Positions 1 through 64,000 of a DNA stretch of 64,000 nucleotides are shown here, piece after piece (the first letter of the stretch is position 1; every line of letters begins with the position of its first letter). Where the stretch lies: the NCBI GenBank assembly GCA_000092065.1, contig CP000589.1, one strand, 5' to 3'. A program made the position numbers and the translations under genes. The DNA comes from Ostreococcus lucimarinus. Its lineage: Eukaryota. Below the pieces are notes generated by a model. The model had not been told where the DNA came from. It did no database searches and saw nothing but the letters and a program-made list of their open reading frames with translations.

Positions 1-90
1 GAGGAAGACGAGGACGAAGACGAGGAAGAGAGTTCAGAGGAAGAAGACGAAGACGAGGACGAGGAAGAAGACGATTCGGAATCAGAATGA
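1..90 (+). CDS. 3' end of an upstream gene entering the window; poly-acidic (Glu/Asp/Ser) C-terminal tail ending with TGA at 88-90
   Basis: Open frame from base 1 translating to EEDEDEDEEESSEEEDEDEDEEEDDSESE followed by a stop; codon usage matches neighbouring genes. Confidence 0.3.
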   Translation, partial: EEDEDEDEEESSEEEDEDEDEEEDDSESE

Positions 91-130
91 AGCGTCGAGA
101 GTTGCATTGCAATGCTAATACCTATCATCA

Positions 131-1807
131 CTAGAGAACGCCAGAGTTGACGAGACTGTCGATGAAGTTTGAGTTGAATTCTGTTTCGCTGAAAATGTCA
201 CTACGCGCGCGCGCGCGCGCTGAAATTTCCTCCCGCTCGGTTCGGCGCATGAGCAACAAGTGCTCGAGCGTTTCGGCGAAGGTCGCCACGCTATCCGCAG
301 TGAAACCTGTCGGGCCGTCGTGTTGGTCGCGTATGATATCGAGAAAAGGTCCGCCAGATGCGTGAGCGACGGGCACCGCGCCTGCCGCCATGTACTCGAC
401 GACACAAATACCGAAATGCTCGTCAATCATGGAGTGAAGGCCGATGGACGCGCGCGACAGCTCGCGCTTGACTTCGTCGTACGACACGTCGACGTGGAAC
501 TGAACGCTATCCTGGAGCTCCAGATCTTTGACACTTTGTTGCAAATCTGCCAAGCGCTCGCGGTCGGCTTCGTCACGGCATCCACCGACGAAGACCAAAA
601 TGGCGTTTTCAATCTTGCTCGATAATGTCTTGAACTTTTTCAAAGCCTTCCAGGCGGCGATTTGAACCACGTGCGCTTTTTCCGGTCGAAACTGCCCCAC
701 GCTAACAACGCGTATCGACGACTTGTCCTTTTTCACCGGCGTCCCGCGCGCGTTCAACCTCGGGCGCGTCAACGGGAGTTTGGACAAGTCTTCGACGTTG
801 CACGGGGGATACACCACCCGTGAATCAACCCGCCACAATGCGTCGATGTGCGATTTAGTCCACGAAGAGTTCACCATCACGCACTTACACGATCGTCCGC
901 ACCACCCGTACACGACGGCAAAGGCGCGGTAATAAAGTACCTTGAGGCCGCTCAAAAACTTGGACGACGCGAACAGGCGGCTGTTGTTGTACATCAGTCT
1001 TCCGCTCTCCACGCGCGCGATCATGTCCCTCGACACCGTCGGATAGTGCACGTACGCCACTGTTTGGCACCCAAACAGATATCGCGCGATCGGATACGTC
1101 GCCGCGTGTCCGACGGTATCCACGAACACATCCGGCGCGAACGTCCACAGCGCCTCGAGCCCGAGCCACGCGCCGCCGATAAACTGCCCCAATATCGTGC
1201 ACCGTTTGTACGTCTCCGCGCGCGCCCATCGCTCACGCGTGAGTCTGATAACGTTTATGGGCGCTCGCAACTCGATCCCGAACCGTTCGCGCGCGCGCGC
1301 GATGAGTTCGTCGCCGTCCTCGACGGGTTCGTCGCCTCGCGCCGACGTCGCGCCCGCGTACACGCAACACGTGACATCCCTTCCCTCCGTCGCTCTCCAT
1401 TCGCGCGTCTCGCGCGCACTGTTCGATCTCACGTCCGACCGCGCGTCCCGGCGCTCGTCCGCGCGCGACATCATCGCCGCCTCGCCTTCCTTCTCCGCCG
1501 CGTCGGCGTCGGCGTCGTCGCCTCGCGCGCCGCGCCGATCGCCATCGAAATCACCTCGCTGCGCCGCCGCGATCGCGGCGAACAGCACGCGTTCGCCGCC
1601 GCCACCGTCCCCACCGCTCGGGTGATAAAATCCAATCACTCTCCCGCGCCCCGCGCCGCGCACGACGCCGCGAACGCGCCGTCGCTGTTTCGCGCTCGTC
1701 TTAAACATCATCGCGACGTGCACGAGCGCGAGCGCGACGCACGCGCACAGCGCGGCGACGACGCGATCGCGCGCGGTCATCGCGTCGCTCGCGACGACGC
1801 GCGTCAT
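131..1807 (-). CDS. ALG11: GDP-Man:Man3GlcNAc2-PP-dolichol alpha-1,2-mannosyltransferase (ALG11, GT4 family)
   Basis: 558-aa ORF. N-terminal signal anchor (VVAALCACVALALVHVAMMF) followed by the ALG11-typical motif GFYHPSGGDGGGGERVLF. C-terminal GT4 retaining glycosyltransferase region (EHFGICVVEYMAAGAVPVAHASGGP). Confidence 0.8.
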   Translation of the reverse strand: MTRVVASDAMTARDRVVAALCACVALALVHVAMMFKTSAKQRRRVRGVVRGAGRGRVIGFYHPSGGDGGGGERVLFAAIAAAQRGDFDGDRRGARGDDADADAAEKEGEAAMMSRADERRDARSDVRSNSARETREWRATEGRDVTCCVYAGATSARGDEPVEDGDELIARARERFGIELRAPINVIRLTRERWARAETYKRCTILGQFIGGAWLGLEALWTFAPDVFVDTVGHAATYPIARYLFGCQTVAYVHYPTVSRDMIARVESGRLMYNNSRLFASSKFLSGLKVLYYRAFAVVYGWCGRSCKCVMVNSSWTKSHIDALWRVDSRVVYPPCNVEDLSKLPLTRPRLNARGTPVKKDKSSIRVVSVGQFRPEKAHVVQIAAWKALKKFKTLSSKIENAILVFVGGCRDEADRERLADLQQSVKDLELQDSVQFHVDVSYDEVKRELSRASIGLHSMIDEHFGICVVEYMAAGAVPVAHASGGPFLDIIRDQHDGPTGFTADSVATFAETLEHLLLMRRTEREEISARARARSDIFSETEFNSNFIDSLVNSGVL

Positions 1808-1833
1808 CGCCGGGTCGCGCGCGACGCGCGCGC

Positions 1834-2577
1834 GTGTGCGCGAGCGCGCGCACCGATCGCATCACTCGGCGTCGCGCATCGATGCGCGCGCGCGCGTCGA
1901 TACGCACGAACGACGCCGCGCGAACGATCGCGCGCACGCTCGCGCGCGCCCGTCGCGTCGACGCGCGCGCGCGCGCGCCGCTCGCGCGCGGGACGGCGGT
2001 GCGCGTCGGTGGCGGCGGCGACGCCATGGGACCGAACGTCACCGTGCGCGCGATCGAGACGGCGAGCGACGCGCAGAGGAAGGACCTGCACGTGGTTTTG
2101 GTGACGCCAAAGATTCCCGGGAACACCGGGTGCATCGCGCGGACGTGCGCGGCGTCGAGGGTGCCGCTGCACTTGGTGGCGCCGCTCGGATTTTCGCTCG
2201 ACGACGCGCAGTTGAAGCGCGCCGGGTTGGACTATTGGAAATCGGTGTGCGTCAAGGTGCACGATGATTGGGATGCGTTTTACGCGTATTGGCGCGAGCT
2301 CGGGGACGAGCGTGGGCGGTTGGTGGCGTTTTCAAAATTCGGCGCGCGGCCGCACGCGGAGGACGGCGCGTATCGACCGGGGGATTGGTTGTTGTTCGGC
2401 GCCGAGACCACGGGGCTGCCAGACGCGGCGATGGAGGCGTGCAAAGCCACGGGGGGGGTGCGTAGAATTCCCATCGACGAAAGTCACGTGAGGAGTTTGA
2501 ATTTGTCCGTGTCGTGCGGCATCGGCGTGTACGAGGCTTTGCGGCAACTCGACGGTTCGCCAACCGTGGACGAATGA
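1834..2577 (+). CDS. SpoU/TrmH-family tRNA (cytidine/uridine-2'-O)-methyltransferase, TrmL-like, with Arg/Ala-rich organellar presequence
   Basis: Colinear similarity to bacterial TrmL: VVLVTPKIPGNTGCIARTCAA ... LKRAGLDYW ... LLFGAETTGLP ... RIPIDESHVRSLNLSVSCGIGVYEA. The first 64 aa are presequence-like. An alternative start ATG at 2026 would give only the catalytic core. Confidence 0.7.
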   Translation: MCASARTDRITRRRASMRARASIRTNDAARTIARTLARARRVDARARAPLARGTAVRVGGGGDAMGPNVTVRAIETASDAQRKDLHVVLVTPKIPGNTGCIARTCAASRVPLHLVAPLGFSLDDAQLKRAGLDYWKSVCVKVHDDWDAFYAYWRELGDERGRLVAFSKFGARPHAEDGAYRPGDWLLFGAETTGLPDAAMEACKATGGVRRIPIDESHVRSLNLSVSCGIGVYEALRQLDGSPTVDE

Positions 2578-2661
2578 AATGAAACTACTGTATCCACATT
2601 GTTGTATTACAAGACGAGTTTTCGCTCGCGATTTCGAAATCCGACGCGCGCGCGCGCGCGC

Positions 2662-3231
2662 TCACGACCCGAGTTTGAACGCGTCGGCGATCAGGGAGTA
2701 ACAGTACCCGACCTTGAACCAGTTGAGAAATTCGAGCCATTTGTTCGTCTCGGCGCTCGCGTAATAAATCCGCGTCACCACCTCAAAAAACGCCACGCTC
2801 AGCGCTCCCGCGACGACGTCGTTGATCCCTATGGCCCCGAAGCTCAGCGTCATGACGTTTGCGAGATAGAACCCAAAGTACGCGCTGATGGCGCGCCAAA
2901 GCGTCACGCGATAATTTCTGCGCTGAAAGTACAGGTTGAACCGCCGCGGCAGCGACGTGAGCACCGACACCAGGCGGGTTTCGCGTTCGGCGCGCGCGAC
3001 GATGGCGTCGCGCGGACGCGACCGCGCGTGGCGACCGCGCGCGATGCCGCTCGAGCGCGCGGACGTCGCGCGCGCGACGAACGACGACGACGAAGCCTCG
3101 ACGCGCCGACGACGCGCGCGCGGGACGGCGACGACGCGCGACGACGCATCGAAGCGTCGCGCGAAGGATTTGGACGCGCTGGACGCGTCGATGCCGACGC
3201 CGCGCATCGCGCTTTCCAGCGCCGCCGTCAT
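2662..3231 (-). CDS. hypothetical membrane protein with transit-peptide-like N-terminus
   Basis: 189-aa ORF. Ser/Arg/Ala-rich N-terminus, then two or three hydrophobic helices with small-residue motifs (GFYLANVMTLSFGAIGINDVVAGALSVAFF). No family recognised. Confidence 0.35.
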   Translation of the reverse strand: MTAALESAMRGVGIDASSASKSFARRFDASSRVVAVPRARRRRVEASSSSFVARATSARSSGIARGRHARSRPRDAIVARAERETRLVSVLTSLPRRFNLYFQRRNYRVTLWRAISAYFGFYLANVMTLSFGAIGINDVVAGALSVAFFEVVTRIYYASAETNKWLEFLNWFKVGYCYSLIADAFKLGS

Positions 3232-3324
3232 CGCGAAGACGAGACGACGCGCGCGAGGCGGCGAGTGAGGCGGCGACGCGGCGGCGCAACCGCCGCGTCG
3301 AGTCGGTTTGGGTTGGGTTGTATT

Positions 3325-4344
3325 TCACGCGCGCGTGGCTGCGTCGTTGTAAAACGCGTACAGCGCGTCTCGCTCACCCATCTTGAGCGATAAGTTAGCG
3401 CGCGCGTAGTGGTCACCGTCTCGCTCGAGGTTGTCGATGATGTCCTCGAGCGAGTGCGCCCGCTCGCACGCGCATCCCTGCTCCTTGGCGCTGAGCGCTT
3501 GATAATGCACGTGAAAGTGATAAAACTGCGGAGGGTAGTGCACGAATACGCGCATTTCTTCCGCATTGACGCCGTAAATGTCTTCGATGACGGCGCGACC
3601 CTTGCGCAGCATCGCTCGAAGCAGCGGCAAATGCTCGGCGCGCGCGTCTCGCAAACTCTTAAAGTCTTCGCGAACGCACAAACCGAGGCAATATAAATCA
3701 GTCACGCTCGAGTGCGCGCGCCAAGTCGCGCGATCGGCGCCGTCGCAATCGGGATGTGTCGTCCATTTCGAGTCAACGTTGAGCAAAAAGTCGTCGTCGC
3801 AATGCAACAACCGCTCGCGTTCCTTTTCCAGACTCAAAATCTTTCGCACCCACGCCGTCGCTTCGCGCGGGATCGAAGCGATATACTTTTCGTGCGCCTT
3901 CGCGTACAACTCGGGTGTTTCTCGCACGCACACCAACTTTTGCGTCGAGCTTCGCGTGATGTGTTTCTTCAGCAACTTCGCCCGGCTCGTCTCGTCGGCG
4001 TCGAGCAAACATCCCGGATACAGCACGTCGCACTCGACGTCTTCGCCGCCGCTCGACGCCGACGTCGACGGCGCGAGCTCCCCGACGTAATACCCGTACT
4101 CTGCCCCGCTATACGGCGCGCGCGAACGCAAACGGATGCGTTCCAGCATCTCGCGCACGCCTCGCTCGTCGTGCGGCAACGGCACGCGCTGCAGCTTCAC
4201 CAATGCGTCGCTCGAGCAATTTGCAAACTGACCGAGAATCACCAATTTCCCCGCCGCATCGCGTCCATCGTTGATGATTTCGCGCACCGTGAACGTGGAC
4301 AAGTCTTCCAGCGCGTGCGGTGGCGCGGCGTCGGCGCGCGACAT
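3325..4344 (-). CDS. DCPS: scavenger mRNA decapping enzyme DcpS (m7GpppX diphosphatase, HIT family)
   Basis: 339-aa ORF. DcpS N- and C-terminal domains with histidine-triad motif FYHFHVHYQ near the C-terminus. Conserved blocks (LLHCDDDFLLNVDSKWT, DLYCLGL). Confidence 0.75.
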   Translation of the reverse strand: MSRADAAPPHALEDLSTFTVREIINDGRDAAGKLVILGQFANCSSDALVKLQRVPLPHDERGVREMLERIRLRSRAPYSGAEYGYYVGELAPSTSASSGGEDVECDVLYPGCLLDADETSRAKLLKKHITRSSTQKLVCVRETPELYAKAHEKYIASIPREATAWVRKILSLEKERERLLHCDDDFLLNVDSKWTTHPDCDGADRATWRAHSSVTDLYCLGLCVREDFKSLRDARAEHLPLLRAMLRKGRAVIEDIYGVNAEEMRVFVHYPPQFYHFHVHYQALSAKEQGCACERAHSLEDIIDNLERDGDHYARANLSLKMGERDALYAFYNDAATRA

Positions 4345-4401
4345 CGCGACCGCGCGCTGAACGCTGTTTAATGACGCGCCACGACGTCATTCAACGACGC
4401 C

Positions 4402-5418
4402 ATGTCGCTCACGATCGCGCGCTGTGTCTCCGCGAACGCGCGCATCACCGCCAACAAACGCAACACATCGCGCGCGAGCGTCCGCGCGCGTCGCAACGCC
4501 GCCAACTCGTCGCGCGGTCTCTCTCGCGCGCGCATTCAGTCGCCGTCTGTGACACGTCAGCATCACCAATCGTCGCGCGGTGCGGTCGCCGCGAACGCGC
4601 TGCCGGCGATGTCGGCGATTCTGAGCACGCACTACGCCCTGCCCGCGCTTTGGGCGGCGTGCGCGCCCGCGGTGGCGCTGGCGTACATCAACCCCATCTA
4701 CTCGTTCAGCATCGGATACGGATTGAGCATTCTGTTCGCTTCGGCGTTCGTGCATCAAGCACTCGTCGCGAGCGGGACGTTCGTGACGACGATGCTCGCG
4801 CTGCACGTCGCGGGCGGCGCGGCGTACGGCGCGCGGTTGGCGGCGTTTTTGTTTTATCGAAGCGTGACGTGGGACGAGTGGCGAGAACGCGCGAAGAACG
4901 CGCCGGAGGCGAACGCGAAGAGTTTCGCCAAGCAAACACTCGTCATCGCGCTGTGCTCGGCGTTGTACGCGATGATGAGTTCGCCGATGATGTGGCACGC
5001 GCAAAACGTGAACGCGGTGAACGCGGCCAAGTACGCGGGCGTCATCGCCGTCGGCTTGGCGCTCGAGTGGGTGGGGTTGATTCTCGAAGCCGTGGCGGAT
5101 CAGCAAAAGTTCAACTACAAAGCCACCGAGGAAGGGAAGACGAAGTGGTGCTCGAAAGGGCTGTATAAGTTTTGCCGTCATCCGAATTATCTCGGCGAGA
5201 TCATGTTCTGGGTGGGGTTGTACGTCGCGGGTTTTCCCGCCATGTTGACGCGACCGATCACGCTCGTGCCGTCTTCGCTCGGTTTACTCTTCATCGTGAA
5301 ACTGATGACGAGCGCGGCGAAGCGTGGGGATAAGAAACAGCTTGAGAAATACGGTGAGGACAACGCGGCATACAAAGCGTGGGTCGAATCGACGTGTTCG
5401 CTCGTTCCTGGAAATTAA
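4402..5418 (+). CDS. DUF1295 / steroid-5-alpha-reductase-like (ICMT-like) polytopic membrane protein
   Basis: Multiple TM helices. C-terminal conserved block KGLYKFCRHPNYLGEIMFWVGLY, typical of the DUF1295 / 3-oxo-5-alpha-steroid 4-dehydrogenase C-terminal domain. The Arg/Ser-rich first 69 aa look like a targeting peptide; alternative start ATG at 4609. Confidence 0.6.
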   Translation: MSLTIARCVSANARITANKRNTSRASVRARRNAANSSRGLSRARIQSPSVTRQHHQSSRGAVAANALPAMSAILSTHYALPALWAACAPAVALAYINPIYSFSIGYGLSILFASAFVHQALVASGTFVTTMLALHVAGGAAYGARLAAFLFYRSVTWDEWRERAKNAPEANAKSFAKQTLVIALCSALYAMMSSPMMWHAQNVNAVNAAKYAGVIAVGLALEWVGLILEAVADQQKFNYKATEEGKTKWCSKGLYKFCRHPNYLGEIMFWVGLYVAGFPAMLTRPITLVPSSLGLLFIVKLMTSAAKRGDKKQLEKYGEDNAAYKAWVESTCSLVPGN

Positions 5419-5474
5419 TACGACGGTCGAATCGACGTGTTCGCTCGTTTGTGGAAATTTGTACTCACATTTTA

Positions 5475-5933
5475 TCACAACTTCCCTTCCTTTCGCAGCT
5501 CCGCCTCTAACTCGGCCACCGCCTTCGCGTCTTCTTCGCTCAAATTATCCAAATCAATCTTCTCCACCTCCTTCTTCGCCTCGGCGCCGTACAGCGCCGC
5601 GTCGTACTTTTCAGGAAACGCCACCTTGGCGATCGTCCCGAAGATGAACACCGCCCCCACCACGGCGCCGTAGAGCGGAATCCCCACCTTCAGGCCGTTG
5701 ATGAACATTTGATCGAATCCCGAGGTGTCGATACCCGCGATCGCCACCTGCGCGACGTCCACGGCGGCGCAGCGCGTCGACACGCGCGCGGGAGTGGATA
5801 ACGCGACGGTGACGCGCCGTTGGGACGGGCGCGCGACGCGCTGGGCGCGCGCGTGGCGCTTGGACGCGCACGACGCGGTCGCACACGATGTGGACGTTCG
5901 GTTCGTACGTTGAGTGGCGCGGATAGCGTGCAT
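5475..5933 (-). CDS. small hypothetical membrane protein with targeting-peptide-like N-terminus and charged C-terminal helix
   Basis: 152-aa ORF. One hydrophobic segment (GIPLYGAVVGAVFIFGTIA) then KE-rich amphipathic tail. Codon usage gene-like. No confident family. Confidence 0.35.
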   Translation of the reverse strand: MHAIRATQRTNRTSTSCATASCASKRHARAQRVARPSQRRVTVALSTPARVSTRCAAVDVAQVAIAGIDTSGFDQMFINGLKVGIPLYGAVVGAVFIFGTIAKVAFPEKYDAALYGAEAKKEVEKIDLDNLSEEDAKAVAELEAELRKEGKL

Positions 5934-6045
5934 GGTGCGCAGGGGATGCGACGACGAATGCCGATGGTGAAGATATTTTTTAGCGTCTAGTCGCAGAGTT
6001 TTATTGATTGAGTTCTATCGCTTGGGCGTCGATCGCGACGTGGTT

Positions 6046-8625
6046 CTAGTCGTGGTCCATCGCAGTCCCATCGGCCGCGGCGCGTTTGGCCGCGGCCTCG
6101 GCTTCGATCTTAGCGTTGAGCGCCGCGTAATCGACGGGCGCGCCGCGGCGGCGCTTGCCGCTCGGCGCGGGGACGTCGGAGTCGGCCGCCGGGCGCTTTT
6201 CGCCCGAAGCGTCGGCGTCGAAATCAGCATCGCCGTCTACGTTCGCGGCGGCTTCGTTTTGTTCCTCGGCAAGACGCTCGAGGAAGGCGATGCGCTCGGC
6301 TTCGGCTTCGGCTTCGCGTTTTTCGCGAATCTCTCGACGCACGCGCAGTTCTTCGTTGAATTCAGCCTTGCTCGCCTCGGCGTCATACTTCTCGGCGTTG
6401 GGTTGGAACAGCGTGCGCACGTGAGCGGCGACAGAGCGACCAAACGCAGACACTGGACCACCCTGAATGCGATAGCCGCCTTCGAGGACGGAAATCACGC
6501 GGCCCTTTGCGTGCGAATTCGCAATCTTCATCAACTCCGTCGTAAGCCATTCGTAGTCTTGCTCTTTCACGCCCAAGTTTACAGGTCCTTGAATGTCATC
6601 CTTGGCGTGAGCGTCAAATCCGGCAGAAATGATGATAAGCTCGGGTTCGAAAGCGTTGATCGCGGGCAAAATCTTCCCCTTCCACACGCGACGCCACGCG
6701 GCGCCTCGCTCGGATTTCTTACCCGTGCCCTCCATGCCGACGTCCAAAACCCACGGTTGCTCGCCCCTGGCCGTGCTCACGCGGTTTTCGGCCTCGACAT
6801 GAATCGGATCTTCGACGACGCCGTCGTCCTCCCAGACCGCGGGCTCCTCCGTGTCCAAATCGTATTCACCCTTGGTGCTCTTCGTCGGCCCGGTGCCCGG
6901 ATAGAAGTGGTGCTGCAGCTCTTTGCGACCGTAACCGTGCACGGAGGCGAACATGACTTCCTCCGGGTCGGTTTCATCGAGCCATGGACGGTACATGTTC
7001 ATGGAGAACGTACCACCACCGATTGGTAATGAGTACTTGAATTGCGGCGCGCTCGGCGCGGTGTTTTGCACGCACGCCTCTGTTCCGTTTCCGTGATGCA
7101 CGTCAAAATCAACCAAAGCGATCCTACGAAGCGTTTTGCGGTGCACGCATCGCGCGTAAGCTGCAGCAACAGCGACGTTGTTTATCAAGCAAAAGCCGTG
7201 CGAACCAGTGCCAATAGGTTCGCTCGGCGTACCCACTGGACCGAGCGGACCGCTGTGGTGTCCGGGTGGACGCACGGCGCAAAAGACTTTATTCGTTTCG
7301 CCGGAGACGATTTTCTCCACTGCCTCGATCGTCGCTCCCGCCGCAGCGAGCGCAGCGTTGAAAGATTGCGAGCATACTGCGGTATCGCCGTCGATAGTGC
7401 CGATCGCTCGCGGAATCACGCGAATGTCAGGTAACTGTTCGCAAATCTTTTGCACTTTTCGCAGATACGCATACTCGTGACAGCGCAGTACATCCGCCCA
7501 CGCCGCTGGTTGCACGTCGGAAACGTATTCAACGTTCATATCTTCAAAATCTTTACCTCGCAAAGTACCGTTCGTGTTGTTAAGCAAGACGTTGAGACGG
7601 TTGACATTCTCTGGCGGCGGTTCATCCGCTGGGAGACGCGTGATGGGTGGACATGAGTGGTGCAAGAAGCACACGTCCGGGGCGATGATGACTCGCTTCA
7701 AATCTTCATCTGCCGCCGAAAGGACGGTAGCTTTCAATAATTTTGCAATCGTCGGTTGACCACGAGCCGCCGCGAGCTCGCCGGGCGTCTGTTGCTGCGC
7801 GTTCTTGTCCTTGGTCAACGCACCGTGAGATTTCAAAAGCAACTCAACACATTTTACGTCGCCTCCTCTTACCGCGCAGTGTAAAGCATTATCTTTGTTG
7901 TCGTTCTTGAGCGTTGGATCCGCACCATTCTTCAACAAGAAATCCACGACGTCGCCGCGACCGTATGCGCACGCCCAGTGCACCGGCCGATTTCGAGTCT
8001 TGTCGCGCAAATTCACATACACCTCCACCGTATCCTCCTCGTTCGGCGGCGTGAACTCGCTCACGAGATGCTGAACGATGGGTAAAACACCGTGCTGCGC
8101 CGCAACGGAAAGTGCCGTGCGTCCGTAATCGTCCTGCGTACACTCATTCTCCACGTGTGGCAACAACGCCTTGACGGCTTCGATGGCGAACGCCTCGTGC
8201 TTCTCGAAACCGCTCATCGCGCACGCGATGTGCATCGGTGGCGAACCTTCCAAAGTGACGTACGCTTTGGCCCCCGCCTCTAATAACGCTTTCAAGCACC
8301 CGATCGAGCCGTAGAGCAGAGCCACGTGCAACGGCGTCAATCCCTCGCGATCCGTACTGTTGACGCTGTACGAACGCCCTGCGTCACCAAACGCGCCGAA
8401 CGCAGGATTTCCATCCCTCTCCTCCTCGTCGTCCTCGTCGTCCTCGGCGTCGGGATTGAAATCTTCTTCATCCGACTCCTCCTCCTCCTCGTCGTCGTCA
8501 TCGTCGTTTCCTTCATCCTTACCCTCGTCGTCGTTCTCGTCTTCGTTTCCTTCAGCCGTCTTTGCCGCCGCGTCGTCGCCCTCCGTCACCACTGGCGGCG
8601 CGATCAACGCCGCGAGCGTCTCCAC
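6046..8625 (-). CDS. class II histone deacetylase (arginase/deacetylase fold) fused to N-terminal acidic region and ankyrin repeats
   Basis: 859-aa ORF. Asp/Glu-rich N-terminus. Ankyrin repeats (GLTPLHVALLYGSIGCLKALLEAGA, NALHCAVRGGDVKCVELLLKSHGA). HDAC catalytic blocks (CAVRPPGHHSG, GFCLINNVAVAAAYAR, IALVDFDVHHGNGTE, GGY). K/R-rich C-terminal tail. Confidence 0.8.
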   Translation of the reverse strand: METLAALIAPPVVTEGDDAAAKTAEGNEDENDDEGKDEGNDDDDDEEEEESDEEDFNPDAEDDEDDEEERDGNPAFGAFGDAGRSYSVNSTDREGLTPLHVALLYGSIGCLKALLEAGAKAYVTLEGSPPMHIACAMSGFEKHEAFAIEAVKALLPHVENECTQDDYGRTALSVAAQHGVLPIVQHLVSEFTPPNEEDTVEVYVNLRDKTRNRPVHWACAYGRGDVVDFLLKNGADPTLKNDNKDNALHCAVRGGDVKCVELLLKSHGALTKDKNAQQQTPGELAAARGQPTIAKLLKATVLSAADEDLKRVIIAPDVCFLHHSCPPITRLPADEPPPENVNRLNVLLNNTNGTLRGKDFEDMNVEYVSDVQPAAWADVLRCHEYAYLRKVQKICEQLPDIRVIPRAIGTIDGDTAVCSQSFNAALAAAGATIEAVEKIVSGETNKVFCAVRPPGHHSGPLGPVGTPSEPIGTGSHGFCLINNVAVAAAYARCVHRKTLRRIALVDFDVHHGNGTEACVQNTAPSAPQFKYSLPIGGGTFSMNMYRPWLDETDPEEVMFASVHGYGRKELQHHFYPGTGPTKSTKGEYDLDTEEPAVWEDDGVVEDPIHVEAENRVSTARGEQPWVLDVGMEGTGKKSERGAAWRRVWKGKILPAINAFEPELIIISAGFDAHAKDDIQGPVNLGVKEQDYEWLTTELMKIANSHAKGRVISVLEGGYRIQGGPVSAFGRSVAAHVRTLFQPNAEKYDAEASKAEFNEELRVRREIREKREAEAEAERIAFLERLAEEQNEAAANVDGDADFDADASGEKRPAADSDVPAPSGKRRRGAPVDYAALNAKIEAEAAAKRAAADGTAMDHD

Positions 8626-9024
8626 GTCGTCCGTCTCACAGCACGCGTGTAATGGCCTGTTTCATTCACACGTGCAGCGTCGTCGACGCACGCGCATCGT
8701 CAGTCACCGCGTCGTTTTCGTGTCGAAATCTTCAACAACGCGAATTCTCGAAATCTCGAGCGAAACGCATCACCGTTCGAGACGTACAGCGCGCGAGGGT
8801 CATCGTCGTCGTCGGAATACATCGATGCGAACATCAGCACGCTTCACGCGCGCGGCGGCACGCGCGACGCTCGGTGCGCGCGAATGTGAGGTCTCGCCTA
8901 GGAGTGTGAGGGATCTTCGCGGCACGCGCGAACTACGAATGAAAACAATTTCGCGATGTACAAGCAACGATGTGGACTAGTTCTTCATGAAAACAATTTC
9001 GCTATGAACAATCAACGGTGTGGA

Positions 9025-10242
9025 CTATTTCTTCGATTTCGTGAGCTGGCCGATTTGGAAGTGGATGATGTCGCCGTCTTTGACGACGTACGCCTTGCCC
9101 TCTTGGCGGTACTTGCCCGCCTCTTTCACCTCAGCCATCGAAGGCTTGGTGGCGATTGCGGCGAAGTCGTCGTACGAACACACTTCAGCCTTGATGAAGC
9201 CCTTCTCGAAATCGGTGTGAATGACGCCAGCGGCTTGAGGAGCGAGAGCACCGTTGTACACGGTCCAGCATCGCACTTCCTTCTCGCCCGCGGTGAAGAA
9301 GTACATGAGATTCAGTTCCTTGTACCCTTGCGTCACCATCTTTGGCAACGCCGATTTCGCGCCTTCGTTTTCTTCGTAAAACGCCGAGCGCAGCGACTCG
9401 TCGTCGCCCAAATCGAACAGCTCTTGTTCAAATTCGACGGAAAACGGAATCATGATACCGCCGCCATGTTGCTGCACCCAGGCGTGAATCTTCGGCAGCC
9501 ACTTGTTCTTTTTGCGTACGTAGTCCCGTTTACTCAGGTTGACGAGATAAATCATCGGTTTGGTGGTCAACAACGCGGGCAGTTTGTCTTTAATCATCTC
9601 CACCTCCGGCGTGTTCCACTCTCCGGTTCGAATCGCCAAGTTATTTTCTAACATTTCCGTGCACCGCGCCATCGTGTCCTTGAACAACGCCGAGAGTTTC
9701 ATCGTCGGGTTCTTCTTGACGTCTCGCTCCTCGTCCGCGATCGCCCGCTTCACCGTCTCCAAATCCTTCAAGCACAGTTCCGCGGTGATGGTTTCCAAAT
9801 CACGCACCGGATCGATCTCATCATCCACGTGCACCACCTCCGGGTCGTCGAACGCTCGCACCACGTGAAATATGCCATCCGTCGCCATGATGTTGCTCAA
9901 GAACGCGTTCCCCAAGCCAGCGCCCGAAGACGCGCCTCGCACCAAGCCCGCGATGTCGGTCACGCTCAGAAACGCTGGATACTCGCTCGCGGGCTTCCAC
10001 ATGGAGACTAATCGATCGTATCGCGCGTCAGGGACCGGGCACCGCGCTTCATTCGGGTCGATGGTGCAGAATGGATAGTTCTCCGCCGCGATGGATTGCT
10101 CGGTCAAGATGTTAAACAGGCTCGACTTGCCGACGTTGGGCAGGCCGACGATGCCCATGCGAAGGTTGTTTCGCACGCGACCGAACTTGGCCGCGCCGAC
10201 GTCGTCGGCGCCGTCGTCGGCGGTTTTCTTTTTCGGCGGCAT
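9025..10242 (-). CDS. OLA1: Obg-like ATPase 1 (OLA1/YchF)
   Basis: Starts MPPKKK as in OLA1. Walker A GIVGLPNVGKSSLFNILT. Full YchF/OLA1 colinear similarity including the C-terminal TGS-like domain. The ORF extends to 10281, but the MPPKK start at 10242 is preferred. Confidence 0.85.
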   Translation of the reverse strand: MPPKKKTADDGADDVGAAKFGRVRNNLRMGIVGLPNVGKSSLFNILTEQSIAAENYPFCTIDPNEARCPVPDARYDRLVSMWKPASEYPAFLSVTDIAGLVRGASSGAGLGNAFLSNIMATDGIFHVVRAFDDPEVVHVDDEIDPVRDLETITAELCLKDLETVKRAIADEERDVKKNPTMKLSALFKDTMARCTEMLENNLAIRTGEWNTPEVEMIKDKLPALLTTKPMIYLVNLSKRDYVRKKNKWLPKIHAWVQQHGGGIMIPFSVEFEQELFDLGDDESLRSAFYEENEGAKSALPKMVTQGYKELNLMYFFTAGEKEVRCWTVYNGALAPQAAGVIHTDFEKGFIKAEVCSYDDFAAIATKPSMAEVKEAGKYRQEGKAYVVKDGDIIHFQIGQLTKSKK

Positions 10243-10307
10243 CGCGGTGCGTCGGCGAGTGGCGGCGGCGGCGCGCGACACTCCGCGACGACGCGCGACG
10301 GACCGTC

Positions 10308-12500
10308 ATGACGCTGGCGCGGCGCGGGGCGCGCGCGATGACGTCGATCGCGTCCACGAGCGCGTCGGCGGCGTCGATCGCGCGCGCACGCGATGGTTTG
10401 CGATTGAATGCGCGACTGGGACGCGCGGTGGATGCGCTTTCGCGGGACGAACACCGCGCGTTTCGCGCGAAGGCGATCGCGTTGGCGCGACAGCGCGTGG
10501 GAATGATGACGTCGTATGATGCGGTCACGGAAGAGGCGCTGCGACGGGCGGTGCGGGACGCGTTCGGGGGCGAGCGAGGGGTTCGCGTAGGACGACGCGT
10601 CTCGCGGCGGTTCGACGCGCTGCGCGAAGCGCTGAAAAGATCGAGCGGCGGACGCGTGGTGAACGCGTTGGAGACGAGCGCGGGTGAATTAGATGCGAAA
10701 CAACTCGATGGACGATCAGCTTCGGAGGTAGGCGCAACGAGAGGGCTGGAGGGCGGCGCGCTCGCTTCGTGGGACGACGACATCGAGTGGGGCGCGCGGT
10801 TAAGCAAGCGAAAGCTGCGTAGAGTGGAATCGCCCGTCGACGTCGAGCGAGCGGGAGAAAAATCGTCGGTGGAGGTGAAATATGACGAACTCGATGCCGC
10901 TGTGTACGCAGTGATGCGAAGTCCGATGACGATGGGGGCATTGAAGAGGATTTTGTACGAGACGCGCGATCGCTTGGGCACGAGTTTCAAGCCGAGGAGC
11001 GTTTTAGATTTTGGGTCGGGGCCGGTCCCGACGACTCTGTTCGCCGTGCGCGCGGTTTTCGGAGATGATGTTGGCACGCATGGCGGGCGTGATACCGATG
11101 TTAAGGTGGCGTTCGTCGATAGCAACCCAGGGATGATGCGTTTTGCGAGACGCGTGACTGGATACGCGAAGAATATAGAGCAAGAACGTCGAACGACCGC
11201 GGCGCTTGAACGCGCGTCGACGACGTCAGAGGACAAAATAGGTGTTAGTGAAGAGCTCAGCGACGTTTTAGACGACGTCGACGCGTCTGTGACGCGAGTA
11301 TTGGACTTTAGCGATTTCGAAGCGGTGGAGGATGAGCGCCACGGGTTTCGGCCCGCGAGCGCGTTGAGATTGAAAACGCCTCACCCTTGGCACGAAAGTG
11401 AAGGCATCCGCACGAGCGCGAGTCTTCGTGGCGCCAATCGACGAGGTGGATTTGACGTCGTTGTTTCGTCGTACGCGCTGGGCGAAATTCCCGATAATCA
11501 CGTCGTCAACGCGCGCGGACGCGAAGTGCGAAATCAACGACAGCTCGACGTAACGATTCGTCAGTTATGGGATAAAGTCGCTCCGGGTGGCATCTTAGTC
11601 TTGGCCGAACCTGGAACACCGCGAGGGAGCTTACTCATTCGTCGCGCGAGAGCGATGCTTCTCGACGTTGCTCGACGCGATATGGAACAGGACGCGCGAA
11701 GACTCGACTTTGAACCGAGCGAAGACGCCGTGGAGGCGTACGTCGTGGCGCCTTGCCAGCACGACAAAGCGTGTCCGCTCAAGGATGTCAACGCTGAGGA
11801 TGGCTTTTCGACGTGGTGCCACTTTCCTCAGCGAACGCTGCGAAGCGCGTACGTGCGAGAAATGAAACATGGCGCCAGACCATACCAGGATGAAAAGTTT
11901 TCATACGTCGTACTGCGCAAGATGCGTCGAAGCGCGGCGCGCAGAGACGCCGAGCGCGCGACGCAAGCCGCTCGCGACGCGCTCGCGGCGCAAAAATCCG
12001 CGACTCCGAACGACGAAAGAAACGGAGACGAAGAAGACGAAGAAGACGAAGACGAAGAATATCACGAAAGTCTCGCGCGCGAGTCTTTCGAGGATTGGTC
12101 GCGCGTCATTCGTCAGCCCATGAAGCGTAAAGGCCACGTCGTCTTTGAGCTCTGCGCCCCCTCTGGCGAACTCGAGCGCGTCACCGTCGCCAGATCTCAC
12201 GGCGATCTCATCGGCCGTGACGGCTACAAGTACGCCCGCAAGCTTCGTTGGGGTGATTTATGGCCCTTCACGCACAAAACCGTCGTCAAACCCGGCGATC
12301 AGCGCGCGTTCGAGCTCGAGGCTTCGCGTTTCGAGAGCGACTTTCTTCGGTCTCTCCGTCGCGACCGCGCCGCGCGTCTCGTCGCGTCTCCCGCGCCTCT
12401 CGACCCGATCGCGCGCGACGAGATCGAGATCGAGCTCGACGACGACGAGCTCGACGACGAGCTCGTCGATCTTTGGAATAGCCGCGCCGGCGCGCGCTAG
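10308..12500 (+). CDS. Rsm22/METTL17-family mitochondrial small-subunit methyltransferase-like protein
   Basis: 730-aa ORF. N-terminal presequence. Class I SAM-methyltransferase-like core (VLDFGSGPVPT ... VVVSSYALGEIP). Cys cluster APCQHDKACPL ... WCHF, reminiscent of the Fe-S-binding motif of Rsm22/METTL17. Confidence 0.55.
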   Translation: MTLARRGARAMTSIASTSASAASIARARDGLRLNARLGRAVDALSRDEHRAFRAKAIALARQRVGMMTSYDAVTEEALRRAVRDAFGGERGVRVGRRVSRRFDALREALKRSSGGRVVNALETSAGELDAKQLDGRSASEVGATRGLEGGALASWDDDIEWGARLSKRKLRRVESPVDVERAGEKSSVEVKYDELDAAVYAVMRSPMTMGALKRILYETRDRLGTSFKPRSVLDFGSGPVPTTLFAVRAVFGDDVGTHGGRDTDVKVAFVDSNPGMMRFARRVTGYAKNIEQERRTTAALERASTTSEDKIGVSEELSDVLDDVDASVTRVLDFSDFEAVEDERHGFRPASALRLKTPHPWHESEGIRTSASLRGANRRGGFDVVVSSYALGEIPDNHVVNARGREVRNQRQLDVTIRQLWDKVAPGGILVLAEPGTPRGSLLIRRARAMLLDVARRDMEQDARRLDFEPSEDAVEAYVVAPCQHDKACPLKDVNAEDGFSTWCHFPQRTLRSAYVREMKHGARPYQDEKFSYVVLRKMRRSAARRDAERATQAARDALAAQKSATPNDERNGDEEDEEDEDEEYHESLARESFEDWSRVIRQPMKRKGHVVFELCAPSGELERVTVARSHGDLIGRDGYKYARKLRWGDLWPFTHKTVVKPGDQRAFELEASRFESDFLRSLRRDRAARLVASPAPLDPIARDEIEIELDDDELDDELVDLWNSRAGAR

Positions 12501-12760
12501 ACGCGCCGGTCTCGCGCGCGCGTCCGCGAAATCAGAAATCTTCAAATCCCGTCTCCCGCCGCGCTCTTTTTCCCCAAGCCCCGGCGCGATCGCGACACAG
12601 CGCGACGCGCGTCGACCTCGCGACGCGTGCGCGCGGACGCGCGAGCGCGCGGACGCGGACGATTCGTCGAGCGACGTCCGACGCGACGCGACGCCCCGAG
12701 CGAGGCCGCGAAGCGCCGCGTCGCGCGACCGGAACGCCGCCCGCCTCCGGTCGGTGATAA

Positions 12761-15418
12761 TTGCGAGCGATGGCGCGCGAAGACGGCGCGCGACGCAAGG
12801 AACGCAAGGACGAGCGCACGGTGGCGATGGAGAAGATGGTGATGGAACTCGCGGCGGCGGCGGCGGTGGTGGATGGGAATAAAACGTCGGTGAGCGAACG
12901 GGCGAGCGGGGCAAGCGGCGGGAGCAGCCTGACGAGGGCGCCGGACGCGGAGCGAGAGCGCGAGGAGGGACAAGCGTTGACGTTGGACGCGTTGGTGATG
13001 GCGAGCGCTGGATCGAATAAAAGAGCGAAGAGCGCGGGCGTTAAAGTGGCGAAACGGAAGAAGATGGAAGATAAGGGGGAGCGAAGGTGGTATTGTTGCT
13101 CGTGCAAGCAGACGCTGACGCCGGAACACTTCGATCCGAATTTGGAGACGTGTCGGTTGTGCTTGGCGAAACGTCGAGCGAAAGATCGGGCGAAGAAACG
13201 ACTTCGAGGGCTTCAGCTCAAGCATCACTTGTTGAGTGCGGATGAGAAAGATGTGGCGGCGTTTTTGTTGGGAGTGTATCATCCGGCGCTCACGCAGCAA
13301 GGGCCGCGATCTTCATCTTTTAACTCCATACAGATGAACGTGCAACGAGCGTCGATGGAAGTGAGCGCATTCGTAGAGGACTTCCGCAGCTTCCTCGAGG
13401 ACAAGCCCAAGGAACAAGCGGACAGATTGGTCCGCACGTTTTTGGGTTTGGACGATGCTGGAGAAAGGCTCACACCTCATCAAGTGATCAACGAGAAGGG
13501 TTCCGCGAAGAGGAATACGATGTCATCCAAAGCGAATAGCGCAAAGGCGACGCACAACTATCGCGCCCCAGCTTCATCGATGGGTGGCCGGCAAGAGTTG
13601 ACGAAGAGCCTGGACACCGTATACGATAAGTACGACGCGCTATTGAAAAACACCAGCGATGATCAAACGTGGGTTCGTTTCGCGGCGGAGAACGAGCAGG
13701 ACACTGATCTGGATGCTGAGAAGGTCAACTATTCCGCACCGATACATGAATCAGCTGCCGAAACCGGCACAAACGAGAAGGATGACGTGTACAGCGCCAT
13801 CATGCACGGCGCGGATCCCACCGTCAGTCATTACCTGTATCAATTCTTGTTCATGAATCAGCCGACAATCGGAGGCGAACACAGCACGATGGTCGTGGAG
13901 AGTGATCTCCCACAGCTTACGGGCCAGCTTCCATTGCGCGCAGTCGATAGCCTTTCGGAAGGGTCCAGCTTAAATGGTGCGACTAATGTGAGCTCGGAAT
14001 CGGACAACGTGTACAACACCTTGGATGAAGAGGAGCTGAACGGCAACGCATACGCGTTCAAGGGCTCGCTCGTGATGGGTTGGATTGGAGGCGCTCGTGA
14101 TGGAAAGAGAGAACTGCTAGCGAAAGAGAACGGTATCCTTCCGGACGATATGCACCCGCAAGCTGTGTTTAGCCATGGAAGACTGTTCGACGCGCGCACG
14201 CCTGGGAAGTTGGTTCCTCTCACCGAGACGGAGAACTTACACGGGTTTTCAGAAGATCTTGCGATTTTCCCCGTCAAGGATTCTTCGTCTGACATCGTTC
14301 GCATTCATATTCCGCCGGGATCTTTCAGCGAGGAGCTCGGTGTGAGAGCGTTGCACGATGGTCACTACATCGATTCTGAACTTCGCCACAGGCGCAACGG
14401 CGGAGCCGAGGTGATCCTATACCCGAACGGTAGAGACGATCGAGAGCGCAACGCAATCGTTATCCTCGGTGCTGTTCATTTACAATGTTTCGTTCGTAGC
14501 GGTACGGCGAAACAGATGCCTATCGGTTGCAACATCCCAGCGCTCTTCATACCGAGCCAAGCGCACGCGAAAGAGATTAGCGATGGCGTAGAGCACATTG
14601 CGCAAGTCAAGGGTACGAAAGCGGCCCGGCAGTTTTTGTCTTCGCTCGCGTACGTACTTGTGCACGGCGAACCAAAGAGCGCTAAGTTTGAGTTTGTCGT
14701 CGAAATGGCGCACATCCTCGCGCTCACGAGAACTTTGGATCTGCTCGAGCGATTGGCGATGTTGGCAAAGTCGTCGCTATCGAGCGATGATTCAGACACT
14801 TCTATCTCCGAAGTAGCGAGATTAGAAGTCTATAAGCCCTCGGATAATTTCTGGCAACACGCCGGTCATACCGACTCTTTTCTTGGAATCCTCCTTTGTC
14901 TTGTTGCGGGATTTATCCGTCTTATCGCTTCGGCTGTGAGCGGAGCGCGACTGAATTATGGATTCTATGCCACGCTCTTGGCCGCGGCCGCGCTTTCGGC
15001 AACGAACCCGAAGACCCGTGTAGACATCAAAAGCATTGCCTTCAACATGCTTTTTATCTGGGCACACGCAGCATCCATGCACTCAGATGATCTGACCAAT
15101 CAAATGACGTCTTACGGCAAGGCGCTGGTCATCACGCTTGCGCTCTCGGCACTGAACGCCTCGCATTCGCGCATGAGCAGCTCGTCAAGCTTTGTGTTAC
15201 CACAGCTCGCCTTTGCCGGAAGTGGCTATAACCCACACACCATTTTCCGCTTTATGAAGCAAGCGTTGCCTCAGGACGGAAGTATACCACAAAACGCGCT
15301 GCGAGCGCACGCCTGGACCGTTCACATCAGTTGCGCACTGCTGGCACCCGCGATCCTCATCTCTTGTATTTCGCAACTTCCAGGTGCACGAGTTCGCTCA
15401 AAATCTAAGCTTGCGTGA
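12761..15418 (+). CDS. large hypothetical protein with N-terminal Cys4 zinc-ribbon-like motif and C-terminal multi-TM region
   Basis: 885-aa ORF. CCSCKQTLTPEHFDPNLETCRLC motif. At least five hydrophobic helices in the last 200 aa. GC content falls sharply inside this gene (start of the low-GC island). No family recognised. Confidence 0.45.
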   Translation: MRAMAREDGARRKERKDERTVAMEKMVMELAAAAAVVDGNKTSVSERASGASGGSSLTRAPDAEREREEGQALTLDALVMASAGSNKRAKSAGVKVAKRKKMEDKGERRWYCCSCKQTLTPEHFDPNLETCRLCLAKRRAKDRAKKRLRGLQLKHHLLSADEKDVAAFLLGVYHPALTQQGPRSSSFNSIQMNVQRASMEVSAFVEDFRSFLEDKPKEQADRLVRTFLGLDDAGERLTPHQVINEKGSAKRNTMSSKANSAKATHNYRAPASSMGGRQELTKSLDTVYDKYDALLKNTSDDQTWVRFAAENEQDTDLDAEKVNYSAPIHESAAETGTNEKDDVYSAIMHGADPTVSHYLYQFLFMNQPTIGGEHSTMVVESDLPQLTGQLPLRAVDSLSEGSSLNGATNVSSESDNVYNTLDEEELNGNAYAFKGSLVMGWIGGARDGKRELLAKENGILPDDMHPQAVFSHGRLFDARTPGKLVPLTETENLHGFSEDLAIFPVKDSSSDIVRIHIPPGSFSEELGVRALHDGHYIDSELRHRRNGGAEVILYPNGRDDRERNAIVILGAVHLQCFVRSGTAKQMPIGCNIPALFIPSQAHAKEISDGVEHIAQVKGTKAARQFLSSLAYVLVHGEPKSAKFEFVVEMAHILALTRTLDLLERLAMLAKSSLSSDDSDTSISEVARLEVYKPSDNFWQHAGHTDSFLGILLCLVAGFIRLIASAVSGARLNYGFYATLLAAAALSATNPKTRVDIKSIAFNMLFIWAHAASMHSDDLTNQMTSYGKALVITLALSALNASHSRMSSSSSFVLPQLAFAGSGYNPHTIFRFMKQALPQDGSIPQNALRAHAWTVHISCALLAPAILISCISQLPGARVRSKSKLA

Positions 15419-15509
15419 GCAAGCGTTGTATGAGATAAGTTTTGGTACCATTACACTCTTTTAACGCTATCATCTACTAAACTGATATTCCGCAAGCTCT
15501 CCAATTGCT

Positions 15510-16553
15510 TCACGTTGCCGCGCCCGTTGTGTACAATTCCATCGCCAAACTCACTAGTGCGATGCTAATGATTATTCGCAGCGGCATCGTCTCGTGTTCG
15601 ATACATACGTGAATGATGGCGACCACGAGCATCGACAGCGCGGACACAAAACATTTGTAAATGTTGTCCAGGTACTTCAGAATGAAAGACACTGCCAACC
15701 CGCCGAACGACAGGACGACCAAACTTACCCAAGCATAAAAGTTGAATCCGGTAAAAAGTCCATTCTTTAACGCTTCTCCTTTCCAAACTATTGGAATCGC
15801 ACCACAAATCACGCCCCAAAAGTACAGTTGCATATTCTGCCAATGAATGCTATCCGTCGCCCCGTCTTGGTTGCTGCCCTTGAGCAGCTTCTCCGACAAC
15901 ACACTCCCGGACGCAGCGATGAACGTGTTTATCACCACAAGCACGTACCCATACACACTCCCGCGTAACTGATTAGAATCTGTGATCTCCGCCGTGACAG
16001 ATCCCAATAATAACAAGAACAGCGCTCTCCACTGCAACGAAGTTAACCGCCGCCCGAGCAGCGTCCACATCAGCACCCCGGTACTTAAAATTTTCAAGTT
16101 ATTCATGATCTGATACGTCGACGGCCCCAGTTCTTGTATGATGAGGAGCATACAGTTATTCGCGACGAAATAGCACAGCGCGGGAAGCGCAAACGAGGTG
16201 AAGCGTTTCGCGCTCCACGTCACTTCTTCGACTCCTCCGCACGCCCGCGACGTCGTCAAAAAGATGAACGACAACACCAGCTTCACCGACTCCATCGTGA
16301 ACGCCAGCACCACGGTATCGTACGGATAATCATCATCACTGTTCCGGCTCAGACTCGCGAATATCGTTCCCGCCACTTGCAGGAACAAGTACGACACCAT
16401 GCTCAACACCTTGATCGACAGCGGCGTTTCCGTCCTTCCGTCGCTCTTCTTCTCGGTCGGCGTCGCATCTCGCGCGAGTTCGCCGTCCGCATCCTTCCCA
16501 TCTCGCGCGAGCAGCGATTCGCGCTCATTCGCGCTCGCGCTCGCGCTCGCCAT
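15510..16553 (-). CDS. nucleotide-sugar transporter (SLC35A/UDP-galactose/CMP-sialic acid transporter family)
   Basis: 347-aa polytopic ORF. Conserved NST blocks (LKILSTGVLMWTLLGRRL, LLLLGSVTA, FALPALCYFVANNCMLLIIQELGPSTYQIMNNLKI). Confidence 0.75.
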   Translation of the reverse strand: MASASASANERESLLARDGKDADGELARDATPTEKKSDGRTETPLSIKVLSMVSYLFLQVAGTIFASLSRNSDDDYPYDTVVLAFTMESVKLVLSFIFLTTSRACGGVEEVTWSAKRFTSFALPALCYFVANNCMLLIIQELGPSTYQIMNNLKILSTGVLMWTLLGRRLTSLQWRALFLLLLGSVTAEITDSNQLRGSVYGYVLVVINTFIAASGSVLSEKLLKGSNQDGATDSIHWQNMQLYFWGVICGAIPIVWKGEALKNGLFTGFNFYAWVSLVVLSFGGLAVSFILKYLDNIYKCFVSALSMLVVAIIHVCIEHETMPLRIIISIALVSLAMELYTTGAAT

Positions 16554-16662
16554 CGCGTCGGTGTCTGCCGCAACGAACGATGGGTGTTACGTCGCGCGAG
16601 CCATCGCGGCAGACGCCGACGCGATTCGCGTCGTTCGCGGACGAAGCGACCGCGCGCGAACC
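16554..16662. promoter_or_regulatory. putative bidirectional promoter between divergently transcribed transporter and methyltransferase genes
   Basis: Only 109 bp separate the start codons at 16553 (minus) and 16663 (plus). This is an inference from gene arrangement only. Confidence 0.3.
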
Positions 16663-17955
16663 ATGGAATGCGTCGATTCTCTCGACGACACCGCGCACGC
16701 GGAGGACGGGCACGAGGAGTACTGCGCGGACACGGCGGTGTCGACGGCGCGCGTCCGGACGCTGCCGAAGACGCGCATCGTCGCGCGAAACGCGTGCGCG
16801 ATCACGGGCGCGAGCGACTTCGAGCCGCTGCTCACGCTGCGAGATTTTCCGGTGGGGATGTACTGCGTCCCGGAGGAGTGGGACGGCGTGGAGTACGTCG
16901 CGGACATGCGATGGTGCGTGAGCAAGAGCTCGGGGGTGATCCAGCTCGCGGAACTCATCGAGGCGGAGACGCTGTATGATTGTCAACACGAGAGCGGCGC
17001 GATCGGAGGACTGTGGAAGCGACATCACGAAGAATTTTGTGAGTTTATCGATGCGTACGGATGTGAGAGCGTGTTGGAGATCGGCAGTGGACACGGACAT
17101 CTGGCGAAGGAGTTTGTCGCGCGAAGACGCGGGAAATGCCGATGGACAATGGTGGAACCGAACTTGCCGAGTTGGTTGCTCACGGGTGATCATCCGAGCG
17201 AAATTCACCCGATCTCGGCGTGGTTTTGTGATTCGTTCGAATTACCGAAAGACGTACCGAAAATCGACGCTGTGGTACATTCGCACACGTTTGAGCACAT
17301 CTACGATTACGACGAGTTTCTTCGCAACGTGGCAAGAATGGAACCCAAGTTTCAAATATTTTCGGTGCCACACCAGCGGGAATGGCTGGCGCGTGGTTGG
17401 CAAAATAGCATCATGTTCGAACACCCGCAACTGTTGACGCCGAAAGCGATCGAGTACATTATGTCACGTCACGGTTTCGAGTTGCAAGGAAAGAAAGTTT
17501 TCGCCGACGGGCACTCAATGTTTTACGCGTTTTCATACGCGGGAAACGCGAGCAAAAGCGAGACATCGCAGCAATCTCTCGATGAGTACGCAGAGAACAA
17601 GCGTCTTTTTCGTAACTGGCTCAAATCCAACGTTGATTTCGTCCAGAATGTGAACGATCGCATCGATGAAGCGACTATGAATGGAGAAAAGCCAACAGTT
17701 TACATGTTTGGGGCGCACATCTTCACGCAGTACCTCGTCAGCTTTGGATTGCGTATATCCGCAGTTGAGGCGATTTTGGATAACGCCGAAGGAAAGCAAG
17801 GAAAGAGACTGTACGGCCTTCCTCTCTTGGTGCACTCTCCGAAAATTCTCTCTAATGTAGAACGACCAATCGTCATCTTACGAGTCGGCGCGTACGCCGA
17901 AGAAATAAAACGCGGCATTCTCGAAGTGAACGCTCGCACGGTCTTTTGGGAGTAA
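16663..17955 (+). CDS. bacterial-type sugar C-methyltransferase (TylC3-like; Methyltransf_13/14 plus C-methyltransferase C-terminal domain)
   Basis: N-terminal Cys-rich Zn-ribbon-like region. SAM motif I VLEIGSGHGHLAKEF. C-terminal domain resembling the C-methyltransferase C-terminal domain (PTVYMFGAHIFTQYLVSFGL). Low GC (about 50%) relative to the window average. The upstream in-frame ORF part (16399-16662) overlaps the transporter gene and is not counted. Confidence 0.6.
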   Translation: MECVDSLDDTAHAEDGHEEYCADTAVSTARVRTLPKTRIVARNACAITGASDFEPLLTLRDFPVGMYCVPEEWDGVEYVADMRWCVSKSSGVIQLAELIEAETLYDCQHESGAIGGLWKRHHEEFCEFIDAYGCESVLEIGSGHGHLAKEFVARRRGKCRWTMVEPNLPSWLLTGDHPSEIHPISAWFCDSFELPKDVPKIDAVVHSHTFEHIYDYDEFLRNVARMEPKFQIFSVPHQREWLARGWQNSIMFEHPQLLTPKAIEYIMSRHGFELQGKKVFADGHSMFYAFSYAGNASKSETSQQSLDEYAENKRLFRNWLKSNVDFVQNVNDRIDEATMNGEKPTVYMFGAHIFTQYLVSFGLRISAVEAILDNAEGKQGKRLYGLPLLVHSPKILSNVERPIVILRVGAYAEEIKRGILEVNARTVFWE

Positions 17956-18025
17956 GGCGGGTACAGACGTTGAACGATTGTGTGTTAGCATAGCTTAGAA
18001 GCTGTAGTACTTACATATTTCAATT

Positions 18026-20347
18026 TCACGCCATGACACTTGTCACACCCCGCGCGGCCCACTCGGCGTCGTACAAATGCGTAAACGCATTGGCCAGCCT
18101 TAAAATGTACATGAAGGGAAAGTTGGGTTCGCTGAGCTTGCTCGCATCGATGCACCCGAACCACACAGCCACAAACAAAGGAAATCCAGCCAAAGCGCTG
18201 CTTACTTGTGCGATGCGCTCATCTTTCGGTACGACGACGTTGTCCAACTTTTGCCTAGAATCATAATACGTGTTGACGAGCACTTCGGCCAATTGTTCAA
18301 AGTCCTCTATGTCACAGCTCTCGACGAGAAGGAACACGATGTCTTCGATACCTTGACCTGGGCGCGCGTACTGCCAATCAATAAAGATTGGTTCGCCGCC
18401 GTTCACTTGATAATCCCAGAATAAATTTGGAAATTTGAGGTCACCGTGAAGAAGCGTTTGCGGAGCTCTTCGAAGTCGCAGCTCGGCGTCCGCAAAGTTT
18501 GCCGCCGCGTGGTCAAACAGCACGAAAACTTGTTCACCGAGCGTATTGAACCATCGATTTCGAAACGTTGCGTAGTGTTCTTGCACGTGCTGTCGCATAT
18601 ACGTGTCATAAACCGATAGCCTTCCCAACGGCGCGCCTCGGAAGTGTGAATGCAACCTCGCCATCGTGTTCACCACCTTGAGGCCGCTTTCAAGACAAAA
18701 GTCTGGCGCTCGATCATACTTTCGTAAATCCTCCATGACGATAGCGCGTGACGTCGGAAGGACGCCGTAGCAGATCGGTACACGTACCGGCATGATACTC
18801 GCAAAATCTTCATAGAACTTACACTCGGTGTCGTGAAGGTTCAAGTGTTCGCTCACCTCCATCAAGACTCCGTGATCAGAGTTTTCTTGCTTCACCACAA
18901 GATGTCTTGAACCGGAGGTCGCCGAAAGAATTTCAGAAATGTAGCCACCGCTTGCTCGAATCGGATACACAACGGATCGTTGACCCAATACTTCGGACAG
19001 TTCGTTAGAAAGGTGCGCCACAGAATTCATCGTCTCCAATAACTCCTCTGGGTCTTCAGCGACATAATTCGCGATAAACGAATCGCTGCCTGACACGTTT
19101 GTATTAACAGAGACGACGTATTGGCATCCCGCTGCGCGTCCGGAAATCAAACCGCATCGAGAGTCCTCGAAGACAATGGAGTTTCCGATCGAGACTCCAA
19201 GTCTTCTCGCCGCTTTCAAGTACGGCTCCGCGTTTGGTTTACCAAATCTCACGTCACTCGCGGAAATAAGCGGTAAATCATCCAATGCAAGATGTTTCAA
19301 CAAAGCTTTGGCGGCGGTTCTGTTGGAATTAGTCACTACGGACACTGGTCCGAGCGCACGACACTTTTGCACAAATTCCACCGCGCCTGGAATTTCTTTG
19401 GTCTTTTCGATGTATCGCAAGAACGCTTCGTCTTTCTGCTCTGACGAAATCTGCAGCTTGAAACGCTGCGCGACTTGGGCGTCAGATTGTCCGCTGATGT
19501 GTTTGAGGAAGAATTCTTCGTCGACAAACGCGCCCATCGGAGCGAGGATCTCGCGCCAAGCCGCGACGTAGGCATCCGTGGTGTCCACAAGAGTACCGTC
19601 CAAATCAAACAAAAATGCATATCCCTGTTTGGACAAGTACTGCTCTAAACACTCAGGCGTACCGATGTTCGAGTATTGGTCCTCAGCGATGACGACGGAG
19701 CTGACGTGCTTGTCTCGCGCGACGTACTCTTTCAAAACGCATGAAACGTACGCCTCGCCGCGCTCAAACTTTCCTTCTTGAGTCAAAATATCCTTCGTCA
19801 ATTCAAGAAATTCTTTTTCACTCGCGAACCAGTACGCTCCAGTGTTCGCGTAAGGACCCACGCGCGACTTCTCCGCGATTTTGGTCACGCGTCCGCCGTC
19901 CCCGCTCGTCTCAACGTATGAATATTTTGCCGCCGTCTCACGCTCACGCGCGGATTCCTCAAAGCACAGGACCGCCGCGCGCACCTCCGGTTGTTTTTCC
20001 AGCGCCCGAAACCGTTCGATGACGTCGCAATGATACACCGCATCGCAGTCCACCAACAGGAGCGACGCGTCGTTTGTCGCCGACACCGTCCCCAGCGCGA
20101 GCGCCGCCGTCTCCGCCGCCCCGACCGTCGCACGCGCCAAGCGCACCGTGGTGAACCCTCGTTCGGGGACGGAATCATCGAAATTCGTCACCACGACGCA
20201 CGTGTCGCGGTTGTCATCGACGCACAGCGCTTCCGTGACGACGTGTATCATCGCCTTGCCGATCACTGGGATGAGCGGCTTGATGTCTTCGTAGCCTTGC
20301 GCTCGGAAGCGCTCGCCGCGTCCACACGCTGGAATGAGGACGCGCAT
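18026..20347 (-). CDS. tri-domain fusion: sugar-phosphate nucleotidyltransferase (MurU/LicC-like) + HAD beta-phosphoglucomutase-like phosphatase + choline-kinase/aminoglycoside-phosphotransferase-like kinase (AmgK-like)
   Basis: 773-aa ORF. N-terminal MRVLIPACGRGERF ... IKPLIPVIGKAMIHV (nucleotidyltransferase GxGxR motif). Central YAFLFDLDGTLVDTT ... SIVFEDSRCGLISGRAAG (HAD motifs I-III). C-terminal LLHGDLKFPNLFW (Brenner motif) and IDWQYARPGQGIEDIVFLLVE (ChoK/APH motif). Confidence 0.7.
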   Translation of the reverse strand: MRVLIPACGRGERFRAQGYEDIKPLIPVIGKAMIHVVTEALCVDDNRDTCVVVTNFDDSVPERGFTTVRLARATVGAAETAALALGTVSATNDASLLLVDCDAVYHCDVIERFRALEKQPEVRAAVLCFEESARERETAAKYSYVETSGDGGRVTKIAEKSRVGPYANTGAYWFASEKEFLELTKDILTQEGKFERGEAYVSCVLKEYVARDKHVSSVVIAEDQYSNIGTPECLEQYLSKQGYAFLFDLDGTLVDTTDAYVAAWREILAPMGAFVDEEFFLKHISGQSDAQVAQRFKLQISSEQKDEAFLRYIEKTKEIPGAVEFVQKCRALGPVSVVTNSNRTAAKALLKHLALDDLPLISASDVRFGKPNAEPYLKAARRLGVSIGNSIVFEDSRCGLISGRAAGCQYVVSVNTNVSGSDSFIANYVAEDPEELLETMNSVAHLSNELSEVLGQRSVVYPIRASGGYISEILSATSGSRHLVVKQENSDHGVLMEVSEHLNLHDTECKFYEDFASIMPVRVPICYGVLPTSRAIVMEDLRKYDRAPDFCLESGLKVVNTMARLHSHFRGAPLGRLSVYDTYMRQHVQEHYATFRNRWFNTLGEQVFVLFDHAAANFADAELRLRRAPQTLLHGDLKFPNLFWDYQVNGGEPIFIDWQYARPGQGIEDIVFLLVESCDIEDFEQLAEVLVNTYYDSRQKLDNVVVPKDERIAQVSSALAGFPLFVAVWFGCIDASKLSEPNFPFMYILRLANAFTHLYDAEWAARGVTSVMA

Positions 20348-20572
20348 ACTTATATTTTCATATAAATCTCCGCGGCGTGGGTCAGATCACGCGCGCGGCG
20401 CCCAGGGGCGCGTAATGACATTTCGTCGGGTGGAGGGTGTTACAAAATAAACGCGCGCGAGCTAAAGCCCGCCGGGCTAAGAATTGGAGTTGCGTCTAAC
20501 TCTTAGACCCCGTCCCGGTGCGTGCGCGGTGAAGTCGCGCCACCGTACACCATCCCTTGATTTCGAGGAAGG

Positions 20573-21208
20573 CTAGCACGTGGGTCCACGCGCCGCGGGC
20601 CGCTCGGGAGGCGCCGGCTTGGCCGCCGCCGAGCCCGCGGCCTCAGCCTCAGCCGCGGCCGCGGCCGCGCGCTTCTCGAGCCAGTCTTTGGCTCGCTCGC
20701 GGTATTTAGCGTTCGCCTCTGTACTAATCTTGTTTGCCGCGTTACAGGCATTGATCATCGTCGTGTTGCCCTCAGAGATTCCGTGACACCAATGCACACC
20801 CATCCCGTCGCGATCCGGCCACGCCGAGTGCCCTAACGATATGCCGCGACGGACGTTGCAGTGGGCGTAGTCCGCCACGTGAAAAATAGATGCCTCAGGA
20901 CTCATTTGTGAACGGGGACTTACGCACGCGACGCTTTTCAATACATCCGTTCCTTGACCCCAAAAAGCATTGGCGCGCGAACTGTGCACGACGTAAAAGG
21001 CGTCGTTGTACTTCCAATACCAGTCCTCGTCAAAGATAAGCGTAGGTTGGACAGCGTCCGTGTCGTGGTTCGTGTCCCGACCGTCCCACAACGTCCTGGC
21101 AAAGTCCACGGGCGGTGGCGCGTACCAAAAGTACTCGGGTCGACCGTGCATGTACCACGAAAAGTGTATGTTTTTCTCCTTCTCCACTTTACGCGCCATG
21201 CAAAGCAA
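20573..21208 (-). pseudogene. truncated tandem paralog (C-terminal half only, no TM anchor) of the downstream 21237-22394 type-II membrane protein; possible pseudogene or truncated soluble paralog
   Basis: 211-aa ORF begins at the position homologous to residue ~190 of the neighbour (LCMARKVEKEKNIHFSWYMHGRPEYFWYAPPPVDF versus LCMARKVEQEKNIHFSWFVRSRPDYFWYGPPPVDF). About 80% nucleotide identity over about 280 bp. Both end in GPTC-stop. Confidence 0.4.
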
Positions 21209-21236
21209 CTTCTGAGCTTTGTCAAAGTGCTTCTAA

Positions 21237-22394
21237 CTAGCACGTCGGTCCCATCGATTGCATCGGCGGGTCGTCGGCGTACGCGTTCAAAGAGCGCCAG
21301 TGGCTTACTTGCGCTCGGTAAACTTTAGTCTCTGACACACTAATTGCCTGGGCACGCTCGCACGGATGTATGTGCCTCTGAAGTGTGTAATCTACGCAAC
21401 TCAGCGTACCTTGTCCTGGCTTTGCGGTTGGCCGAGCCGATCGCTCGAACCCGATTCCCACGGCCCTCGACGCCGCCCCGACGAGGTCTACCACTTTGTG
21501 AAGGGCTGTCTCCGGAGTCATACGTTCAAGGAAGACGTGACCGGTCGCGGGGATCTCAGCTCGGCATGGTAATTTCGACAAAATCGATGACCCTGGGCCC
21601 AGTATACCATCGGCGTGCGAACTGTGCACGGCGTATAAGGCGTCGTTGTACTTGTGACGCCAATCCTCGTCAAAGATGAACGCGTGCGCGCTGTCTGTAC
21701 CCCTACCGTCCCACAACGTCGTGGCAAAGTCCACGGGCGGCGGCCCGTACCAAAAGTAATCGGGTCGACTCCGAACGAACCACGAAAAGTGTATGTTTTT
21801 CTCCTGCTCCACTTTGCGCGCCATGCAAAGCAGCCTTTTGCTCAAATCGAACTGCGCGTACGTCGTCGCCGGCGAAAAGTAGTCGTCTTTTTTCACCTTG
21901 AATCCACGCGCAGCGCAATGCTGTCCCCAAGGATCCTTCGTGTCTAAGTCATAAGCCGAGGCCGTGTAAAACGAAACCGCCACGGGTCGAATGACGTCCA
22001 GCGCGCGTTGCAGCACGTGCGGATACACCTTTGGAAACATCGCCGATCGGTCTCGCCACCCGCTCACGTCTGCGATACTCAGGAGCATGATCGGGTGCAC
22101 GTTCACGCAGCGCTCCGCCATCCAATCCAGCACATTCGTCTTCAAACCCTTGGAGACGTGATCCAACACCATCCCGCGCACCGATCCTCCGATGAGGAAC
22201 GCGACGTCCGCGCGTCCCTCCGCGCACGACTGCGCGCCGAGCGCGTCGCGCCGCGCCGTCGCCGACGCGACGACGATCGCCACCGCCGCGATCAGCGACA
22301 ATAACGACCCAACGCGCGTCCGTCGCGCGCTCCTAGAGCCATCATCGCCGATGAGCGGCGTCGCCTCGTCCGTCATCGCGCCGCGAACACCCAT
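21237..22394 (-). CDS. type-II membrane protein (short cytosolic N-terminus, signal anchor, lumenal domain), lineage-specific; possibly glycosyltransferase-like
   Basis: 385-aa ORF. TM VGSLLSLIAAVAIVVASA. Conserved-looking blocks NIHFSWF, YFWYGPPPVDF, IFDEDW. No named family recognised. Confidence 0.5.
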   Translation of the reverse strand: MGVRGAMTDEATPLIGDDGSRSARRTRVGSLLSLIAAVAIVVASATARRDALGAQSCAEGRADVAFLIGGSVRGMVLDHVSKGLKTNVLDWMAERCVNVHPIMLLSIADVSGWRDRSAMFPKVYPHVLQRALDVIRPVAVSFYTASAYDLDTKDPWGQHCAARGFKVKKDDYFSPATTYAQFDLSKRLLCMARKVEQEKNIHFSWFVRSRPDYFWYGPPPVDFATTLWDGRGTDSAHAFIFDEDWRHKYNDALYAVHSSHADGILGPGSSILSKLPCRAEIPATGHVFLERMTPETALHKVVDLVGAASRAVGIGFERSARPTAKPGQGTLSCVDYTLQRHIHPCERAQAISVSETKVYRAQVSHWRSLNAYADDPPMQSMGPTC

Positions 22395-22455
22395 CGATCA
22401 CGAACCGCGTCGCCGCGCGCGCGACGCGCGTCGGTTTTCGCGTCGCCGCGCGCGC

Positions 22456-22598
22456 GACGCGCGTCGGTTTTCGCGTCGCCGCACCGCGCGCGCGATGGTG
22501 CGTCGCACAGTGCGACGCCGATGCATCGCATCGCGCGCGTCGCCATGTCCTCGGCGCCCCTGCACGACGCGCGCGCGCGCGGAAGGATGTCCGACGCG
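22456..22598 (+). repeat. dispersed duplicate of the 5' UTR / start-codon / transit-peptide region of the S9 peptidase gene (original at 24904-25046), with an extra 31-bp local tandem copy at 22421-22451
   Basis: About 143 bp, about 99% identical to 24904-25046, including atgcatcgcatcgcgcgcgtcgccatgtcctcggcg. Confidence 0.8.
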
Positions 22599-22619
22599 AA
22601 GGATGTCCGACGTATCAAT

Positions 22620-23029
22620 ACGTCGACGGCCCCAGTTCTTGTATGATGAGGAGCATACAGTTATTCGCGACGAAATAGCACAGCGCGGGAAGCGCAAACG
22701 AGGTGAAGCGTTTCGCGCTCCACGTCACTTCTTCGACTCCTCCGCACGCCCGCGACGTCGTCAAAAAGATGAACGACAACACCAGCTTCACCGACTCCAT
22801 CGTGAACGCCAGCACCACGGTATCGTACGGATAATCATCATCACTGTTCCGGCTCAGACTCGCGAATATCGTTCCCGCCACTTGCAGGAACAAGTACGAC
22901 ACCATGCTCAACACCTTGATCGACAGCGGCGTTTCCGTCCTTCCGTCGCTCTTCTTCTCGGTCGGCGTCGCATCTCGCGCGAGTTCGCCGTCCGCATCCT
23001 TCCCATCTCGCGCGAACAGCGGTTCGCGA
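22620..23029 (-). pseudogene. duplicated fragment of the nucleotide-sugar transporter gene (copy of 16114-16523, N-terminal ~145 codons without start codon)
   Basis: About 410 bp nearly identical to 16114-16523. The fragment lacks the first ~10 codons. It is fused in an ORF (22615-23565) to sequence antisense of the GT25 gene, so it is treated as a chimeric pseudogene. Confidence 0.7.
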
Positions 23030-23188
23030 GTCTGGAAAGCGCTTCCGTGCGGTACAAGCGAGTCGCCCCAATAGGAGTAGGTGTAGCCTAGCTGTAGCTG
23101 TAGCTCCGTCGCCGACAAATGTCCGACCGATCGACAGAGACCGACGCGCGTCCGCAGCCGACACTGCGCGCGCCCACGCGACGCGAGA

Positions 23189-24742
23189 ATGAGTGACAAA
23201 GACGCGCAAAGCATCTCTCGCGGCGAGCGCTCGAATTTGCTCGCGCGCAACGCCGCGAACGGCGTCGTTGAGGGTGTTGCGAGCATCCTGGACGAAGAGC
23301 GCGGTGAGACCGACGTGAGCGAGCGATCCCGAGCGAGAACGTCGACGTCGCGAGGATGTCTCGCGAGTGTTGCGCTGATGGCGTGTGCGGTCGGCGCGGG
23401 GATGGCGGTCGCGTCGCGCGGGGGGGTCGACGACGCGAGGACGAGCGCACGAGCTCGCGGCGGTGGGAAATCGACGCTCGGGATCAGTGGAGCGACACGA
23501 GCTCGCGGCGGTGGGAAATCGACGCTCGGGATCAGTGGAGCGACGGGAGTGCGGACGTATATCATAGCAGATACGTCGCCCGGAGACGAGATGGAGAGAT
23601 CTAGGAAAGGACGCGATTACGTGTTCAACCTGTTCAAAACGCACGGTGGTTTGAGCGACGCCGAAGCGCGCAATACTGTGGAAATCTCGAGTGCGACGTT
23701 TCCTTCGCTTTGGCCGGATACCTTCGAGACAGCGCGAAGCGCGACGCACGATGTACTAGCGGGAGCCCTTGCTGCTTCAGAAGCGAACGTTCCAACCAGT
23801 GAGTTGCCGTATCCCATCAGACAGGTTCACGAATCGCAGCTCAATCCACAGCACCGTTGCGTCGGCGAAAAATGCGTATTCCCGTATAACCACCACCTTG
23901 GATGTCTTCTATCTCACATGTCTGTGTGGAAGAAAGCTATTTCGCGAGGTGAGGATCGGTTTGCCGTGTGGGAGCAAGATGGTATGGGGATCGCTTCCGT
24001 GAGCCCGCTTGACTACACAGAGCTCGGACGCCAGCTTCCTCGCGACGCAGATATGGTCTGGCTCCTCCCCATTGGAAGAAGCACCGGTCAATTCGTGAAA
24101 AAGTTCCGCTCAAGGGCGTTTGGCACGTGGGGGAAAGGTACCTGGGGTCTCGTAAAGACAGACTGGTCGCCCGAATCGATGCACACGGCGATGAATTCAA
24201 CGCACGTTTATTTGTACAAGTGGAACAAAATGTGCTCGTGGGCAGGAACGGCAGCTCTCATGTTCACCAAGCAAGGCGTCGAGAAAATTCTTCGGTACAG
24301 TACCGAACACAGTCTCGACATGATCGATGCTTTCCTCATTGGCGGATGCATCCATAAATCGGGAAAGACGAGTCGTCTTTCCTTGAACTGTTATCACGCG
24401 TCGAGCGTGCCAACCAAGAAAGAGCTCCTGGGTGGAATCGTGCCCGATTGGTACACTGACGAAACCGTGGGCGATCGAGCACTTCCTCAAGAGCAGGTTG
24501 ACGCCATGGATCGGGATGACGCCAAGTTCAACTCGCTTGGTTGTCAGCGCGGCGGCGACGAGTTCAAGTCAAAATCTGCCTGGATTCCCACGTCCTGGGC
24601 TGGAGACGACTCCGCGGATTCGTGCGTTCCCTCCTGGAACGCCCCGGTGGACGTGTGCGATGCATCCGTGAAGTATCCACTCGATGGACACAAGTACTCA
24701 TACCTCGGCAGCGCGATGTTGCGTACAAAGCCCGAGCGTTAG
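23189..24742 (+). CDS. glycosyltransferase family 25 (Lic2A/LPS-beta-1,4-galactosyltransferase-like) type-II membrane protein
   Basis: 517-aa ORF. Signal anchor CLASVALMACAVGAGMAVA. GT25 hallmark GCLLSHMSVWKKAISRGEDRFAVWEQD. Internal 48-bp tandem duplication encoding ARGGGKSTLGISGAT twice in the stem. Confidence 0.6.
   Translation: MSDKDAQSISRGERSNLLARNAANGVVEGVASILDEERGETDVSERSRARTSTSRGCLASVALMACAVGAGMAVASRGGVDDARTSARARGGGKSTLGISGATRARGGGKSTLGISGATGVRTYIIADTSPGDEMERSRKGRDYVFNLFKTHGGLSDAEARNTVEISSATFPSLWPDTFETARSATHDVLAGALAASEANVPTSELPYPIRQVHESQLNPQHRCVGEKCVFPYNHHLGCLLSHMSVWKKAISRGEDRFAVWEQDGMGIASVSPLDYTELGRQLPRDADMVWLLPIGRSTGQFVKKFRSRAFGTWGKGTWGLVKTDWSPESMHTAMNSTHVYLYKWNKMCSWAGTAALMFTKQGVEKILRYSTEHSLDMIDAFLIGGCIHKSGKTSRLSLNCYHASSVPTKKELLGGIVPDWYTDETVGDRALPQEQVDAMDRDDAKFNSLGCQRGGDEFKSKSAWIPTSWAGDDSADSCVPSWNAPVDVCDASVKYPLDGHKYSYLGSAMLRTKPER
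23449..23544 (+). repeat. perfect 48-bp tandem duplication inside the GT25 coding region
   Basis: acgagctcgcggcggtgggaaatcgacgctcgggatcagtggagcgac occurs twice consecutively (23449-23496 and 23497-23544). Confidence 0.9.
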
Positions 24743-24968
24743 CGACGCTTGTAAAGAAACAGCCTAGGGGTGCTTGAATCCGGTATTGGGAATTTCCCGA
24801 TACGTATCAAAAACGACTGTTTTCATACTGTTTGCCCATACGAAAAGCCTAATACGTTGATACGCCAATACGGTATCAGCTCGTATCAAGTGCAGCAGGC
24901 CTAGACGCGCGTCGGTTTTCGCGTCGCCGCACCGCGCGCGCGATGGTGCGCGGCACAGTGCGACGCCG

Positions 24969-27761
24969 ATGCATCGCATCGCGCGCGTCGCCATGTCCTC
25001 GGCGCCCCTGCACGACGCGCGCGCGCGCGGAAGGATGTCCGACGCGAAACGCGCGCTCGTCGCGCGCGCGAGAGGCGCGTTCGACGCCGTCGCGGGACGG
25101 CGTCGACGCGTGAACGTCGCGAGCGGTGGTGACGAACGCGGGACGACGACGCGGGAGGACGCGCGCGCGAGCGATGGGGACGACGCGAACGGGTACCGAC
25201 GCCCGCCGGACGCGCTGACGCAGTTCACGGAGCGACCGCAGAGCCCGAACGTGACGGTGTCGCCCGATCGAAGGCGCTTGCTGTATTTGCACAAACCGCC
25301 GCCGCTGCCGGACGTGGCGACGCTCGCGCGAGAGGAGGTGAAACTGGCGGGCGTGCGGATCGATGCGGCGCAAAATTCGACGTCGAGGATGGGACATCAA
25401 ACGAAATTGGCGATCGGAGCGATGCCTGCGAGAGAGGAGGAGATCGGAGCGGCGGAAGATTTCGTCGGGACTCCGGAGAACGCGCTGATTAACTACGTGA
25501 GTTGGTCGCCGGATGGGACAAAGATAGCGTTTACGACGCGCTCGAGCGGAGAACCGGGTGAGCCAGAGCGAGGACCGTTGACACTTTGGATCGCCGACGC
25601 GCACACGCGACAGTGCCGAGTGCTGCTTCCCGATCGTGGGTTGAATACTATTTTTGAGTCGTACAGTTGGTTGAACGACGACGTCATCGTCGCGTGTTGC
25701 ATTCCAGAAAATCGACCCAAGGAAGCGCCGAAGCGACCGCAGACGCCGTTCGGGCCGAGAATTCAAACAAACCGAGGTGGTAACGTGGCACAGGCGCGAA
25801 CGTACGCCGATTTATTGAAAGACTCGCACGATGCGGATTTATTCGATTACTATTGTTCGTCGGAACTCGTGGCGGTGGACGTCTCCACCGGGGCGACGAA
25901 GACTTGGGGTGATGGAAAGGCGAGAATCTACACGCGCTGCGATCCGTCGCCCGACGGAAAATATGCTATCGTCGAAGCCATTCATCGGCCCTACTCGTAC
26001 TCGGTGCCGTGTGGTAGGTTTCCAAAGAAGGTTTGGGTGGCGGACAGCGACGGCAAAGTCGTGCGCGAGGTCGCGGACTTACCTTTGGCCGAGAATGTGC
26101 CCATCGTGCACAACGCCACGCGTAAAGGACCTCGTGCGGTGAACTGGCGTTCGGATAAGAGTGCGTCGTTGTACTGGACCGAGGCGCAAGATGAGGGTGA
26201 TCCGAGAGTCGAAGTCTCCCCTCGAGACGTCACGTACACGGTCGACGTCGGCAAAGATCCTGCGGCGACGCCCAAGACGCTGTTTCAAACTGATTATCGC
26301 TACGGTGGCGTCGCATGGGGCGGCGATGATATGTCGATTTTATATGAGAGTTGGTACAAGACACGCACGTCGCGAGTGTGGGTGACTTCGCCGGGCGACG
26401 CCGATCCGAATGCGACAAAGCGCATGCTTTGGGAGCGCGACTACGAAGACAGTTACAACGCTCCCGGTTCATTTGCTACACGCCGGACGGAAGATGGATC
26501 GTACATTCTGGCGCGTGTCGTCGGACCGACGCCGTTGGGAGAAGGTAAACCCACGGGTCCGGGAGTGAAGCTGTTGTTGCAGGGAGACGGCGCGAATCCA
26601 GAAGGCGATAGACCCTTCATCGACTTGTTCGACGTCGACACCGGCGCCAAGCATCGAATGTGGGAAAGCAAACCGCCGTATTTGGAGCATCCGGGGAGTT
26701 TGATCAGCGATTACGGCGGCCCCGAGGCGGCGCCTGTCACGCTCGAAACTATGCGCATATTGTTCTCTCGAGAGAGCCCGTCGGAGAATTCGCAATTCTT
26801 TTCGCTTCAAATGACCGCCGACGGCTCGCCCGGAAAAGAGGTGAAAATTTCAAATTTCCCTCATCCACATCCCGACTTAAAGGAGCTGCCGAAGGAAATA
26901 ATCAAGTACAAGCGCGACGACGGCGTTGAGCTCAACGGCACGCTGTACACGCCGCCCGGGTACGACGCCGCGCACGATGGTCCGCTACCACTCCTGATGT
27001 GGGCTTATCCACGAGAGTTCAAAACAAAAGAAGCTGCATCGCAGCTACGCGATTCACCGTATCGCTTCACCGGTATCGGCCCATCGAGCGCGTTGGTGTG
27101 GCTTGCGCGTGGATACGCAGTGCTCGACGGGCCGGCGTTGCCCATCATCGGCGAAGGCGAGGGTGTGGAACCGAACGATACGTACGTCGAACAACTCGTC
27201 GCTGGCGCGCGTGCGGCGGTGAACGAAGTCGTTGCGCGCGGTGTCGCGGATCCGGAGCGCATCGCTGTCGGCGGTCACTCGTATGGCGCGTTCATGGCGG
27301 CGAATTTGCTCGCGCACGCACCGGATTTGTTCGCGTGCGCCATCGCGCGAAGCGGGGCATACAATCGAACGCTAACGCCTTTCGGGTTTCAAGCCGAAGA
27401 ACGCACGCTGTGGGAAGCGCCGGAAACGTACAACGCGATGTCACCGTTCATGAACGCGCACAAGATTAAAAAGCCGATTTTATTGATCCACGGCGAGGAG
27501 GATCAAAACAGCGGTACCCATCTCATGCAATCCGAACGCTTCTTCTCCGCTCTCAAGGGTAACGGTGCCGAGGTCAAGCTTGTCATTTTACCGCACGAGT
27601 CTCACGGCTATCGCGCCAAAGAAAGCATCAACCACATGCTCGCCGAGACGTCTGATTGGCTGGACGCGCACTGCGCGCCAGGGGCGAAGAAAGCCGCCGA
27701 GGCGCGCGCGGAGGAAGCCGCCAAGGCGAAGCGCGACGCCGAGGAGATGGTTTCGAAGTAA
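24969..27761 (+). CDS. S9-family serine peptidase, glutamyl-endopeptidase (chloroplast CGEP)-like, with N-terminal targeting peptide
   Basis: 930-aa ORF. Beta-propeller region then alpha/beta-hydrolase domain with catalytic triad context GGHSYGAFMAANLL (GxSxG), LIHGEEDQNSG (Asp), LPHESHGY (His). Confidence 0.8.
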   Translation: MHRIARVAMSSAPLHDARARGRMSDAKRALVARARGAFDAVAGRRRRVNVASGGDERGTTTREDARASDGDDANGYRRPPDALTQFTERPQSPNVTVSPDRRRLLYLHKPPPLPDVATLAREEVKLAGVRIDAAQNSTSRMGHQTKLAIGAMPAREEEIGAAEDFVGTPENALINYVSWSPDGTKIAFTTRSSGEPGEPERGPLTLWIADAHTRQCRVLLPDRGLNTIFESYSWLNDDVIVACCIPENRPKEAPKRPQTPFGPRIQTNRGGNVAQARTYADLLKDSHDADLFDYYCSSELVAVDVSTGATKTWGDGKARIYTRCDPSPDGKYAIVEAIHRPYSYSVPCGRFPKKVWVADSDGKVVREVADLPLAENVPIVHNATRKGPRAVNWRSDKSASLYWTEAQDEGDPRVEVSPRDVTYTVDVGKDPAATPKTLFQTDYRYGGVAWGGDDMSILYESWYKTRTSRVWVTSPGDADPNATKRMLWERDYEDSYNAPGSFATRRTEDGSYILARVVGPTPLGEGKPTGPGVKLLLQGDGANPEGDRPFIDLFDVDTGAKHRMWESKPPYLEHPGSLISDYGGPEAAPVTLETMRILFSRESPSENSQFFSLQMTADGSPGKEVKISNFPHPHPDLKELPKEIIKYKRDDGVELNGTLYTPPGYDAAHDGPLPLLMWAYPREFKTKEAASQLRDSPYRFTGIGPSSALVWLARGYAVLDGPALPIIGEGEGVEPNDTYVEQLVAGARAAVNEVVARGVADPERIAVGGHSYGAFMAANLLAHAPDLFACAIARSGAYNRTLTPFGFQAEERTLWEAPETYNAMSPFMNAHKIKKPILLIHGEEDQNSGTHLMQSERFFSALKGNGAEVKLVILPHESHGYRAKESINHMLAETSDWLDAHCAPGAKKAAEARAEEAAKAKRDAEEMVSK

Positions 27762-27876
27762 TCGATCGCGCGGCGCGCCGCACGCATTTATAGTTTTTCC
27801 TTCACTTACTAACTTAGTTACTACAAACCTACACGCCTACACGCCTACACGCCACACGCCTATCCGGCTATGGGAC

Positions 27877-28749
27877 CTAGCTCCAATCGTCGTCGTCGTC
27901 GTCGCCGAATCCGCTGTCGTCGTCCTCAAACCGATCGCTGTGCTCCGAAGAATCGCTCTCGGTGTCGGGATAATCGTCGAAATAACCCGCCGCGTTACTG
28001 TCCGAGTCCCCGTAATCGCTCTCCGCGTCCTCGTCGTCCGCGACGTCGTGAAAATCTCGTACCCGAATCACCGGCGCGTACCCATCGTCGAAATCGTCGT
28101 CGTCCGAGTCGCGCGCGTCCTCGTCCATCATCTCGTACACATCGTACACCCACTCGTCCTCTCCCTCGCTCGCGCTCGTCGACGTCCTCGCGAACGCCTC
28201 CTCTCCCTCGAACGGCGGCGGTCCCGCCTCCGCGTTCGCCTCGCCTCGACTCGCCAAGTACTCGCGCACCATCGGCGCGCAGTTACACATCAGCGCCGAT
28301 TCCATCGCCCGCGCGCGCTCGAGCGAATCCACCATCGCGTCGTACACGCGCGTCTCGCGTCCCGCGCCGTCGTCCGCCGCCCGCGTCTCCGCGTCGTCTC
28401 GCGCCACGCCCTCCGCCACGCGTCTCGCGCGCCGTCGCCGTTTCCGCGCGCCGCGCGCTTCGGACGTCGCGTCGAGCGCGCCGTCCAGCGCGTCGTCCAG
28501 CGCTCGCGCGAGCGCCGCCGCGCGCGCCGCGTTCGCGCCGCGCGCGCCGTCCCCGAATCCATCGTGCGCCTCGACGACCTCGACGACGACGCGCGCGTGC
28601 GACGCGTCGCCGCGCTTGCGCTTCACGCGGACGTACGACATCGCGCGCGGCGTTTTGAGGTCGTCGACCGTCGCGAGCGACGCGTCGGACGACGACGCGT
28701 CGCCGCGTCGGACGCGTCGATCGTCGCGACCGACCGACCGTCCGCACAC
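27877..28749 (-). CDS. Iwr1-like RNA polymerase II nuclear import protein (acidic, with KRKR NLS)
   Basis: 290-aa ORF. N-terminal VKRKRGD. Acidic C-terminus with Iwr1-domain-like DSDSNAAGYFDDYPDTESDSSE. Alternative start at 28641. Confidence 0.45.
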   Translation of the reverse strand: MCGRSVGRDDRRVRRGDASSSDASLATVDDLKTPRAMSYVRVKRKRGDASHARVVVEVVEAHDGFGDGARGANAARAAALARALDDALDGALDATSEARGARKRRRRARRVAEGVARDDAETRAADDGAGRETRVYDAMVDSLERARAMESALMCNCAPMVREYLASRGEANAEAGPPPFEGEEAFARTSTSASEGEDEWVYDVYEMMDEDARDSDDDDFDDGYAPVIRVRDFHDVADDEDAESDYGDSDSNAAGYFDDYPDTESDSSEHSDRFEDDDSGFGDDDDDDWS

Positions 28750-28967
28750 GCGGGTGTTTCGTACGGGCGCCCCCTAAAACACCCGCGTGTGGAGGGTAGA
28801 CGAACCGACGATTCGGTCAACGACGGCGCGCGGCGCGATTCGGGGCGACGCACGCGAGACACGCGCGCGAACGCCGCCCCGACGCGTCGCGGGGCACCAC
28901 ACGACGCGCGACGATCGCGCGCGGGATTCGACCGAGCGACCGAGCGACGAAGGGCGCGGGCAGAAGA

Positions 28968-28991
28968 CGCGCGCGCGCGCGCGCGCGCGCG
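28968..28991. repeat. (CG)12 dinucleotide microsatellite in the divergent intergenic region between Iwr1-like and MAPK genes
   Basis: Direct reading of cgcgcgcgcgcgcgcgcgcgcgcg. Confidence 0.9.
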
Positions 28992-29066
28992 AGGCGAGGG
29001 ATCGGAGCGCGATCGAAAACGCGCGGGAAAGAGCGGGAAGGCGCGAAAAGGGACGGCGGGTAAGGG

Positions 29067-30491
29067 ATGGACGCGGGACGGCGCGTCGGACGACGCGAGG
29101 AGGCGCGGGAGCGTCGACGACGGGACGCGCGAGGCGCGCGGATGGGAGTCGAGGGCGATTTCGACGAGGAGACGGCGCGACTGAGCGCGCGCGTCGCCGC
29201 GGCGGAACGCCGAGACGCGCTGGGGGGGGGGGGCGCGCGACGAAAGAGAAAGGAGGACGCGGTCGCGGATGCGGCGCGAATTCATCTCTTGGAACCGATC
29301 GATGCGCGGACGCGCGGACGCGAGACCGAACGAGTTCGCGAGCAAACGCCGAGACGAGTGTGGTTGGGACGACACGCGTTCGACGTGGACGAGCGGTACG
29401 ACCCGATCAAGACGATCGGGCGCGGGGCGTACGGGGTGGTGTGCTCGGCGAACAATCGCGTCGCGCCGCTGGGTGCGCGAAATACCGTGGCGATTAAAAA
29501 GTTGACGAATTGCTTCGATTCTCCGGTGGAGGCGCGGCGAGCGCTGCGCGAGGTGCATCTTTTGCGACGGTTGAAGCACGAGAACGTCATTAAACTCGAA
29601 GATATCATGATGCCCGTGGGTGATAACGGGCGCATGGATGACGTGTACTTGGTATACGAGCTCATGGACACCGATTTGCATCAAATCATTCGAAGCAAGC
29701 AAGCGCTGTTGGACGAGCACTGTCAGTACTTCATCTATCAAATCTTGCGCGGATTAAAGTACGTGCACAGCGCCAAAGTATTGCATCGAGACTTGAAGCC
29801 GAGCAATATCTTACTCAACGCCAACTGCGACTTGTGCATATGCGACTTTGGGCTCGCGCGAAGCATGGTGGAACGCGGACGAATGATGACGTCGTACGTC
29901 GTCACGCGATGGTATCGCGCGCCCGAGTTGTTGTTGAATTCAGAAGAGTACGCCGCATCGATCGACATGTGGTCCGTGGGGTGTATTTTGGCCGAAATCA
30001 TCGATCGTAAGCCTTTATTCCCTGGGAAAGATTTCATCCACCAAATGCGACTCATCATCGAAACGTTGGGCTCGCCCGAAGAAGCCGACATGGATTTCAT
30101 CTCGTCGCCGTACGCGCGCAAGTACATCGCCAGTCTTCCTCGCAAACCAAAGGTCGATTTCGCGGTTCTTTATCCCGACGCCAATCCATTGGCGATTGAT
30201 CTTCTCGAGCGCACCTTGGTGTTCGATCCTCAACGAAGAATCAGCGTCGACGACGCCTTGGCGCATCCGTATCTCGCCTCGCTCCACGACGCCTCCATGG
30301 AGCCGACGTACACGCCCGCGGCGGACGACCCGCACTTCAAGTCTCTCGACGAACCCGACGCCCACATTCCGGACGAGTACTTGCGCGAGGCCATTTACAA
30401 TCAAATGCTAGACATGAAGTCGGAGCGAGCGGCGGCCAGAGCGTCGTCGACTTCCTTCGCCTTCGCCCCGCGTGCGCAAGCATTTTTGTAA
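29067..30491 (+). CDS. mitogen-activated protein kinase (ERK-type) with atypical T-S-Y activation-loop motif
   Basis: All kinase subdomains present ([36 protein letters not shown]). MAPK CD domain. Alternative start ATG at 29142. Confidence 0.85.
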
Positions 30492-30575
30492 AAGAAGACT
30501 CAAGACGACAACTTTACATCGACGCGCTCTTCGTGCGTCCTGGAGCGGTCGATCGAGTGGAGCGTCGGCGCGACG

Positions 30576-31403
30576 ATGAAACGGGACGTGGTGGTGACAT
30601 CCGTCGCATTCGCGGGCGCCGCGGTCGCGTGCTCGCTCGTCGCGCTTCGAATAACGCGCAAGATTAGGACAAGGACCGGACTCGATCCTTTCGCTGTCCC
30701 GAATGGTTCTTCGCGCGAAAAAGGCGCGGACGGGCGCAAGGCTGCGCTCGTGCTCACGTCACACCCCGATGATGAGTCGTACTTCTTCGCACCGACGATT
30801 CAAGCGCTGAAAGCGGCGAACGTGGAGACACACTTGGTGTGCCTGAGCGACGGCGGCGCCGGCGGGGACGGAGAGACGAGAAAGAAGGAGTTATTGCGCG
30901 TGAAAGAGCTGTTCGAGCTAGAGGGGATGTGCATCGTGGAGGCAGAAGATTTGATGGACGGCATGACGAACGCGTGGCCGGCGAAGACGGTGATGACGGT
31001 GCTGGACGAGTACACCGGGGGGGCGCCGACGACGTTTGATTACGTGGTGACGTTCGACGCGGGCGGTGTGTCAGGACATTTGAATCACGTTTGCACGTAT
31101 GAAGGTACGAAACAGTGGATTGAGGAGCGGAAAGTTAGCATTTCCAGCGATCGGGGCGGTTGTCCGCAGGTCTGGGTATTAGAGACGACAAACGCGGCAC
31201 GAAAGTTGAGCGGAGCGTTGGATTTCGCGACTTCTTATTTAGAAAGTTTGATCGACTCGCGGCGCGTGTTCGTGCCGAGCGCGTCACCTATGCAAGTTCT
31301 CAAGGCTGTCCGCTTACACGCTTCGCAATTCGTGTGGTATCGTAAGATTTTCGTCGTGTTTTCGAGGTACACGTACATGAACACGTTGCGGCGAATCGAT
31401 TGA
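30576..31403 (+). CDS. PIGL: N-acetylglucosaminyl-phosphatidylinositol de-N-acetylase (PIG-L)
   Basis: N-terminal TM, LVLTSHPDDESYFFAPTI (PIG-L/LmbE HPDDE motif), HLVCLSDGGAGGDGETRKKEL. Confidence 0.75.
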   Translation: MKRDVVVTSVAFAGAAVACSLVALRITRKIRTRTGLDPFAVPNGSSREKGADGRKAALVLTSHPDDESYFFAPTIQALKAANVETHLVCLSDGGAGGDGETRKKELLRVKELFELEGMCIVEAEDLMDGMTNAWPAKTVMTVLDEYTGGAPTTFDYVVTFDAGGVSGHLNHVCTYEGTKQWIEERKVSISSDRGGCPQVWVLETTNAARKLSGALDFATSYLESLIDSRRVFVPSASPMQVLKAVRLHASQFVWYRKIFVVFSRYTYMNTLRRID

Positions 31404-31449
31404 TTGTCATCTGATTCTTTTATCGGAAATTTACAGAACGCAAAATCAC

Positions 31450-33318
31450 TCAAACCCACCCGTTCGTGATCGATCTACTAGGTGGCCAATCTCTCGGGTC
31501 CGCGATCGGTAATCGCCAGAATCCTATCGAGCCATCGTAAGAGCCGCTAAACACCGTCGTCGCGTTGCGCCCGGCGCTTGTCAAAACGCGAACGGCGTCG
31601 TGATGACCTTGGAACACTCCGACGCACTCAAACTCGGTCTCCGGTTGCACGCCCCATAACCTCACGGTGGTGTCGTACGAGCCGGAAACCAAGTGGCCGC
31701 CCATGACGCACAGCGCCAGCACGGCTTCGGTGTGGCCGTTGATGATGTGCTTGCAGCTGAAAGTTTCTAAATCCCACACGCGAATAGTCTTGTCCCAAGA
31801 TCCGCTGTACAGGTGTCTATCATCCACCGTCAAAACACGCACGTTGTCACCGTGGCCCTTGAGTTCTTGAACGCACTCGAACGTCGCCGCGTTCCACACG
31901 CGGACGTTGGTGTCGTCTGAACCACTAAATACAAACGGCCCGATGGCGCGGTTGCTCGACGTCGCTTGCCTACGCGGAAAGCACGCCAAAGCACGAACCG
32001 CATCGCGGTGTCCTTTCAACGTTTTCACCAAATCCGTTCCCGCGGACGGACCGACATCGGCTGTGTACGCGGGCCAGACGCGCACGGTTCTGTCGTACGA
32101 TCCGCTAAAGACGTAATCATTCACCGTCACCAACGTGCGCACGGGACCGTTGTGACCTCGAAGAACCTTGAGCAACTCGAGCGACTCTATGTCGTACGCA
32201 CGAATGGTGTGATCGTAAGATGCCGTGTACAGTGTCGTATCGTTGTACACTTGAAGCGCCCGCACGGCGTCTGTGTGGCCGGGAAGATAGGTGATTCTTC
32301 GGTACGTGCTCAGGTTCCACACCCGCACGGTGCAATCGTACGAACCACTAAATAATTTGTCGTGCTTTACGCACACCGCTAAACACAACACCGGCCGCGT
32401 GTGCTCTTCTAGAACTTGTACGCAGCGTCGACTCGAAATGTCCCACGCCCGAATCGTCTTGTCTGCCGAAGCGCTAAACAACGTCGTCGCTGTCGTGTCC
32501 ACGCCCCAAACGATTTCGTCGTGTCCCTCTGCGATGGTGTACACCGGATGCTGATCATCGCTCGCATCCGCGGTCGACGCGTTCGCGGCGCCACCTGCGG
32601 AAGGCGCGAGCTCTTGATCCGCCGACGGAAGCCCAGCGAAATCGCTATTCTGTCTATGAATATCCACCACCGCCTTGTCGTGCAGGGGCGCAAGAGGCCG
32701 CAACGCGCTCAGCTCTGCCGGCGCCCACGACTGAATGGCGGTGCGAATCGCGTGGTTGGGAATCAACTCCAAGTGTCGCAACCGCACCCCGGTCACCGGA
32801 CACGTGCGATGGCCCTGGTCGAGCCATCGTTGAATCGCCGGTCTATCGTACGTGTGCCCGGTGGCGATCATCACCGGATCTTGCATCAACTCCATCGTGA
32901 TCGGACATTGAAAATGCGCGGGAATCTCCACCTGTAAGCTCGGCGTCGACTTCCGTTTCTCCTCGTCCTCGAGTTCGAGATCACCGTCCCCGGGCGGTTT
33001 CCCGTCTCGATCCGAAGGCTTTCGTCGTCCGCTCGCCTTTGGCGACTCCGCCGTCGACCGTCCTCCCTCCTCTCCATCGCCCTCTCCGCTCCCTCCCGCC
33101 TCGACCCCGCACTCCATCCCGCACGTCTCATCCTCGCTTCGTCGCGCTTCCTCTCCCGTCGCGTCGCTCGCGCGTTCCGCCCGCCGCTCGCCCTGCGCCT
33201 CGCCCACCGCGTCTTGAAACACGTCGTCCCCGCTGCTCTCGGAATCCATCCCTCGTCTCCCTCGCGGCGCGTCCATCATCTCCTGATCCGTCGACCGTCG
33301 CGTCGCGTCGCGATCCAT
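31450..33318 (-). CDS. U-box E3 ubiquitin ligase with C-terminal WD40 repeat propeller
   Basis: 622-aa ORF. U-box FQCPITMELMQDPVMIATGHTYDRPAIQRWL. At least 7 WD40 repeats (GH ... WD-like spacing: VRVW, IRVWD, VRLW). Confidence 0.8.
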   Translation of the reverse strand: MDRDATRRSTDQEMMDAPRGRRGMDSESSGDDVFQDAVGEAQGERRAERASDATGEEARRSEDETCGMECGVEAGGSGEGDGEEGGRSTAESPKASGRRKPSDRDGKPPGDGDLELEDEEKRKSTPSLQVEIPAHFQCPITMELMQDPVMIATGHTYDRPAIQRWLDQGHRTCPVTGVRLRHLELIPNHAIRTAIQSWAPAELSALRPLAPLHDKAVVDIHRQNSDFAGLPSADQELAPSAGGAANASTADASDDQHPVYTIAEGHDEIVWGVDTTATTLFSASADKTIRAWDISSRRCVQVLEEHTRPVLCLAVCVKHDKLFSGSYDCTVRVWNLSTYRRITYLPGHTDAVRALQVYNDTTLYTASYDHTIRAYDIESLELLKVLRGHNGPVRTLVTVNDYVFSGSYDRTVRVWPAYTADVGPSAGTDLVKTLKGHRDAVRALACFPRRQATSSNRAIGPFVFSGSDDTNVRVWNAATFECVQELKGHGDNVRVLTVDDRHLYSGSWDKTIRVWDLETFSCKHIINGHTEAVLALCVMGGHLVSGSYDTTVRLWGVQPETEFECVGVFQGHHDAVRVLTSAGRNATTVFSGSYDGSIGFWRLPIADPRDWPPSRSITNGWV

Positions 33319-33613
33319 GTCGCGCCTCGATCGAGCGCCGCGCGCCTCGATCGCGCGTCGCGCTTCGTCCGCGCGCGTCGATCGCTCGACGTCGAATCGA
33401 GATCGCGTTCGAAATTCGCGTCGCGATCTTCGCCGTCACCGTCGCGATCGACGCCGCGTTCGCCCGTTCGGCGGCGCCCTCGATCGCTGGAGAACCGACG
33501 CGCGCTTTCCGACCGCGCGCGACGCTCGAGCCGTCGCGCGCGTCGCCGTGTCGCGCGCGCGTGGCGGAGCCGTTAACACGCGGCGCCCATTCGTGTGCGC
33601 AAACAGTCTCATT

Positions 33614-33623
33614 GTATATATAG
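33614..33623 (+). promoter_or_regulatory. TATA-like element (tgtatatata) about 110 bp upstream of the 33734 start codon in the divergent intergenic region
   Basis: Only AT-rich motif in an otherwise GC-rich spacer between divergent genes starting at 33318 (minus) and 33734 (plus). Confidence 0.25.
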
Positions 33624-33733
33624 TTAGTAGAATGCTATCAATCGCGCTTCAATACGGAGTCGGCGCCGCGACGCGAACGGACACCGCGACGTCTCGAGTC
33701 TCGAGAGTCACGAGGTCGAGAGCGCGACGCGCC

Positions 33734-35338
33734 ATGACGAGCGGCGGAGGAAAGCGACGACGAGCGACGGCGCGCGACGCGCGAGCGCGATGGCGCGTCG
33801 CGCACCGCGCGTGGATGGTGGTGGTGGCGGCGACGGCGGCGAGCGCGGCGCGCGGACGGCGAAGGTGGAGGCGGACGCGCGACGACGCAAACGCGAGGGA
33901 CGAGACGACGTCGAACTTGACGATGTCGGACGTGTGTCTGTACTCGCCGGCGACGATCGAACGCGCGAGATCGGCGCTGCCGCGAACGGCGAGCACGTGG
34001 CGAGGGACGGTGAGCGTGGCGGTGTTGGCGGATTTGAAAACGCCCGGCGACGCGCTCGACTTGAGCGCGATGGCGAGCGAGTTGGAGGGAGACGCGGGAC
34101 GAATCGCGATCACGATGGTGGAGGCGCTACCGGAGTACGAGAATAGATTTCCAGTGAACTTTTTGCGCAACTTGGCGCGGGAGAAGTGCGTCGCGGAGCT
34201 CGGAGCGAAGTACGTGTTGGCACACGACGTCGATTTCGAAGTCTTTGTTGCGCCCGACGAGGACGCGTTTTTGAACGACGTGCGAAACGTTTTGGGGAAG
34301 CGGAGCGGCGAAAAGGTACGCCGCGCGCTGGTCGTGCCGGCGTTTCAACTTCATGCGGTGTGGTCACAACGAGTGAACGCGAAGAGAGATGCGATTCTGA
34401 ACGCGCGGCGGGTGCAAAGACAAACAAAGTCTCGCCGCAACGAAGGCAAAGACGACGACGAGTCCATCGACGCCGTCGTGGACAGTATCGCAACCAAGGG
34501 TGATGTACGACGACTAAATCCGATGTCTCTATACGAGACGCTCGTTGAAAGAGACCGAACTCGAACGGTCGACTCAAAAGCGACCGCAATAAATCTGACG
34601 CTTCCGTATTCCACGCGCGAGCGCCTCGATCGCCTCGTTCGCGAGCGTCGACTTGCGAACGGTTTCCAAATCAATTACTTTCCGATCGCGCACGCGCCGA
34701 CAAACTACACGGCATGGTTTGAGAACACCACCACTGGTGCGGACTCAACGTATCGCGTCGCGACTCCGAAGCATCCGTGGTACTACGAGCCTTACGTCAT
34801 CGTTCGCGCAGATCTTGCGTTGCCTTTCGATGAGTCTTTCGTGCAGTACGGCTTCAACAAGATTTCATTCGTTCACGAACTCGCCGCGGCGGGATTCGAC
34901 TTCCACGTTACGAAGAACGCTCACACTGTCCATACGAACACACACCCGACGCGTGCAATGGCAAACATGCAAGGACAAGACTTGGCGCGTTGTCGCGCGC
35001 ACCCTGCAGCGTCGAACGATTTTAGAATCGCTCGAGTCGGGCACTCATGCATTCCAGCTTTTTTACGCCGAATGGAGTGCGCGTACGGTTTTACCTTGGA
35101 TGACTTAGAATTCGGTGGCGTATCGAATGCGCCGCCGCCCGATGATTTGCTTTTTCGCCTACAGTCGGATGATAACATCGTCTGCTTTGGGGGATGCATC
35201 ACGGATTTAGAAGATGCGCCGCGCACGCCGGCTACCGTCACCGTGCGAGGCGGACGATTCGTCGGCGTGACGCAAGGCTCAGACGCTCGTCGGCGTAAAC
35301 GGGGCCCTTGTGAGCGCTTTGACGTAGCTTTACAGTAG
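33734..35338 (+). CDS. type-II membrane glycosyltransferase-like protein (DxD motif; possibly GT49/LARGE-B4GAT1-like)
   Basis: Signal anchor AWMVVVAATAASAA. AHDVDFEVF (DxD). Block PKHPWYYEPYVIVRADLALPFDESFVQYGFNKISFVHEL. The upstream in-frame Arg-rich ORF part (33317-33733) is not counted. Confidence 0.45.
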   Translation: MTSGGGKRRRATARDARARWRVAHRAWMVVVAATAASAARGRRRWRRTRDDANARDETTSNLTMSDVCLYSPATIERARSALPRTASTWRGTVSVAVLADLKTPGDALDLSAMASELEGDAGRIAITMVEALPEYENRFPVNFLRNLAREKCVAELGAKYVLAHDVDFEVFVAPDEDAFLNDVRNVLGKRSGEKVRRALVVPAFQLHAVWSQRVNAKRDAILNARRVQRQTKSRRNEGKDDDESIDAVVDSIATKGDVRRLNPMSLYETLVERDRTRTVDSKATAINLTLPYSTRERLDRLVRERRLANGFQINYFPIAHAPTNYTAWFENTTTGADSTYRVATPKHPWYYEPYVIVRADLALPFDESFVQYGFNKISFVHELAAAGFDFHVTKNAHTVHTNTHPTRAMANMQGQDLARCRAHPAASNDFRIARVGHSCIPAFLRRMECAYGFTLDDLEFGGVSNAPPPDDLLFRLQSDDNIVCFGGCITDLEDAPRTPATVTVRGGRFVGVTQGSDARRRKRGPCERFDVALQ

Positions 35339-35415
35339 GAAAGTATGTTTATTGGAAAAATACAAGACGTCTTACAAAGAGTACGAGACTCGCTACAGGT
35401 CGCTATAGGTGGCTA

Positions 35416-36801
35416 TCATCGAAGGTAGATGGATGGCGAAAACGGCGCAGCCGAAGCCGCTTCGTTGTACTTCGGCCTCGTCGGCGTCGCGCACGCGCCT
35501 TCCCTCAGTCCCGTCAGAATCGGAAACTCGCTCACATCTACCCCTCGTAAAAGCTCCTCAGCTTGCTCGTACATGCTGGTGTTGGCCCGGTTCACGGTTC
35601 GCATCAAATCCAACGCGTCAACATTTTGCGCAACTCCAGTGGAATCGTCTTTCGTCTTAGTTTGCTTACCTCCCCTTCGGAACAGGTGGGAAAGACGTGT
35701 GTTACGAGTTTTTCTTGGCTTGTCCGGTGACACGAACGCTTGCAAATCCTCGATGGAGCTGATGCCTGGCATCTTTGGCATTTGAATCGAAGACGCGTCC
35801 ATACTCACGTTAGGCGGGAAGTGCGGCAGCTTGATCTTCGTCACGTTGGATAAACCCTCCACAGCGGCGATAGCGACGCCAGATGGGAGCATCGATTTAC
35901 CCGGCGATGTGATGCCGATACCTTGATACGCGCCTTCGGGTGTCGAAGTGGCTTCCAACACTGGTGACGTCGTCACCAACGGCGTGTTCGTCGTCGTGCC
36001 TCCAAAGTCTTCAAAAATCTCGCTAATCTTGAACGGGCTCTCACCCGCGTATCTCGTCGGCGTGGGCACGTCCGAGTACGGCGACGCGAAAATGTTGGCG
36101 CTAATGCCACCAGGCGGATTCGAAGCCTCACCTTCTGACGCATCAAACATGTTCGCGCGAATGTCCGAAATCGGCTCTGAGACGCGTCGCCTCGCCCCAG
36201 AGCGCGACGCTCTCGAGGACTTCTTTCGCTTGCTCATATCGACACCACCACGCTGAGACGGTGTCATGTAGTACTGCGGTATGTTGATACGCGACGAATT
36301 CAATGCCAAAGCCTTGCGCGTGTTATTCGACTTCTTGATCGAGCCAGACTTCCCCGACTTGGAATGCTCGCGCTGCTCCGCCGCCGCGAGCGCGGGGAAC
36401 CCTTGATTCAACGCTTGGTCCACCTTGCGCTTCAACGTGGAGTTCCAGTGATTTTTAATCGCGTTATCGGTGCGTCCTTTGAAAGACTTGGCGATTTCCG
36501 CCCAGCGATTGCCGTACTGTGCGTGCGCGATGATCAACTGACGGTCCTCGTCTGCGCTCCACTCCTCGCGCTTGATCTCCGGGTCGAGGTGGTTGTACCA
36601 TCTCTCGCGGCATTGCTTCCCGATTCTCCCAGGAAGCTCGCCCGCGATTTTGGACCATCGCTTCGCCCCGAGTTCGGTGACGAGCTCGATGATTCGCGCG
36701 TCCTCCTCCGCGGTCCACGGCCCTTTCACCAGTTCGGGGTTGAGCACTTTTTGCCACCTGTGCAAGCACTGCACGTCGGTGCGGCTATCGCTAAAGTACA
36801 C
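35416..36801 (-). CDS. 3R-type (c-Myb-like) MYB transcription factor; first exon probably missing from this ORF
   Basis: ORF begins inside Myb repeat R1 ([22 protein letters not shown]), followed by complete R2 and R3 ([37 protein letters not shown]). Confidence 0.7.
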
Positions 36802-37715
36802 CGCTGCGCGCGTCGAGAAAACACAAACTCATCGTCAGTAACCGTGAAACACGCGAGCAATCACACAAACACCGTCCTCGTCGTCCGAACGAGTGCGAAA
36901 GAGCACGACATCAACCGCCGCGCTCGAGCGTCCCGACGCTCGTTCACGCGCGCTTCGCCGAGGGATCTCGCGGTCGCTCGCGTACCAATCTTCTTCCAAT
37001 TCCTCCCCCCGTACACCGCCACCGCGCCGCGCAACAATTCATCCTACGAACGCAATCACCCCACGTCAGTCTCTTTCGCCGCCCTCTTTCACCGCAAACG
37101 GCGCATTCGCGTCGCGTAAATCCGCATCCAAATTCAAATTCAAATTTCAAATTTTAACGCACCTCCTCGGGTGTCCATCCTCCTTTGGCGCTTCTCCGCG
37201 TCGGTCCTCCGATCTTCCTGCTCGCGACGCGCGCACGGCGCGAAAGTCAGTAAATCATTCTCGCGTTTCGCGCTCGTCGCGACGACGCACCCATCACCGA
37301 ACGCGCGCGGCGCGAGTCGGTCGTTCGAATGCGGTCGCGATGCGCCGGCGTCGCGACGCGTCGCTTTCTTCGCCGCTTTCCGACTTCCGGACGCGCTCGC
37401 GCGACCGCTCGATCGCGCGCCGGATTTCTTTTTCGTCTTTCGCGGCGACGGCGGCGACGGCGAGCGTCCGCGCGCGGGCTTCGTCGCGCGGCGCGCGCGG
37501 GCGACCATCTTCGTGCGCCGCGAACTGCGGGCGGCGTCGCGTCGTTCGGCTTCACTACGCGTCCCGTTTCATAAATGTTTTTAATACGCGTGTCACTGTA
37601 TGCGCAGCTCCGAGTTGTCTGATCGTGTACCACGCGCGGAGTCAACCGCGCGCCGAGTCGCCGCGCGACCGCGCGACACGGCGACGCGCGCGCGACGGCC
37701 CGGTCCGGTCCGCGC

Positions 37716-38696
37716 ATGACCGTCGAACCGTCGTCGAGCGATGGCGACGCCCGTTTGATGAAAGTCGCCGTCGACGATGACGCGCGCGAAGATGCGAAAG
37801 ATGCGACGACGCGGGACGATTCATGTCGCAGCGGCGCTTCGACGACGGACGACGCGCTCGCGGCGTTCGCGCACGACGAGCTCGATCGCGCGAAGACGAC
37901 GATCGCGCGATTACGGTTGGAGAAGCACGCGCTCGTGATGGGGAACAAGCGAGAGGGCGAGGCGAGAGCGAGGGCGGAGGTCGAGGCGAGAGCGCGCGCG
38001 GAGGCTGAGGCGAAGGCGTTGGCGGCGGAACGCGGGGCGTTGACTGAGCGTGAACGGGCGTTGCGAGCGTTCGTCGAGGATAAGAAGGCGCATGATGAAG
38101 CGTTGCGTCGGGCGAGGGAGGAGTGCGCGCGGTTGACGGTGGCCTTAGAGTCAGAACGAGCGGACATGGAGCGGGCGTTCGCGGCGAGGACGGGGGCGAT
38201 GCGCGCCGAGTGCGACGCGCGCGTGGCCAAGGCGAAGAAACAAGCGGAATCGACGATGACGGCGCGCATGGAGCGATCTGTAAAGAGAATTTTGGCGCAG
38301 AATAGGAAAATGAGCGATGAGCTTCGCGTGCAGGTGAATGAGACAGACGCGTTGCATCGGCGCTTCGCCAAGGCGAACGCCGAGGCGGAGAGCTTGCGCC
38401 GACGCGCGGCCGCGGCGGATGACGTCGAACGCGAGCGCGCGGAGCTCGGGGCGATGCGAGCGAGGGACCTACGACGAGCAGAGGAGAAAATCACGACGCT
38501 CGAGCGCGGTATCCGCGAACTCATGGAAGCGTTCGAGACGCAAAAGCTCGAGTGGGAACGGGAGACGAACGATTTGCGACGCGCCAACGATGAGGAAGTA
38601 ACGCACCTTAAACGTTCGCTGGCGTTGAAATCGCGCGAGTTGGTCAACATCAGGCGCTTAGCGAAAGAGGTAGTGTGTCATTATGAAGACTTGTAA
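37716..38696 (+). CDS. coiled-coil protein (hypothetical)
   Basis: 326-aa ORF with continuous heptad-like E/R/A/L-rich sequence. Preferred over the overlapping antisense Ala/Ser/Arg low-complexity ORF (37247-38650 minus) on codon-usage grounds. Confidence 0.4.
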   Translation: MTVEPSSSDGDARLMKVAVDDDAREDAKDATTRDDSCRSGASTTDDALAAFAHDELDRAKTTIARLRLEKHALVMGNKREGEARARAEVEARARAEAEAKALAAERGALTERERALRAFVEDKKAHDEALRRAREECARLTVALESERADMERAFAARTGAMRAECDARVAKAKKQAESTMTARMERSVKRILAQNRKMSDELRVQVNETDALHRRFAKANAEAESLRRRAAAADDVERERAELGAMRARDLRRAEEKITTLERGIRELMEAFETQKLEWERETNDLRRANDEEVTHLKRSLALKSRELVNIRRLAKEVVCHYEDL

Positions 38697-38816
38697 GTGT
38701 ATCTAATTCATCAATCGTTTCATTACATGTTGGTCAAACCGCCGTCGCGCTGCGCTCGGTCAAAAAAAATCAATGCGTCGCGCGGCCGCGATTGATTCTG
38801 TAAAAATATATCATTC

Positions 38817-39650
38817 TCACCAGTGGTGATTGAGAAATCGGCCGCCGTGTCCACCGCCGATTGCGGCGTGATGCTCGGCGTCTTGCGTCACGTTCTCCGT
38901 CTCCACCACGGTGCCGTCCGGTAAAGTTCTTCGACTCACCGTGCGCGTTCGTCGAACGCCATCCGCGCCAATCGTCGTCGTCGTCGAAGTCGACGTTGAC
39001 CACGTCGCCCCTCGTCCTCCGAACGCCGTCGACGATGAAACCGCGCCTCCCATCCGACCCCCTCCACCGTCTCCGCCGAACCCATCGCCGAACCATCCGT
39101 CCAACGAATCGACGTCTTCAAAAATCGACCGTCGCCGTCGAAAAACCGAATCGGCGCGCTCCATCGCGAACGGATCCCGTCCGAACGATCCAAACGTCCC
39201 CATCCCTCGCCCACCGCGCGTCCCGTGCGCGTCGTCCCCGAACACTCGCCGGAACGTCTCGAACGGGTCAAAAAAGTATCCTCGTCCATCGAAATCATCC
39301 TCATTCGTCGTCGTCCGCCCTTCGTCTCGGCGTTCGCCTCGCCTCGCCTCGTTCCCGTCCTCGTCGGCTTCCTCGTCTTCCTCGCGCCCTCGTCGCGCGC
39401 GTCCCTCCGCGAATCCGAATCCACGCGCGCGATCGTACCGCGCGCGTCGCTCTTCGTCTCGCACCGCCTCGTACGCGCGCGACGCGCGCTCGAACGCGTC
39501 GCGGCCGTTCGGATTCTTGTCGGGATGCCACCGCACGGCTTGTCGACGATACGCGCGACGAATCTCGTCGAACGGGGCGTCGCGCGCGACGCCCAGGACG
39601 TCGTACGCGCACGCGCGGTCGTCGTGCGCGCGCGGGGTCTCGCGCGACAT
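38817..39650 (-). CDS. DnaJ/Hsp40 J-domain protein with Gly-rich C-terminus
   Basis: J domain YDVLGVARDAPFDEIRRAYRRQAVRWHPDKNPN ... AYEAVRDEERRARYD with HPD motif. Gly/Phe-rich region downstream. Confidence 0.7.
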   Translation of the reverse strand: MSRETPRAHDDRACAYDVLGVARDAPFDEIRRAYRRQAVRWHPDKNPNGRDAFERASRAYEAVRDEERRARYDRARGFGFAEGRARRGREEDEEADEDGNEARRGERRDEGRTTTNEDDFDGRGYFFDPFETFRRVFGDDAHGTRGGRGMGTFGSFGRDPFAMERADSVFRRRRSIFEDVDSLDGWFGDGFGGDGGGGRMGGAVSSSTAFGGRGATWSTSTSTTTTIGADGVRRTRTVSRRTLPDGTVVETENVTQDAEHHAAIGGGHGGRFLNHHW

Positions 39651-39756
39651 CGACGCCGCGGACTCGACGCGACGGTTTGTGATGATTCGCGACGCGCGCG
39701 GCGCGAATGCTCGGAACGGAACGGAACGGAATGGAATAGATTACACGTAGATTACG

Positions 39757-41586
39757 TCACGACGACGACGCGGACGCGACGACGGGCCGCGCGCGCGCCA
39801 GGGCGTCGGGAACGATGACCTCGGCGGTGACGTCGTCGAATTCGGGTTCGCCCAACCGTCGACGAACCATGCGATATAAATCAGGATTGGCGTCGATGCG
39901 CGGCTGAAACAACGAATCGCTCGCGCCGAAATACTTTGGCGATTTGAGCATCTTGTCGATCATGCGATGGACCCACGGAGCCATGACGCGAAGGACGAAA
40001 CGCACGACGGTGGTGGGGATGAAACGCATCTTGACGTCGGCGTGGACGACGATGTCGCCGCGGGTGCGGATGGATTTTGAACCGGCGACGGGCGGGAGCG
40101 CGCGCATGCGCATGCCGCAATTGCCGACGAATTCGATGCGCTTGCGCGATTTGGCGGACGGTGGCGCGCCCGAACCCAGGTCGTCGCCCGATTTGTTGGT
40201 TCGAGTGATTAATATCGCACACGAATGCGGGACTTCTGATTCGAAATCATCCATGCCGGGGATGTTCAAGTGATCGTACGCTCGCGTCGGCGGTTGACCG
40301 ACGTACGTGGAATCGATGACGATGATTTTGTCTCGAGCGCTCAGCGGCCAGGGAAGCCAAATGGCGGAGTATACGACCAAGTGCGTGAGCCCGCGAACGA
40401 GCATTATGGACGTTTCTATGGCATAGACGTTCCAAAGCGTCATTAAATCCCACTCGCGCGCGATGGCGACGAGTCTATGCGGCGGCGCGTCAAACGTCGC
40501 GCTCAGTTTGATGCTGTGCACCGTTCCGCCTTTGAAGCGTCCGTAATATATCACCAAACGCTCGTCCAAATCAGGGTCGGCCTCGAACGTTTCTTGCACC
40601 ACCCCCGGGACGCCAGCGGTTCCACGCACGCTGCTTTCACCTCCGCTCTCGCTCCCGCTCAACGGATCTGGTTGCGTCGCGATGACGGCGCCGTCGCTCG
40701 AACTCACGCTACCGCTCCTCGAGTGTCTGCTTCGTCTCCGACGTCCATACCGAGGCGCCAACGGGTCTTCTTCACCGTCCGACATCGACGCGCGCGAACT
40801 CGCAAGATCGGTGAGTTCGCCAAAATCAATCACGCCTCGTTTCTCCCTATCCGTCCGTCCTAAACTCACCTCGACTTCGGCGCCCGACTGTCGCAAACTT
40901 CTCCGAGCGTCGTTCGCGCCCCCACGCTCGAAATCCACGCTCGAAGCCCACTGTCGACTCAACCCTCGCCCTAAATCTATGCTCGACGTCCGTCGACTCC
41001 CGCTCTCGCTCGCTCGCATCCGCCCGAAATCCACGCTCGACGTCCTCCGCATCCCAAAGTCCACGCTCGACGCTCGCCGGCTGTGATTCGCTCCAATGAT
41101 GACCTCCGCGTCCACCTCCACGCTCGCCTGTCGCCGATGATGCGCCGCTCGCTTCGCCCCCTTATCCACCGGTTTCCACCCATCGTGATGTTCCTCTAAT
41201 TCAACGTCGTTCAGCGCGATCGCTTGTTCGTACACGTCCCGCCACGCCTCGCGTCGACGCGTCGACGCCTCGTCCCGCGCGCTCCCCGTCGCGTCCTCCC
41301 GCGCCACCATCCACAGCGCCGCCTCGAGCTCGCCGAGCGCCGCCAACCGTTCGGCATCGTTCGCGCACGCGTCCACCGTCGTCAGCGCGTCCGCGCGGCC
41401 GATCCACTCGCGCCGCGCGCGCGCGACGTCGAAATTCGCGTCGCATCGCACGTCGTCGTCCCAATCGATCTCGAACGCGTCGTGACGCGCGTCGTGGAAC
41501 GCGTCGTGGAGCGCGTCGACGTCGGCGTCGGCGCGCGCGACCGCGTCTCCATCGTCGGCGCGCGGTCTGCAGCAGCGCGCGCCCAT
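39757..41586 (-). CDS. hypothetical protein with N-terminal MGxxCC dual-acylation motif, triple RRxSSVDFG repeats and a C-terminal START/SRPBCC-like domain
   Basis: Starts MGARCCRP (myristoylation Gly2 plus Cys5/6). Repeats RASSVDFG / RTSSVDFG / ASSVDFE. C-terminal about 250 aa of mixed beta/alpha character (VIYYGRFKGGTVHSIKLSATFDAPPHRLVAIAREWDLMTLWN). The ORF extends to 41733, but the MGARCC start is preferred. Confidence 0.45.
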   Translation of the reverse strand: MGARCCRPRADDGDAVARADADVDALHDAFHDARHDAFEIDWDDDVRCDANFDVARARREWIGRADALTTVDACANDAERLAALGELEAALWMVAREDATGSARDEASTRRREAWRDVYEQAIALNDVELEEHHDGWKPVDKGAKRAAHHRRQASVEVDAEVIIGANHSRRASSVDFGMRRTSSVDFGRMRASESGSRRTSSIDLGRGLSRQWASSVDFERGGANDARRSLRQSGAEVEVSLGRTDREKRGVIDFGELTDLASSRASMSDGEEDPLAPRYGRRRRSRHSRSGSVSSSDGAVIATQPDPLSGSESGGESSVRGTAGVPGVVQETFEADPDLDERLVIYYGRFKGGTVHSIKLSATFDAPPHRLVAIAREWDLMTLWNVYAIETSIMLVRGLTHLVVYSAIWLPWPLSARDKIIVIDSTYVGQPPTRAYDHLNIPGMDDFESEVPHSCAILITRTNKSGDDLGSGAPPSAKSRKRIEFVGNCGMRMRALPPVAGSKSIRTRGDIVVHADVKMRFIPTTVVRFVLRVMAPWVHRMIDKMLKSPKYFGASDSLFQPRIDANPDLYRMVRRRLGEPEFDDVTAEVIVPDALARARPVVASASSS

Positions 41587-42191
41587 GACGGGCGCGCGTC
41601 GCGCGATGGCGCGTCGCGCGCGCCGCGCGTTCGTTAAATACGGTGATTGATAGCGTTCGCGCGCGCGCGAGGCATCGCGCGACCGCACACGCGCGCGCGA
41701 CGCGCCGTCGCGAGCGAACGCGCGAGGGAACATGCGCGCGATTACGATGGAGGTCCCGGTCGACGCCGCGGCGCCGCGGCGCGCGCGCGCGAGCGAGACG
41801 ACGAAGGAAACGATGCGCGCGCGGGTCAGGGTTGCGCGCGCGCGGTGCGGGACGACGAACGCGCGAGACGGCGCGCGCGACGTCGCCGCGCGCGCGGGAC
41901 GACGCGTGGAGGTGCGTGTGATATCGCGCGATCGCGCGCGCGCGCGACGACCGGCGGAGAGACGCGGAAAGGGCGATCGGAGGCGCGGCGGTGCGCGACG
42001 CTGGTGGTGGGTTGAGGGTTAGAGCGCGAGGGCGCGCGACGGCGTCGAATTCGGTTCGCGACGAAGACGATGGACGCCGATGCGCGGCGATGCGAACGCG
42101 GGAAAACGCACGAGACTGACGGTGTGAATTGTGGTCGTTCGCGCTGACGCAGACGCGGGCGTCGTCGGATGCGATTCCGGATTCGTTTAAG

Positions 42192-42776
42192 ATGCCGTTT
42201 CGACCGTCGCCGAACGGGAACAAGGGCAAGGGATTTTTAGAGTTGTGGTTCGGCAGGGACGAGGCGAACGAGGGTAAGATACGACCGGCGCCCTATTTGC
42301 GAATCTTGGCGGTGATACCGTTCGTGATTCCGTTGATGGGGACGATTGCGTTCACGCACAGCGCGTACGAGTTTTTGCCGCTGTTCAAGCACGCGATGTT
42401 CATCTTCGCCCCGGCGATGCAGCTCTTTTACGGGAACTCGTTCATTCCGTTCATGACCTTCTTCGCGCTGTTCTTGCTCGTCGTGCGTAACGAGAAGATT
42501 CCGTACTTTGTGCGGTATTGCACCATGCAAGCCATCTTGCTCGACATCTGTTGCATGCTCGGCGGTTTGATCATGCAATACATGCCGATTTTCATAATGG
42601 TGAGCTGGGTCGGCGAGTGGATGGAGCTTTGGATCTTCGTCAACTCGTTCTTCGCGCTCGGGTACTCCATTTTCAACGCCCTTCAGGGTTTGATCCCCGA
42701 AGCGCCGCTGATCTCCGAAGCCGTGTACGCGCAAGTCCAGGAAGCTCGCGACACGGGGTACATGGAGGAGGAGTGA
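42192..42776 (+). CDS. TIC20: Tic20-family chloroplast inner-envelope translocon protein
   Basis: Four TM helices. Tic20 signature LFLLVVRNEKIPYFVRYCTMQAILLDICCMLGGL (compare YLGVVRN...YVRFNAMQAVVLD). Confidence 0.7.
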   Translation: MPFRPSPNGNKGKGFLELWFGRDEANEGKIRPAPYLRILAVIPFVIPLMGTIAFTHSAYEFLPLFKHAMFIFAPAMQLFYGNSFIPFMTFFALFLLVVRNEKIPYFVRYCTMQAILLDICCMLGGLIMQYMPIFIMVSWVGEWMELWIFVNSFFALGYSIFNALQGLIPEAPLISEAVYAQVQEARDTGYMEEE

Positions 42777-43041
42777 GCGCGCGCTTCGACGACGCGAGTA
42801 GGCCAACCCATTTTCTTAGTAGCTTGAAAACATTGACACTGACACACACACACCTCTCGCCGGCGCGTTCGTCGTTCCATCGCGTTTCGCCCGCGCTTTC
42901 GCGCCCGAGCGCGGTTCGGCCGAACTGGATAAAGTCGCGCGCGTCGCAGATATTTCTCACCACCGTCCTCGCGTAATCGCCGCATCCGTCACAACACGCC
43001 GCGACGCACCGCGCGCGACCGGTTCGCGTGAAAGCGTAATC

Positions 43042-44316
43042 ATGCACGCCTTCGCGCCGTTCGCCAACGCCTCGGCGACGCCCACGGTTCGTCAAACGAC
43101 GTCGAAGCGTCAACAGACGTCATCGCGCTCGAACGCGATCGCGCGCGTCGTTCGCGCGAATGCGCGGTCGAACGACGCCGAAGACGCGGTCGGCGATGCG
43201 ACGACGCGTCGTCGAGCGATCGCGACGCTGTTCGCGGGTGCGGTAGGCACCGCGGGGGCGGTCGGGAGCGCCAAGGCGGACGTGCAAGATTACCTGTCAA
43301 ACTTGCTCGTCGAAAAGCCGCCGCCGCCGAAACGGGAAATTTTGCTCCCGGATCTCGAGGTCAAGCCGTTGACTCGAGAAGAGGGGTACCGAGGAACGAC
43401 GGGGGCGAACAAATCCAAGGCGCAGATCGAGTTTGCGCAGTTTATCGCGCCGATCATCGAGGAGAATATTGATATGGACTTTGGGTCGTACTTCCGATTG
43501 GCGTTGGCGGATTTGGGGACGTTCTCCGTCGTCGGTAAGAAGAATGGGTTGAACGGAAGCATTCGATTCGAACTCGACCGTCCGGAAAATGCTGGATTGA
43601 AGCCGGCGTTCAATTCGATCGAAAAGATTAAAAAGGCTGTGGACGCGAAGACGACGCAGCCGATTACGTACGCGGATTTGATCGCCATCGTTCCGCATTT
43701 TGCGGCTCGCAGACAGTTCAAGGCGGATTACATGGAGGAAGTCGGGGACGATAAGAACTACGAGTTCTTGTTCATCGGCACCAACCCGTTCTTGGGGGCG
43801 AAAATTCGCATCGGTCGCCGTGACGCCGACGGTCCCGATCCCGAAGGTTTGATTCCGCTCGTCGACGGCAACGCCGAGGATTTCATCGCCTGGTTCCGTC
43901 GCATGGGTCTCGGTCCGAACGAACTCGCCGCGCTCGCGCCGTACATCTACGAGGATCGTCAAAAAGGTATCGATATTTGTGCCCAAGACGGCACGTGCGC
44001 GCGTTTGCTCGACGTGTACGAGACGCAGCGCATTTTGGGCAAGCGCGCCCCGGGGCCGGCGGTGACCATCATCAAGAACCTCAAGCAATGCACCGATCAG
44101 TGCATTCCGGGCGGTCCGCTGAGCGTCGCCCCGGCGCAGCTCGATCCGCTCTACGTCGACTACGCCTTCATCAAGGGTGGCGGCGAGATCCCGCGCATCT
44201 CCGCCTCGGGCGCGTACCCGGGCTCGATTTACGACAGCGGCAGCAAGTTGGCCATGCAACTTCGCGCGTCTCAGGCCGAACAGCGCGCGCAGGCCGCCGC
44301 CGCCGCCGGTAACTAA
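43042..44316 (+). CDS. thylakoid-lumen targeted (twin-arginine) protein, peroxidase-like (TL29/APX4-like) - tentative
   Basis: Bipartite presequence with Tat motif TRRRAIATLFAGAVG. Weak class-I-peroxidase-like blocks (SYFRLALADLGTF). Otherwise no catalytic His/Arg recognised. Confidence 0.4.
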   Translation: MHAFAPFANASATPTVRQTTSKRQQTSSRSNAIARVVRANARSNDAEDAVGDATTRRRAIATLFAGAVGTAGAVGSAKADVQDYLSNLLVEKPPPPKREILLPDLEVKPLTREEGYRGTTGANKSKAQIEFAQFIAPIIEENIDMDFGSYFRLALADLGTFSVVGKKNGLNGSIRFELDRPENAGLKPAFNSIEKIKKAVDAKTTQPITYADLIAIVPHFAARRQFKADYMEEVGDDKNYEFLFIGTNPFLGAKIRIGRRDADGPDPEGLIPLVDGNAEDFIAWFRRMGLGPNELAALAPYIYEDRQKGIDICAQDGTCARLLDVYETQRILGKRAPGPAVTIIKNLKQCTDQCIPGGPLSVAPAQLDPLYVDYAFIKGGGEIPRISASGAYPGSIYDSGSKLAMQLRASQAEQRAQAAAAAGN

Positions 44317-44438
44317 TCGCATCGCGTTCTCTCACGATTCAAGTTTCGTTTTACACGCTATTCTTCAAACATTGAATTTCAATCAAACGCTCGCTCGCCG
44401 TCTACGCCCGGCCCTCGCCCGGCCCTCGCCTCGCCTCG

Positions 44439-44918
44439 CTACTCCGGCGGCGGATACTTCGCCACCTCCTCCCTCACCCTCCGCTCGTACTTCGCCCTAT
44501 CCGTCGTGTACGTCACGTACGCATCGCTCTGCGCCGGCGACTTCTCGTTCGGATTATCCAGCAGTTCCTGTATCCCCAGCGCCACCTGCTTCACCGTCAC
44601 GCTCGGCCGCCACCCCTCGTCCTCGTTCAGAATGCTCAGGCACACCGTCCCGCTCGGGTACACGTTCGGGTGATAAAATCCCGCAGGAAATTTACACTTC
44701 ATCGGCTTGGCCGGGTACTCCCTCGGGAACTCCATCGTCAGCGGCACGAACGCGCCCTCCCAGCGCGTCCCGCGCGCGCCCGGTATCGAGCACCGCCATC
44801 GAAACAGATTCGTCTCCCCGCTCGCCGTTTTCTCGGGACGCGCGAAGAATCCGGGCGGGTGGTCGCGACGCCAGTTTCGGCGCTCCTCGCCCAGGCGCGC
44901 GAGGGCGACCGACGCCAT
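44439..44918 (-). CDS. UBC9: SUMO-conjugating enzyme E2 (UBC9/SCE1)
   Basis: [24 protein letters not shown] ... [15 protein letters not shown] (active-site Cys) ... [18 protein letters not shown]; near-colinear with UBC9. Confidence 0.85.
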
Positions 44919-45018
44919 CGCGCGTCGCGACGTGACGACGCGACGAATCGATTCTCGATGCAATCGGTCGTCGGCGCGCCGATCGGCGCGTCGCGCGCGG
45001 CAGAGCGCGCCGCGCGCG

Positions 45019-47247
45019 ATGGCGCGAGGGGCGCACGCGCGGACGCGCTCGATGCGCGCGCTCGCGGTGACGCTGACGCTGACGCTGTCGCGATGGCGCG
45101 TCGGCGCGGCGATGACGACCGACGGTTTGACGTCGTCGGATCACCGATCGCGACGCGCGCGCGGCGACGAGGACGCGCGACGCGCGCGCGGTCGTCCGGC
45201 GACGTGGACGGCGTGCGCGGGTCCGTCGCGCGCGGCGCTCGAGCTCGCGTGGCGCGCGGAGACGCACGCGTCGGTGTACGCGACGCCGCTCGCGGAGGAC
45301 GTCGACCGGGACGGACGAGGCGCGGCGGTGACGCAGACGACGAGCGCGCGCGTTCGAGCGCACGACGGCGCGACGGGAATCGATTTAGACGGCGAGAGCT
45401 GGGGCGCGCGACTCGGCGCGGCGTCTCGGGGAGGCGTGGTGAGGATCGGGGAGGCGTACGCGAGCGCGTCGCTGGCGGGCGAGGCGAGGACGTTCGACGG
45501 CGAGCGAACGCGCGCGGTCGCGCGATTAGCGCCGCTGGCGATGGCGGTGGATTGGTTCGGTGACGATGGATCGGGGAAGAGCGACGCGGGCGATCCGCGC
45601 GAGGTTGAGCGGAGACACGAGGCGAGACGACGCGCGCCGGGATCGAGGCGGTTGTTGGACGTCGAAGACGAAGACGAAGAGGAAGAGCCGACGACGATGA
45701 GCGCGGAGGAAGAGGCGAGGAGCGATCGCGGTTGGGACGCGATCGATAGTGGCGGTGATTCGACGCGCGATGTCGCGAGTGGGTCCGTCGAGGCGCGGCG
45801 AGCGGTGGACGGACGAGTCTTCGTGGACGCGCACGCGTTGTGCACGCCCGCCGTCGGCGACGTGGACGGTGACGGCGAACCCGAGCTCGTGCTCGCGGTG
45901 TCGTATTATTTCGATTCTTCCGTGCGCTTTGAAGACGACGTCGATCCGAAGCAGTACGCCGCGACGGCGTTGGTCGTGTTGAACGGCGAGGACTTGTCCA
46001 CCAAGCGCTCGATCGCGCTCGATCAGAGCGCGGCGACGGCGCTGTTCAAAGCCAGAGCGTACGCCCCGCCGACGCTCGTCGATGTCGACGGCGATGGACG
46101 ATTGGACATCGTGATCGGCACGTACGCTGGCGTTTTGCACGTCGTGGACGGCGTTTCGGGGAATCCCTTGCCGGGATGGCCTCGACGGCTCGGACAGATG
46201 GAAGCGCAAGTCACCGCCGCGGACGTCGACTCGGATGGTGACATCGAACTCATCGCGTGCGACGTTCGCGGGACGGTGGCGGTGTTTAAATCGAACGGCG
46301 TCGAGCTTTGGAACAAGCACGTCGAGTCTCGGATTGCCGTCGCGGCGAGCGTAGGAGACGTCGACGGCGACGACGAAATCGAAATCGTCGTCGGCGACAC
46401 CTCTGGCGCCGTGCACGCGTTTCGCGCCAAAGACGGCACCGCACGCGAGCACTGGCCGGTGTACGTGGGCGATAAAATTCTCGCCCCGATCGTGCTCACG
46501 AAACTTCGTCAAACAAAACGCGGGCTCGATGTCATCGTCGCCACGCACGACGGCGTGGTGCACGTGCTCGAGGGCCGAAGTCGATGCCGCGACGTCTTTG
46601 ATATCGCCGAAAAGATTTACGCCGCGCCGTTTGTCACCTCTTTTGCCGGCTTCGGCGAACTCGACGTGATAATTTCCACGATGGAGGGTCACGTGCGCTC
46701 GTTCAAGGCGAAAGGGTCAAAGTTTAATGCGTTGGCGTTGACGTCGAGCGATCACGTGTCTCGCTACGATTATTTCGGTGTGGCGCTGTACGATCGCACT
46801 TATCGCGTCATTCGTGGAACGTACGTTGATGTGGTTTATGAAATCATCGATAGACGCGTGCTCGATCACGCCAAGGCGAGGAAATCGTCGCTCGCGCCGT
46901 ACAAGGTTGCGATTACGGTGACGAGTTTGGATGGTTTCAAGAAGATCGTCTCCGCTCGACACGATCGCGCCGGTCGGTACACGCTTCGGGTGGGCGTTCC
47001 ATCGACGAAAACGCGCGGGGAGATCCGAGTGCGCGTTCAAGATGTCAACTTGATCGCCGACGAAGACGCGTATTCGGTTTCGTTTCACGAAAATTACGAG
47101 ATCGCCTTGAAATGGCTCGTCGCCCTACCGTTTCTTCTCGCGAGCGCGGCGGCGATTCGGCGCGCGAGCGAAGACGCGCTCGAGATGGATGTCTTTGGCG
47201 CGTCAGCCTCGATTCCAACCACCACGAAGGGGATGCACGAGGAATAG
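45019..47247 (+). CDS. DEX1 (DEFECTIVE IN EXINE FORMATION 1)-like FG-GAP/calcium-binding repeat membrane protein
   Basis: Signal peptide [12 protein letters not shown]. Multiple FG-GAP/Ca-binding repeats ([62 protein letters not shown]). C-terminal [16 protein letters not shown]. Confidence 0.65.
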
Positions 47248-47255
47248 TAGTAGCT

Positions 47256-47861
47256 TTAGTTGTTCGTATATTGCACGTATGTATCCATTGACATGAATTC
47301 ATGTCCATTCTCGGCAGCCATCTCTTGCGTCTCGTCCCAAGGACACCCGCGCTCACGCGCGTACTTCAAACATTCCAACTCTCCATCCATGGCGGCAAGT
47401 GCGCACGTCCACTCGTTCCAGGGACATCCATTCTCGTGCGCGTACTTCAAACACTCCAATTGTCCGCTCCGGGCGGCATTCATGCACGTCCTCTCGTCCC
47501 AAGGACAGCCGTGCTCGTGCGCGTACTTCAAACATTCCAAATGTCCATTCCGGGTGGCGTAATAGCACGTCCTCCAGTCCCAAGGACACTCGCGCTCGTG
47601 CGCGTACTTCAAACACTTCAAATGCCCATTCATGGCGGCATTCGCAGACGTCCATTCGTTCCACGGAAAGTCGAGTCGCCGCGCCTCCTTCAGCTGCTCG
47701 AGATAGCCAAGTTCCGCGAGTTTTGAGCAAACTAAGCCGTCTGCATCGCGCTGCGGTCCGCGAGATACATTCTCGAGGCAAGTCTCGAGGCAATCGTGAG
47801 TCTGACTGGCCCGGCGCTTGATCAATTCGCGCAAACGCGCGTATGGGTCCTTCTTAGCCAT
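47256..47861 (-). CDS. ankyrin-like repeat protein with 33-aa 'GHLECLKYAHExGCPW(D/N)E(W/R)TC' repeats
   Basis: 201-aa ORF with five tandem 33-residue repeats, also visible as about 99-bp nucleotide tandem repeats at 47300-47700. Confidence 0.55.
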   Translation of the reverse strand: MAKKDPYARLRELIKRRASQTHDCLETCLENVSRGPQRDADGLVCSKLAELGYLEQLKEARRLDFPWNEWTSANAAMNGHLKCLKYAHERECPWDWRTCYYATRNGHLECLKYAHEHGCPWDERTCMNAARSGQLECLKYAHENGCPWNEWTCALAAMDGELECLKYARERGCPWDETQEMAAENGHEFMSMDTYVQYTNN

Positions 47862-48251
47862 GTGTTTGAGAGTCGCGATGTGACCACCGACGTCGTTCTC
47901 GCGCGAGATCGAATACGCGACGGGATCAAACGCGCGCGACGACGAACGAGCGTCGACGTAAACGGGCGTTCGTACATGTAATTACATCACGCTTGAAACC
48001 GTTCGCGCCGAGCGGAGCCGGCGGTATCACGTAAAACATCAAAAAATTAAACAAAATACGTCGAGCGAGCGGCTCGCCAAAGCTCGCGCGCGATAATCGA
48101 CGCCGCCACCGAACGTTAAAACGTCCGTTTCGCGACGGCGCGTCACATCTCACGCGCGAGTTCACGCACGCTCACCCGAACGCTCGCGCCGATCTCTCGA
48201 GATCGCGTCGCGACGGTTAACCCAACAGCTTCTTGTAATTGTAATAGACGG

Positions 48252-48725
48252 TTAACCCAACAGCTTGACGATTTTCGCTTCGTTATCCGCCGCGCCGTCC
48301 CCGTTGCGTTCGACGACGTTTCCATCGCGATCCACCAAAAACTTACACGCAAAGTTCCATCGCACGTCGGATTCATCCCCCGACGCCTTTTTCAAGAACG
48401 TCCACACCGGCGACGCGTCCGCGCCGTTCACGTTCGTCTTCGCCGTCACCGTCGGCGCCGTCTCGAATTCTTGCTTCGCCACGAACGCCGCGATGTCCTC
48501 CGCCTTCGCCAGCTCCTGTCCCCCGAACTGCCCGCTCGGCGTGAGCACGACGACTAAATCCGGCGAGTACTTGTTCGACAAGTCGCGCAGCGCCGCGTAC
48601 TCGCGCTTCGTCGCGCCTCACCTGCTCGCGACGTTCGTCACGAGCACGACTTTGCCCTTCATCGATGCAAACTCGATCGTCGAGCCGTCGAGCGCGGGCG
48701 CGCGCAGGTCGTGGAACGCCGCCAT
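48252..48725 (-). CDS. GPX: glutathione peroxidase, selenocysteine-containing (in-frame TGA = Sec at 48618-48620)
   Basis: Two same-frame ORFs separated only by one TGA. Upstream ends ...KGKVVLVTNVASR-TGA, downstream continues GATKREYAALRDLSNKYSPDLVVVLTPSGQFGGQE ... WNFACKFLVDRDGNVVER. The TGA sits exactly at the GPX catalytic Sec/Cys position (NVAS[Q/R]-U-G-x-T); catalytic Gln (GQFG) and Trp-Asn (WNF) are conserved. Alternative upstream start at 48815 would add a presequence. Confidence 0.7.
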
Positions 48726-48818
48726 CGCGCGCGTGACTCTTCCGCGCGCGCGCTTCGAGCGAGCGACGCGCGCGGGCGCGAACGAGCGAGCGAACGCGCC
48801 GAGCGCTCGCGTCATACT

Positions 48819-49508
48819 ATGACGCCGACGCCGATCTTCGGCCGCGTGTTCCTCGGCGCGCGCGCGCCGACGCGCGCGGACGCGCGGCTCGCGTGCGAGC
48901 ACGGACTGCGGTGCGGGCACAACTACCCGAGCGAGCTCGTCGGGACGTCGGACTGCGACGAGGAGGCGCCGGGACAGCGCGCGAGGTTGGAGGGACAGCG
49001 ACGACGGTCGTGGGCGATAGATCGCACGCGCGCGCGCGTCGGACGCGGCGCGCGCGCGTACGAACGCGCGGTGAAAGCGCTGAAGTCGTGGGAGCACTTC
49101 GATCTCGGTTGGGCGCGCGTGTCGCGAGAGAGCGGCACCGCGGTCGGGGACGCGGTGTGCGTCGAGGCGCGCGTGGCGGGCGTGTGGATGCGGAATCCGC
49201 TGCGCATCGTCGAGCTTCGCGAGCGGGAGAAGCGCGCGAGCGGAGGCGCGTCGTCGTCGTCCGGGGCGAGGGCGAAGGCGCGGTTCGCGTTCGCGCACGG
49301 GACGCTCGGCGGGCACTTGCTCGCGGGGGAGGAGCGGTTCTCGGTGGAGCTCGCGGAGGACGGCGAAGTGTTTTACGAGGCCTACGCGTTCAGCAGGCCC
49401 GCGCACGCGCTGAGCGTGGTGAGTTATCCGTTCGTGCGATTGTTGCAAAAGCGGTTTCACTGGGATTCGTCGCGGGCGATGCGTAAAATCTTGAGCGAGG
49501 CGGAGTAG
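48819..49508 (+). CDS. DUF1990/UPF0548-family protein
   Basis: About 230 aa with blocks VKALKSWEHFDLGWARV and FAFAHGTLGGHLLAGEERFSVE, characteristic of DUF1990. The ORF extends upstream to 48711, but MTPTPIFG at 48819 is the preferred start. Confidence 0.45.
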   Translation: MTPTPIFGRVFLGARAPTRADARLACEHGLRCGHNYPSELVGTSDCDEEAPGQRARLEGQRRRSWAIDRTRARVGRGARAYERAVKALKSWEHFDLGWARVSRESGTAVGDAVCVEARVAGVWMRNPLRIVELREREKRASGGASSSSGARAKARFAFAHGTLGGHLLAGEERFSVELAEDGEVFYEAYAFSRPAHALSVVSYPFVRLLQKRFHWDSSRAMRKILSEAE

Positions 49509-49595
49509 GACGGAGCCTCGGTCAACTCGTACTGTAGATGGTTATAAATAATATGCGGTGTTTAGATTCTTCCCATCGACGCGCTCGCGATGCGA

Positions 49596-51620
49596 TTAGA
49601 TGGAGTGCGTGCGACGTATTCGTGTGGCATCGTACGACGCGCGCTTGGAAGCGTCCTTGAGCACCGCGTACGCCTCGGCGACGCGCTTGAAGAGCGCCTC
49701 AGACGCCGGCCGAACGGCGTCGCTCGGCGCCTTGTCGGGATGAAACTTCAGCGCGAGCGACTTGTACGCCTTACTCACGTCCGCCTTAGTCGCGCGGGAA
49801 CTCACACCGAGCACGGCGTAGTGCTCGCACGACGTTGCACCGTTCTTCACCTTGCGCTGCGCCTCGCGCAACTTCATCGCGCAGTCGTCGCCCATGTGCG
49901 GCGCGAGTTCCTCCAAATCTTTCATCGCCATCGGCCAGTCGCCCATGGACAAGTAAGCATCCGCTCGGCGCTGTAACGCGCGAATGTACGTGTCATCGAA
50001 CGTGCGAGAGACGCAGCACTCCATGACGGCGTCGCAAAACTTGCCCATGGCTTGAAGCGCGGCGGCTTTGTTCGCGTGAAGCACGGCGCGGAACGCTTGG
50101 TCATCGAAATCGATCGCCAAAGCATCAGCGTACGCTTGAAGCGCCGCATCGTACGCTTTGGCGTGAAAATTTTGATTACCCCGCACCTTGAGTTGTTCCG
50201 CTTGTTCTCGCAACGCACTGAGACGTTTCTTTGGCGACGGTCGCGTCGGCGTTCGCTGACGTCGCGGCGAAGGCTTCGCCTTTTGCGGAGTTTCACGCTT
50301 TGGTGGCGACGCTTTCGATGGTGTCGTCGTTGCCTTCGTTTCTGGAGAACTCGCGCGTCTGGGCGAGGACGCCTTACGGGGTGAGGCATCCGTGGCGAAC
50401 CTGACGAGCTTGGCGCGTTCTTGCTTCCACGACGCCTTGTGCAGGGCGAAAGCCTCACGCTCGCGTTCGAGCTCCTTCATGACCGCCGCTAACTTCGCAC
50501 TCAACGCCGAAGAATCACTATTATTCGAGTTTACACGCGAGCGAAGCGCGTCCAACTCCGAACGCGTCGCCGAGAGTTCCTTCTTACGAATGGCCTCGAT
50601 TTCTCGCGCTTTGCGCGCCTCCGCCCTGGCGCCCGCCAAAGCGTCGCGCAACTCGGCGTTCTCCGCCTTTAAGTCAGCCTGCGACGCGGTGACTTCTACG
50701 GACTCTTTCAAGGCGCGAACTTCATCCTTTTTCGACGCAAACGCGCTGACGAGCTTGGCGTTCTGCGACGCCATCTCCGCGAGCGCGTTTCTCGCCGACT
50801 TTCGCCCGTTGTCCAACTCTTGGCACTTCGCCGTCAGAGCCCCAACCTCTCTCTCCGCCGCCTCCGCGCGCTCGCGCATCAACTTCAGCGCGTTCTCAAA
50901 ATCCGTCCTCAGCGTCGCCTCGATCGCCTCGACGTCCGATCGTCTATACCGCGGCGAAGACGACGACGGCGACACTTTCCCCTCGCGCGCCGAACCGCTC
51001 GGCGACGCGTCCATCATCTCCCGATCCCCCGACGCGACGACGCCCCCCTCCGACCTCTCCCGTCGCCCTCCATTCGAATTTTTCACCCCACTTCGCATCA
51101 CCGCCGCCACCGTGCTCGCCGCTCGCGCCCGCATCGTCCGTCCTCCCTCGCGCTCCGCTCGCTCCGCCTCGCGAACCGCTCGCGCCACCGCGTCTTCCAT
51201 CCACGTCATCGTCTCCCGCCCCATCCCTCGCTCGCGTCCGACCGTCGCGCGCGAACCGTTTGTTGCATCGCGCGCCTCGCTCGTTCGTCCGTCTCGAGGT
51301 CGCGTCGCGCCGTTCGCGTCGTCGTCGTCGTCGCCGCGTCTCGCGTCGCCGTCCTTCGACCCCCTCGCCGCCGCGTCCGTTCGCATCCCATCCCGCGTCG
51401 CGTCGCGCTCGACGCCGCGATTCGTGAGATCGCGCATCGAGCGCGTGACTTTGCGCTGCAGCGCGCGCTCGGCGTCTCGAGCGCGGACGCGTGCGCGTTC
51501 GATCGCGCGGTCGATGGCGGTGGATGAACCGACACCGTTCGACGCGATGATGTTTGCGCTTCGCGCGTCGTCGTCGTCGCCGCGCGGGGACGCGCGACGG
51601 AACGTCGAGACGGAGGGCAT
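49596..51620 (-). CDS. TPR-repeat and C-terminal J-domain co-chaperone (DNAJC7/TPR2-like) with N-terminal coiled coil
   Basis: TPR repeats (LKVRGNQNFHAKAYDAALQAYADALAID ...). C-terminal J domain HYAVLGVSSRATKADVSKAYKSLALKFHPDKAP ... YAVLKDASKRASYD. Confidence 0.75.
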   Translation of the reverse strand: MPSVSTFRRASPRGDDDDARSANIIASNGVGSSTAIDRAIERARVRARDAERALQRKVTRSMRDLTNRGVERDATRDGMRTDAAARGSKDGDARRGDDDDDANGATRPRDGRTSEARDATNGSRATVGRERGMGRETMTWMEDAVARAVREAERAEREGGRTMRARAASTVAAVMRSGVKNSNGGRRERSEGGVVASGDREMMDASPSGSAREGKVSPSSSSPRYRRSDVEAIEATLRTDFENALKLMRERAEAAEREVGALTAKCQELDNGRKSARNALAEMASQNAKLVSAFASKKDEVRALKESVEVTASQADLKAENAELRDALAGARAEARKAREIEAIRKKELSATRSELDALRSRVNSNNSDSSALSAKLAAVMKELEREREAFALHKASWKQERAKLVRFATDASPRKASSPRRASSPETKATTTPSKASPPKRETPQKAKPSPRRQRTPTRPSPKKRLSALREQAEQLKVRGNQNFHAKAYDAALQAYADALAIDFDDQAFRAVLHANKAAALQAMGKFCDAVMECCVSRTFDDTYIRALQRRADAYLSMGDWPMAMKDLEELAPHMGDDCAMKLREAQRKVKNGATSCEHYAVLGVSSRATKADVSKAYKSLALKFHPDKAPSDAVRPASEALFKRVAEAYAVLKDASKRASYDATRIRRTHSI

Positions 51621-51811
51621 TTTTACCGGCGCCCTCGCCGCGCGTCGCGCGCGCGCGGCTCGGGGCGCGTCGTGGAGTGCGGCGCGCGCGATCGATGTCG
51701 GTTCGTCGACTCAACGGGAAAAATCGGCGAGAGTTTGCGTGAATTGGCGAGGAAATGACTGAGCGTTTGCGACGCGCGAGGGTCTGCGTCTATCGCATCG
51801 CGCGACGCGCG

Positions 51812-53140
51812 CTACGACGCGCCCGCGCGCTGATCCACGAGCTTGGATTTGAGACCGACCTTTTCGTACTCCCTCTTCGTCGTCTCGATCGCGCGCGGGC
51901 TGGAATCGCGGAGGAATTCGCGCTCGCGGTCGGAGACGGCTTCGACGGCGACGGCGCGGAGACGCGTGTCAATCTTCAATCCAGCGTACGGGTCGCGCTT
52001 GGCGCCGGAGGCGTTCTGCTTTGTCGTCGTGCCGTTGTGGTGCGCGATCGTCGACGCGTCGACGCGCGCGGCCGATGCGTCGCTCGGCGGCTCGGCGCGA
52101 GACAGCGATTCGCTTCTCGAGACGCTGGGCGAAGCCGCGAAGAAGTCTTCGTCGGACGCGCCCGAATTGTTGCGCATAGAGCCCAGATCAGAGTCGGTGG
52201 GCTTCTTCCTCGGACGCGCGTGCCAATCGAAGGGTAAGCCCTCGGGTGGGAAATATCTAGACTTGCTAAATTGTTGCTCGCTGCGTTTCATCAAGTGCCA
52301 GCCCCACGCGCTCTGCGTCCGCCACCACAATCCGATCGCGACAGCCGCGACGCCGGTGACGATGGAACACGTCACCGTGGAGTACCAAAACTTCAACCAC
52401 GCGCTCAACGTGAGCGTGGTGAGAAACATCGGCACCCCGTACGTGAACATCCGAAACGCTTTTCGCCAATCCGCCTCGCATCGCGTCTCCCAATACCTCT
52501 CGAACGACCTCTGCGGCTGCGGCGGCGTGTCTCCCGGCGCGTACGACAGCGCAAATTTACGACACGCGTATAAAAACTCCGCCTCCTCGTCCTCGCTGAC
52601 GTACGACTTCCCATTCCTCAAAATATTACTCAACATGAACGAACACAGCACCATGGCGTTCAACATCAACGCCACCGTCACCGCCGTGGCTCCCGCGTAC
52701 GCCGCGATCAACGCCTCGCTCTGAAACGCCTTCACCGTCGGATCGCTGAACTGCAATTCCACCAGCGCCACGACCGCGAATCCACTGATCAACGCGCTCA
52801 GGTTCGACGTCGTTCGCAGTTGTTCGCCCTTCTCCTCCACGTCCCGTCTATTCTTCTCCGCGTACCGATTCCACACCCATCGCGCGTTCTCCAGCACGCG
52901 CTGCTCGACGTCTTGTCGTCGCCACTTCCGCTGCTCGTCCCTGTGGACGTGCTCGAGCTCCCACCAGTCGCGCTCTTCGACGCGAAATTCCAAATCTTCG
53001 CGTCGCCACTGTCGCTCTTCTTTCCGCCATTGTCGGTCCTCTTCGCGCCACGCGCGCGCGAGCGACGTGTCCAACGCGGTGAGAAACGCGGTGGCGGCGT
53101 CGCCGACGTCTCCGGCGCCGACGCCGGCGAACGACGGCAT
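51812..53140 (-). CDS. ORAI: Orai-family calcium release-activated calcium channel subunit
   Basis: TM1 pore helix TSNLSALISGFAVVALVELQF matches Orai TM1 (SALLSGFAMVAMVEVQL), including the selectivity Glu. Four TM helices in total. The ORF extends to 53503, but the first ~120 aa look non-coding. Confidence 0.65.
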   Translation of the reverse strand: MPSFAGVGAGDVGDAATAFLTALDTSLARAWREEDRQWRKEERQWRREDLEFRVEERDWWELEHVHRDEQRKWRRQDVEQRVLENARWVWNRYAEKNRRDVEEKGEQLRTTSNLSALISGFAVVALVELQFSDPTVKAFQSEALIAAYAGATAVTVALMLNAMVLCSFMLSNILRNGKSYVSEDEEAEFLYACRKFALSYAPGDTPPQPQRSFERYWETRCEADWRKAFRMFTYGVPMFLTTLTLSAWLKFWYSTVTCSIVTGVAAVAIGLWWRTQSAWGWHLMKRSEQQFSKSRYFPPEGLPFDWHARPRKKPTDSDLGSMRNNSGASDEDFFAASPSVSRSESLSRAEPPSDASAARVDASTIAHHNGTTTKQNASGAKRDPYAGLKIDTRLRAVAVEAVSDREREFLRDSSPRAIETTKREYEKVGLKSKLVDQRAGAS

Positions 53141-53297
53141 GCAGCGCGCGCGTCGTCGAATGCCGACGATGCGATAAAACCCAAACCATATATATAATAA
53201 TCTAAACCCTCTATGTATGTATATCGCGAACACGCGCGCGACGCGAATGCGGACGCGCGGTTCGGCCGGCGCGCGCGCCCGCACACGCGCGCGCGCC

Positions 53298-53570
53298 ATG
53301 TCCACCACCGTCGCGCTGCGCCACGCGCGACGATGCGCGAAAACTCTCTTCGCCCGCACCGCCGCCCGCGCGAACACCGCGGCGTCGCAGGCGTCGATCG
53401 ACGCGTTCATGGAAAAGTTTGACGTCGCGAAGACGAGCCCGACGATGGACCGTCCGAGCACGCCCACGACGTTCGCGAGCGCGCCGGTCGAGGAGAGCGC
53501 CAAGGGAACGGCGGATAAGTTGAAGCTGAATTTCTACCTCCCGCACGAGGTGGCGCACGACGAGGAGGAG
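53298..53570 (+). CDS. ATP5D: mitochondrial F1 ATP synthase delta subunit (bacterial epsilon homolog), exon 1
   Basis: Presequence MSTTVALRHARRCAKTLF ... then KLKLNFYLPHEVAHDEEEV matching the delta-subunit N-terminal beta-sandwich (KLQFALPHET...SEV). Frame changes before the conserved downstream block, which implies a GT donor at 53571. Confidence 0.55.
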
Positions 53571-53811
53571 GTGCGCGAGCGATGCGAGACGCGATGGGAC
53601 GGTGATCGCCCGATGGGGTTGCGGCCAACGAGTGGAAGGCGTGGGTTTGACCCGAACGCGAAGGAGACGCGCGCGAACGCGCGACGAGGCGCGGGTCGGA
53701 CGCGGCGCGCGCGGAACGATCGCGCGATGGTGGGATGGTGGCGCGCGGCGAGCGATGACGCGGGATCTCGGAGCGATGACTGACGGAACGACGAGCGTCG
53801 CGCGCGCGCAG

Positions 53812-54162
53812 GTGGACATGGTGCTCGTGCCGGCGACGACGGGGGACTTTGGAATCTTACCGGGACACGTGCCGACGGTTTCGCAGCTGCGACCGGGGGT
53901 GGTGAGCGTGCATTTGAACGATAAAGACGTGAAGAAATACTTCGTCAGCAGTGGATTCGCGTTCGTGCACGCGGATTCGACGGCGGATATTTGCGCCATC
54001 GAGGCGGTGCCGGTGGAGCAACTCGACGGGGACGCGGTGAGGAAAGGGTTGGCCGAGCATCAGGCGAAATTTACGAACGCGAAGGATGATTTCGAAAAGG
54101 CGAACGCGCAAATCGGTATCGATGTGTGCAACGCCATGGTGGCTGCGCTCGACGCCAAGTAG
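53812..54162 (+). CDS. ATP5D: mitochondrial F1 ATP synthase delta subunit, exon 2
   Basis: VDMVLVPATTGDFGILPGHVPTVSQLRPGVVSVH ... matching the delta/epsilon conserved core (GVLANHVP...L.PGVV.V). AG acceptor at 53810-53811. Phase-0 intron 53571-53811 (241 bp, GT...AG). Confidence 0.55.
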   Translation: MDMVLVPATTGDFGILPGHVPTVSQLRPGVVSVHLNDKDVKKYFVSSGFAFVHADSTADICAIEAVPVEQLDGDAVRKGLAEHQAKFTNAKDDFEKANAQIGIDVCNAMVAALDAK

Positions 54163-54212
54163 AGAGAAGTGTAAAGGAATATCGTTAAAAATGTACGTTG
54201 AACGGATTCGGC

Positions 54213-56675
54213 TCAGCCGGCGGCGCTCGCGATGACGATGGAACGGTCGGCACCGTTTACACCGCTCTTTTTCTTCCGCAACAACGCCAACTCGTCGTGC
54301 AACATCGTTAGTTCGTGCGTGTACGCGTCCTTGTGCGCGATGAACATCTTTAGCTCGCTTCGCAAGCCTTTGATTTGACGCGACTTTTCCTTGATGTGCG
54401 CGTGCGTCTCTCGTAGCTCCTCAAACGCTCGAGGTCCGGGTTGACGGGACAACACCACGCGAAGTTCGGCGAGTACTTTTGTTTTCTCGCTAATCAGAAT
54501 GTCTTTCGTCGTCACTTCTTCCGTTTTCGTGATCAGTTTGCGCTGCAACATTTGAACTTTCTGAATCAACTCGTACATAGTCGGATCGCTGCCTTTGAGC
54601 TGTCGCCAACGATGGACATTCATCGGATTCTCGAGTTCCTCGCTGAGTGCCTTAACTTTTGTGCGTTCGTGGAGAAGTTCGCGACCAAGCGTTTGGACTT
54701 CGTGCTTCAACGCATCGATGCTTGCCGCCGCTTCTCGCAGGGACGTGAGTTCTTGCGCGTGCGACGCCAATCTGAGCTTCAACGTTTTAATCTCGCGAAC
54801 GCGCTCACGATACTCGGCTTGGCCTTGATTCAAAATTTTCTGCTGAACCTTGACTTTCTCGTAAAGTAGCGCGCATTCTTGATTCCGCTGCACAAGTTGT
54901 GCGTTGAGAACGTCACGATCACGCTTGATGACATCGAGCTGCTTGCGATGCGCCTCGCGACTTTCTCGCAACGACGCCACAGATGAGCGTAGCGTCTTCG
55001 ATTCATCACTCGTATGCTTCAGAGACTCTTGCGTCTCGCGAAGCGTCGAGTTTAGCTTATCATTCTGTCGTCGTAGAGCATCGTGTTCTTTGTCCAACTT
55101 GCGATGCTCGAAACGCTCGCCCGCGATGACGGCGTCCTTCATTCTAAGTTCCTCGTGCAAACCTTCCATCGCCACAGTCTTGGCCTTGAAATCGCGTTTG
55201 ATCTCCGCAATTTGTGACTGGGCCTCGACGAGAGACTTTGATTGTTGATTGCGTTCCGCGCACACGACGTCGTACGCGTGCTCGGCTTGCTTAATTTTGC
55301 TTTCTGCATCTTGTAATTCTTGCCGTAAATCAACGATTTGAGACTGTCGATCATGAACGTCATCCTCCAACTTTTCCTGACGACGCACCGCCGCCGCGAT
55401 GTCCGCCAATAACTTTGCACGTTCTTGATCGAGACTTTTTATCTGCATCTCTTGCTTAACTTGTTCGCGTTTGTAACTCTTGATTTCGTTTTCGAGTGTT
55501 TGACGCTGCGCCTCATGAATACGCAGCAAATCTTGTTGCCGACTTGTGGCGTTCTGCGCCTGCGTAGTCGTCTTCAGAAGGACATCGCGCTCGCGCATAA
55601 GATCTTCTTTTCGCCTTTGCTCGTTATCTAAGTCTCTTTTTTGTTGCTCGAGACGTTGTTTGAGTAATTGAATCTCGCGCTTGAGCGCATTCTTTGCGTC
55701 GTCTGCGTTCAATTTCGTTTGCTCCGCCGCGCGGAGTTTAGACTCTAGTTGAGTGGACTTTTTTAAAGTACTCTCCTTTTCACGCTCGAGCGTTTTGATT
55801 TCATCGTTCAACGCTCGAATTTCGTGCATCTTGGCCGTGTTTGCATCCTCAGCACTCTTATTACTCGCGCGAGCTTCGTCAAGTTCGCGATGAAGCTTGT
55901 CAGATTTGCTCGCTAACACGTTCAACTCTTTCTGAGCCGCCTCTGTCCGTCGCTCTTGCAAACAAGTATCTTTTTCTAGCTTGATAATCATTTCGTCAGC
56001 CTTTGTTATCCTCGCTTTATACTCTCTGATCTCAATGTCGCGTTCTTCAGAGCGTTCCTGTACCTCGCGCATCTCGCGCTCGAGACGTTCCTTCGTGCGC
56101 TTTTGCCGCTCCACCTCCATCGCACTCGCGTGCGACAGATCACGTGCATTTTGTAATTCTACGTCTAAATCTAATTTCGTCGATTCAGCCTTTCTCGTTC
56201 GCTCCGATAGCTTATCGATATCCTCCCTGAGCCTGATGGTTTGCTCGAGTAATTCATCTCGTTCGGCGGTGAGACTCTCCTTGGCGCTCAGTAACGATTC
56301 AATCTCGCGCGAGTTCGCCCTTCGCGCACTCGCGCGCTCCATAAACAACCCATCACTGGTCGTCGTTTCGCAACCCCCTAGCTTGTCTTCATCTCGTGTC
56401 AGCCGTTCAATTTCCATCTTCAATTCGCTCGCCTCGCGCTTACTCGCCAACTCGCTCTCGTGCGATTCATCCACCATCGCCCACGCCTTCTCTAACTCTT
56501 CTTTGAGCGCATCGATGGTTGATTGATCTTCCCGCGACAAATCCAGCGTCATCATCATTTTCCTCGCCTGTCCGCGACACTCCTCCGCGAGCGTCGCGCA
56601 CTTTGCCGTCAACGCTCGCTCGCGCTCCGCGGCGTCCGCGAGCGCGGCCCTCACCTTATCGCACTCTTCTCGCAC
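54213..56675 (-). CDS. long coiled-coil protein, CFAP58/CCDC147-like (cilia/flagella-associated) - tentative
   Basis: 820-aa almost entirely coiled coil. C-terminal block ENPMNVHRWRQLKGSDPTMYELIQKVQMLQRKLITKTEEV ... LSRQPGP resembles the conserved CFAP58 C-terminal motif. Confidence 0.5.
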   Translation of the reverse strand: MREECDKVRAALADAAERERALTAKCATLAEECRGQARKMMMTLDLSREDQSTIDALKEELEKAWAMVDESHESELASKREASELKMEIERLTRDEDKLGGCETTTSDGLFMERASARRANSREIESLLSAKESLTAERDELLEQTIRLREDIDKLSERTRKAESTKLDLDVELQNARDLSHASAMEVERQKRTKERLEREMREVQERSEERDIEIREYKARITKADEMIIKLEKDTCLQERRTEAAQKELNVLASKSDKLHRELDEARASNKSAEDANTAKMHEIRALNDEIKTLEREKESTLKKSTQLESKLRAAEQTKLNADDAKNALKREIQLLKQRLEQQKRDLDNEQRRKEDLMRERDVLLKTTTQAQNATSRQQDLLRIHEAQRQTLENEIKSYKREQVKQEMQIKSLDQERAKLLADIAAAVRRQEKLEDDVHDRQSQIVDLRQELQDAESKIKQAEHAYDVVCAERNQQSKSLVEAQSQIAEIKRDFKAKTVAMEGLHEELRMKDAVIAGERFEHRKLDKEHDALRRQNDKLNSTLRETQESLKHTSDESKTLRSSVASLRESREAHRKQLDVIKRDRDVLNAQLVQRNQECALLYEKVKVQQKILNQGQAEYRERVREIKTLKLRLASHAQELTSLREAAASIDALKHEVQTLGRELLHERTKVKALSEELENPMNVHRWRQLKGSDPTMYELIQKVQMLQRKLITKTEEVTTKDILISEKTKVLAELRVVLSRQPGPRAFEELRETHAHIKEKSRQIKGLRSELKMFIAHKDAYTHELTMLHDELALLRKKKSGVNGADRSIVIASAAG

Positions 56676-57073
56676 CTTGACCGCGCGCGCGTCGTCGCGC
56701 GGTAATTTTGATATCGCCTGTGCGCGCGCGCGACGTCACGGCCGCGGTCAGTGCGTCGATCGCATCGTCTCGACGGTTCGCAGACTCGCCGAGAGCTTCC
56801 TAATATAGCACCCGCGCGAGACGAAAGCGTGGGACGCCGACGCGCGCCGCACGCGCCTCGACGAACGCGTCCTCGTCATAATCACCAAGCGAGGTATCTC
56901 CTTCATCTAAGCTCGCTGTTTCGTCGTCGTCCGCGTCGTCTGCGTCCAAACTCATCGCGCGGCGTTGTGGGGGTTTGACGATTAATATCGCCGTGAAAAG
57001 AAAGGAGGTGCCCGGGTTGTTGCGCGAGCGCGCCAGACGCGACGACTCGTGCGCACGAAACGGGTTTCAAAGG

Positions 57074-59257
57074 TTAAAATCCATCTAGTCCGCGAGCAAA
57101 AGCTAAATCATCGAATTCGCGCGCGAGAGCGGCCACGGCGGTTCGGTCGATGCCGGGATTGCGGGAGAGCGTCGCGGCGAACGTGCGAGACGAGGACGAT
57201 TCCGCGAGACGGCGGACGGCGACGGCGGTGAGGTCACAGTCGGAGACGTCGAGCGTGTGCAAGTGAGGGAGATTGGGGAGAATATCGGTGATGGCGTCGA
57301 TGCCGTCATCGCCGATGTGGTTTCCGCGGAGGCTGAGGATCTCGAGGGGAGTAGGCGACGCGCCGGCGGCGGCGGCGGCGACGTCGAAGGCTTCGGTAAA
57401 ATCGTACGTGCCGCGCCATGAGATGACGTTCATGGACAGATCGCAACACTTTAGCATAGGAAAGTGACCATTTTGGAAGAGATTGGCCAGCGCTGGCATC
57501 GCCGAGTCGCCGATTCCGTTCGAACCAAGACGAAGAGTCTCGAGGCGACGCAGCGTTTTCAGCCCTCGAGGCGCTTCGCACAACCAAATCAATCCGTTAT
57601 CTCCTAGAGAACAACCACTCAGATCCAAGATCACGAGTGATTTCCCTATGGTTTCGAGATATGTAGAAAGCTCGGCCGCGCCGTTGGCGTCAAAACAATC
57701 GTTGCCGCTCAGATCGAGGTTTCGTAATTGTTCGCACCGCGCCACGAGTCTTGAAGCGACGTCGGCGCCGCCAATCGCGGACACGCCAACGTTCGCCAGA
57801 CGAAGCTCGCGCAAGCCAACAAATTCGATGTCACAGATTGATTTTATGCCTTCGTCGCCGATTGGGCAGAAGCTTACTTCGAAACATTCCAACTCGCGTG
57901 CGAGAGCGGGCGGAGGAAACCACGACTGTCGAAGCGCGACAATGGCTTGAGCGTTCAATCGGTCGCAACGGCTGAACTTTAAGCTCTTCAATCGACTGAC
58001 CCACGAGTTTGCAACGTTTCCACTCGAATTCGTCATCGCGTGCAAAATTTCCTCGTCGACATCCTCACCGATAATCTCCAAATCGCGCACGTCCGATTCG
58101 CAGAGAAAATCTCCCAAGGCGCGCCATCCGTCGACATCGAGCCAAGTTTCGCACAACTTCAACCTAATTAGCTTCACTCGTGACGCGTGTTTCGCAAACA
58201 CGTCGAGCAAACAACGAAGCGTGTCTTGATGTATTCTAAACGGCCCTTTCGCGTTAATCTCCAGACTCTCGATCGCGCCTCCGTGCGTCTCGAGTGTTGA
58301 ACACAAGTCATCAGCAAAGCGCTCCGTAAACGCGTCCGCGGGTGTGATCTTGAGCACGTTTAATTCAGCATCAAACCACTCACGAGCGCGTTTCGGCATT
58401 CTTGCTCGAATTTGCCCGCGCGCGCCGCACCCACCGCGTGTGATTTCGAACAAACAAGGTCGACCTTCCAACGATTCTTTGCGAGCGAGCTCGTCGAAAT
58501 CCGCCACGGGAATCAGCGTTGCGGTCCACCCACCGGCTACGATTGCCTCGTACAGCGCCCGATCCACGTGCGCCCAACGCGACACGTACGCGAGTAAAAG
58601 CATCCCATTATCACGCTCGAGCTTTGTGTGCACGACGTCTAACACATCGCGCGCCGATGCCTCGCTGTACACCACGTCGCTCGCGACGACGAGTGGAAAC
58701 GTTTTTCTCGCGAAATCATCTGCGTCCCCTCGCCCCCACTCCAGCGTCCCCGCCGTCGCGCTCCCGAGCGACGTCAATACATTGTCATCTACAAAGTTTC
58801 GATTCATCTCGATCGATCGCCGTAGATCGCTCGCGACGTCGGCGTTTCCGTCCGTCAGCGTCGTCTCGCGCGCGGCGCCGCTCAGCCAGCACAGCATCCC
58901 AGGCGTCCCCAGCCCCGCGCCGAGCTCGAGCACGCGCGAGCGCTCGACCACGATCGAGTATCCTTCGTCGCTGGCTAAATACGCGCAGAGCGCTGGGAGA
59001 GCGCGCCAGGCGACGCGTCCAGTCTCGTCGCACTCGGCGGTTGAAGTGTCTTCTGGAAAGAGTTTCGGACGCCGCGTGCGCACGCGCACGACTCCGCGAG
59101 GGGTTTTGAAGGCGTGCACGTCGACAATATCATCGTCGGCGCCGTCGGACGCGGTCGGGGTCATTTCTGTGCTGTCATGGAGTCGGCGCGGGAGGCGCGC
59201 TGTGCCTCGGCGGTTGGACGCTCGGCGGCGAGTGGCTACTCTACGTTTGTGATACAA
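57074..59257 (-). CDS. protein-lysine-methyltransferase-like (Methyltransf_16/METTL21-FAM86-like) domain fused to RNI-like leucine-rich repeats
   Basis: N-terminal VLELGAGLGTPGML ... PLVVASDVVY (class I MTase motifs I and post-I). C-terminal about 350 aa of RNI-type LRRs (LDLSGNDCFDANGAAEL, LDLSGCSLGDNGLIWL, LRLGSNGIGDSAMPALANL). Confidence 0.55.
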   Translation of the reverse strand: MYHKRRVATRRRASNRRGTARLPRRLHDSTEMTPTASDGADDDIVDVHAFKTPRGVVRVRTRRPKLFPEDTSTAECDETGRVAWRALPALCAYLASDEGYSIVVERSRVLELGAGLGTPGMLCWLSGAARETTLTDGNADVASDLRRSIEMNRNFVDDNVLTSLGSATAGTLEWGRGDADDFARKTFPLVVASDVVYSEASARDVLDVVHTKLERDNGMLLLAYVSRWAHVDRALYEAIVAGGWTATLIPVADFDELARKESLEGRPCLFEITRGGCGARGQIRARMPKRAREWFDAELNVLKITPADAFTERFADDLCSTLETHGGAIESLEINAKGPFRIHQDTLRCLLDVFAKHASRVKLIRLKLCETWLDVDGWRALGDFLCESDVRDLEIIGEDVDEEILHAMTNSSGNVANSWVSRLKSLKFSRCDRLNAQAIVALRQSWFPPPALARELECFEVSFCPIGDEGIKSICDIEFVGLRELRLANVGVSAIGGADVASRLVARCEQLRNLDLSGNDCFDANGAAELSTYLETIGKSLVILDLSGCSLGDNGLIWLCEAPRGLKTLRRLETLRLGSNGIGDSAMPALANLFQNGHFPMLKCCDLSMNVISWRGTYDFTEAFDVAAAAAGASPTPLEILSLRGNHIGDDGIDAITDILPNLPHLHTLDVSDCDLTAVAVRRLAESSSSRTFAATLSRNPGIDRTAVAALAREFDDLAFARGLDGF

Positions 59258-59309
59258 AACTATCGCCTAAAATCTACGTGCGATCGTGAAAAAAGTGCGT
59301 CTGTGACGC

Positions 59310-60392
59310 TCATTCGAAACAAAACGGTAAGGTGATGACGGACTCGGCATCGCGAGCCGGAAATTTCAACTCCAACAGCGCGCTCGCGATGTCGAGCATG
59401 ATGGCGTCGCGAATGTCCGTCTCACTCGGGAGCTCGGGCAAAGGAATCGGCGTCAGGGTATCGCACGTCCATCGTAGATTGGTCACCGCACCATCTGGAG
59501 CTACGGTGAGCGCGGCGCAAACCATGCCGCTCGCTCGGGGAAGCTCGACGAGACGTCCGTACAGTTCCCCGAGCGCGCCCTCGAGCGTCGGCGACGCGTC
59601 CTCCTCCGTCAATGCGCCAGAAAACGACGGTTCGGGGTCTTTAAACCATCCGTGTAGTACCAACCTTCCGTGCCTCGGATCTTGAGTCCCGAAAACTTCA
59701 GTGACGCCGTGCGGTAGGCGCGGGTCGAACGCCACGAGACGCCCAAACGTCGGCGCGATGGTCTCCATGATTTGCGACCGCTCGACGACCTCGCCGGCGT
59801 CAAAATTCTTCCAATAATTCAATCGCTCGGGGCGCATTATTTGCGTTTCACCGCCCCTAAAATGTGCGCCGTACGACCCATCCTCCGCGTCGTTCTTTGT
59901 CAAACTGAGCACGAAGGCCCACGGTCCGTGCGGCACATCGGCGTGCAACTCTTGCCGCATCCCGTGCACGTAACACGACATCCACACCGGCGTGATCGCC
60001 GAGCATCCCAACTCTCTCCGTCCGTACTCCAACAGCGCCTTTTCCAACTCGCCGTACCGCTCGGCGCCGAAATAGTCCTCCGCGGGCGTTCGCAGCAGCG
60101 TGTACTGATTCGGCACGTGCCAGTAATCCCACACGAACCGCTCCGGATCCACGCGCAGCGGATCGCGCGTGCGTCCATCGTACACGGCGCGCAAATCGTT
60201 CGCGAAATCGCTCACGAAGCCATCGACGACGCGCCAGTGCGTCGGTTTTTCCGCGATTTCCACGTCGAACCCAGCGTCCGCGTCGTCCTCGTTCGTCGCC
60301 CTTCGCGTCCCGCGCGCGCGCCGCGAGCGACGGCGCGTGCGCACCGTCGTTCCCGACGCGCGCGCGCGCGCGACGCTCGACAGCGCCGACAT
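59310..60392 (-). CDS. hypothetical protein, possible 2-oxoglutarate/Fe(II)-dependent oxygenase-like fold
   Basis: 360-aa ORF. Candidate HxD...H iron-binding arrangement (HADVPHG ... RLPHGVTEV) within a predicted beta-rich core. Weak evidence. Confidence 0.35.
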   Translation of the reverse strand: MSALSSVARARASGTTVRTRRRSRRARGTRRATNEDDADAGFDVEIAEKPTHWRVVDGFVSDFANDLRAVYDGRTRDPLRVDPERFVWDYWHVPNQYTLLRTPAEDYFGAERYGELEKALLEYGRRELGCSAITPVWMSCYVHGMRQELHADVPHGPWAFVLSLTKNDAEDGSYGAHFRGGETQIMRPERLNYWKNFDAGEVVERSQIMETIAPTFGRLVAFDPRLPHGVTEVFGTQDPRHGRLVLHGWFKDPEPSFSGALTEEDASPTLEGALGELYGRLVELPRASGMVCAALTVAPDGAVTNLRWTCDTLTPIPLPELPSETDIRDAIMLDIASALLELKFPARDAESVITLPFCFE

Positions 60393-60489
60393 GCGCGCCG
60401 GCGTGCGCGGTTTCGTCGCGGTTTCGTCGATCCTTTACATCAATTCGCGACGCACCGCGCGGCGTCGCGTCGCGCGCCCGTCGCGCGCG

Positions 60490-61314
60490 ATGCCGCCCAA
60501 GGGAAAGACGAATCTCCTCGCCGCGCGCATCAAGCGCGTGATGCAAAAGGACGAGGACGTGGGAAAGATCGCCGGCCCGGCGCCGATCGTCATGGGCAAG
60601 GCGTTGGAATTATTCGTCAAGCAGCTCGTGACGACGGCGAACGACGTCGCGGTGCTGCACGGGAGCAAGACGGTGAACGGGAGTCACCTGAAGGGCGCGG
60701 TGGCGATGGTGCCCGAGGCGTTCGATTTTTTGAGCGACATCGTGGAGAAGGCGAAGGATTTGGGACCGCCGCCGGATCTGCGCGCGGTGGAGGCGGAACT
60801 CAAGGCGGCGGTGGGGGGGAAAGGGAAGAAACGAGGGAAAAAGGAAGCGCAGGGAAGCTTGGGGGACTTGGATTTCGGCGGTGGGTCGTTGGATGCGGAT
60901 GATGGAGAGGATGAGACGGCGTCCGCGAAGCGGAAATCAAAGGCGAAAACCAAGGCGAAGCCGAAAGCCAAAGGACGAGCGAAGAAGGTTAAGAAGGAGG
61001 AGGATTTCATCGACGACGATGACGAGGAGTTCGTGGATGAAATGAGTGAAACTGATGAAGAATTTGATGCCGATGCGCCCGTGGAGCCGAGGGAGAAGCC
61101 GACGCGCGCGAGGTCGTCTCGCGCGACTCCGAAGAAGTACGTGGACGATTTCGTCGACGAAGACGAAGAAGACGAGGAGGCGCCAGTGAATCCCAGCGCA
61201 AAGGTGAAGGAGGAGCCCGTCGGTAATTTAGGCTCGCTTGATGTTCCGTTCGCTGGTGGATCGCTCGCGGCGGCGGCGCCAGACGTGGGCGAAGACGAGG
61301 ACGATTACGACTAA
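60490..61314 (+). CDS. histone-fold CBF/NF-Y-type protein, NC2alpha (DRAP1)/POLE4-like, with long acidic/lysine-rich tail
   Basis: MPPKGKTNLLAARIKRVMQKDEDVGKIAGPAPIVMGKALELFVKQLVTTANDVAVLHGSKTVNGSHLK is the H2A-like histone fold of NC2alpha/NF-YC. K-rich then D/E-rich C-terminus. The ORF extends upstream to 60169 (not counted). Confidence 0.6.
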   Translation: MPPKGKTNLLAARIKRVMQKDEDVGKIAGPAPIVMGKALELFVKQLVTTANDVAVLHGSKTVNGSHLKGAVAMVPEAFDFLSDIVEKAKDLGPPPDLRAVEAELKAAVGGKGKKRGKKEAQGSLGDLDFGGGSLDADDGEDETASAKRKSKAKTKAKPKAKGRAKKVKKEEDFIDDDDEEFVDEMSETDEEFDADAPVEPREKPTRARSSRATPKKYVDDFVDEDEEDEEAPVNPSAKVKEEPVGNLGSLDVPFAGGSLAAAAPDVGEDEDDYD

Positions 61315-61451
61315 TAAAGACTGGGCGCGACTAGCTCTAGCGACCGCGTGTGTACAATCATGTTGATTAAGAAATATGAATCTTCACTAGCGCTGGATAT
61401 GAAACAAGGAAAGATTCTAGCCGTATGTGCTGCGCAATTATGCTGCGAGCT

Positions 61452-61487
61452 GTGCGTGCGTGCGTGCGTGCGTGCGTGTGTGCGTGC
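61452..61487. repeat. (GTGC)n tetranucleotide microsatellite in the convergent 3' intergenic/UTR region
   Basis: gtgcgtgcgtgcgtgcgtgcgtgcgtgtgtgcgtgc between the stops at 61314 and 61507. Confidence 0.9.
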
Positions 61488-61506
61488 TTTGGTGGGGCGC
61501 GAGCCC

Positions 61507-63228
61507 TCACGAGCGCGACTTCTCCAGACTCTTCGGTCGTAGTTGACTACCGTTGCGCGTGTTGATCTTCCAATCCATCTGATCGAGATTGACTGAAAAG
61601 AATGGGTGAGCCACCGCCTGATTCGACGTCAAGCGTCGCTTGGGGTCGAAATTGAGCAAGCGACTAATCAAATCGTAAAACAACTCTCGCGCCTCGCCCG
61701 CGAGCTGCTTGTCGATCAAGTTTCGAACGATGCCCGTTTTCCCGAGCGCGGCGTACGACTCGTTGTCAGTTTGATCATTTGGCCAATTCAACGATCCGTT
61801 GGTCGTGAAAAACTCGCTGTGCTTGTCCTTGGGCGCGCGTCTCGCGACGGCGACGGGGATGGCGCTTTCGAGGGCGTGTTGCATCATGGCCAAGTGCTCG
61901 AGGTTATCGTGGGTTTGAAATAACGCTTCACCCGTGAGAAGCTCGATCATTATGCATCCGATGGACCACATGTCGCACGGATACGACCAACCGAGGCCAA
62001 GAATGATTTCAGGGGCGCGGTAGTGTCGCGTCGATACTACGGCGCTGTGATGCCGTTCGACAAACGTCGTGCTCCCAAAATCAATCAAGCGAATCGTATG
62101 ATCGACTGGGACGCGATACGTGGCGTTTTCGAGGTACGAACTCGACATCAAGAGAATATTCTCGGGCTTCAAGTCCGTGTGCACGAGTCCGAGCGTGTGC
62201 AAGTATCGCACCGCTACGAGCGTCTGCTCGCAAAAGCTCTGCACCGTCTTCGGATGAAATGGCTTGTATCGATTCGATCGCAAAAAGTCATACAGACTCG
62301 GTCCGCACTTATCAAACACCATGCACACGTGTCCTTGATAATCGAACGCCCGCCTGAGCGCGATGCAATTGAACCGTTCGCCATCCCTCCGCGACGCGTC
62401 GCCCTCGGCGAGCGTCTTCAAGACTTCGATTTCCACCATCGCCGCGTCGCGATACTTTTGTACGTTTCGAATCACCTTGATCGCGCAGCGTCGCTCGGAT
62501 ATCGCGTCCCAGCATTCCAAAACCCTACCGAAAGTCCCCTCGCCGAGCAAAGAGATGATCTTGTACTCATTCGTCAGCGCGTCCCCGAGCGCGTATCGCA
62601 GGTGCCCATCGGCGTCGTTCGCTCGTCCCGCTCTCGCCCGCGTCGTCTTCTTTTCCATCTCCACGTTTCCCTCGATGTAAAACCGGGTCAGCTTGGTGCG
62701 TTTCGAGCGTGCATCGATCGTCGCCACCGCGGGCGGCGTATCTCCGTACGGCGTCCCCGTCATCGCGTCGCTCGACACCGTCGCCCCCCCCCGACGTCGC
62801 CTTATCTCCGACGCCTCCCGTCCCTCAAACAACACCTGCACCGCGCCCCCCTCCCCGCCCTCGCTCGACGTCGACGCCCCCGACGACGACTTCGACGATC
62901 GTCTCGAGCTCATCCCTCGCGTCGTCGTCGTCCCCGATCGCTTCCGTTTCCCTCCCTTCGTCGTCGGCGCCTTTTCCTCGCGTCCCGCGTCGTCCCGCGT
63001 CTCCATCGTCTTCCCCCCCTCTCCCATCGCGTTCGCCGTCTTCGCCCTCCGCCGCGCGCTCGCGCGCTTCCCGAGATCTCCCCCCATCGTCACCTCGCAC
63101 CCCGACGTCCCCGTCGTCGCGCTTCGCGTCGCCGTCGTCGATCGCGTCGCGCGTCCGCCGTCTCGAATCGCTCTCGCGTCGTCTCGAATCGCGCCTCCCG
63201 CGCGCGCGCGCCGCGTCGTCCCGCCCAT
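61507..63228 (-). CDS. LAMMER/CLK dual-specificity protein kinase with N-terminal RS/low-complexity region
   Basis: Kinase subdomains (HTDLKPENILL, DFGSTTF, STRHYRAPEIILGLGWSYPCDMWSIGCIM). LAMMER-like EHLAMMQHAL motif. Confidence 0.8.
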   Translation of the reverse strand: MGGTTRRARAGGAIRDDARAIRDGGRATRSTTATRSATTGTSGCEVTMGGDLGKRASARRRAKTANAMGEGGKTMETRDDAGREEKAPTTKGGKRKRSGTTTTRGMSSRRSSKSSSGASTSSEGGEGGAVQVLFEGREASEIRRRRGGATVSSDAMTGTPYGDTPPAVATIDARSKRTKLTRFYIEGNVEMEKKTTRARAGRANDADGHLRYALGDALTNEYKIISLLGEGTFGRVLECWDAISERRCAIKVIRNVQKYRDAAMVEIEVLKTLAEGDASRRDGERFNCIALRRAFDYQGHVCMVFDKCGPSLYDFLRSNRYKPFHPKTVQSFCEQTLVAVRYLHTLGLVHTDLKPENILLMSSSYLENATYRVPVDHTIRLIDFGSTTFVERHHSAVVSTRHYRAPEIILGLGWSYPCDMWSIGCIMIELLTGEALFQTHDNLEHLAMMQHALESAIPVAVARRAPKDKHSEFFTTNGSLNWPNDQTDNESYAALGKTGIVRNLIDKQLAGEARELFYDLISRLLNFDPKRRLTSNQAVAHPFFSVNLDQMDWKINTRNGSQLRPKSLEKSRS

Positions 63229-63694
63229 CGCGCCGCGGGCGTCCGCCGACGCGTCTCCGCCGTCGAGCGCGCGCGGTCGAGTCGCCCGCGCGTCGTCGCG
63301 CGCGTCGTCGTGCGCGGATAACGTCGACTAATCCAAAGCCGCGGTGCGGCGCGCGCGCGCCGTCGGGCGAATCCGCGTCCGCACTGTTTGCGCATACGCA
63401 TATGGCTCGATCGACGCGTCGATGGAAAAATCGCGATCGATCGACGACGCGAGGTTCGCGATCGATCGCGCGAAGTGGGTCGATCCGTCGATCGCGCCGT
63501 CGCGCGCGACGGTTCGCGTCGCCGAGGCTGACGCGCGGCCGCAGTGCGCGACGACGCGCGCTGCGATCGCTACTTTCGAGGGCTCGAGGTCGTTCGACGA
63601 GATCGCGCGAGCGAGCTGTCCCTCCTTCGCGTCCTCGCGTCCTCGCGACGACGCGACGATGCGACGACGACGACGCGCGCGCGCGGCGACGGCG

Positions 63695-64000
63695 ATGGCG
63701 ATGGCGATGGCGATGGCGACGGCGACGGCGACGCGCGCGAGGGCGCTGGAGACGGACGCGGTGATGAGGGCGATCGACGAACGGGCGTTCGCGACGGAGG
63801 AGGGCGCGAGGCTGGCGTTCACGCACGACGTGGACGCCGAGCGGCGAGCGATCGACGCGAGCGGCGCGGGCGTGGACAGCGATGGGAAAGGGAACCCGGG
63901 AATGATTTACGCGCGCGTGTTCGACGGGAACGGCGCGTCGGGGTTTCGGTTGGGCGGGGAGGACGCGCTGTGCGTCGCGCTGAGAGCGCCGCCCGAGGCG
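63695..64000 (+). CDS. 5' part of a gene running off the window end, beginning with (GCGATG)4(GCGACG)3 hexanucleotide repeat encoding MAMAMAMATATAT
   Basis: Open frame to the window edge with gene-like codon usage (…IDERAFATEEGARLAFTHDVDAERRAID…). No family recognised. Confidence 0.25.
   Translation, partial: MAMAMAMATATATRARALETDAVMRAIDERAFATEEGARLAFTHDVDAERRAIDASGAGVDSDGKGNPGMIYARVFDGNGASGFRLGGEDALCVALRAPPEA

What the first reader, a model, noticed from the sequence alone, without database searches (positions are those of the whole stretch)
22420..23100. Mosaic junction of duplicated gene fragments; direct repeats bracket the GT25 gene and the methyltransferase/fusion-gene block
22456-22598 is a near-identical copy of 24904-25046, the 5' UTR plus the start codon and first codons of the S9 peptidase gene. 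It is immediately followed by 22620-23029, a copy of 16114-16523 (N-terminal ~145 codons of the sugar transporter, same orientation). The junction reads gatgtccgacg-tatca-atacgtcgacgg, an 18-bp near-palindrome (22608-22625), consistent with microhomology-mediated joining. Consequently two pairs of direct repeats exist: one pair (410 bp) spans about 6.5 kb around the methyltransferase, the fusion gene and the paralogs; the other pair (143 bp) spans about 2.4 kb around GT25. Homologous recombination between them could delete or amplify these glycosylation genes - a plausible copy-number/phase-variation mechanism.
Basis: seen in the sequence. Interest (0 to 1): 0.65.

Follow-up and report, generated by a model that had tools for sequence, protein, structure and literature searches.

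The report
Young mosaic insertion duplicating a glycosyltransferase gene
The repeats are real and are the scars of a recent 2.4-kb patchwork insertion that put an extra copy of a fast-evolving sugar-transferase gene from another chromosome into a glycosylation gene cluster of the marine alga Ostreococcus lucimarinus; wild populations still carry genomes with and without it.

Summary
Both repeat pairs exist: 16113-16523 = 22618-23028 (411 bp) and 22456-22600 = 24904-25048 (145 bp). Independent metagenome assemblies reproduce the junction, so it is not an assembly artefact.

Window 23026-24764 copies a complete gene whose home, in 9 of 9 long assemblies, is on another chromosome (357-aa gene, GT25, DUF842). 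The derived 2,448-bp unit consists of:
- a 12-nt slip-back copy
- a 10-nt inverted copy
- 411 bp of the local sugar-transporter gene
- the 1,739-bp GT25 segment
- 139 bp of unknown origin
- a 145-bp target-site duplication

Three junctions show 3-5 bp microhomology. The empty site (385-aa gene, single B, S9 peptidase) occurs in same-species contigs and in diverged lineages, so it is ancestral.

Best explanation: one microhomology-mediated, template-switching repair or replication event, followed by turnover of the GT25-to-S9 linker (three variants seen).

The phase-variation idea is not supported. No amplification or circle junction appeared in 20 repeat-bearing contigs, and recombination between the 411-bp copies would destroy five genes.

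This is a new member of a known kind. The copied gene shows a striking excess of amino-acid polymorphism.

The parts
16113..16523 (-). A1: the source copy, codons 11-147 of the intact nucleotide-sugar transporter gene (15510-16553)
   Evidence: Self-BLAST; alignment; Pfam PF04142
22406..22494 (.). 33-bp minisatellite (2.8 units) straddling the left edge of B1. Its copy number varies independently of the insertion.
   Evidence: TRF. One unit in L012 (empty site) and in L015 (mosaic allele); two units elsewhere.
22456..22600 (+). B1: left copy of the 145-bp target-site duplication. It holds 65 bp upstream plus the first 26 codons of the S9 peptidase, here followed by a 41-codon dead-end ORF.
   Evidence: All B1 copies and all single-B alleles carry TC at 22503-4.
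22598..22612 (+). Slip-back copy: the second unit of a 16-bp tandem GAAGGATGTCCGACGC (22582-22612). The point of departure from the S9 template has 3-bp microhomology (GAA).
   Evidence: TRF; alignment
22608..22617 (+). 10-nt inverted templated copy: CGACGTATCA is the reverse complement of 16111-16120. It overlaps the slip copy by 5 nt (CGACG), supplies the 'filler' TATCA, and creates the TGA stop that ends the transporter fragment.
   Evidence: exact match
22618..23028 (-). A2: captured fragment of the transporter gene (codons 11-147, no start codon), probably a pseudogene piece. It has two substitutions within 11 bp of its right junction.
   Evidence: The same junction and the same substitutions are present in L020 and L049.
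23026..24764 (+). GT25 segment: a 1,739-bp copy of a complete gene unit from the other chromosome. It holds 48 bp of the upstream 357-aa gene's 3' end, the intergenic region, the CDS 23189-24742, and 22 bp after the stop. The junction with A2 has 3-bp microhomology (GCG).
   Evidence: The fold search gives GT25 enzymes as its top hits.
23448..23543 (+). Exact 48-bp tandem duplication inside the GT25 CDS (16-aa repeat). It is polymorphic, giving products of 499-518 aa.
24765..24903 (.). 139-bp AT-richer filler (44.6% GC, rich in GATAC/GTATC palindromes) of unknown origin. It is replaced by other linkers in other alleles.
   Evidence: No match in the window, the loci, IMG/VR or GTDB genomes. Variants in L028 and in L026/L030/L032/L049.
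24904..25048 (+). B2: right copy of the target-site duplication and the working 5' end of the S9 peptidase gene (24969-27761). It carries the derived CG at 24951-2.

Best explanation
The window comes from Ostreococcus lucimarinus or a very close relative. The finding sits on a young, still polymorphic, complex insertion of 2,448 bp.

Ancestral state. The 385-aa gene and the S9 peptidase gene were divergent neighbours, 93-126 bp apart.

The event (inferred). A break or stalled fork 80 nt into the S9 ORF was repaired by a DNA end that switched template several times, using 3-5 bp microhomologies:
1. It slipped back 16 nt.
2. It copied 10 nt in inverted orientation at the transporter gene 6.5 kb away.
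3. It copied 411 nt of that gene.
4. It jumped to another chromosome and copied one whole glycosyltransferase gene unit (1,739 nt).
5. It copied 139 nt from an unidentified template.
6. It returned 145 bp behind its point of departure, which duplicated those 145 bp.

Result. An extra, intact GT25-like gene with its own upstream region now lies inside a lower-GC cluster of sugar-nucleotide and glycosylation genes.

The direct repeats are by-products. They can serve as recombination substrates, and B1xB2 recombination would restore the empty site exactly, but no such event is demonstrated.

After the insertion, the linker between GT25 and S9 was remodelled at least twice.

Shown: the anatomy, the source loci, the derived status and the polymorphism. 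Inferred: the order of switches and the enzymology.
For: Organism: window proteins cluster with O. lucimarinus CCE9901 proteins on a 670,853-bp chromosome.

Source of GT25:
- The same 1,739 bp lies between the 357-aa gene and DUF842/PIG-S in L021, L022, L035 and L036, and in 9 of 9 long contigs up to 1.13 Mb.
- Those neighbours map to the 1,152,508-bp CCE9901 chromosome.
- Same-length (447,922-bp) longest contigs reported for a 77%-identical GT25 homologue (P0100), an MCM_bind homologue (P0170) and a 357-aa homologue (P0178) suggest, but do not prove, that a related lineage has the same arrangement.

Derived status: the empty site occurs in same-species contigs L012, L019, L025 and L029 and in diverged L023, L024 and L027.

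Junctions:
- GAA at the slip.
- 22608-22617 is the exact reverse complement of 16111-16120, overlapping the slip copy by CGACG.
- GCG at the A2/GT25 junction.
- Base changes lie close to junctions.

Single origin: the identical A2/GT25 junction is found in the window, L020 and L049.

Precedent in the genus: O. tauri transgene integrations were flanked by a 518-bp direct duplication of the target and carried 64-83 bp inserts of unknown origin (PMC8002553).
Against: - Two of the five junctions cannot be examined because the source of the 139-bp piece is unknown.
- It is not shown that one genome holds both GT25 copies, so relocation instead of duplication is not excluded. L008 and the contig L034, which equals exactly the repeated segment, only suggest two copies in metagenomes.
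- The window's exact 139-bp linker tail (24809-24903) has no independent confirmation. L028 shares only its first 44 bp.
- A multi-step history (several separate events) fits the sequence as well as a single event does.
- Contigs were retrieved by exact-protein look-ups, so allele counts are not population frequencies.
Confidence: 0.65

Rival explanations
1. One reading: the two direct-repeat pairs act as a recombination switch that deletes or amplifies the glycosylation genes (copy-number or phase variation).
For: - Direct repeats of 145 and 411 bp are present.
- Alleles with and without exactly the 2,448-bp unit coexist on nearly identical flanking haplotypes: L012 and L019 versus L020, L014 and L016.
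- Homologous recombination is reported as efficient in Ostreococcus (own knowledge; see also the literature).
Against: - The empty allele is ancestral, because it occurs in diverged lineages.
- All four same-species empty alleles carry TC, never the B2-specific CG.
- No 139-bp-piece/B/junction sequence (tandem array or circle) was seen in 20 B-bearing contigs.
- The apparent A1xA2 joins are scaffold N-gaps.
- An A1xA2 deletion would remove five genes and the transporter's start codon.
- Loss by B1xB2 recombination would be irreversible without a circle.
Confidence: 0.12
2. A chimeric extrachromosomal circle (B fragment + transporter fragment + GT25 + filler, ligated by end joining) integrated by a single crossover at B (Campbell-type). 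This automatically leaves B on both sides.
For: - The product has exactly the topology expected: the insert is flanked by direct copies of the homologous segment.
- All pieces are short and gene-sized.
Against: - No circle junction was found.
- It needs an extra step to make the circle.
- The slip-back and inverted short copies at the junction are polymerase template-switch signatures rather than ligation products.
Confidence: 0.1
3. Non-replicative capture: several free DNA fragments were ligated into a staggered double-strand break by end joining (including polymerase-theta-type joining), rather than copied by a migrating 3' end.
For: - O. tauri transformants show filler DNA, local duplications and rearrangements attributed to an NHEJ-like pathway (PMC8002553).
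- The 139-bp piece behaves like filler DNA.
Against: - A 145-bp target duplication needs synthesis, not ligation alone.
- Both identifiable long pieces have intact sources (A1 in the same window; chr-1 GT25 in all long assemblies), so they were copied, not cut.
Confidence: 0.1
4. A transposable element (Pack-MULE, Helitron or similar) captured the gene fragments and inserted here.
For: - Mosaics of gene fragments are typical of such elements.
- The linker is palindrome-rich and occurs partly inverted in L028.
Against: - There are no terminal inverted repeats at the ends of the unit.
- The flanking duplication is 145 bp, not 2-10 bp.
- No transposase or helicase ORF is present.
- The 139-bp piece is single-copy in the window and absent from all loci, from IMG/VR and from GTDB genomes.
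- The GT25 segment was seen at only two loci.
Confidence: 0.02
5. Assembly artefact: the mosaic does not exist as one molecule.
For: - Several public scaffolds misjoin across these repeats through N-gaps: L001/L011, L008 and L012.
Against: - N-free contigs from independent samples and assemblers reproduce B1, the junction, A2 and the GT25 5' end (L020, 100% identity).
- L049 reproduces A2, GT25 and the linker.

Confidence: 0.01

Closest known systems
Microhomology-mediated template-switching rearrangements (FoSTeS / MMBIR) and templated-sequence insertions at double-strand breaks
   Same: - Several segments are copied from dispersed templates while the sources stay intact.
- There are 3-5 bp microhomologies, short slip-back and inverted copies at the joints, and base changes near junctions.
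- A duplication arises where synthesis returns behind its point of departure.
   Different: - Those events are described mainly in human disease loci, cancers and yeast mutants (own knowledge; Onozawa 2014 is cited in PMC8002553).
- Here it is a natural, segregating allele in a haploid picoalga that carries a whole functional-looking gene.
- The enzymology is untested.
Integration-site architecture of foreign DNA in Ostreococcus tauri transformants (Thomy et al. 2021, PMC8002553)
   Same: - The insert is flanked by a long direct duplication of the target (518 bp there, 145 bp here).
- It carries 55-83 bp inserts of unknown or foreign origin and duplicated or inverted pieces.
   Different: - That was experimental PEG transformation with plasmid DNA.
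- Here the inserted material is the alga's own genes and the event happened in nature.
Hypervariable small outlier chromosome of Mamiellales (Blanc-Mathieu 2017, PMC5498103; Yau 2016, PMC5082852)
   Same: - Duplications and translocations of glycosyltransferase and sugar-transport genes.
- Copies arriving from standard chromosomes.
- A proposed link to virus resistance.
   Different: - This locus is on a 670,853-bp chromosome and the donor on a 1,152,508-bp chromosome, not on the ~150-kb outlier chromosome 18 of O. lucimarinus.
- No link to virus resistance was tested.
Gene-fragment capture by Pack-MULEs and Helitrons
   Same: A mosaic of fragments from unlinked genes in one block.
   Different: No terminal repeats, no short target-site duplication, no element-encoded enzyme, and not multi-copy.

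Membership tests
Template-switching complex rearrangement (FoSTeS/MMBIR-type templated insertion) | Inserted segments are copies of sequences elsewhere, and the sources are retained | tested here: met
   A1 is intact in the same window. GT25 is present at its home locus in 9 of 9 long assemblies. Retention in the same genome as the mosaic is not proven.
Template-switching complex rearrangement (FoSTeS/MMBIR-type templated insertion) | Microhomology or short templated insertions at breakpoints | tested here: met
   GAA, CGACG and GCG microhomologies, a 12-nt slip copy and a 10-nt inverted copy. Two junctions cannot be tested because the source of the 139-bp piece is unknown.
Template-switching complex rearrangement (FoSTeS/MMBIR-type templated insertion) | Base substitutions clustered near junctions (error-prone synthesis) | tested here: inconclusive
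   Two substitutions lie within 11 bp of the A2 right junction, against 0 in the other 398 bp. There is one dinucleotide change in B2. The numbers are too small for a test.
Template-switching complex rearrangement (FoSTeS/MMBIR-type templated insertion) | Arises in one replication or repair episode | not testable with these tools
   No intermediate alleles lacking only some of the pieces were found. Linker variants show later changes.
Transposable element with captured gene fragments | Terminal inverted repeats or Helitron ends, a short target-site duplication, and an element-encoded enzyme | tested here: not met
   No terminal repeats. The flanking duplication is 145 bp. ORFs and Pfam show no transposase or helicase.
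Repeat-mediated phase or copy-number variation switch | Direct repeats flank the variable unit and both states occur | tested here: met
   However, the 'off' state is the ancestral empty site.
Repeat-mediated phase or copy-number variation switch | Recombinant products beyond the ancestral state (tandem arrays, circles, A1xA2 deletion) | tested here: not met
   None in 20 B-bearing contigs. L008 and L012 join only through N-gaps. The sample is limited and ascertained.
Repeat-mediated phase or copy-number variation switch | Switching within a clonal lineage at measurable frequency | not testable with these tools
   Needs clonal cultures and long reads or junction PCR.
Glycosyltransferase family 25 (the cargo gene) | Sequence match to the Pfam PF01755 model at its gathering score | tested here: not met
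   18.4 bits against a cut-off of 24, E = 0.002, residues 236-264 only. The homologue P0003 scores 16 bits.
Glycosyltransferase family 25 (the cargo gene) | GT-A fold most similar to solved GT25 enzymes | tested here: met
   The AlphaFold model is moderate (pLDDT 57.7, pTM 0.63). The top 15 Foldseek PDB hits include bacterial beta-1,4-galactosyltransferases (8xgx, E = 2.6e-5, TM 0.51 on the target) and human COLGALT1 (9evk, 9evj), plus entries described only as 'a glycosyltransferase' (9u7i/9u7h); mimivirus R655 is hit 16. A DAD motif at residues 286-288 has D288 invariant in 9 homologues. Its role was not tested.
Mamiellales small-outlier-chromosome hypervariable region | Located on the small outlier chromosome | tested here: not met
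   Homologous CCE9901 proteins lie on chromosomes of 670,853 bp and 1,152,508 bp. The outlier chromosome of O. lucimarinus is about 150 kb (PMC5082852).

The most novel reading that the evidence does not exclude
On standard chromosomes of O. lucimarinus, a glycosyltransferase gene under diversifying selection is being actively shuffled.

In this reading:
- The template-switch insertion created a second copy inside a glycosylation island.
- The two copies then exchange sequence between chromosomes by ectopic gene conversion.
- They have even mediated a reciprocal translocation. Contigs L026 and L030 join more than 10 kb of the donor chromosome's left flank, through GT25, to the S9 peptidase side.

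This locus would then be a small 'immunity island' outside the outlier chromosome, where surface-glycan diversity against prasinoviruses is generated.
Probability: 0.2. Interest if true: 0.65.

Novelty: new member of a known kind. Interest (0 to 1): 0.45.

Why it matters
- It is a cleanly resolved natural example of how a compact, haploid eukaryotic genome gains a gene copy. One microhomology-driven patchwork event is documented from the ancestral empty site, through the donor locus, to later remodelling, all from wild populations.
- The copied gene is the most amino-acid-polymorphic gene in its neighbourhood. It landed among nucleotide-sugar transport and modification genes.
- This gene class is implicated in virus resistance in the sister species O. 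tauri, but there on the outlier chromosome.
- Natural strains with and without the extra copy therefore give a direct way to test whether glycosyltransferase dosage or diversity changes prasinovirus susceptibility.
- The repeats are also a warning for assemblers. Several public scaffolds misjoin across them.

Tried and rejected
- **Assembly artefact.** Rejected: N-free independent contigs reproduce the junctions.
- **Scaffold evidence for deletion alleles** (L001/L011, and L008 and L012 for A1xA2). Discarded, because the joins are runs of N inside or next to the repeats.
- **33-bp minisatellite as a marker** for revertant versus never-inserted alleles. Uninformative, because it varies in both allele classes.
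- **Transposon.** No terminal repeats and no enzyme.
- **Retrocopy of GT25.** Rejected: the segment includes the upstream intergenic region and 48 bp of the upstream gene, and has no poly-A.
- **Viral origin of the 139-bp piece or of GT25.** No exact matches and no relatives in IMG/VR.
- **Bacterial origin of the 139-bp piece.** No match in GTDB genomes.
- **Structured RNA in the region.** Only chance-level Rfam hits.
- **Exact-protein look-ups** of the window's GT25, of the CCE9901 536-aa model and of the 167-aa transporter-fragment ORF. Nothing on record.
- **Bacterial promoter and terminator scans.** Not run, because the genome is eukaryotic.

Full report
**1. Observation**

A self-BLAST of the 64-kb window and the repeat finder give two strong direct repeat pairs.
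- Pair A: 16113-16523 = 22618-23028. It is 411 bp with two mismatches, both in the last 13 bp.
- Pair B: 22456-22600 = 24904-25048. It is 145 bp with one dinucleotide difference at 22503-4.

The spacings of 6,505 and 2,448 bp are correct.

| Coordinates | Strand | Gene |
|---|---|---|
| 15510-16553 | - | nucleotide-sugar transporter |
| ends 17955 | + | methyltransferase |
| 18026-20347 | - | nucleotidyltransferase/HAD/kinase fusion |
| 20573-21208 and 21237-22394 | - | two paralogues |
| 24969-27761 | + | S9 peptidase |

The gene at 23189-24742 matches GT25 only weakly in sequence (18.4 bits against a cut-off of 24). Its predicted fold, however, finds solved GT25 enzymes as top hits.

Pair A is exactly codons 11-147 of the transporter and lacks the start codon. 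Pair B is 65 bp of upstream sequence plus 26 codons of the peptidase.

**2. Fine anatomy of the junction**

- After B1 the sequence slips back 16 nt. The tandem GAAGGATGTCCGACGC at 22582-22612 records this, and GAA is shared at the point of departure.
- The next ten bases, CGACGTATCA (22608-22617), are the exact reverse complement of 16111-16120. That stretch straddles the left edge of A1. The copy overlaps the slip copy by CGACG.
It also creates the TGA that terminates the transporter fragment.
- A 33-bp minisatellite (22406-22494) straddles the left edge of B1.

**3. Organism and independent confirmation**

Exact-protein look-ups place the window in Ostreococcus lucimarinus or a very close relative. 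Window proteins share 90% clusters with CCE9901 proteins on a 670,853-bp chromosome.

Public metagenome contigs 99.8-100% identical to the window were retrieved.
- L020 has no N and is 100% identical. It spans window 20663-23496, that is the 385-aa gene, B1, the junction, all of A2 and the GT25 5' end.
- L002/L013, L014, L015, L016 and L017 run through B1 and the junction and stop inside A2, as expected for short-read assemblies.

The mosaic is therefore real.

**4.

GT25 variants were found by homology and located on contigs.
- Window 23026-24764 (1,739 bp) is 97-99.8% identical to a segment that lies between a 357-aa gene and a DUF842/FAM136A gene.
- Around it sit MCM6, PATROL1, GT_PLOD, MCM_bind and zf-DNL on one side, and PIG-S and acyl-CoA oxidase on the other.
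- That arrangement is present in 9 of 9 long assemblies pulled out through the neighbouring 357-aa gene, up to 1.13 Mb long.
- Its neighbours correspond to CCE9901 proteins on the 1,152,508-bp chromosome.
- Homology with the window starts and stops sharply. It begins 48 bp inside the 3' end of the 357-aa gene and ends 22 bp after the GT25 stop.
- The A2/GT25 junction shares GCG between the two templates.
- The next 139 bp (24765-24903; 44.6% GC, palindrome-rich) match nothing in the window, the loci, IMG/VR or GTDB genomes.

**5. Polarity**

Contigs L012 and L019 have no N at this site. They are contiguous 385-aa gene, single B, S9 peptidase, and lack exactly the 2,448-bp unit. L025 and L029 show the same. 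So do three contigs from lineages only 85-96% identical to the window (L023, L024, L027).

The empty site is therefore ancestral and the mosaic is derived. The 145-bp pair is a target-site duplication.

A census of B copies in 20 contigs gave:

| Context of B | Contigs |
|---|---|
| 385-aa side, B, junction/A2 | 6 distinct contigs |
| empty site, same species | 4 |
| empty site, diverged lineages | 3 |
| 139-bp piece, B, S9 | the window only |
| variant linker, B, S9 | L028 |
| third linker (GATA), B, S9 | L026, L030, L032 |
| 139-bp piece, B, junction (tandem array or circle) | none |

- All empty alleles carry TC at the position where B2 of the window has CG.
- The 33-bp minisatellite varies in both allele classes, so it cannot tell revertants from never-inserted alleles.
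- Scaffolds that seemed to show deletion alleles (L001/L011 for B; L008 and L012 for A) are joined through runs of N. They were discarded as evidence.

**6. Later remodelling**

The linker between GT25 and B exists in three forms.
- The window's 139-bp piece.
- A form sharing its first 44 bp, then differing. It includes a 23-bp stretch in inverted orientation (L028).
- A 179-bp form that begins with a perfect 12-bp fold-back of the GT25 3' end and contains the C-terminal half of a GATA zinc finger (Pfam E = 6.8e-6).

L049 has no N. It carries A2, the identical A2/GT25 junction, GT25 and the GATA linker. So the GATA form sits on the same mosaic lineage, and the insertion had a single origin with subsequent linker turnover.

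Contigs L026 and L030 join at least 10 kb of the donor chromosome's left flank, through GT25 and the GATA linker, to S9. The contig L034 consists exactly of the 1,738-bp repeated segment. L031, L033, L046, L047 and L048 break at its edges. This shows that the segment has two contexts on each side in those samples.

SNP patterns show that the GT25 of L030 resembles donor-locus haplotypes in its middle and the L049 copy at its 3' end. This fits three readings, and I cannot tell them apart:
- ectopic gene conversion between the two copies
- a translocation by recombination between the two copies
- an assembler chimera across the repeat

**7. Mechanism**

The best fit is a single microhomology-mediated, template-switching repair or replication event (FoSTeS/MMBIR or templated-insertion type). 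The supporting features are:
- Several copied pieces whose sources stay intact.
- 3-5 bp microhomologies at the three junctions that can be examined.
- Short slip-back and inverted copies.
- Substitutions next to junctions.
- A duplication created by returning 145 bp behind the departure point.

The same architecture was observed experimentally at plasmid integration sites in O. tauri, with a long flanking target duplication and filler of unknown origin (PMC8002553).

Alternatives are listed with their weights in the rival-explanations section: integration of a chimeric circle, ligation of free fragments, a transposon, and a dedicated recombination switch. There are no terminal repeats and no element-encoded enzymes.

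**8. The recombination-switch idea**

B1xB2 recombination would restore the empty site precisely and is mechanistically plausible. Nothing in the data requires it, and no amplification product was seen.

A1xA2 recombination would delete the methyltransferase, the fusion gene, both paralogues and B1. It would also replace the transporter's first ten codons and its promoter. That is unlikely to be a tolerated, regulated switch.

**9. Context and significance**

- The insertion lies in a stretch of lower GC (50-56% in 13-20 kb against 60% for the window). That stretch is rich in sugar-nucleotide and glycosylation genes.
- In nine contigs retrieved without reference to GT25, the gene (codons 120-517) has 20 segregating sites. 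Nineteen are in codons that change the amino acid. piN is 0.0086 against piS 0.0022.
- Its neighbours have 0-9 segregating sites, and where piS is non-zero (PIG-S, MCM_bind) piN is below piS.
- This suggests diversifying selection, although relaxed constraint is not excluded.
- Both mosaic alleles whose ORF is fully covered (the window and L049) keep it intact.
- In O. tauri, glycosyltransferase genes and rearrangements are linked to virus resistance, but on the small outlier chromosome (PMC5082852, PMC5498103). Here the events involve two standard-size chromosomes.

**10. Verdict**

- Observation: confirmed.
- Interpretation: partly supported.
- The feature is a new member of a known kind, a natural templated mosaic insertion and gene duplication.
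- It is of moderate interest, chiefly because the ancestral site, the donor, the product and later variants are all visible in wild populations, and because of the nature of the duplicated gene.

Noticed in passing
window 23546-24739 (GT25 codons 120-517); loci L037-L045: The GT25-like gene has a strong excess of amino-acid polymorphism. In 9 contigs retrieved via the neighbouring gene there are 20 segregating sites, 19 of them in codons that change the amino acid (piN 0.0086, piS 0.0022), and 8 distinct haplotypes. Flanking genes have 0-9 segregating sites.
   Followed up: partly
window 23448-23543: There is an exact 48-bp tandem duplication (16-aa repeat) in the disordered N-terminal part of GT25. 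The copy number and nearby indels vary between strains, giving products of 499-518 aa at the donor locus as well.
   Followed up: partly
L026, L030 (also L032, L033, L049): A linker carries a perfect 12-bp fold-back of the GT25 3' end plus half of a GATA zinc-finger gene. In L026 and L030 it connects at least 10 kb of the donor chromosome's left flank to the S9 peptidase. This is either a translocation between the two GT25 copies or an assembler chimera.
   Followed up: partly
window 20573-22394; L025 5334-6453, L029 5378-8162: The array of paralogues (the 385-aa and 208/211-aa family, with a weak DUF7796 hit) varies in copy number between strains. L029 carries about two extra copies.
   Followed up: no
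window 22406-22494: A 33-bp GC-rich minisatellite lies in the 93-126-bp divergent promoter region between the 385-aa gene and the S9 peptidase. It has one or two full units in different strains, independently of the insertion.
   Followed up: yes
L015 (position equivalent to window 16466-16498): One contig has a 33-bp in-frame deletion inside the transporter's N-terminal region (within A1). It may be an assembly effect at the contig end inside the repeat.
   Followed up: no
window 13000-20000: This stretch has lower GC (50-54%) than the 60% of the window. It holds the transporter, the methyltransferase, the triple-fusion enzyme and a large ORF with no Pfam match (12761-15418). It looks like an island on a standard chromosome.
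   Followed up: no
window 18026-20347 (-): A single 773-aa protein fuses a sugar-phosphate nucleotidyltransferase, a HAD phosphatase and an APH/EcKL-type kinase. It is plausibly a one-chain pathway for making an activated sugar. In CCE9901 it is annotated only as a 168-aa partial model.
   Followed up: no
window 47330-47692: There are about 4 tandem copies of an 81-bp unit (27 codons), 75-80% alike. This is probably a repeat-domain coding region.
   Followed up: no
window 1816-2056: A GC-rich imperfect palindrome of about 240 bp (74-75% self-complementary) lies in the most GC-rich kilobase of the window (71% GC).
   Followed up: no
L001/L011, L008, L012 (JGI scaffolds): Public metagenome scaffolds join across the 145-bp and 411-bp repeats through runs of N. 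This mimics deletion alleles and is a trap for automated structural-variant calls.
   Followed up: yes

What the first reader, a model, noticed from the sequence alone, without database searches (positions are those of the whole stretch)
48252..48725. Selenocysteine-encoding glutathione peroxidase: in-frame TGA at the catalytic position
The minus-strand reading frame is continuous across a single TGA (48618-48620). Upstream encodes ...FASMKGKVVLVTNVASR, downstream GATKREYAALRDLSNKY...GQFGGQE...WNFACKFL. The stop codon falls exactly where GPX has its catalytic Sec/Cys (NVAS-x-U-G-x-T), and the rest of the catalytic tetrad (Gln, Trp, Asn) is present. This is the expected signature of a selenoprotein and would be missed by standard ORF callers (the track shows two separate ORFs). 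A SECIS element should lie in the 3' UTR (47862-48251).
Basis: partly seen in the sequence, partly recalled or inferred. Interest (0 to 1): 0.7.

Follow-up and report, generated by a model that had tools for sequence, protein, structure and literature searches.

The report
Known Ostreococcus selenocysteine glutathione peroxidase (GpxC)
This is a real selenocysteine-encoding glutathione peroxidase gene with its recoding RNA hairpin (SECIS) downstream, but it is the GpxC selenoprotein of the green alga Ostreococcus lucimarinus that was published in 2007, so it is correct and ordinary.

Summary
On the minus strand one reading frame runs from ATG 48815 (or the second ATG at 48725) to TAA 48254-48252. 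It is interrupted only by TGA at 48620-48618, inside the motif NVASR-U-GAT. The read-through protein is a full-length glutathione peroxidase (Pfam GSHPx, 1.1e-25) with the Gln, Trp and Asn catalytic partners present.

The predicted SECIS exists at 48160-48083 in the 3' UTR. It has a GUGA/GA core, a 10-bp helix II, an unpaired AAA 12 nt from the core, a 7-bp mini-stem and an 11-bp helix I. This is the "G before the quartet plus long mini-stem" form described for Ostreococcus.

- Orthologues in at least seven other Mamiellales-like lineages keep the TGA, and most show a SECIS-like hairpin.
- The one lineage with TGT (Cys) has no such hairpin.
- dN/dS is about 0.26 on both sides of the TGA.

The protein matches "O. 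lucimarinus GpxC" in the supplement of Lobanov et al. 2007 (PMC2375036) in every aligned segment, allowing for text-extraction errors. Interest is low.

The parts
48252..48815 (-). Full GpxC coding sequence: 187 codons including Sec66, plus the TAA stop at 48254-48252. It starts at ATG 48815-48813.
   Evidence: Translation. The N-terminus MTRALGAFARSFAPARVARSKRARGRVTRAMAAFHDL matches the published O. lucimarinus GpxC model.
48726..48815 (-). N-terminal 30-codon extension rich in Arg, Ala and Ser. It is probably an organelle-targeting presequence. It would be 5' UTR if translation starts at the second ATG, 48725-48723.
   Evidence: Orthologues L013, L003 and L018 also have an upstream Met with an R/A/S-rich extension. 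dN/dS is about 1.05 here against 0.26 in the mature part. Targeting is inferred, not tested.
48618..48620 (-). In-frame TGA, read as selenocysteine (U66 of the full model), in the motif VTNVASR-U-GATK.
   Evidence: The same TGA is present in L001/L002, L013, L014, L015, L016-L023, L025-L029 and L034-L036, and in L033, L035, L037 and L039 of the Micromonas-like group. The published sequence shows NVASRUGATKREYAALRDL.
48252..48617 (-). Part of the GPX domain downstream of Sec. It carries the catalytic Gln (QFGGQE) and Trp-Asn (VRWNF). Automatic gene callers report it as a separate 98- or 109-aa protein.
   Evidence: dN/dS is 0.27 against sister contig L018.
48083..48160 (-). SECIS element (type II), 78 nt, starting 92 nt after the stop codon (the GUGA core starts 106 nt after it).
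   Evidence: The minimum-free-energy fold of both the isolated stretch and the whole 390-nt UTR gives this hairpin. It is the top hit of two independent pattern scans of the whole window, both strands. Chance expectation for an equally strong hit is 0.03 per 128 kb. There is 1 change in 78 nt against L018. Covariation was counted against L022 and L013.
48143..48146 (-). 5' half of the SECIS core: GUGA. A G precedes the UGA, as in nearly all published Ostreococcus SECIS elements.
48095..48098 (-). 3' half of the SECIS core: GAUU. It supplies the sheared G.A/A.G tandem with the 5' UGA.
   Evidence: A GA is found at the same structural position in all SECIS-bearing orthologues.
48128..48130 (-). 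Unpaired AAA of the apical bulge, starting 12 nt after the core UGA.
   Evidence: It is invariant in alignment A3.
48110..48127 (-). Apical 7-bp mini-stem (CGGACGU / ACGUUCG) with a UUUA loop.
   Evidence: A long mini-stem is the second hallmark of Ostreococcus SECIS elements.

Best explanation
The locus is the gpxC gene of Ostreococcus lucimarinus, or a strain indistinguishable from it here. It encodes a monomeric GPX4/plant-type glutathione peroxidase whose peroxidatic residue is selenocysteine. The mRNA carries a type II SECIS hairpin about 100 nt past the stop codon. In eukaryotes such a hairpin is bound by SBP2, which recruits the Sec-specific elongation factor with Sec-tRNA(Sec). UGA66 is then read as Sec instead of stop, giving a 187-residue precursor (about 157 residues if the N-terminal extension is removed). 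The selenolate, activated by the conserved Gln, Trp and Asn, reduces hydroperoxides and is recycled by thiols. Shown here: the frame, the domain, the position of the TGA, the hairpin, their conservation, and the match to the published sequence. Inferred from established knowledge: SBP2/eEFSec recruitment, Sec insertion, the catalytic chemistry, and organelle targeting of the presequence.
For: - Frame and domain: there is a single in-frame TGA and a complete GSHPx domain.
- Catalytic position: alignments to solved GPX structures put the TGA on the catalytic column.
- Invariant residues: N61-V-A-S64, G67, Q100, W153 and N154 do not vary across five orthologue lineages.
- SECIS anatomy: GUGA/GA core, 10-bp helix II, AAA at +12, 7-bp mini-stem and 11-bp helix I, all in the 3' UTR on the coding strand.
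- SECIS specificity: two whole-window scans find no other canonical hit. Shuffles give 0.03 equally strong hits per 128 kb.
- Match to the literature: Lobanov et al. 2007 describe Ostreococcus SECIS elements as having a G before the quartet and a long mini-stem. This one has both.
- TGA and SECIS occur together: TGA-bearing orthologues have a SECIS-like hairpin 50-250 nt after the stop. These are the L016-L018, L022-L028, L029, L036 and Micromonas-like L033-L044 groups, L013/L019 and L014. The TGT (Cys) lineage L003/L030/L031 has none.
- Covariation: between the window, L018, L022 and L013 hairpins, 97% of cells are paired and 9 pairs change on both sides. 0 of 500 shuffles reach this, and slid controls give 29-58% paired.
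- Selection: dN/dS against the 88%-identical sister L018 is 0.26 upstream and 0.27 downstream of the TGA. dS is 0.17-0.32, yet the SECIS differs at only 1 of 78 nt, a change that turns a U-G pair into C-G.
- Identity: every segment matches 'O. lucimarinus GpxC' in Additional file 2 of PMC2375036, which prints U at this position.
- Experimental support from the sister species: 75Se labelling of O. tauri is reported in the same paper. O. tauri 'Glutathione peroxidase C' (ostta09g00530) was quantified by proteomics in PMC8834552.
Against: - Rfam's SECIS covariance models give no match, even at E<=10 on a 106-nt stretch. This probably reflects how far these algal GUGA/long-mini-stem elements lie from the Rfam models, but it is still a failed test.
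- The base after the core UGA is a C.C mismatch rather than a pair. Orthologues show U.U or C.U at the same place.
- No Sec machinery (tRNA-Sec and the rest) lies in the window, so the organism's competence rests on the literature.
- No direct evidence of Se incorporation exists for this particular O. lucimarinus protein in what I read.
- My own SECIS scanners missed or found no element in a few TGA orthologues: L034, L045/46 (gene ends uncertain because of introns) and L040 (flank only 153 nt).
Confidence: 0.95

Rival explanations
1. The gene is a pseudogene. A Cys codon (TGT/TGC) mutated to TGA, so the product is truncated after 65 residues and the downstream part is decaying.
For: A syntenic orthologue (L003/L004/L030/L031) has TGT at this codon. 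A single transversion would therefore turn Cys into stop. Rfam finds no SECIS.
Against: The TGA is kept in at least seven further lineages at 43-88% protein identity, with the downstream domain intact. dN/dS downstream of the TGA is 0.27, the same as upstream. A conserved, covarying SECIS hairpin accompanies TGA and is missing only where the codon is TGT. The gene is published as a selenoprotein.
Confidence: 0.02
2. The TGA is a sequencing or assembly error, and the true codon is TGT or TGC.
For: None beyond the general possibility.
Against: Ten independent metagenome assemblies from different studies are 97.4-100% identical across this region. TGA was read directly in L001, L002, L016 and L017. 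The published genome-derived sequence shows U.
Confidence: 0.01
3. There are two separate small genes: a 65-residue N-terminal peptide, and a 98-109-residue protein started at an internal codon, as automatic callers annotate it.
For: Gene callers in public collections emit exactly these fragments.
Against: Neither fragment is a complete GPX fold, because the catalytic residues are split between them. The internal 'start' codons used by the callers (TTG at 48581, or a later one) are not conserved features. The callers are prokaryote-style tools with no Sec model.
Confidence: 0.02

Closest known systems
Ostreococcus lucimarinus GpxC (Lobanov et al. 2007, Genome Biol 8:R198, Additional data file 2)
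   Same: Every aligned segment printed there matches the window protein: MTRALGAFARSFAPARVARSKRARGRVTRAMAAFHDLRAP / ALDG / STIEFASMKG...NVASRUGATKREYAALRDL...YSPDLVVVLTPSGQF / GGQELAKAEDIA AFVAKQEFETAPT VTAKTNVN / GADASPVWTF LKKAS GDES / DVRWNFA.KFLVDRDGNVVERN DGAADNEAKIVKLLG. This includes the fast-evolving presequence, which differs at about 8 of 30 residues even in the 88%-identical sister contig L018.
   Different: Nothing substantive. A few letters differ in the machine-read PDF text (for example KGVVLIIVNVASRU and NKKYSP), and these look like text-extraction errors. I could not see the paper's SECIS drawing for this gene, because the figures are not held.
Ostreococcus tauri GpxC (ostta09g00530, 'Glutathione peroxidase C')
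   Same: It is the orthologous Sec-GPX, with the same NVASRUGAT motif and a WNF-x-x-KFLV insertion. It was quantified at the protein level in O. tauri proteomics.
   Different: It is strongly diverged outside the motifs. I did not examine its SECIS here.
Human GPX4 and plant or trypanosome GPX4-type peroxidases (PDB 2obi, 2p5q, 2rm5/3dwv)
   Same: It is of similar length to these GPX4-type chains and aligns to them with only a few small gaps. It has the same NVAS-x-U/C-G-x-T, FGxQE and WNF catalytic blocks (E-values 1e-20 to 1e-25).
   Different: Plant and trypanosome members use Cys. Human GPX4 uses Sec, and most eukaryotic SECIS elements have A rather than G before the quartet. This clade has one extra residue in WNF-AC-KF, often a Cys, and a divergent LTPSGQF in place of FPCNQF.
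Ostreococcus-type SECIS elements (G before the quartet, long mini-stem, type II)
   Same: It has a GUGA core, an AAA bulge at +12, a 7-bp mini-stem and a long helix I.
   Different: Rfam's SECIS models do not recognise it. Some orthologues (the L022 group, L014, L036) use AUGA instead.

Membership tests
Glutathione peroxidase family (Pfam PF00255 GSHPx) | Full-length match to the family profile above the curated threshold | tested here: met
   89.7 bits against a cut-off of 27, profile positions 1-108 of 108, E = 1.1e-25. Forty-one GPX-type PDB sequences match with E <= 2e-7.
Glutathione peroxidase family (Pfam PF00255 GSHPx) | Catalytic tetrad: Sec/Cys in NVAS-x-(U/C)-G-x-T, Gln in FGxQE, and Trp-Asn in WNF | tested here: met
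   The TGA aligns to the catalytic Cys of GPX structures. Q100, W153 and N154 are invariant in five lineages.
Glutathione peroxidase family (Pfam PF00255 GSHPx) | Hydroperoxide-reducing activity and identity of the reducing substrate (GSH or thioredoxin) | not testable with these tools
   This needs an enzyme assay on the recombinant or native protein.
Eukaryotic selenoprotein gene | In-frame UGA aligned with Sec or Cys in homologues, with coding conservation on both sides | tested here: met
   TGA is found in at least seven other lineages and TGT in one. dN/dS is 0.26 upstream and 0.27 downstream.
Eukaryotic selenoprotein gene | SECIS element in the 3' UTR of the same transcript | tested here: met
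   There is a structure-defined SECIS at 48160-48083, between the stop (48252) and the next gene (47861). That it lies within the mRNA is inferred, because the poly(A) site is not mapped.
Eukaryotic selenoprotein gene | The organism has Sec-insertion machinery (tRNA-Sec, eEFSec, SBP2, SPS, SecS) | not testable with these tools
   There is no tRNA gene in the window and the machinery genes are not in these 64 kb. The literature reports 29 selenoproteins in O. lucimarinus and 75Se labelling in O. tauri.
Eukaryotic selenoprotein gene | Selenium is actually incorporated at this codon | not testable with these tools
   This requires 75Se labelling or mass spectrometry of the U-containing peptide.
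SECIS element (kink-turn RNA; Rfam SECIS families) | Non-Watson-Crick quartet: (A/G)UGA on the 5' side facing GA on the 3' side | tested here: met
   GUGA at 48146-48143 faces GAUU at 48098-48095. The same arrangement is seen in the SECIS-bearing orthologues.
SECIS element (kink-turn RNA; Rfam SECIS families) | Helix II of about 10 bp followed by unpaired AA(A) about 10-13 nt from the core; apical loop or mini-stem; helix I below an internal loop | tested here: met
   Helix II has 10 bp, the AAA is at +12, the mini-stem has 7 bp and helix I has 11 bp. Base pairs are supported by changes on both sides in 9 pairs.
SECIS element (kink-turn RNA; Rfam SECIS families) | Match to an Rfam SECIS covariance model | tested here: not met
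   No SECIS family was reported at E<=10 in 47000-49500 or in 48070-48175. Membership therefore rests on the structural criteria and on the published description of Ostreococcus SECIS elements.
O. lucimarinus GpxC (specific published gene) | Protein sequence identity to the published GpxC, including the variable presequence | tested here: met
   Segment-by-segment match to Additional file 2 of PMC2375036.

The most novel reading that the evidence does not exclude
Two modest readings are not excluded. First, the GpxC clade of Mamiellales offers a clean natural Sec/Cys switch. A close pair of lineages (the L022/L015 group with TGA plus SECIS, and the L003/L031 group with TGT and no SECIS) share synteny, an intron position and a near-identical C-terminus, so the order of codon change and SECIS loss could be reconstructed. 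Second, the extra Cys in the clade-specific WNF-AC-KF insertion could act as a resolving thiol for the selenenic acid, which would make this a thioredoxin-dependent Sec-GPX. Neither idea was tested beyond the sequence observations.
Probability: 0.25. Interest if true: 0.3.

Novelty: already known. Interest (0 to 1): 0.1.

Why it matters
As a discovery it matters little. Five Sec-containing GPX genes, this one included, were catalogued in O. lucimarinus and O. tauri in 2007, and Sec-GPX is the most widespread algal selenoprotein.

It has practical value as a positive control for the scan:
- A tool-free reader correctly recognised a recoded UGA and predicted where its SECIS would lie.
- Public gene calls in metagenome and genome collections still split this gene into fragments.
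- Rfam's SECIS models miss the Ostreococcus-type element.

Annotation pipelines for picoeukaryote genomes and metagenomes will therefore keep mis-annotating such genes unless a dedicated selenoprotein step is added.

Tried and rejected
- **Rfam scans.** I ran cmscan with permissive thresholds on 47000-49500 and on the 106-nt candidate alone. There was no SECIS hit, only chance matches (a Burkholderia sRNA and mir-2518).
- **MAFFT alignment across clades.** Aligning the hairpins from the Ostreococcus-like and Micromonas-like lineages put the cores out of register, so it was unusable for covariation.
- **Covariance model R1.** I built it from four Ostreococcus-like SECIS sequences. It recovered only its own relatives at 70-91 bits. 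Everything else scored 24 bits or less and was GC-rich hairpin noise. It did not reach the Micromonas-like, L014, L029 or L036 elements, so it adds specificity information but no new members.
- **Second SECIS-like pattern hit.** The hit at 39963-39922 (-) lies inside a long ORF and is weak. It agrees with the chance expectation of about 1.3 loose hits per window, so I rejected it. The hits at 59506-59595 (+) and 49805-49719 (-) from the fold-based scan lie in coding sequence and are not canonical, so I rejected them too.
- **Organism identity from cluster names.** The clusters carried no organism names. The Prp19-like protein gave O. tauri at 77% as the best named hit, which fixes the genus only. 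The species came from the literature supplement.
- **tRNA-Sec in the window.** None was found.

Full report
**1. The observation**

Reading the minus strand from 48875 to 48252 gives one open frame with a single internal stop...MTRALGAFARSFAPARVARSKRARGRVTRAMAAFHDLRAPALDGSTIEFASMKGKVVLVTNVASR*GATKREYAALRDLSNKYSPDLVVVLTPSGQFGGQELAKAEDIAAFVAKQEFETAPTVTAKTNVNGADASPVWTFLKKASGDESDVRWNFACKFLVDRDGNVVERNGDGAADNEAKIVKLLG*. From the raw sequence the internal stop is TGA at 48620-48618 and the terminal stop is TAA at 48254-48252. With the stop replaced by Cys, the protein matches Pfam GSHPx over the whole profile (1-108/108, 89.7 bits, cut-off 27).

**2. Where the gene starts**

An ATG at 48815-48813 adds 30 Arg/Ala/Ser-rich residues. 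Orthologues also have an upstream Met with such an extension, and the published model of this gene starts at MTRALG. Between the window and its 88%-identical sister contig L018, these 30 codons have dN/dS of about 1.05. There are no indels and the ATG is conserved. This fits a loosely constrained targeting peptide but does not prove one.

The divergently transcribed DUF1990 gene starts at 48819 on the plus strand, 3 nt from this ATG. The 5' regions of the two genes must therefore overlap.

**3. The SECIS element**

The 390-nt interval between the stop and the next gene (an ankyrin-like ORF starting at 47861) contains a 78-nt hairpin at 48160-48083. The hairpin reads: CUCGCGCGUGA | GAU | GUGA | C | GCGCCGUCGC | GAAA | CGGACGU-UUUA-ACGUUCG | GUGGCGGCGU | C | GAUU | A | UCGCGCGCGAG.
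- Helix I has 11 bp and is followed by a small internal loop.
- The core is GUGA facing GA.
- A C.C mismatch comes next, then a 10-bp helix II.
- An unpaired AAA begins 12 nt after the core.
- The apex is a 7-bp mini-stem.

RNAfold recovers this hairpin as the minimum-free-energy structure of both the isolated stretch and the whole UTR, although it cannot model the sheared G.A pairs. A simple SECIS pattern scan of both strands of the whole 64-kb window gave two hits. This one was by far the stronger. A fold-based scan gave this as the only canonical hit. Thirty dinucleotide-preserving shuffles gave 1.27 loose hits and 0.03 equally strong hits per 128 kb. The chance of such a hit in a given 390-nt, one-strand target is therefore about 1e-4.

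Rfam's SECIS models do not detect the element, even on the 106-nt stretch alone. I record that as a failed test. Lobanov et al. [quoted passage not shown] This hairpin has both features. That departure from the usual eukaryotic form probably explains the miss, although I did not check what the Rfam models were built from.

**4. Comparative evidence**

A protein search found truncated 107-128-aa relatives, and I read their contigs. A metagenome scan added 31 loci.
- The TGA is present in the window species itself (L001, L002, L016, L017), with six more contigs of that species 99.8-100% identical across the region.
- It is present in an 88% sister (L018) and in four Ostreococcus-like or otherwise unplaced lineages at 52-56% identity (L013/L019-21; L015/L022-28; L014; L045/46).
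- It is present in three more distant lineages at 43-46% (L029, L034, L036).
- It is present in a GC-rich, Micromonas-like group, as NVACK*GAT (L033, L035, L037, L039).
- One lineage (L003/L004/L030/L031) has TGT at this codon. It is syntenic with the window (DnaJ, DUF1990, GPX, DEX1-like) and very close to the L022/L015 group.

A SECIS-like hairpin lies 50-250 nt after the stop in the TGA lineages where enough flank is available. The exceptions are L034 and L045/46, where my scans found none. The TGT lineage has no such hairpin and no remnant of one.

The window, L018, L022 and L013 hairpins can be aligned. On that alignment 97% of cells pair and nine pairs show changes on both sides. None of 500 shuffles reaches this, and slid registers give 29-58% pairing. 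There are two caveats: only four sequences were used, and the structure was derived from them.

Between the window and L018, dN/dS is 0.26 for the mature part upstream of the TGA and 0.27 downstream. dS is 0.17-0.32. The 78-nt SECIS differs at a single base, a change that turns a U-G pair into C-G, while the surrounding UTR has substitutions and indels.

Together these results exclude a pseudogene, an assembly error and a two-gene reading.

**5. What it is and how it works**

The window is Ostreococcus. The Prp19-like protein is 77% identical to its O. tauri counterpart, which is the best named hit. The supplement of Lobanov et al. 2007 (PMC2375036, Additional file 2) prints an alignment in which 'O. 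lucimarinus GpxC' matches the window protein segment by segment, with U at the TGA position. The match includes the fast-evolving presequence. The gene is therefore the already catalogued GpxC selenoprotein, one of five Sec-GPX genes in each of O. lucimarinus and O. tauri.

The mechanism is inferred from established selenoprotein biology. The 3' UTR SECIS kink-turn recruits SBP2 and the Sec-specific elongation factor with Sec-tRNA(Sec). UGA66 is decoded as Sec, and the selenolate reduces hydroperoxides with the help of Gln100, Trp153 and Asn154.

There is experimental support in the sister species. 75Se labelling of O. tauri is reported in the same paper. O. tauri 'Glutathione peroxidase C' (ostta09g00530) was quantified by proteomics. 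I found no direct Se-incorporation data for this O. lucimarinus protein.

**6. Verdict**

The SECIS was located at 48160-48083. The feature is already known and interest is low. Its main use is as a positive control. It also shows that prokaryote-style gene callers still split this gene and that Rfam misses Ostreococcus-type SECIS elements.

Noticed in passing
window 48212-48266 (minus strand): The last five codons, the stop and 5 nt beyond it (AAGCTGTTGGGTTAACCGTC) occur twice, 35 nt apart, at 48266-48247 and 48231-48212, separated by TATTACAATTACAAG. The sister contig L018 has a single copy, so the window species carries a 35-nt duplication or insertion directly after the stop codon. As a result its SECIS core lies 106 nt from the stop, against 67 nt in L018.
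   Followed up: partly
window 48813-48821: The GpxC upstream ATG (minus strand, 48815-48813) and the ATG of the divergent DUF1990 gene (plus strand, 48819-48821) are only 3 nt apart. Each gene's 5' UTR and promoter must lie inside the other's coding sequence. In the related contig L003 the same two genes are about 500 nt apart.
   Followed up: partly
L003/L004/L030/L031 compared with L015/L022-L028: Two closely related lineages differ in the catalytic codon and in the SECIS. They have near-identical C-termini, the same intron position after NYQ, and the same synteny. One has TGA plus an AUGA-type SECIS. The other has TGT, no SECIS and a much shorter 3' intergenic region. This looks like a recent Sec-to-Cys switch with SECIS loss.
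   Followed up: partly
window 54213-56675 (minus strand): An 820-aa ORF matches the CFAP58 (cilia- and flagella-associated protein 58) central coiled-coil family at 7.5e-44. From my own knowledge, Ostreococcus is described as having no flagellum. The hit may reflect coiled-coil composition or a retained, repurposed gene.
   Followed up: no
window 47256-47861 (minus strand): A 201-aa protein made of ankyrin-like 'G(H/Q)LECLKYAHE.GCPWDE' repeats sits between GpxC and the DEX1-like gene. It is absent from the syntenic contigs L003 and L004. The exact protein is indexed in 795 blocks of the public assembly collection, so this species is very common in marine metagenomes.
   Followed up: no
window 39922-39963 (minus strand): This is a weak SECIS-like pattern match: AUGA core, 9 of 12 helix II pairs and a 7-bp helix I. 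It lies inside the 658-aa ORF 39757-41733, which has no Pfam match. It agrees with the chance expectation of about 1.3 loose hits per window.
   Followed up: partly
window 43042-44316 (plus strand): A 424-aa ORF has a haem peroxidase (PF00141) domain, so a second peroxide-detoxifying gene lies about 4 kb from GpxC.
   Followed up: no
GpxC clade alignment A1, window residues 153-159 (WNFACKF): This clade has one extra residue relative to the usual WNF-x-KF block, giving WNFACKF. The Cys is conserved in the Ostreococcus-like lineages but is Ala in L014 and in the Micromonas-like group. It might act as a resolving thiol, but this was not tested.
   Followed up: no
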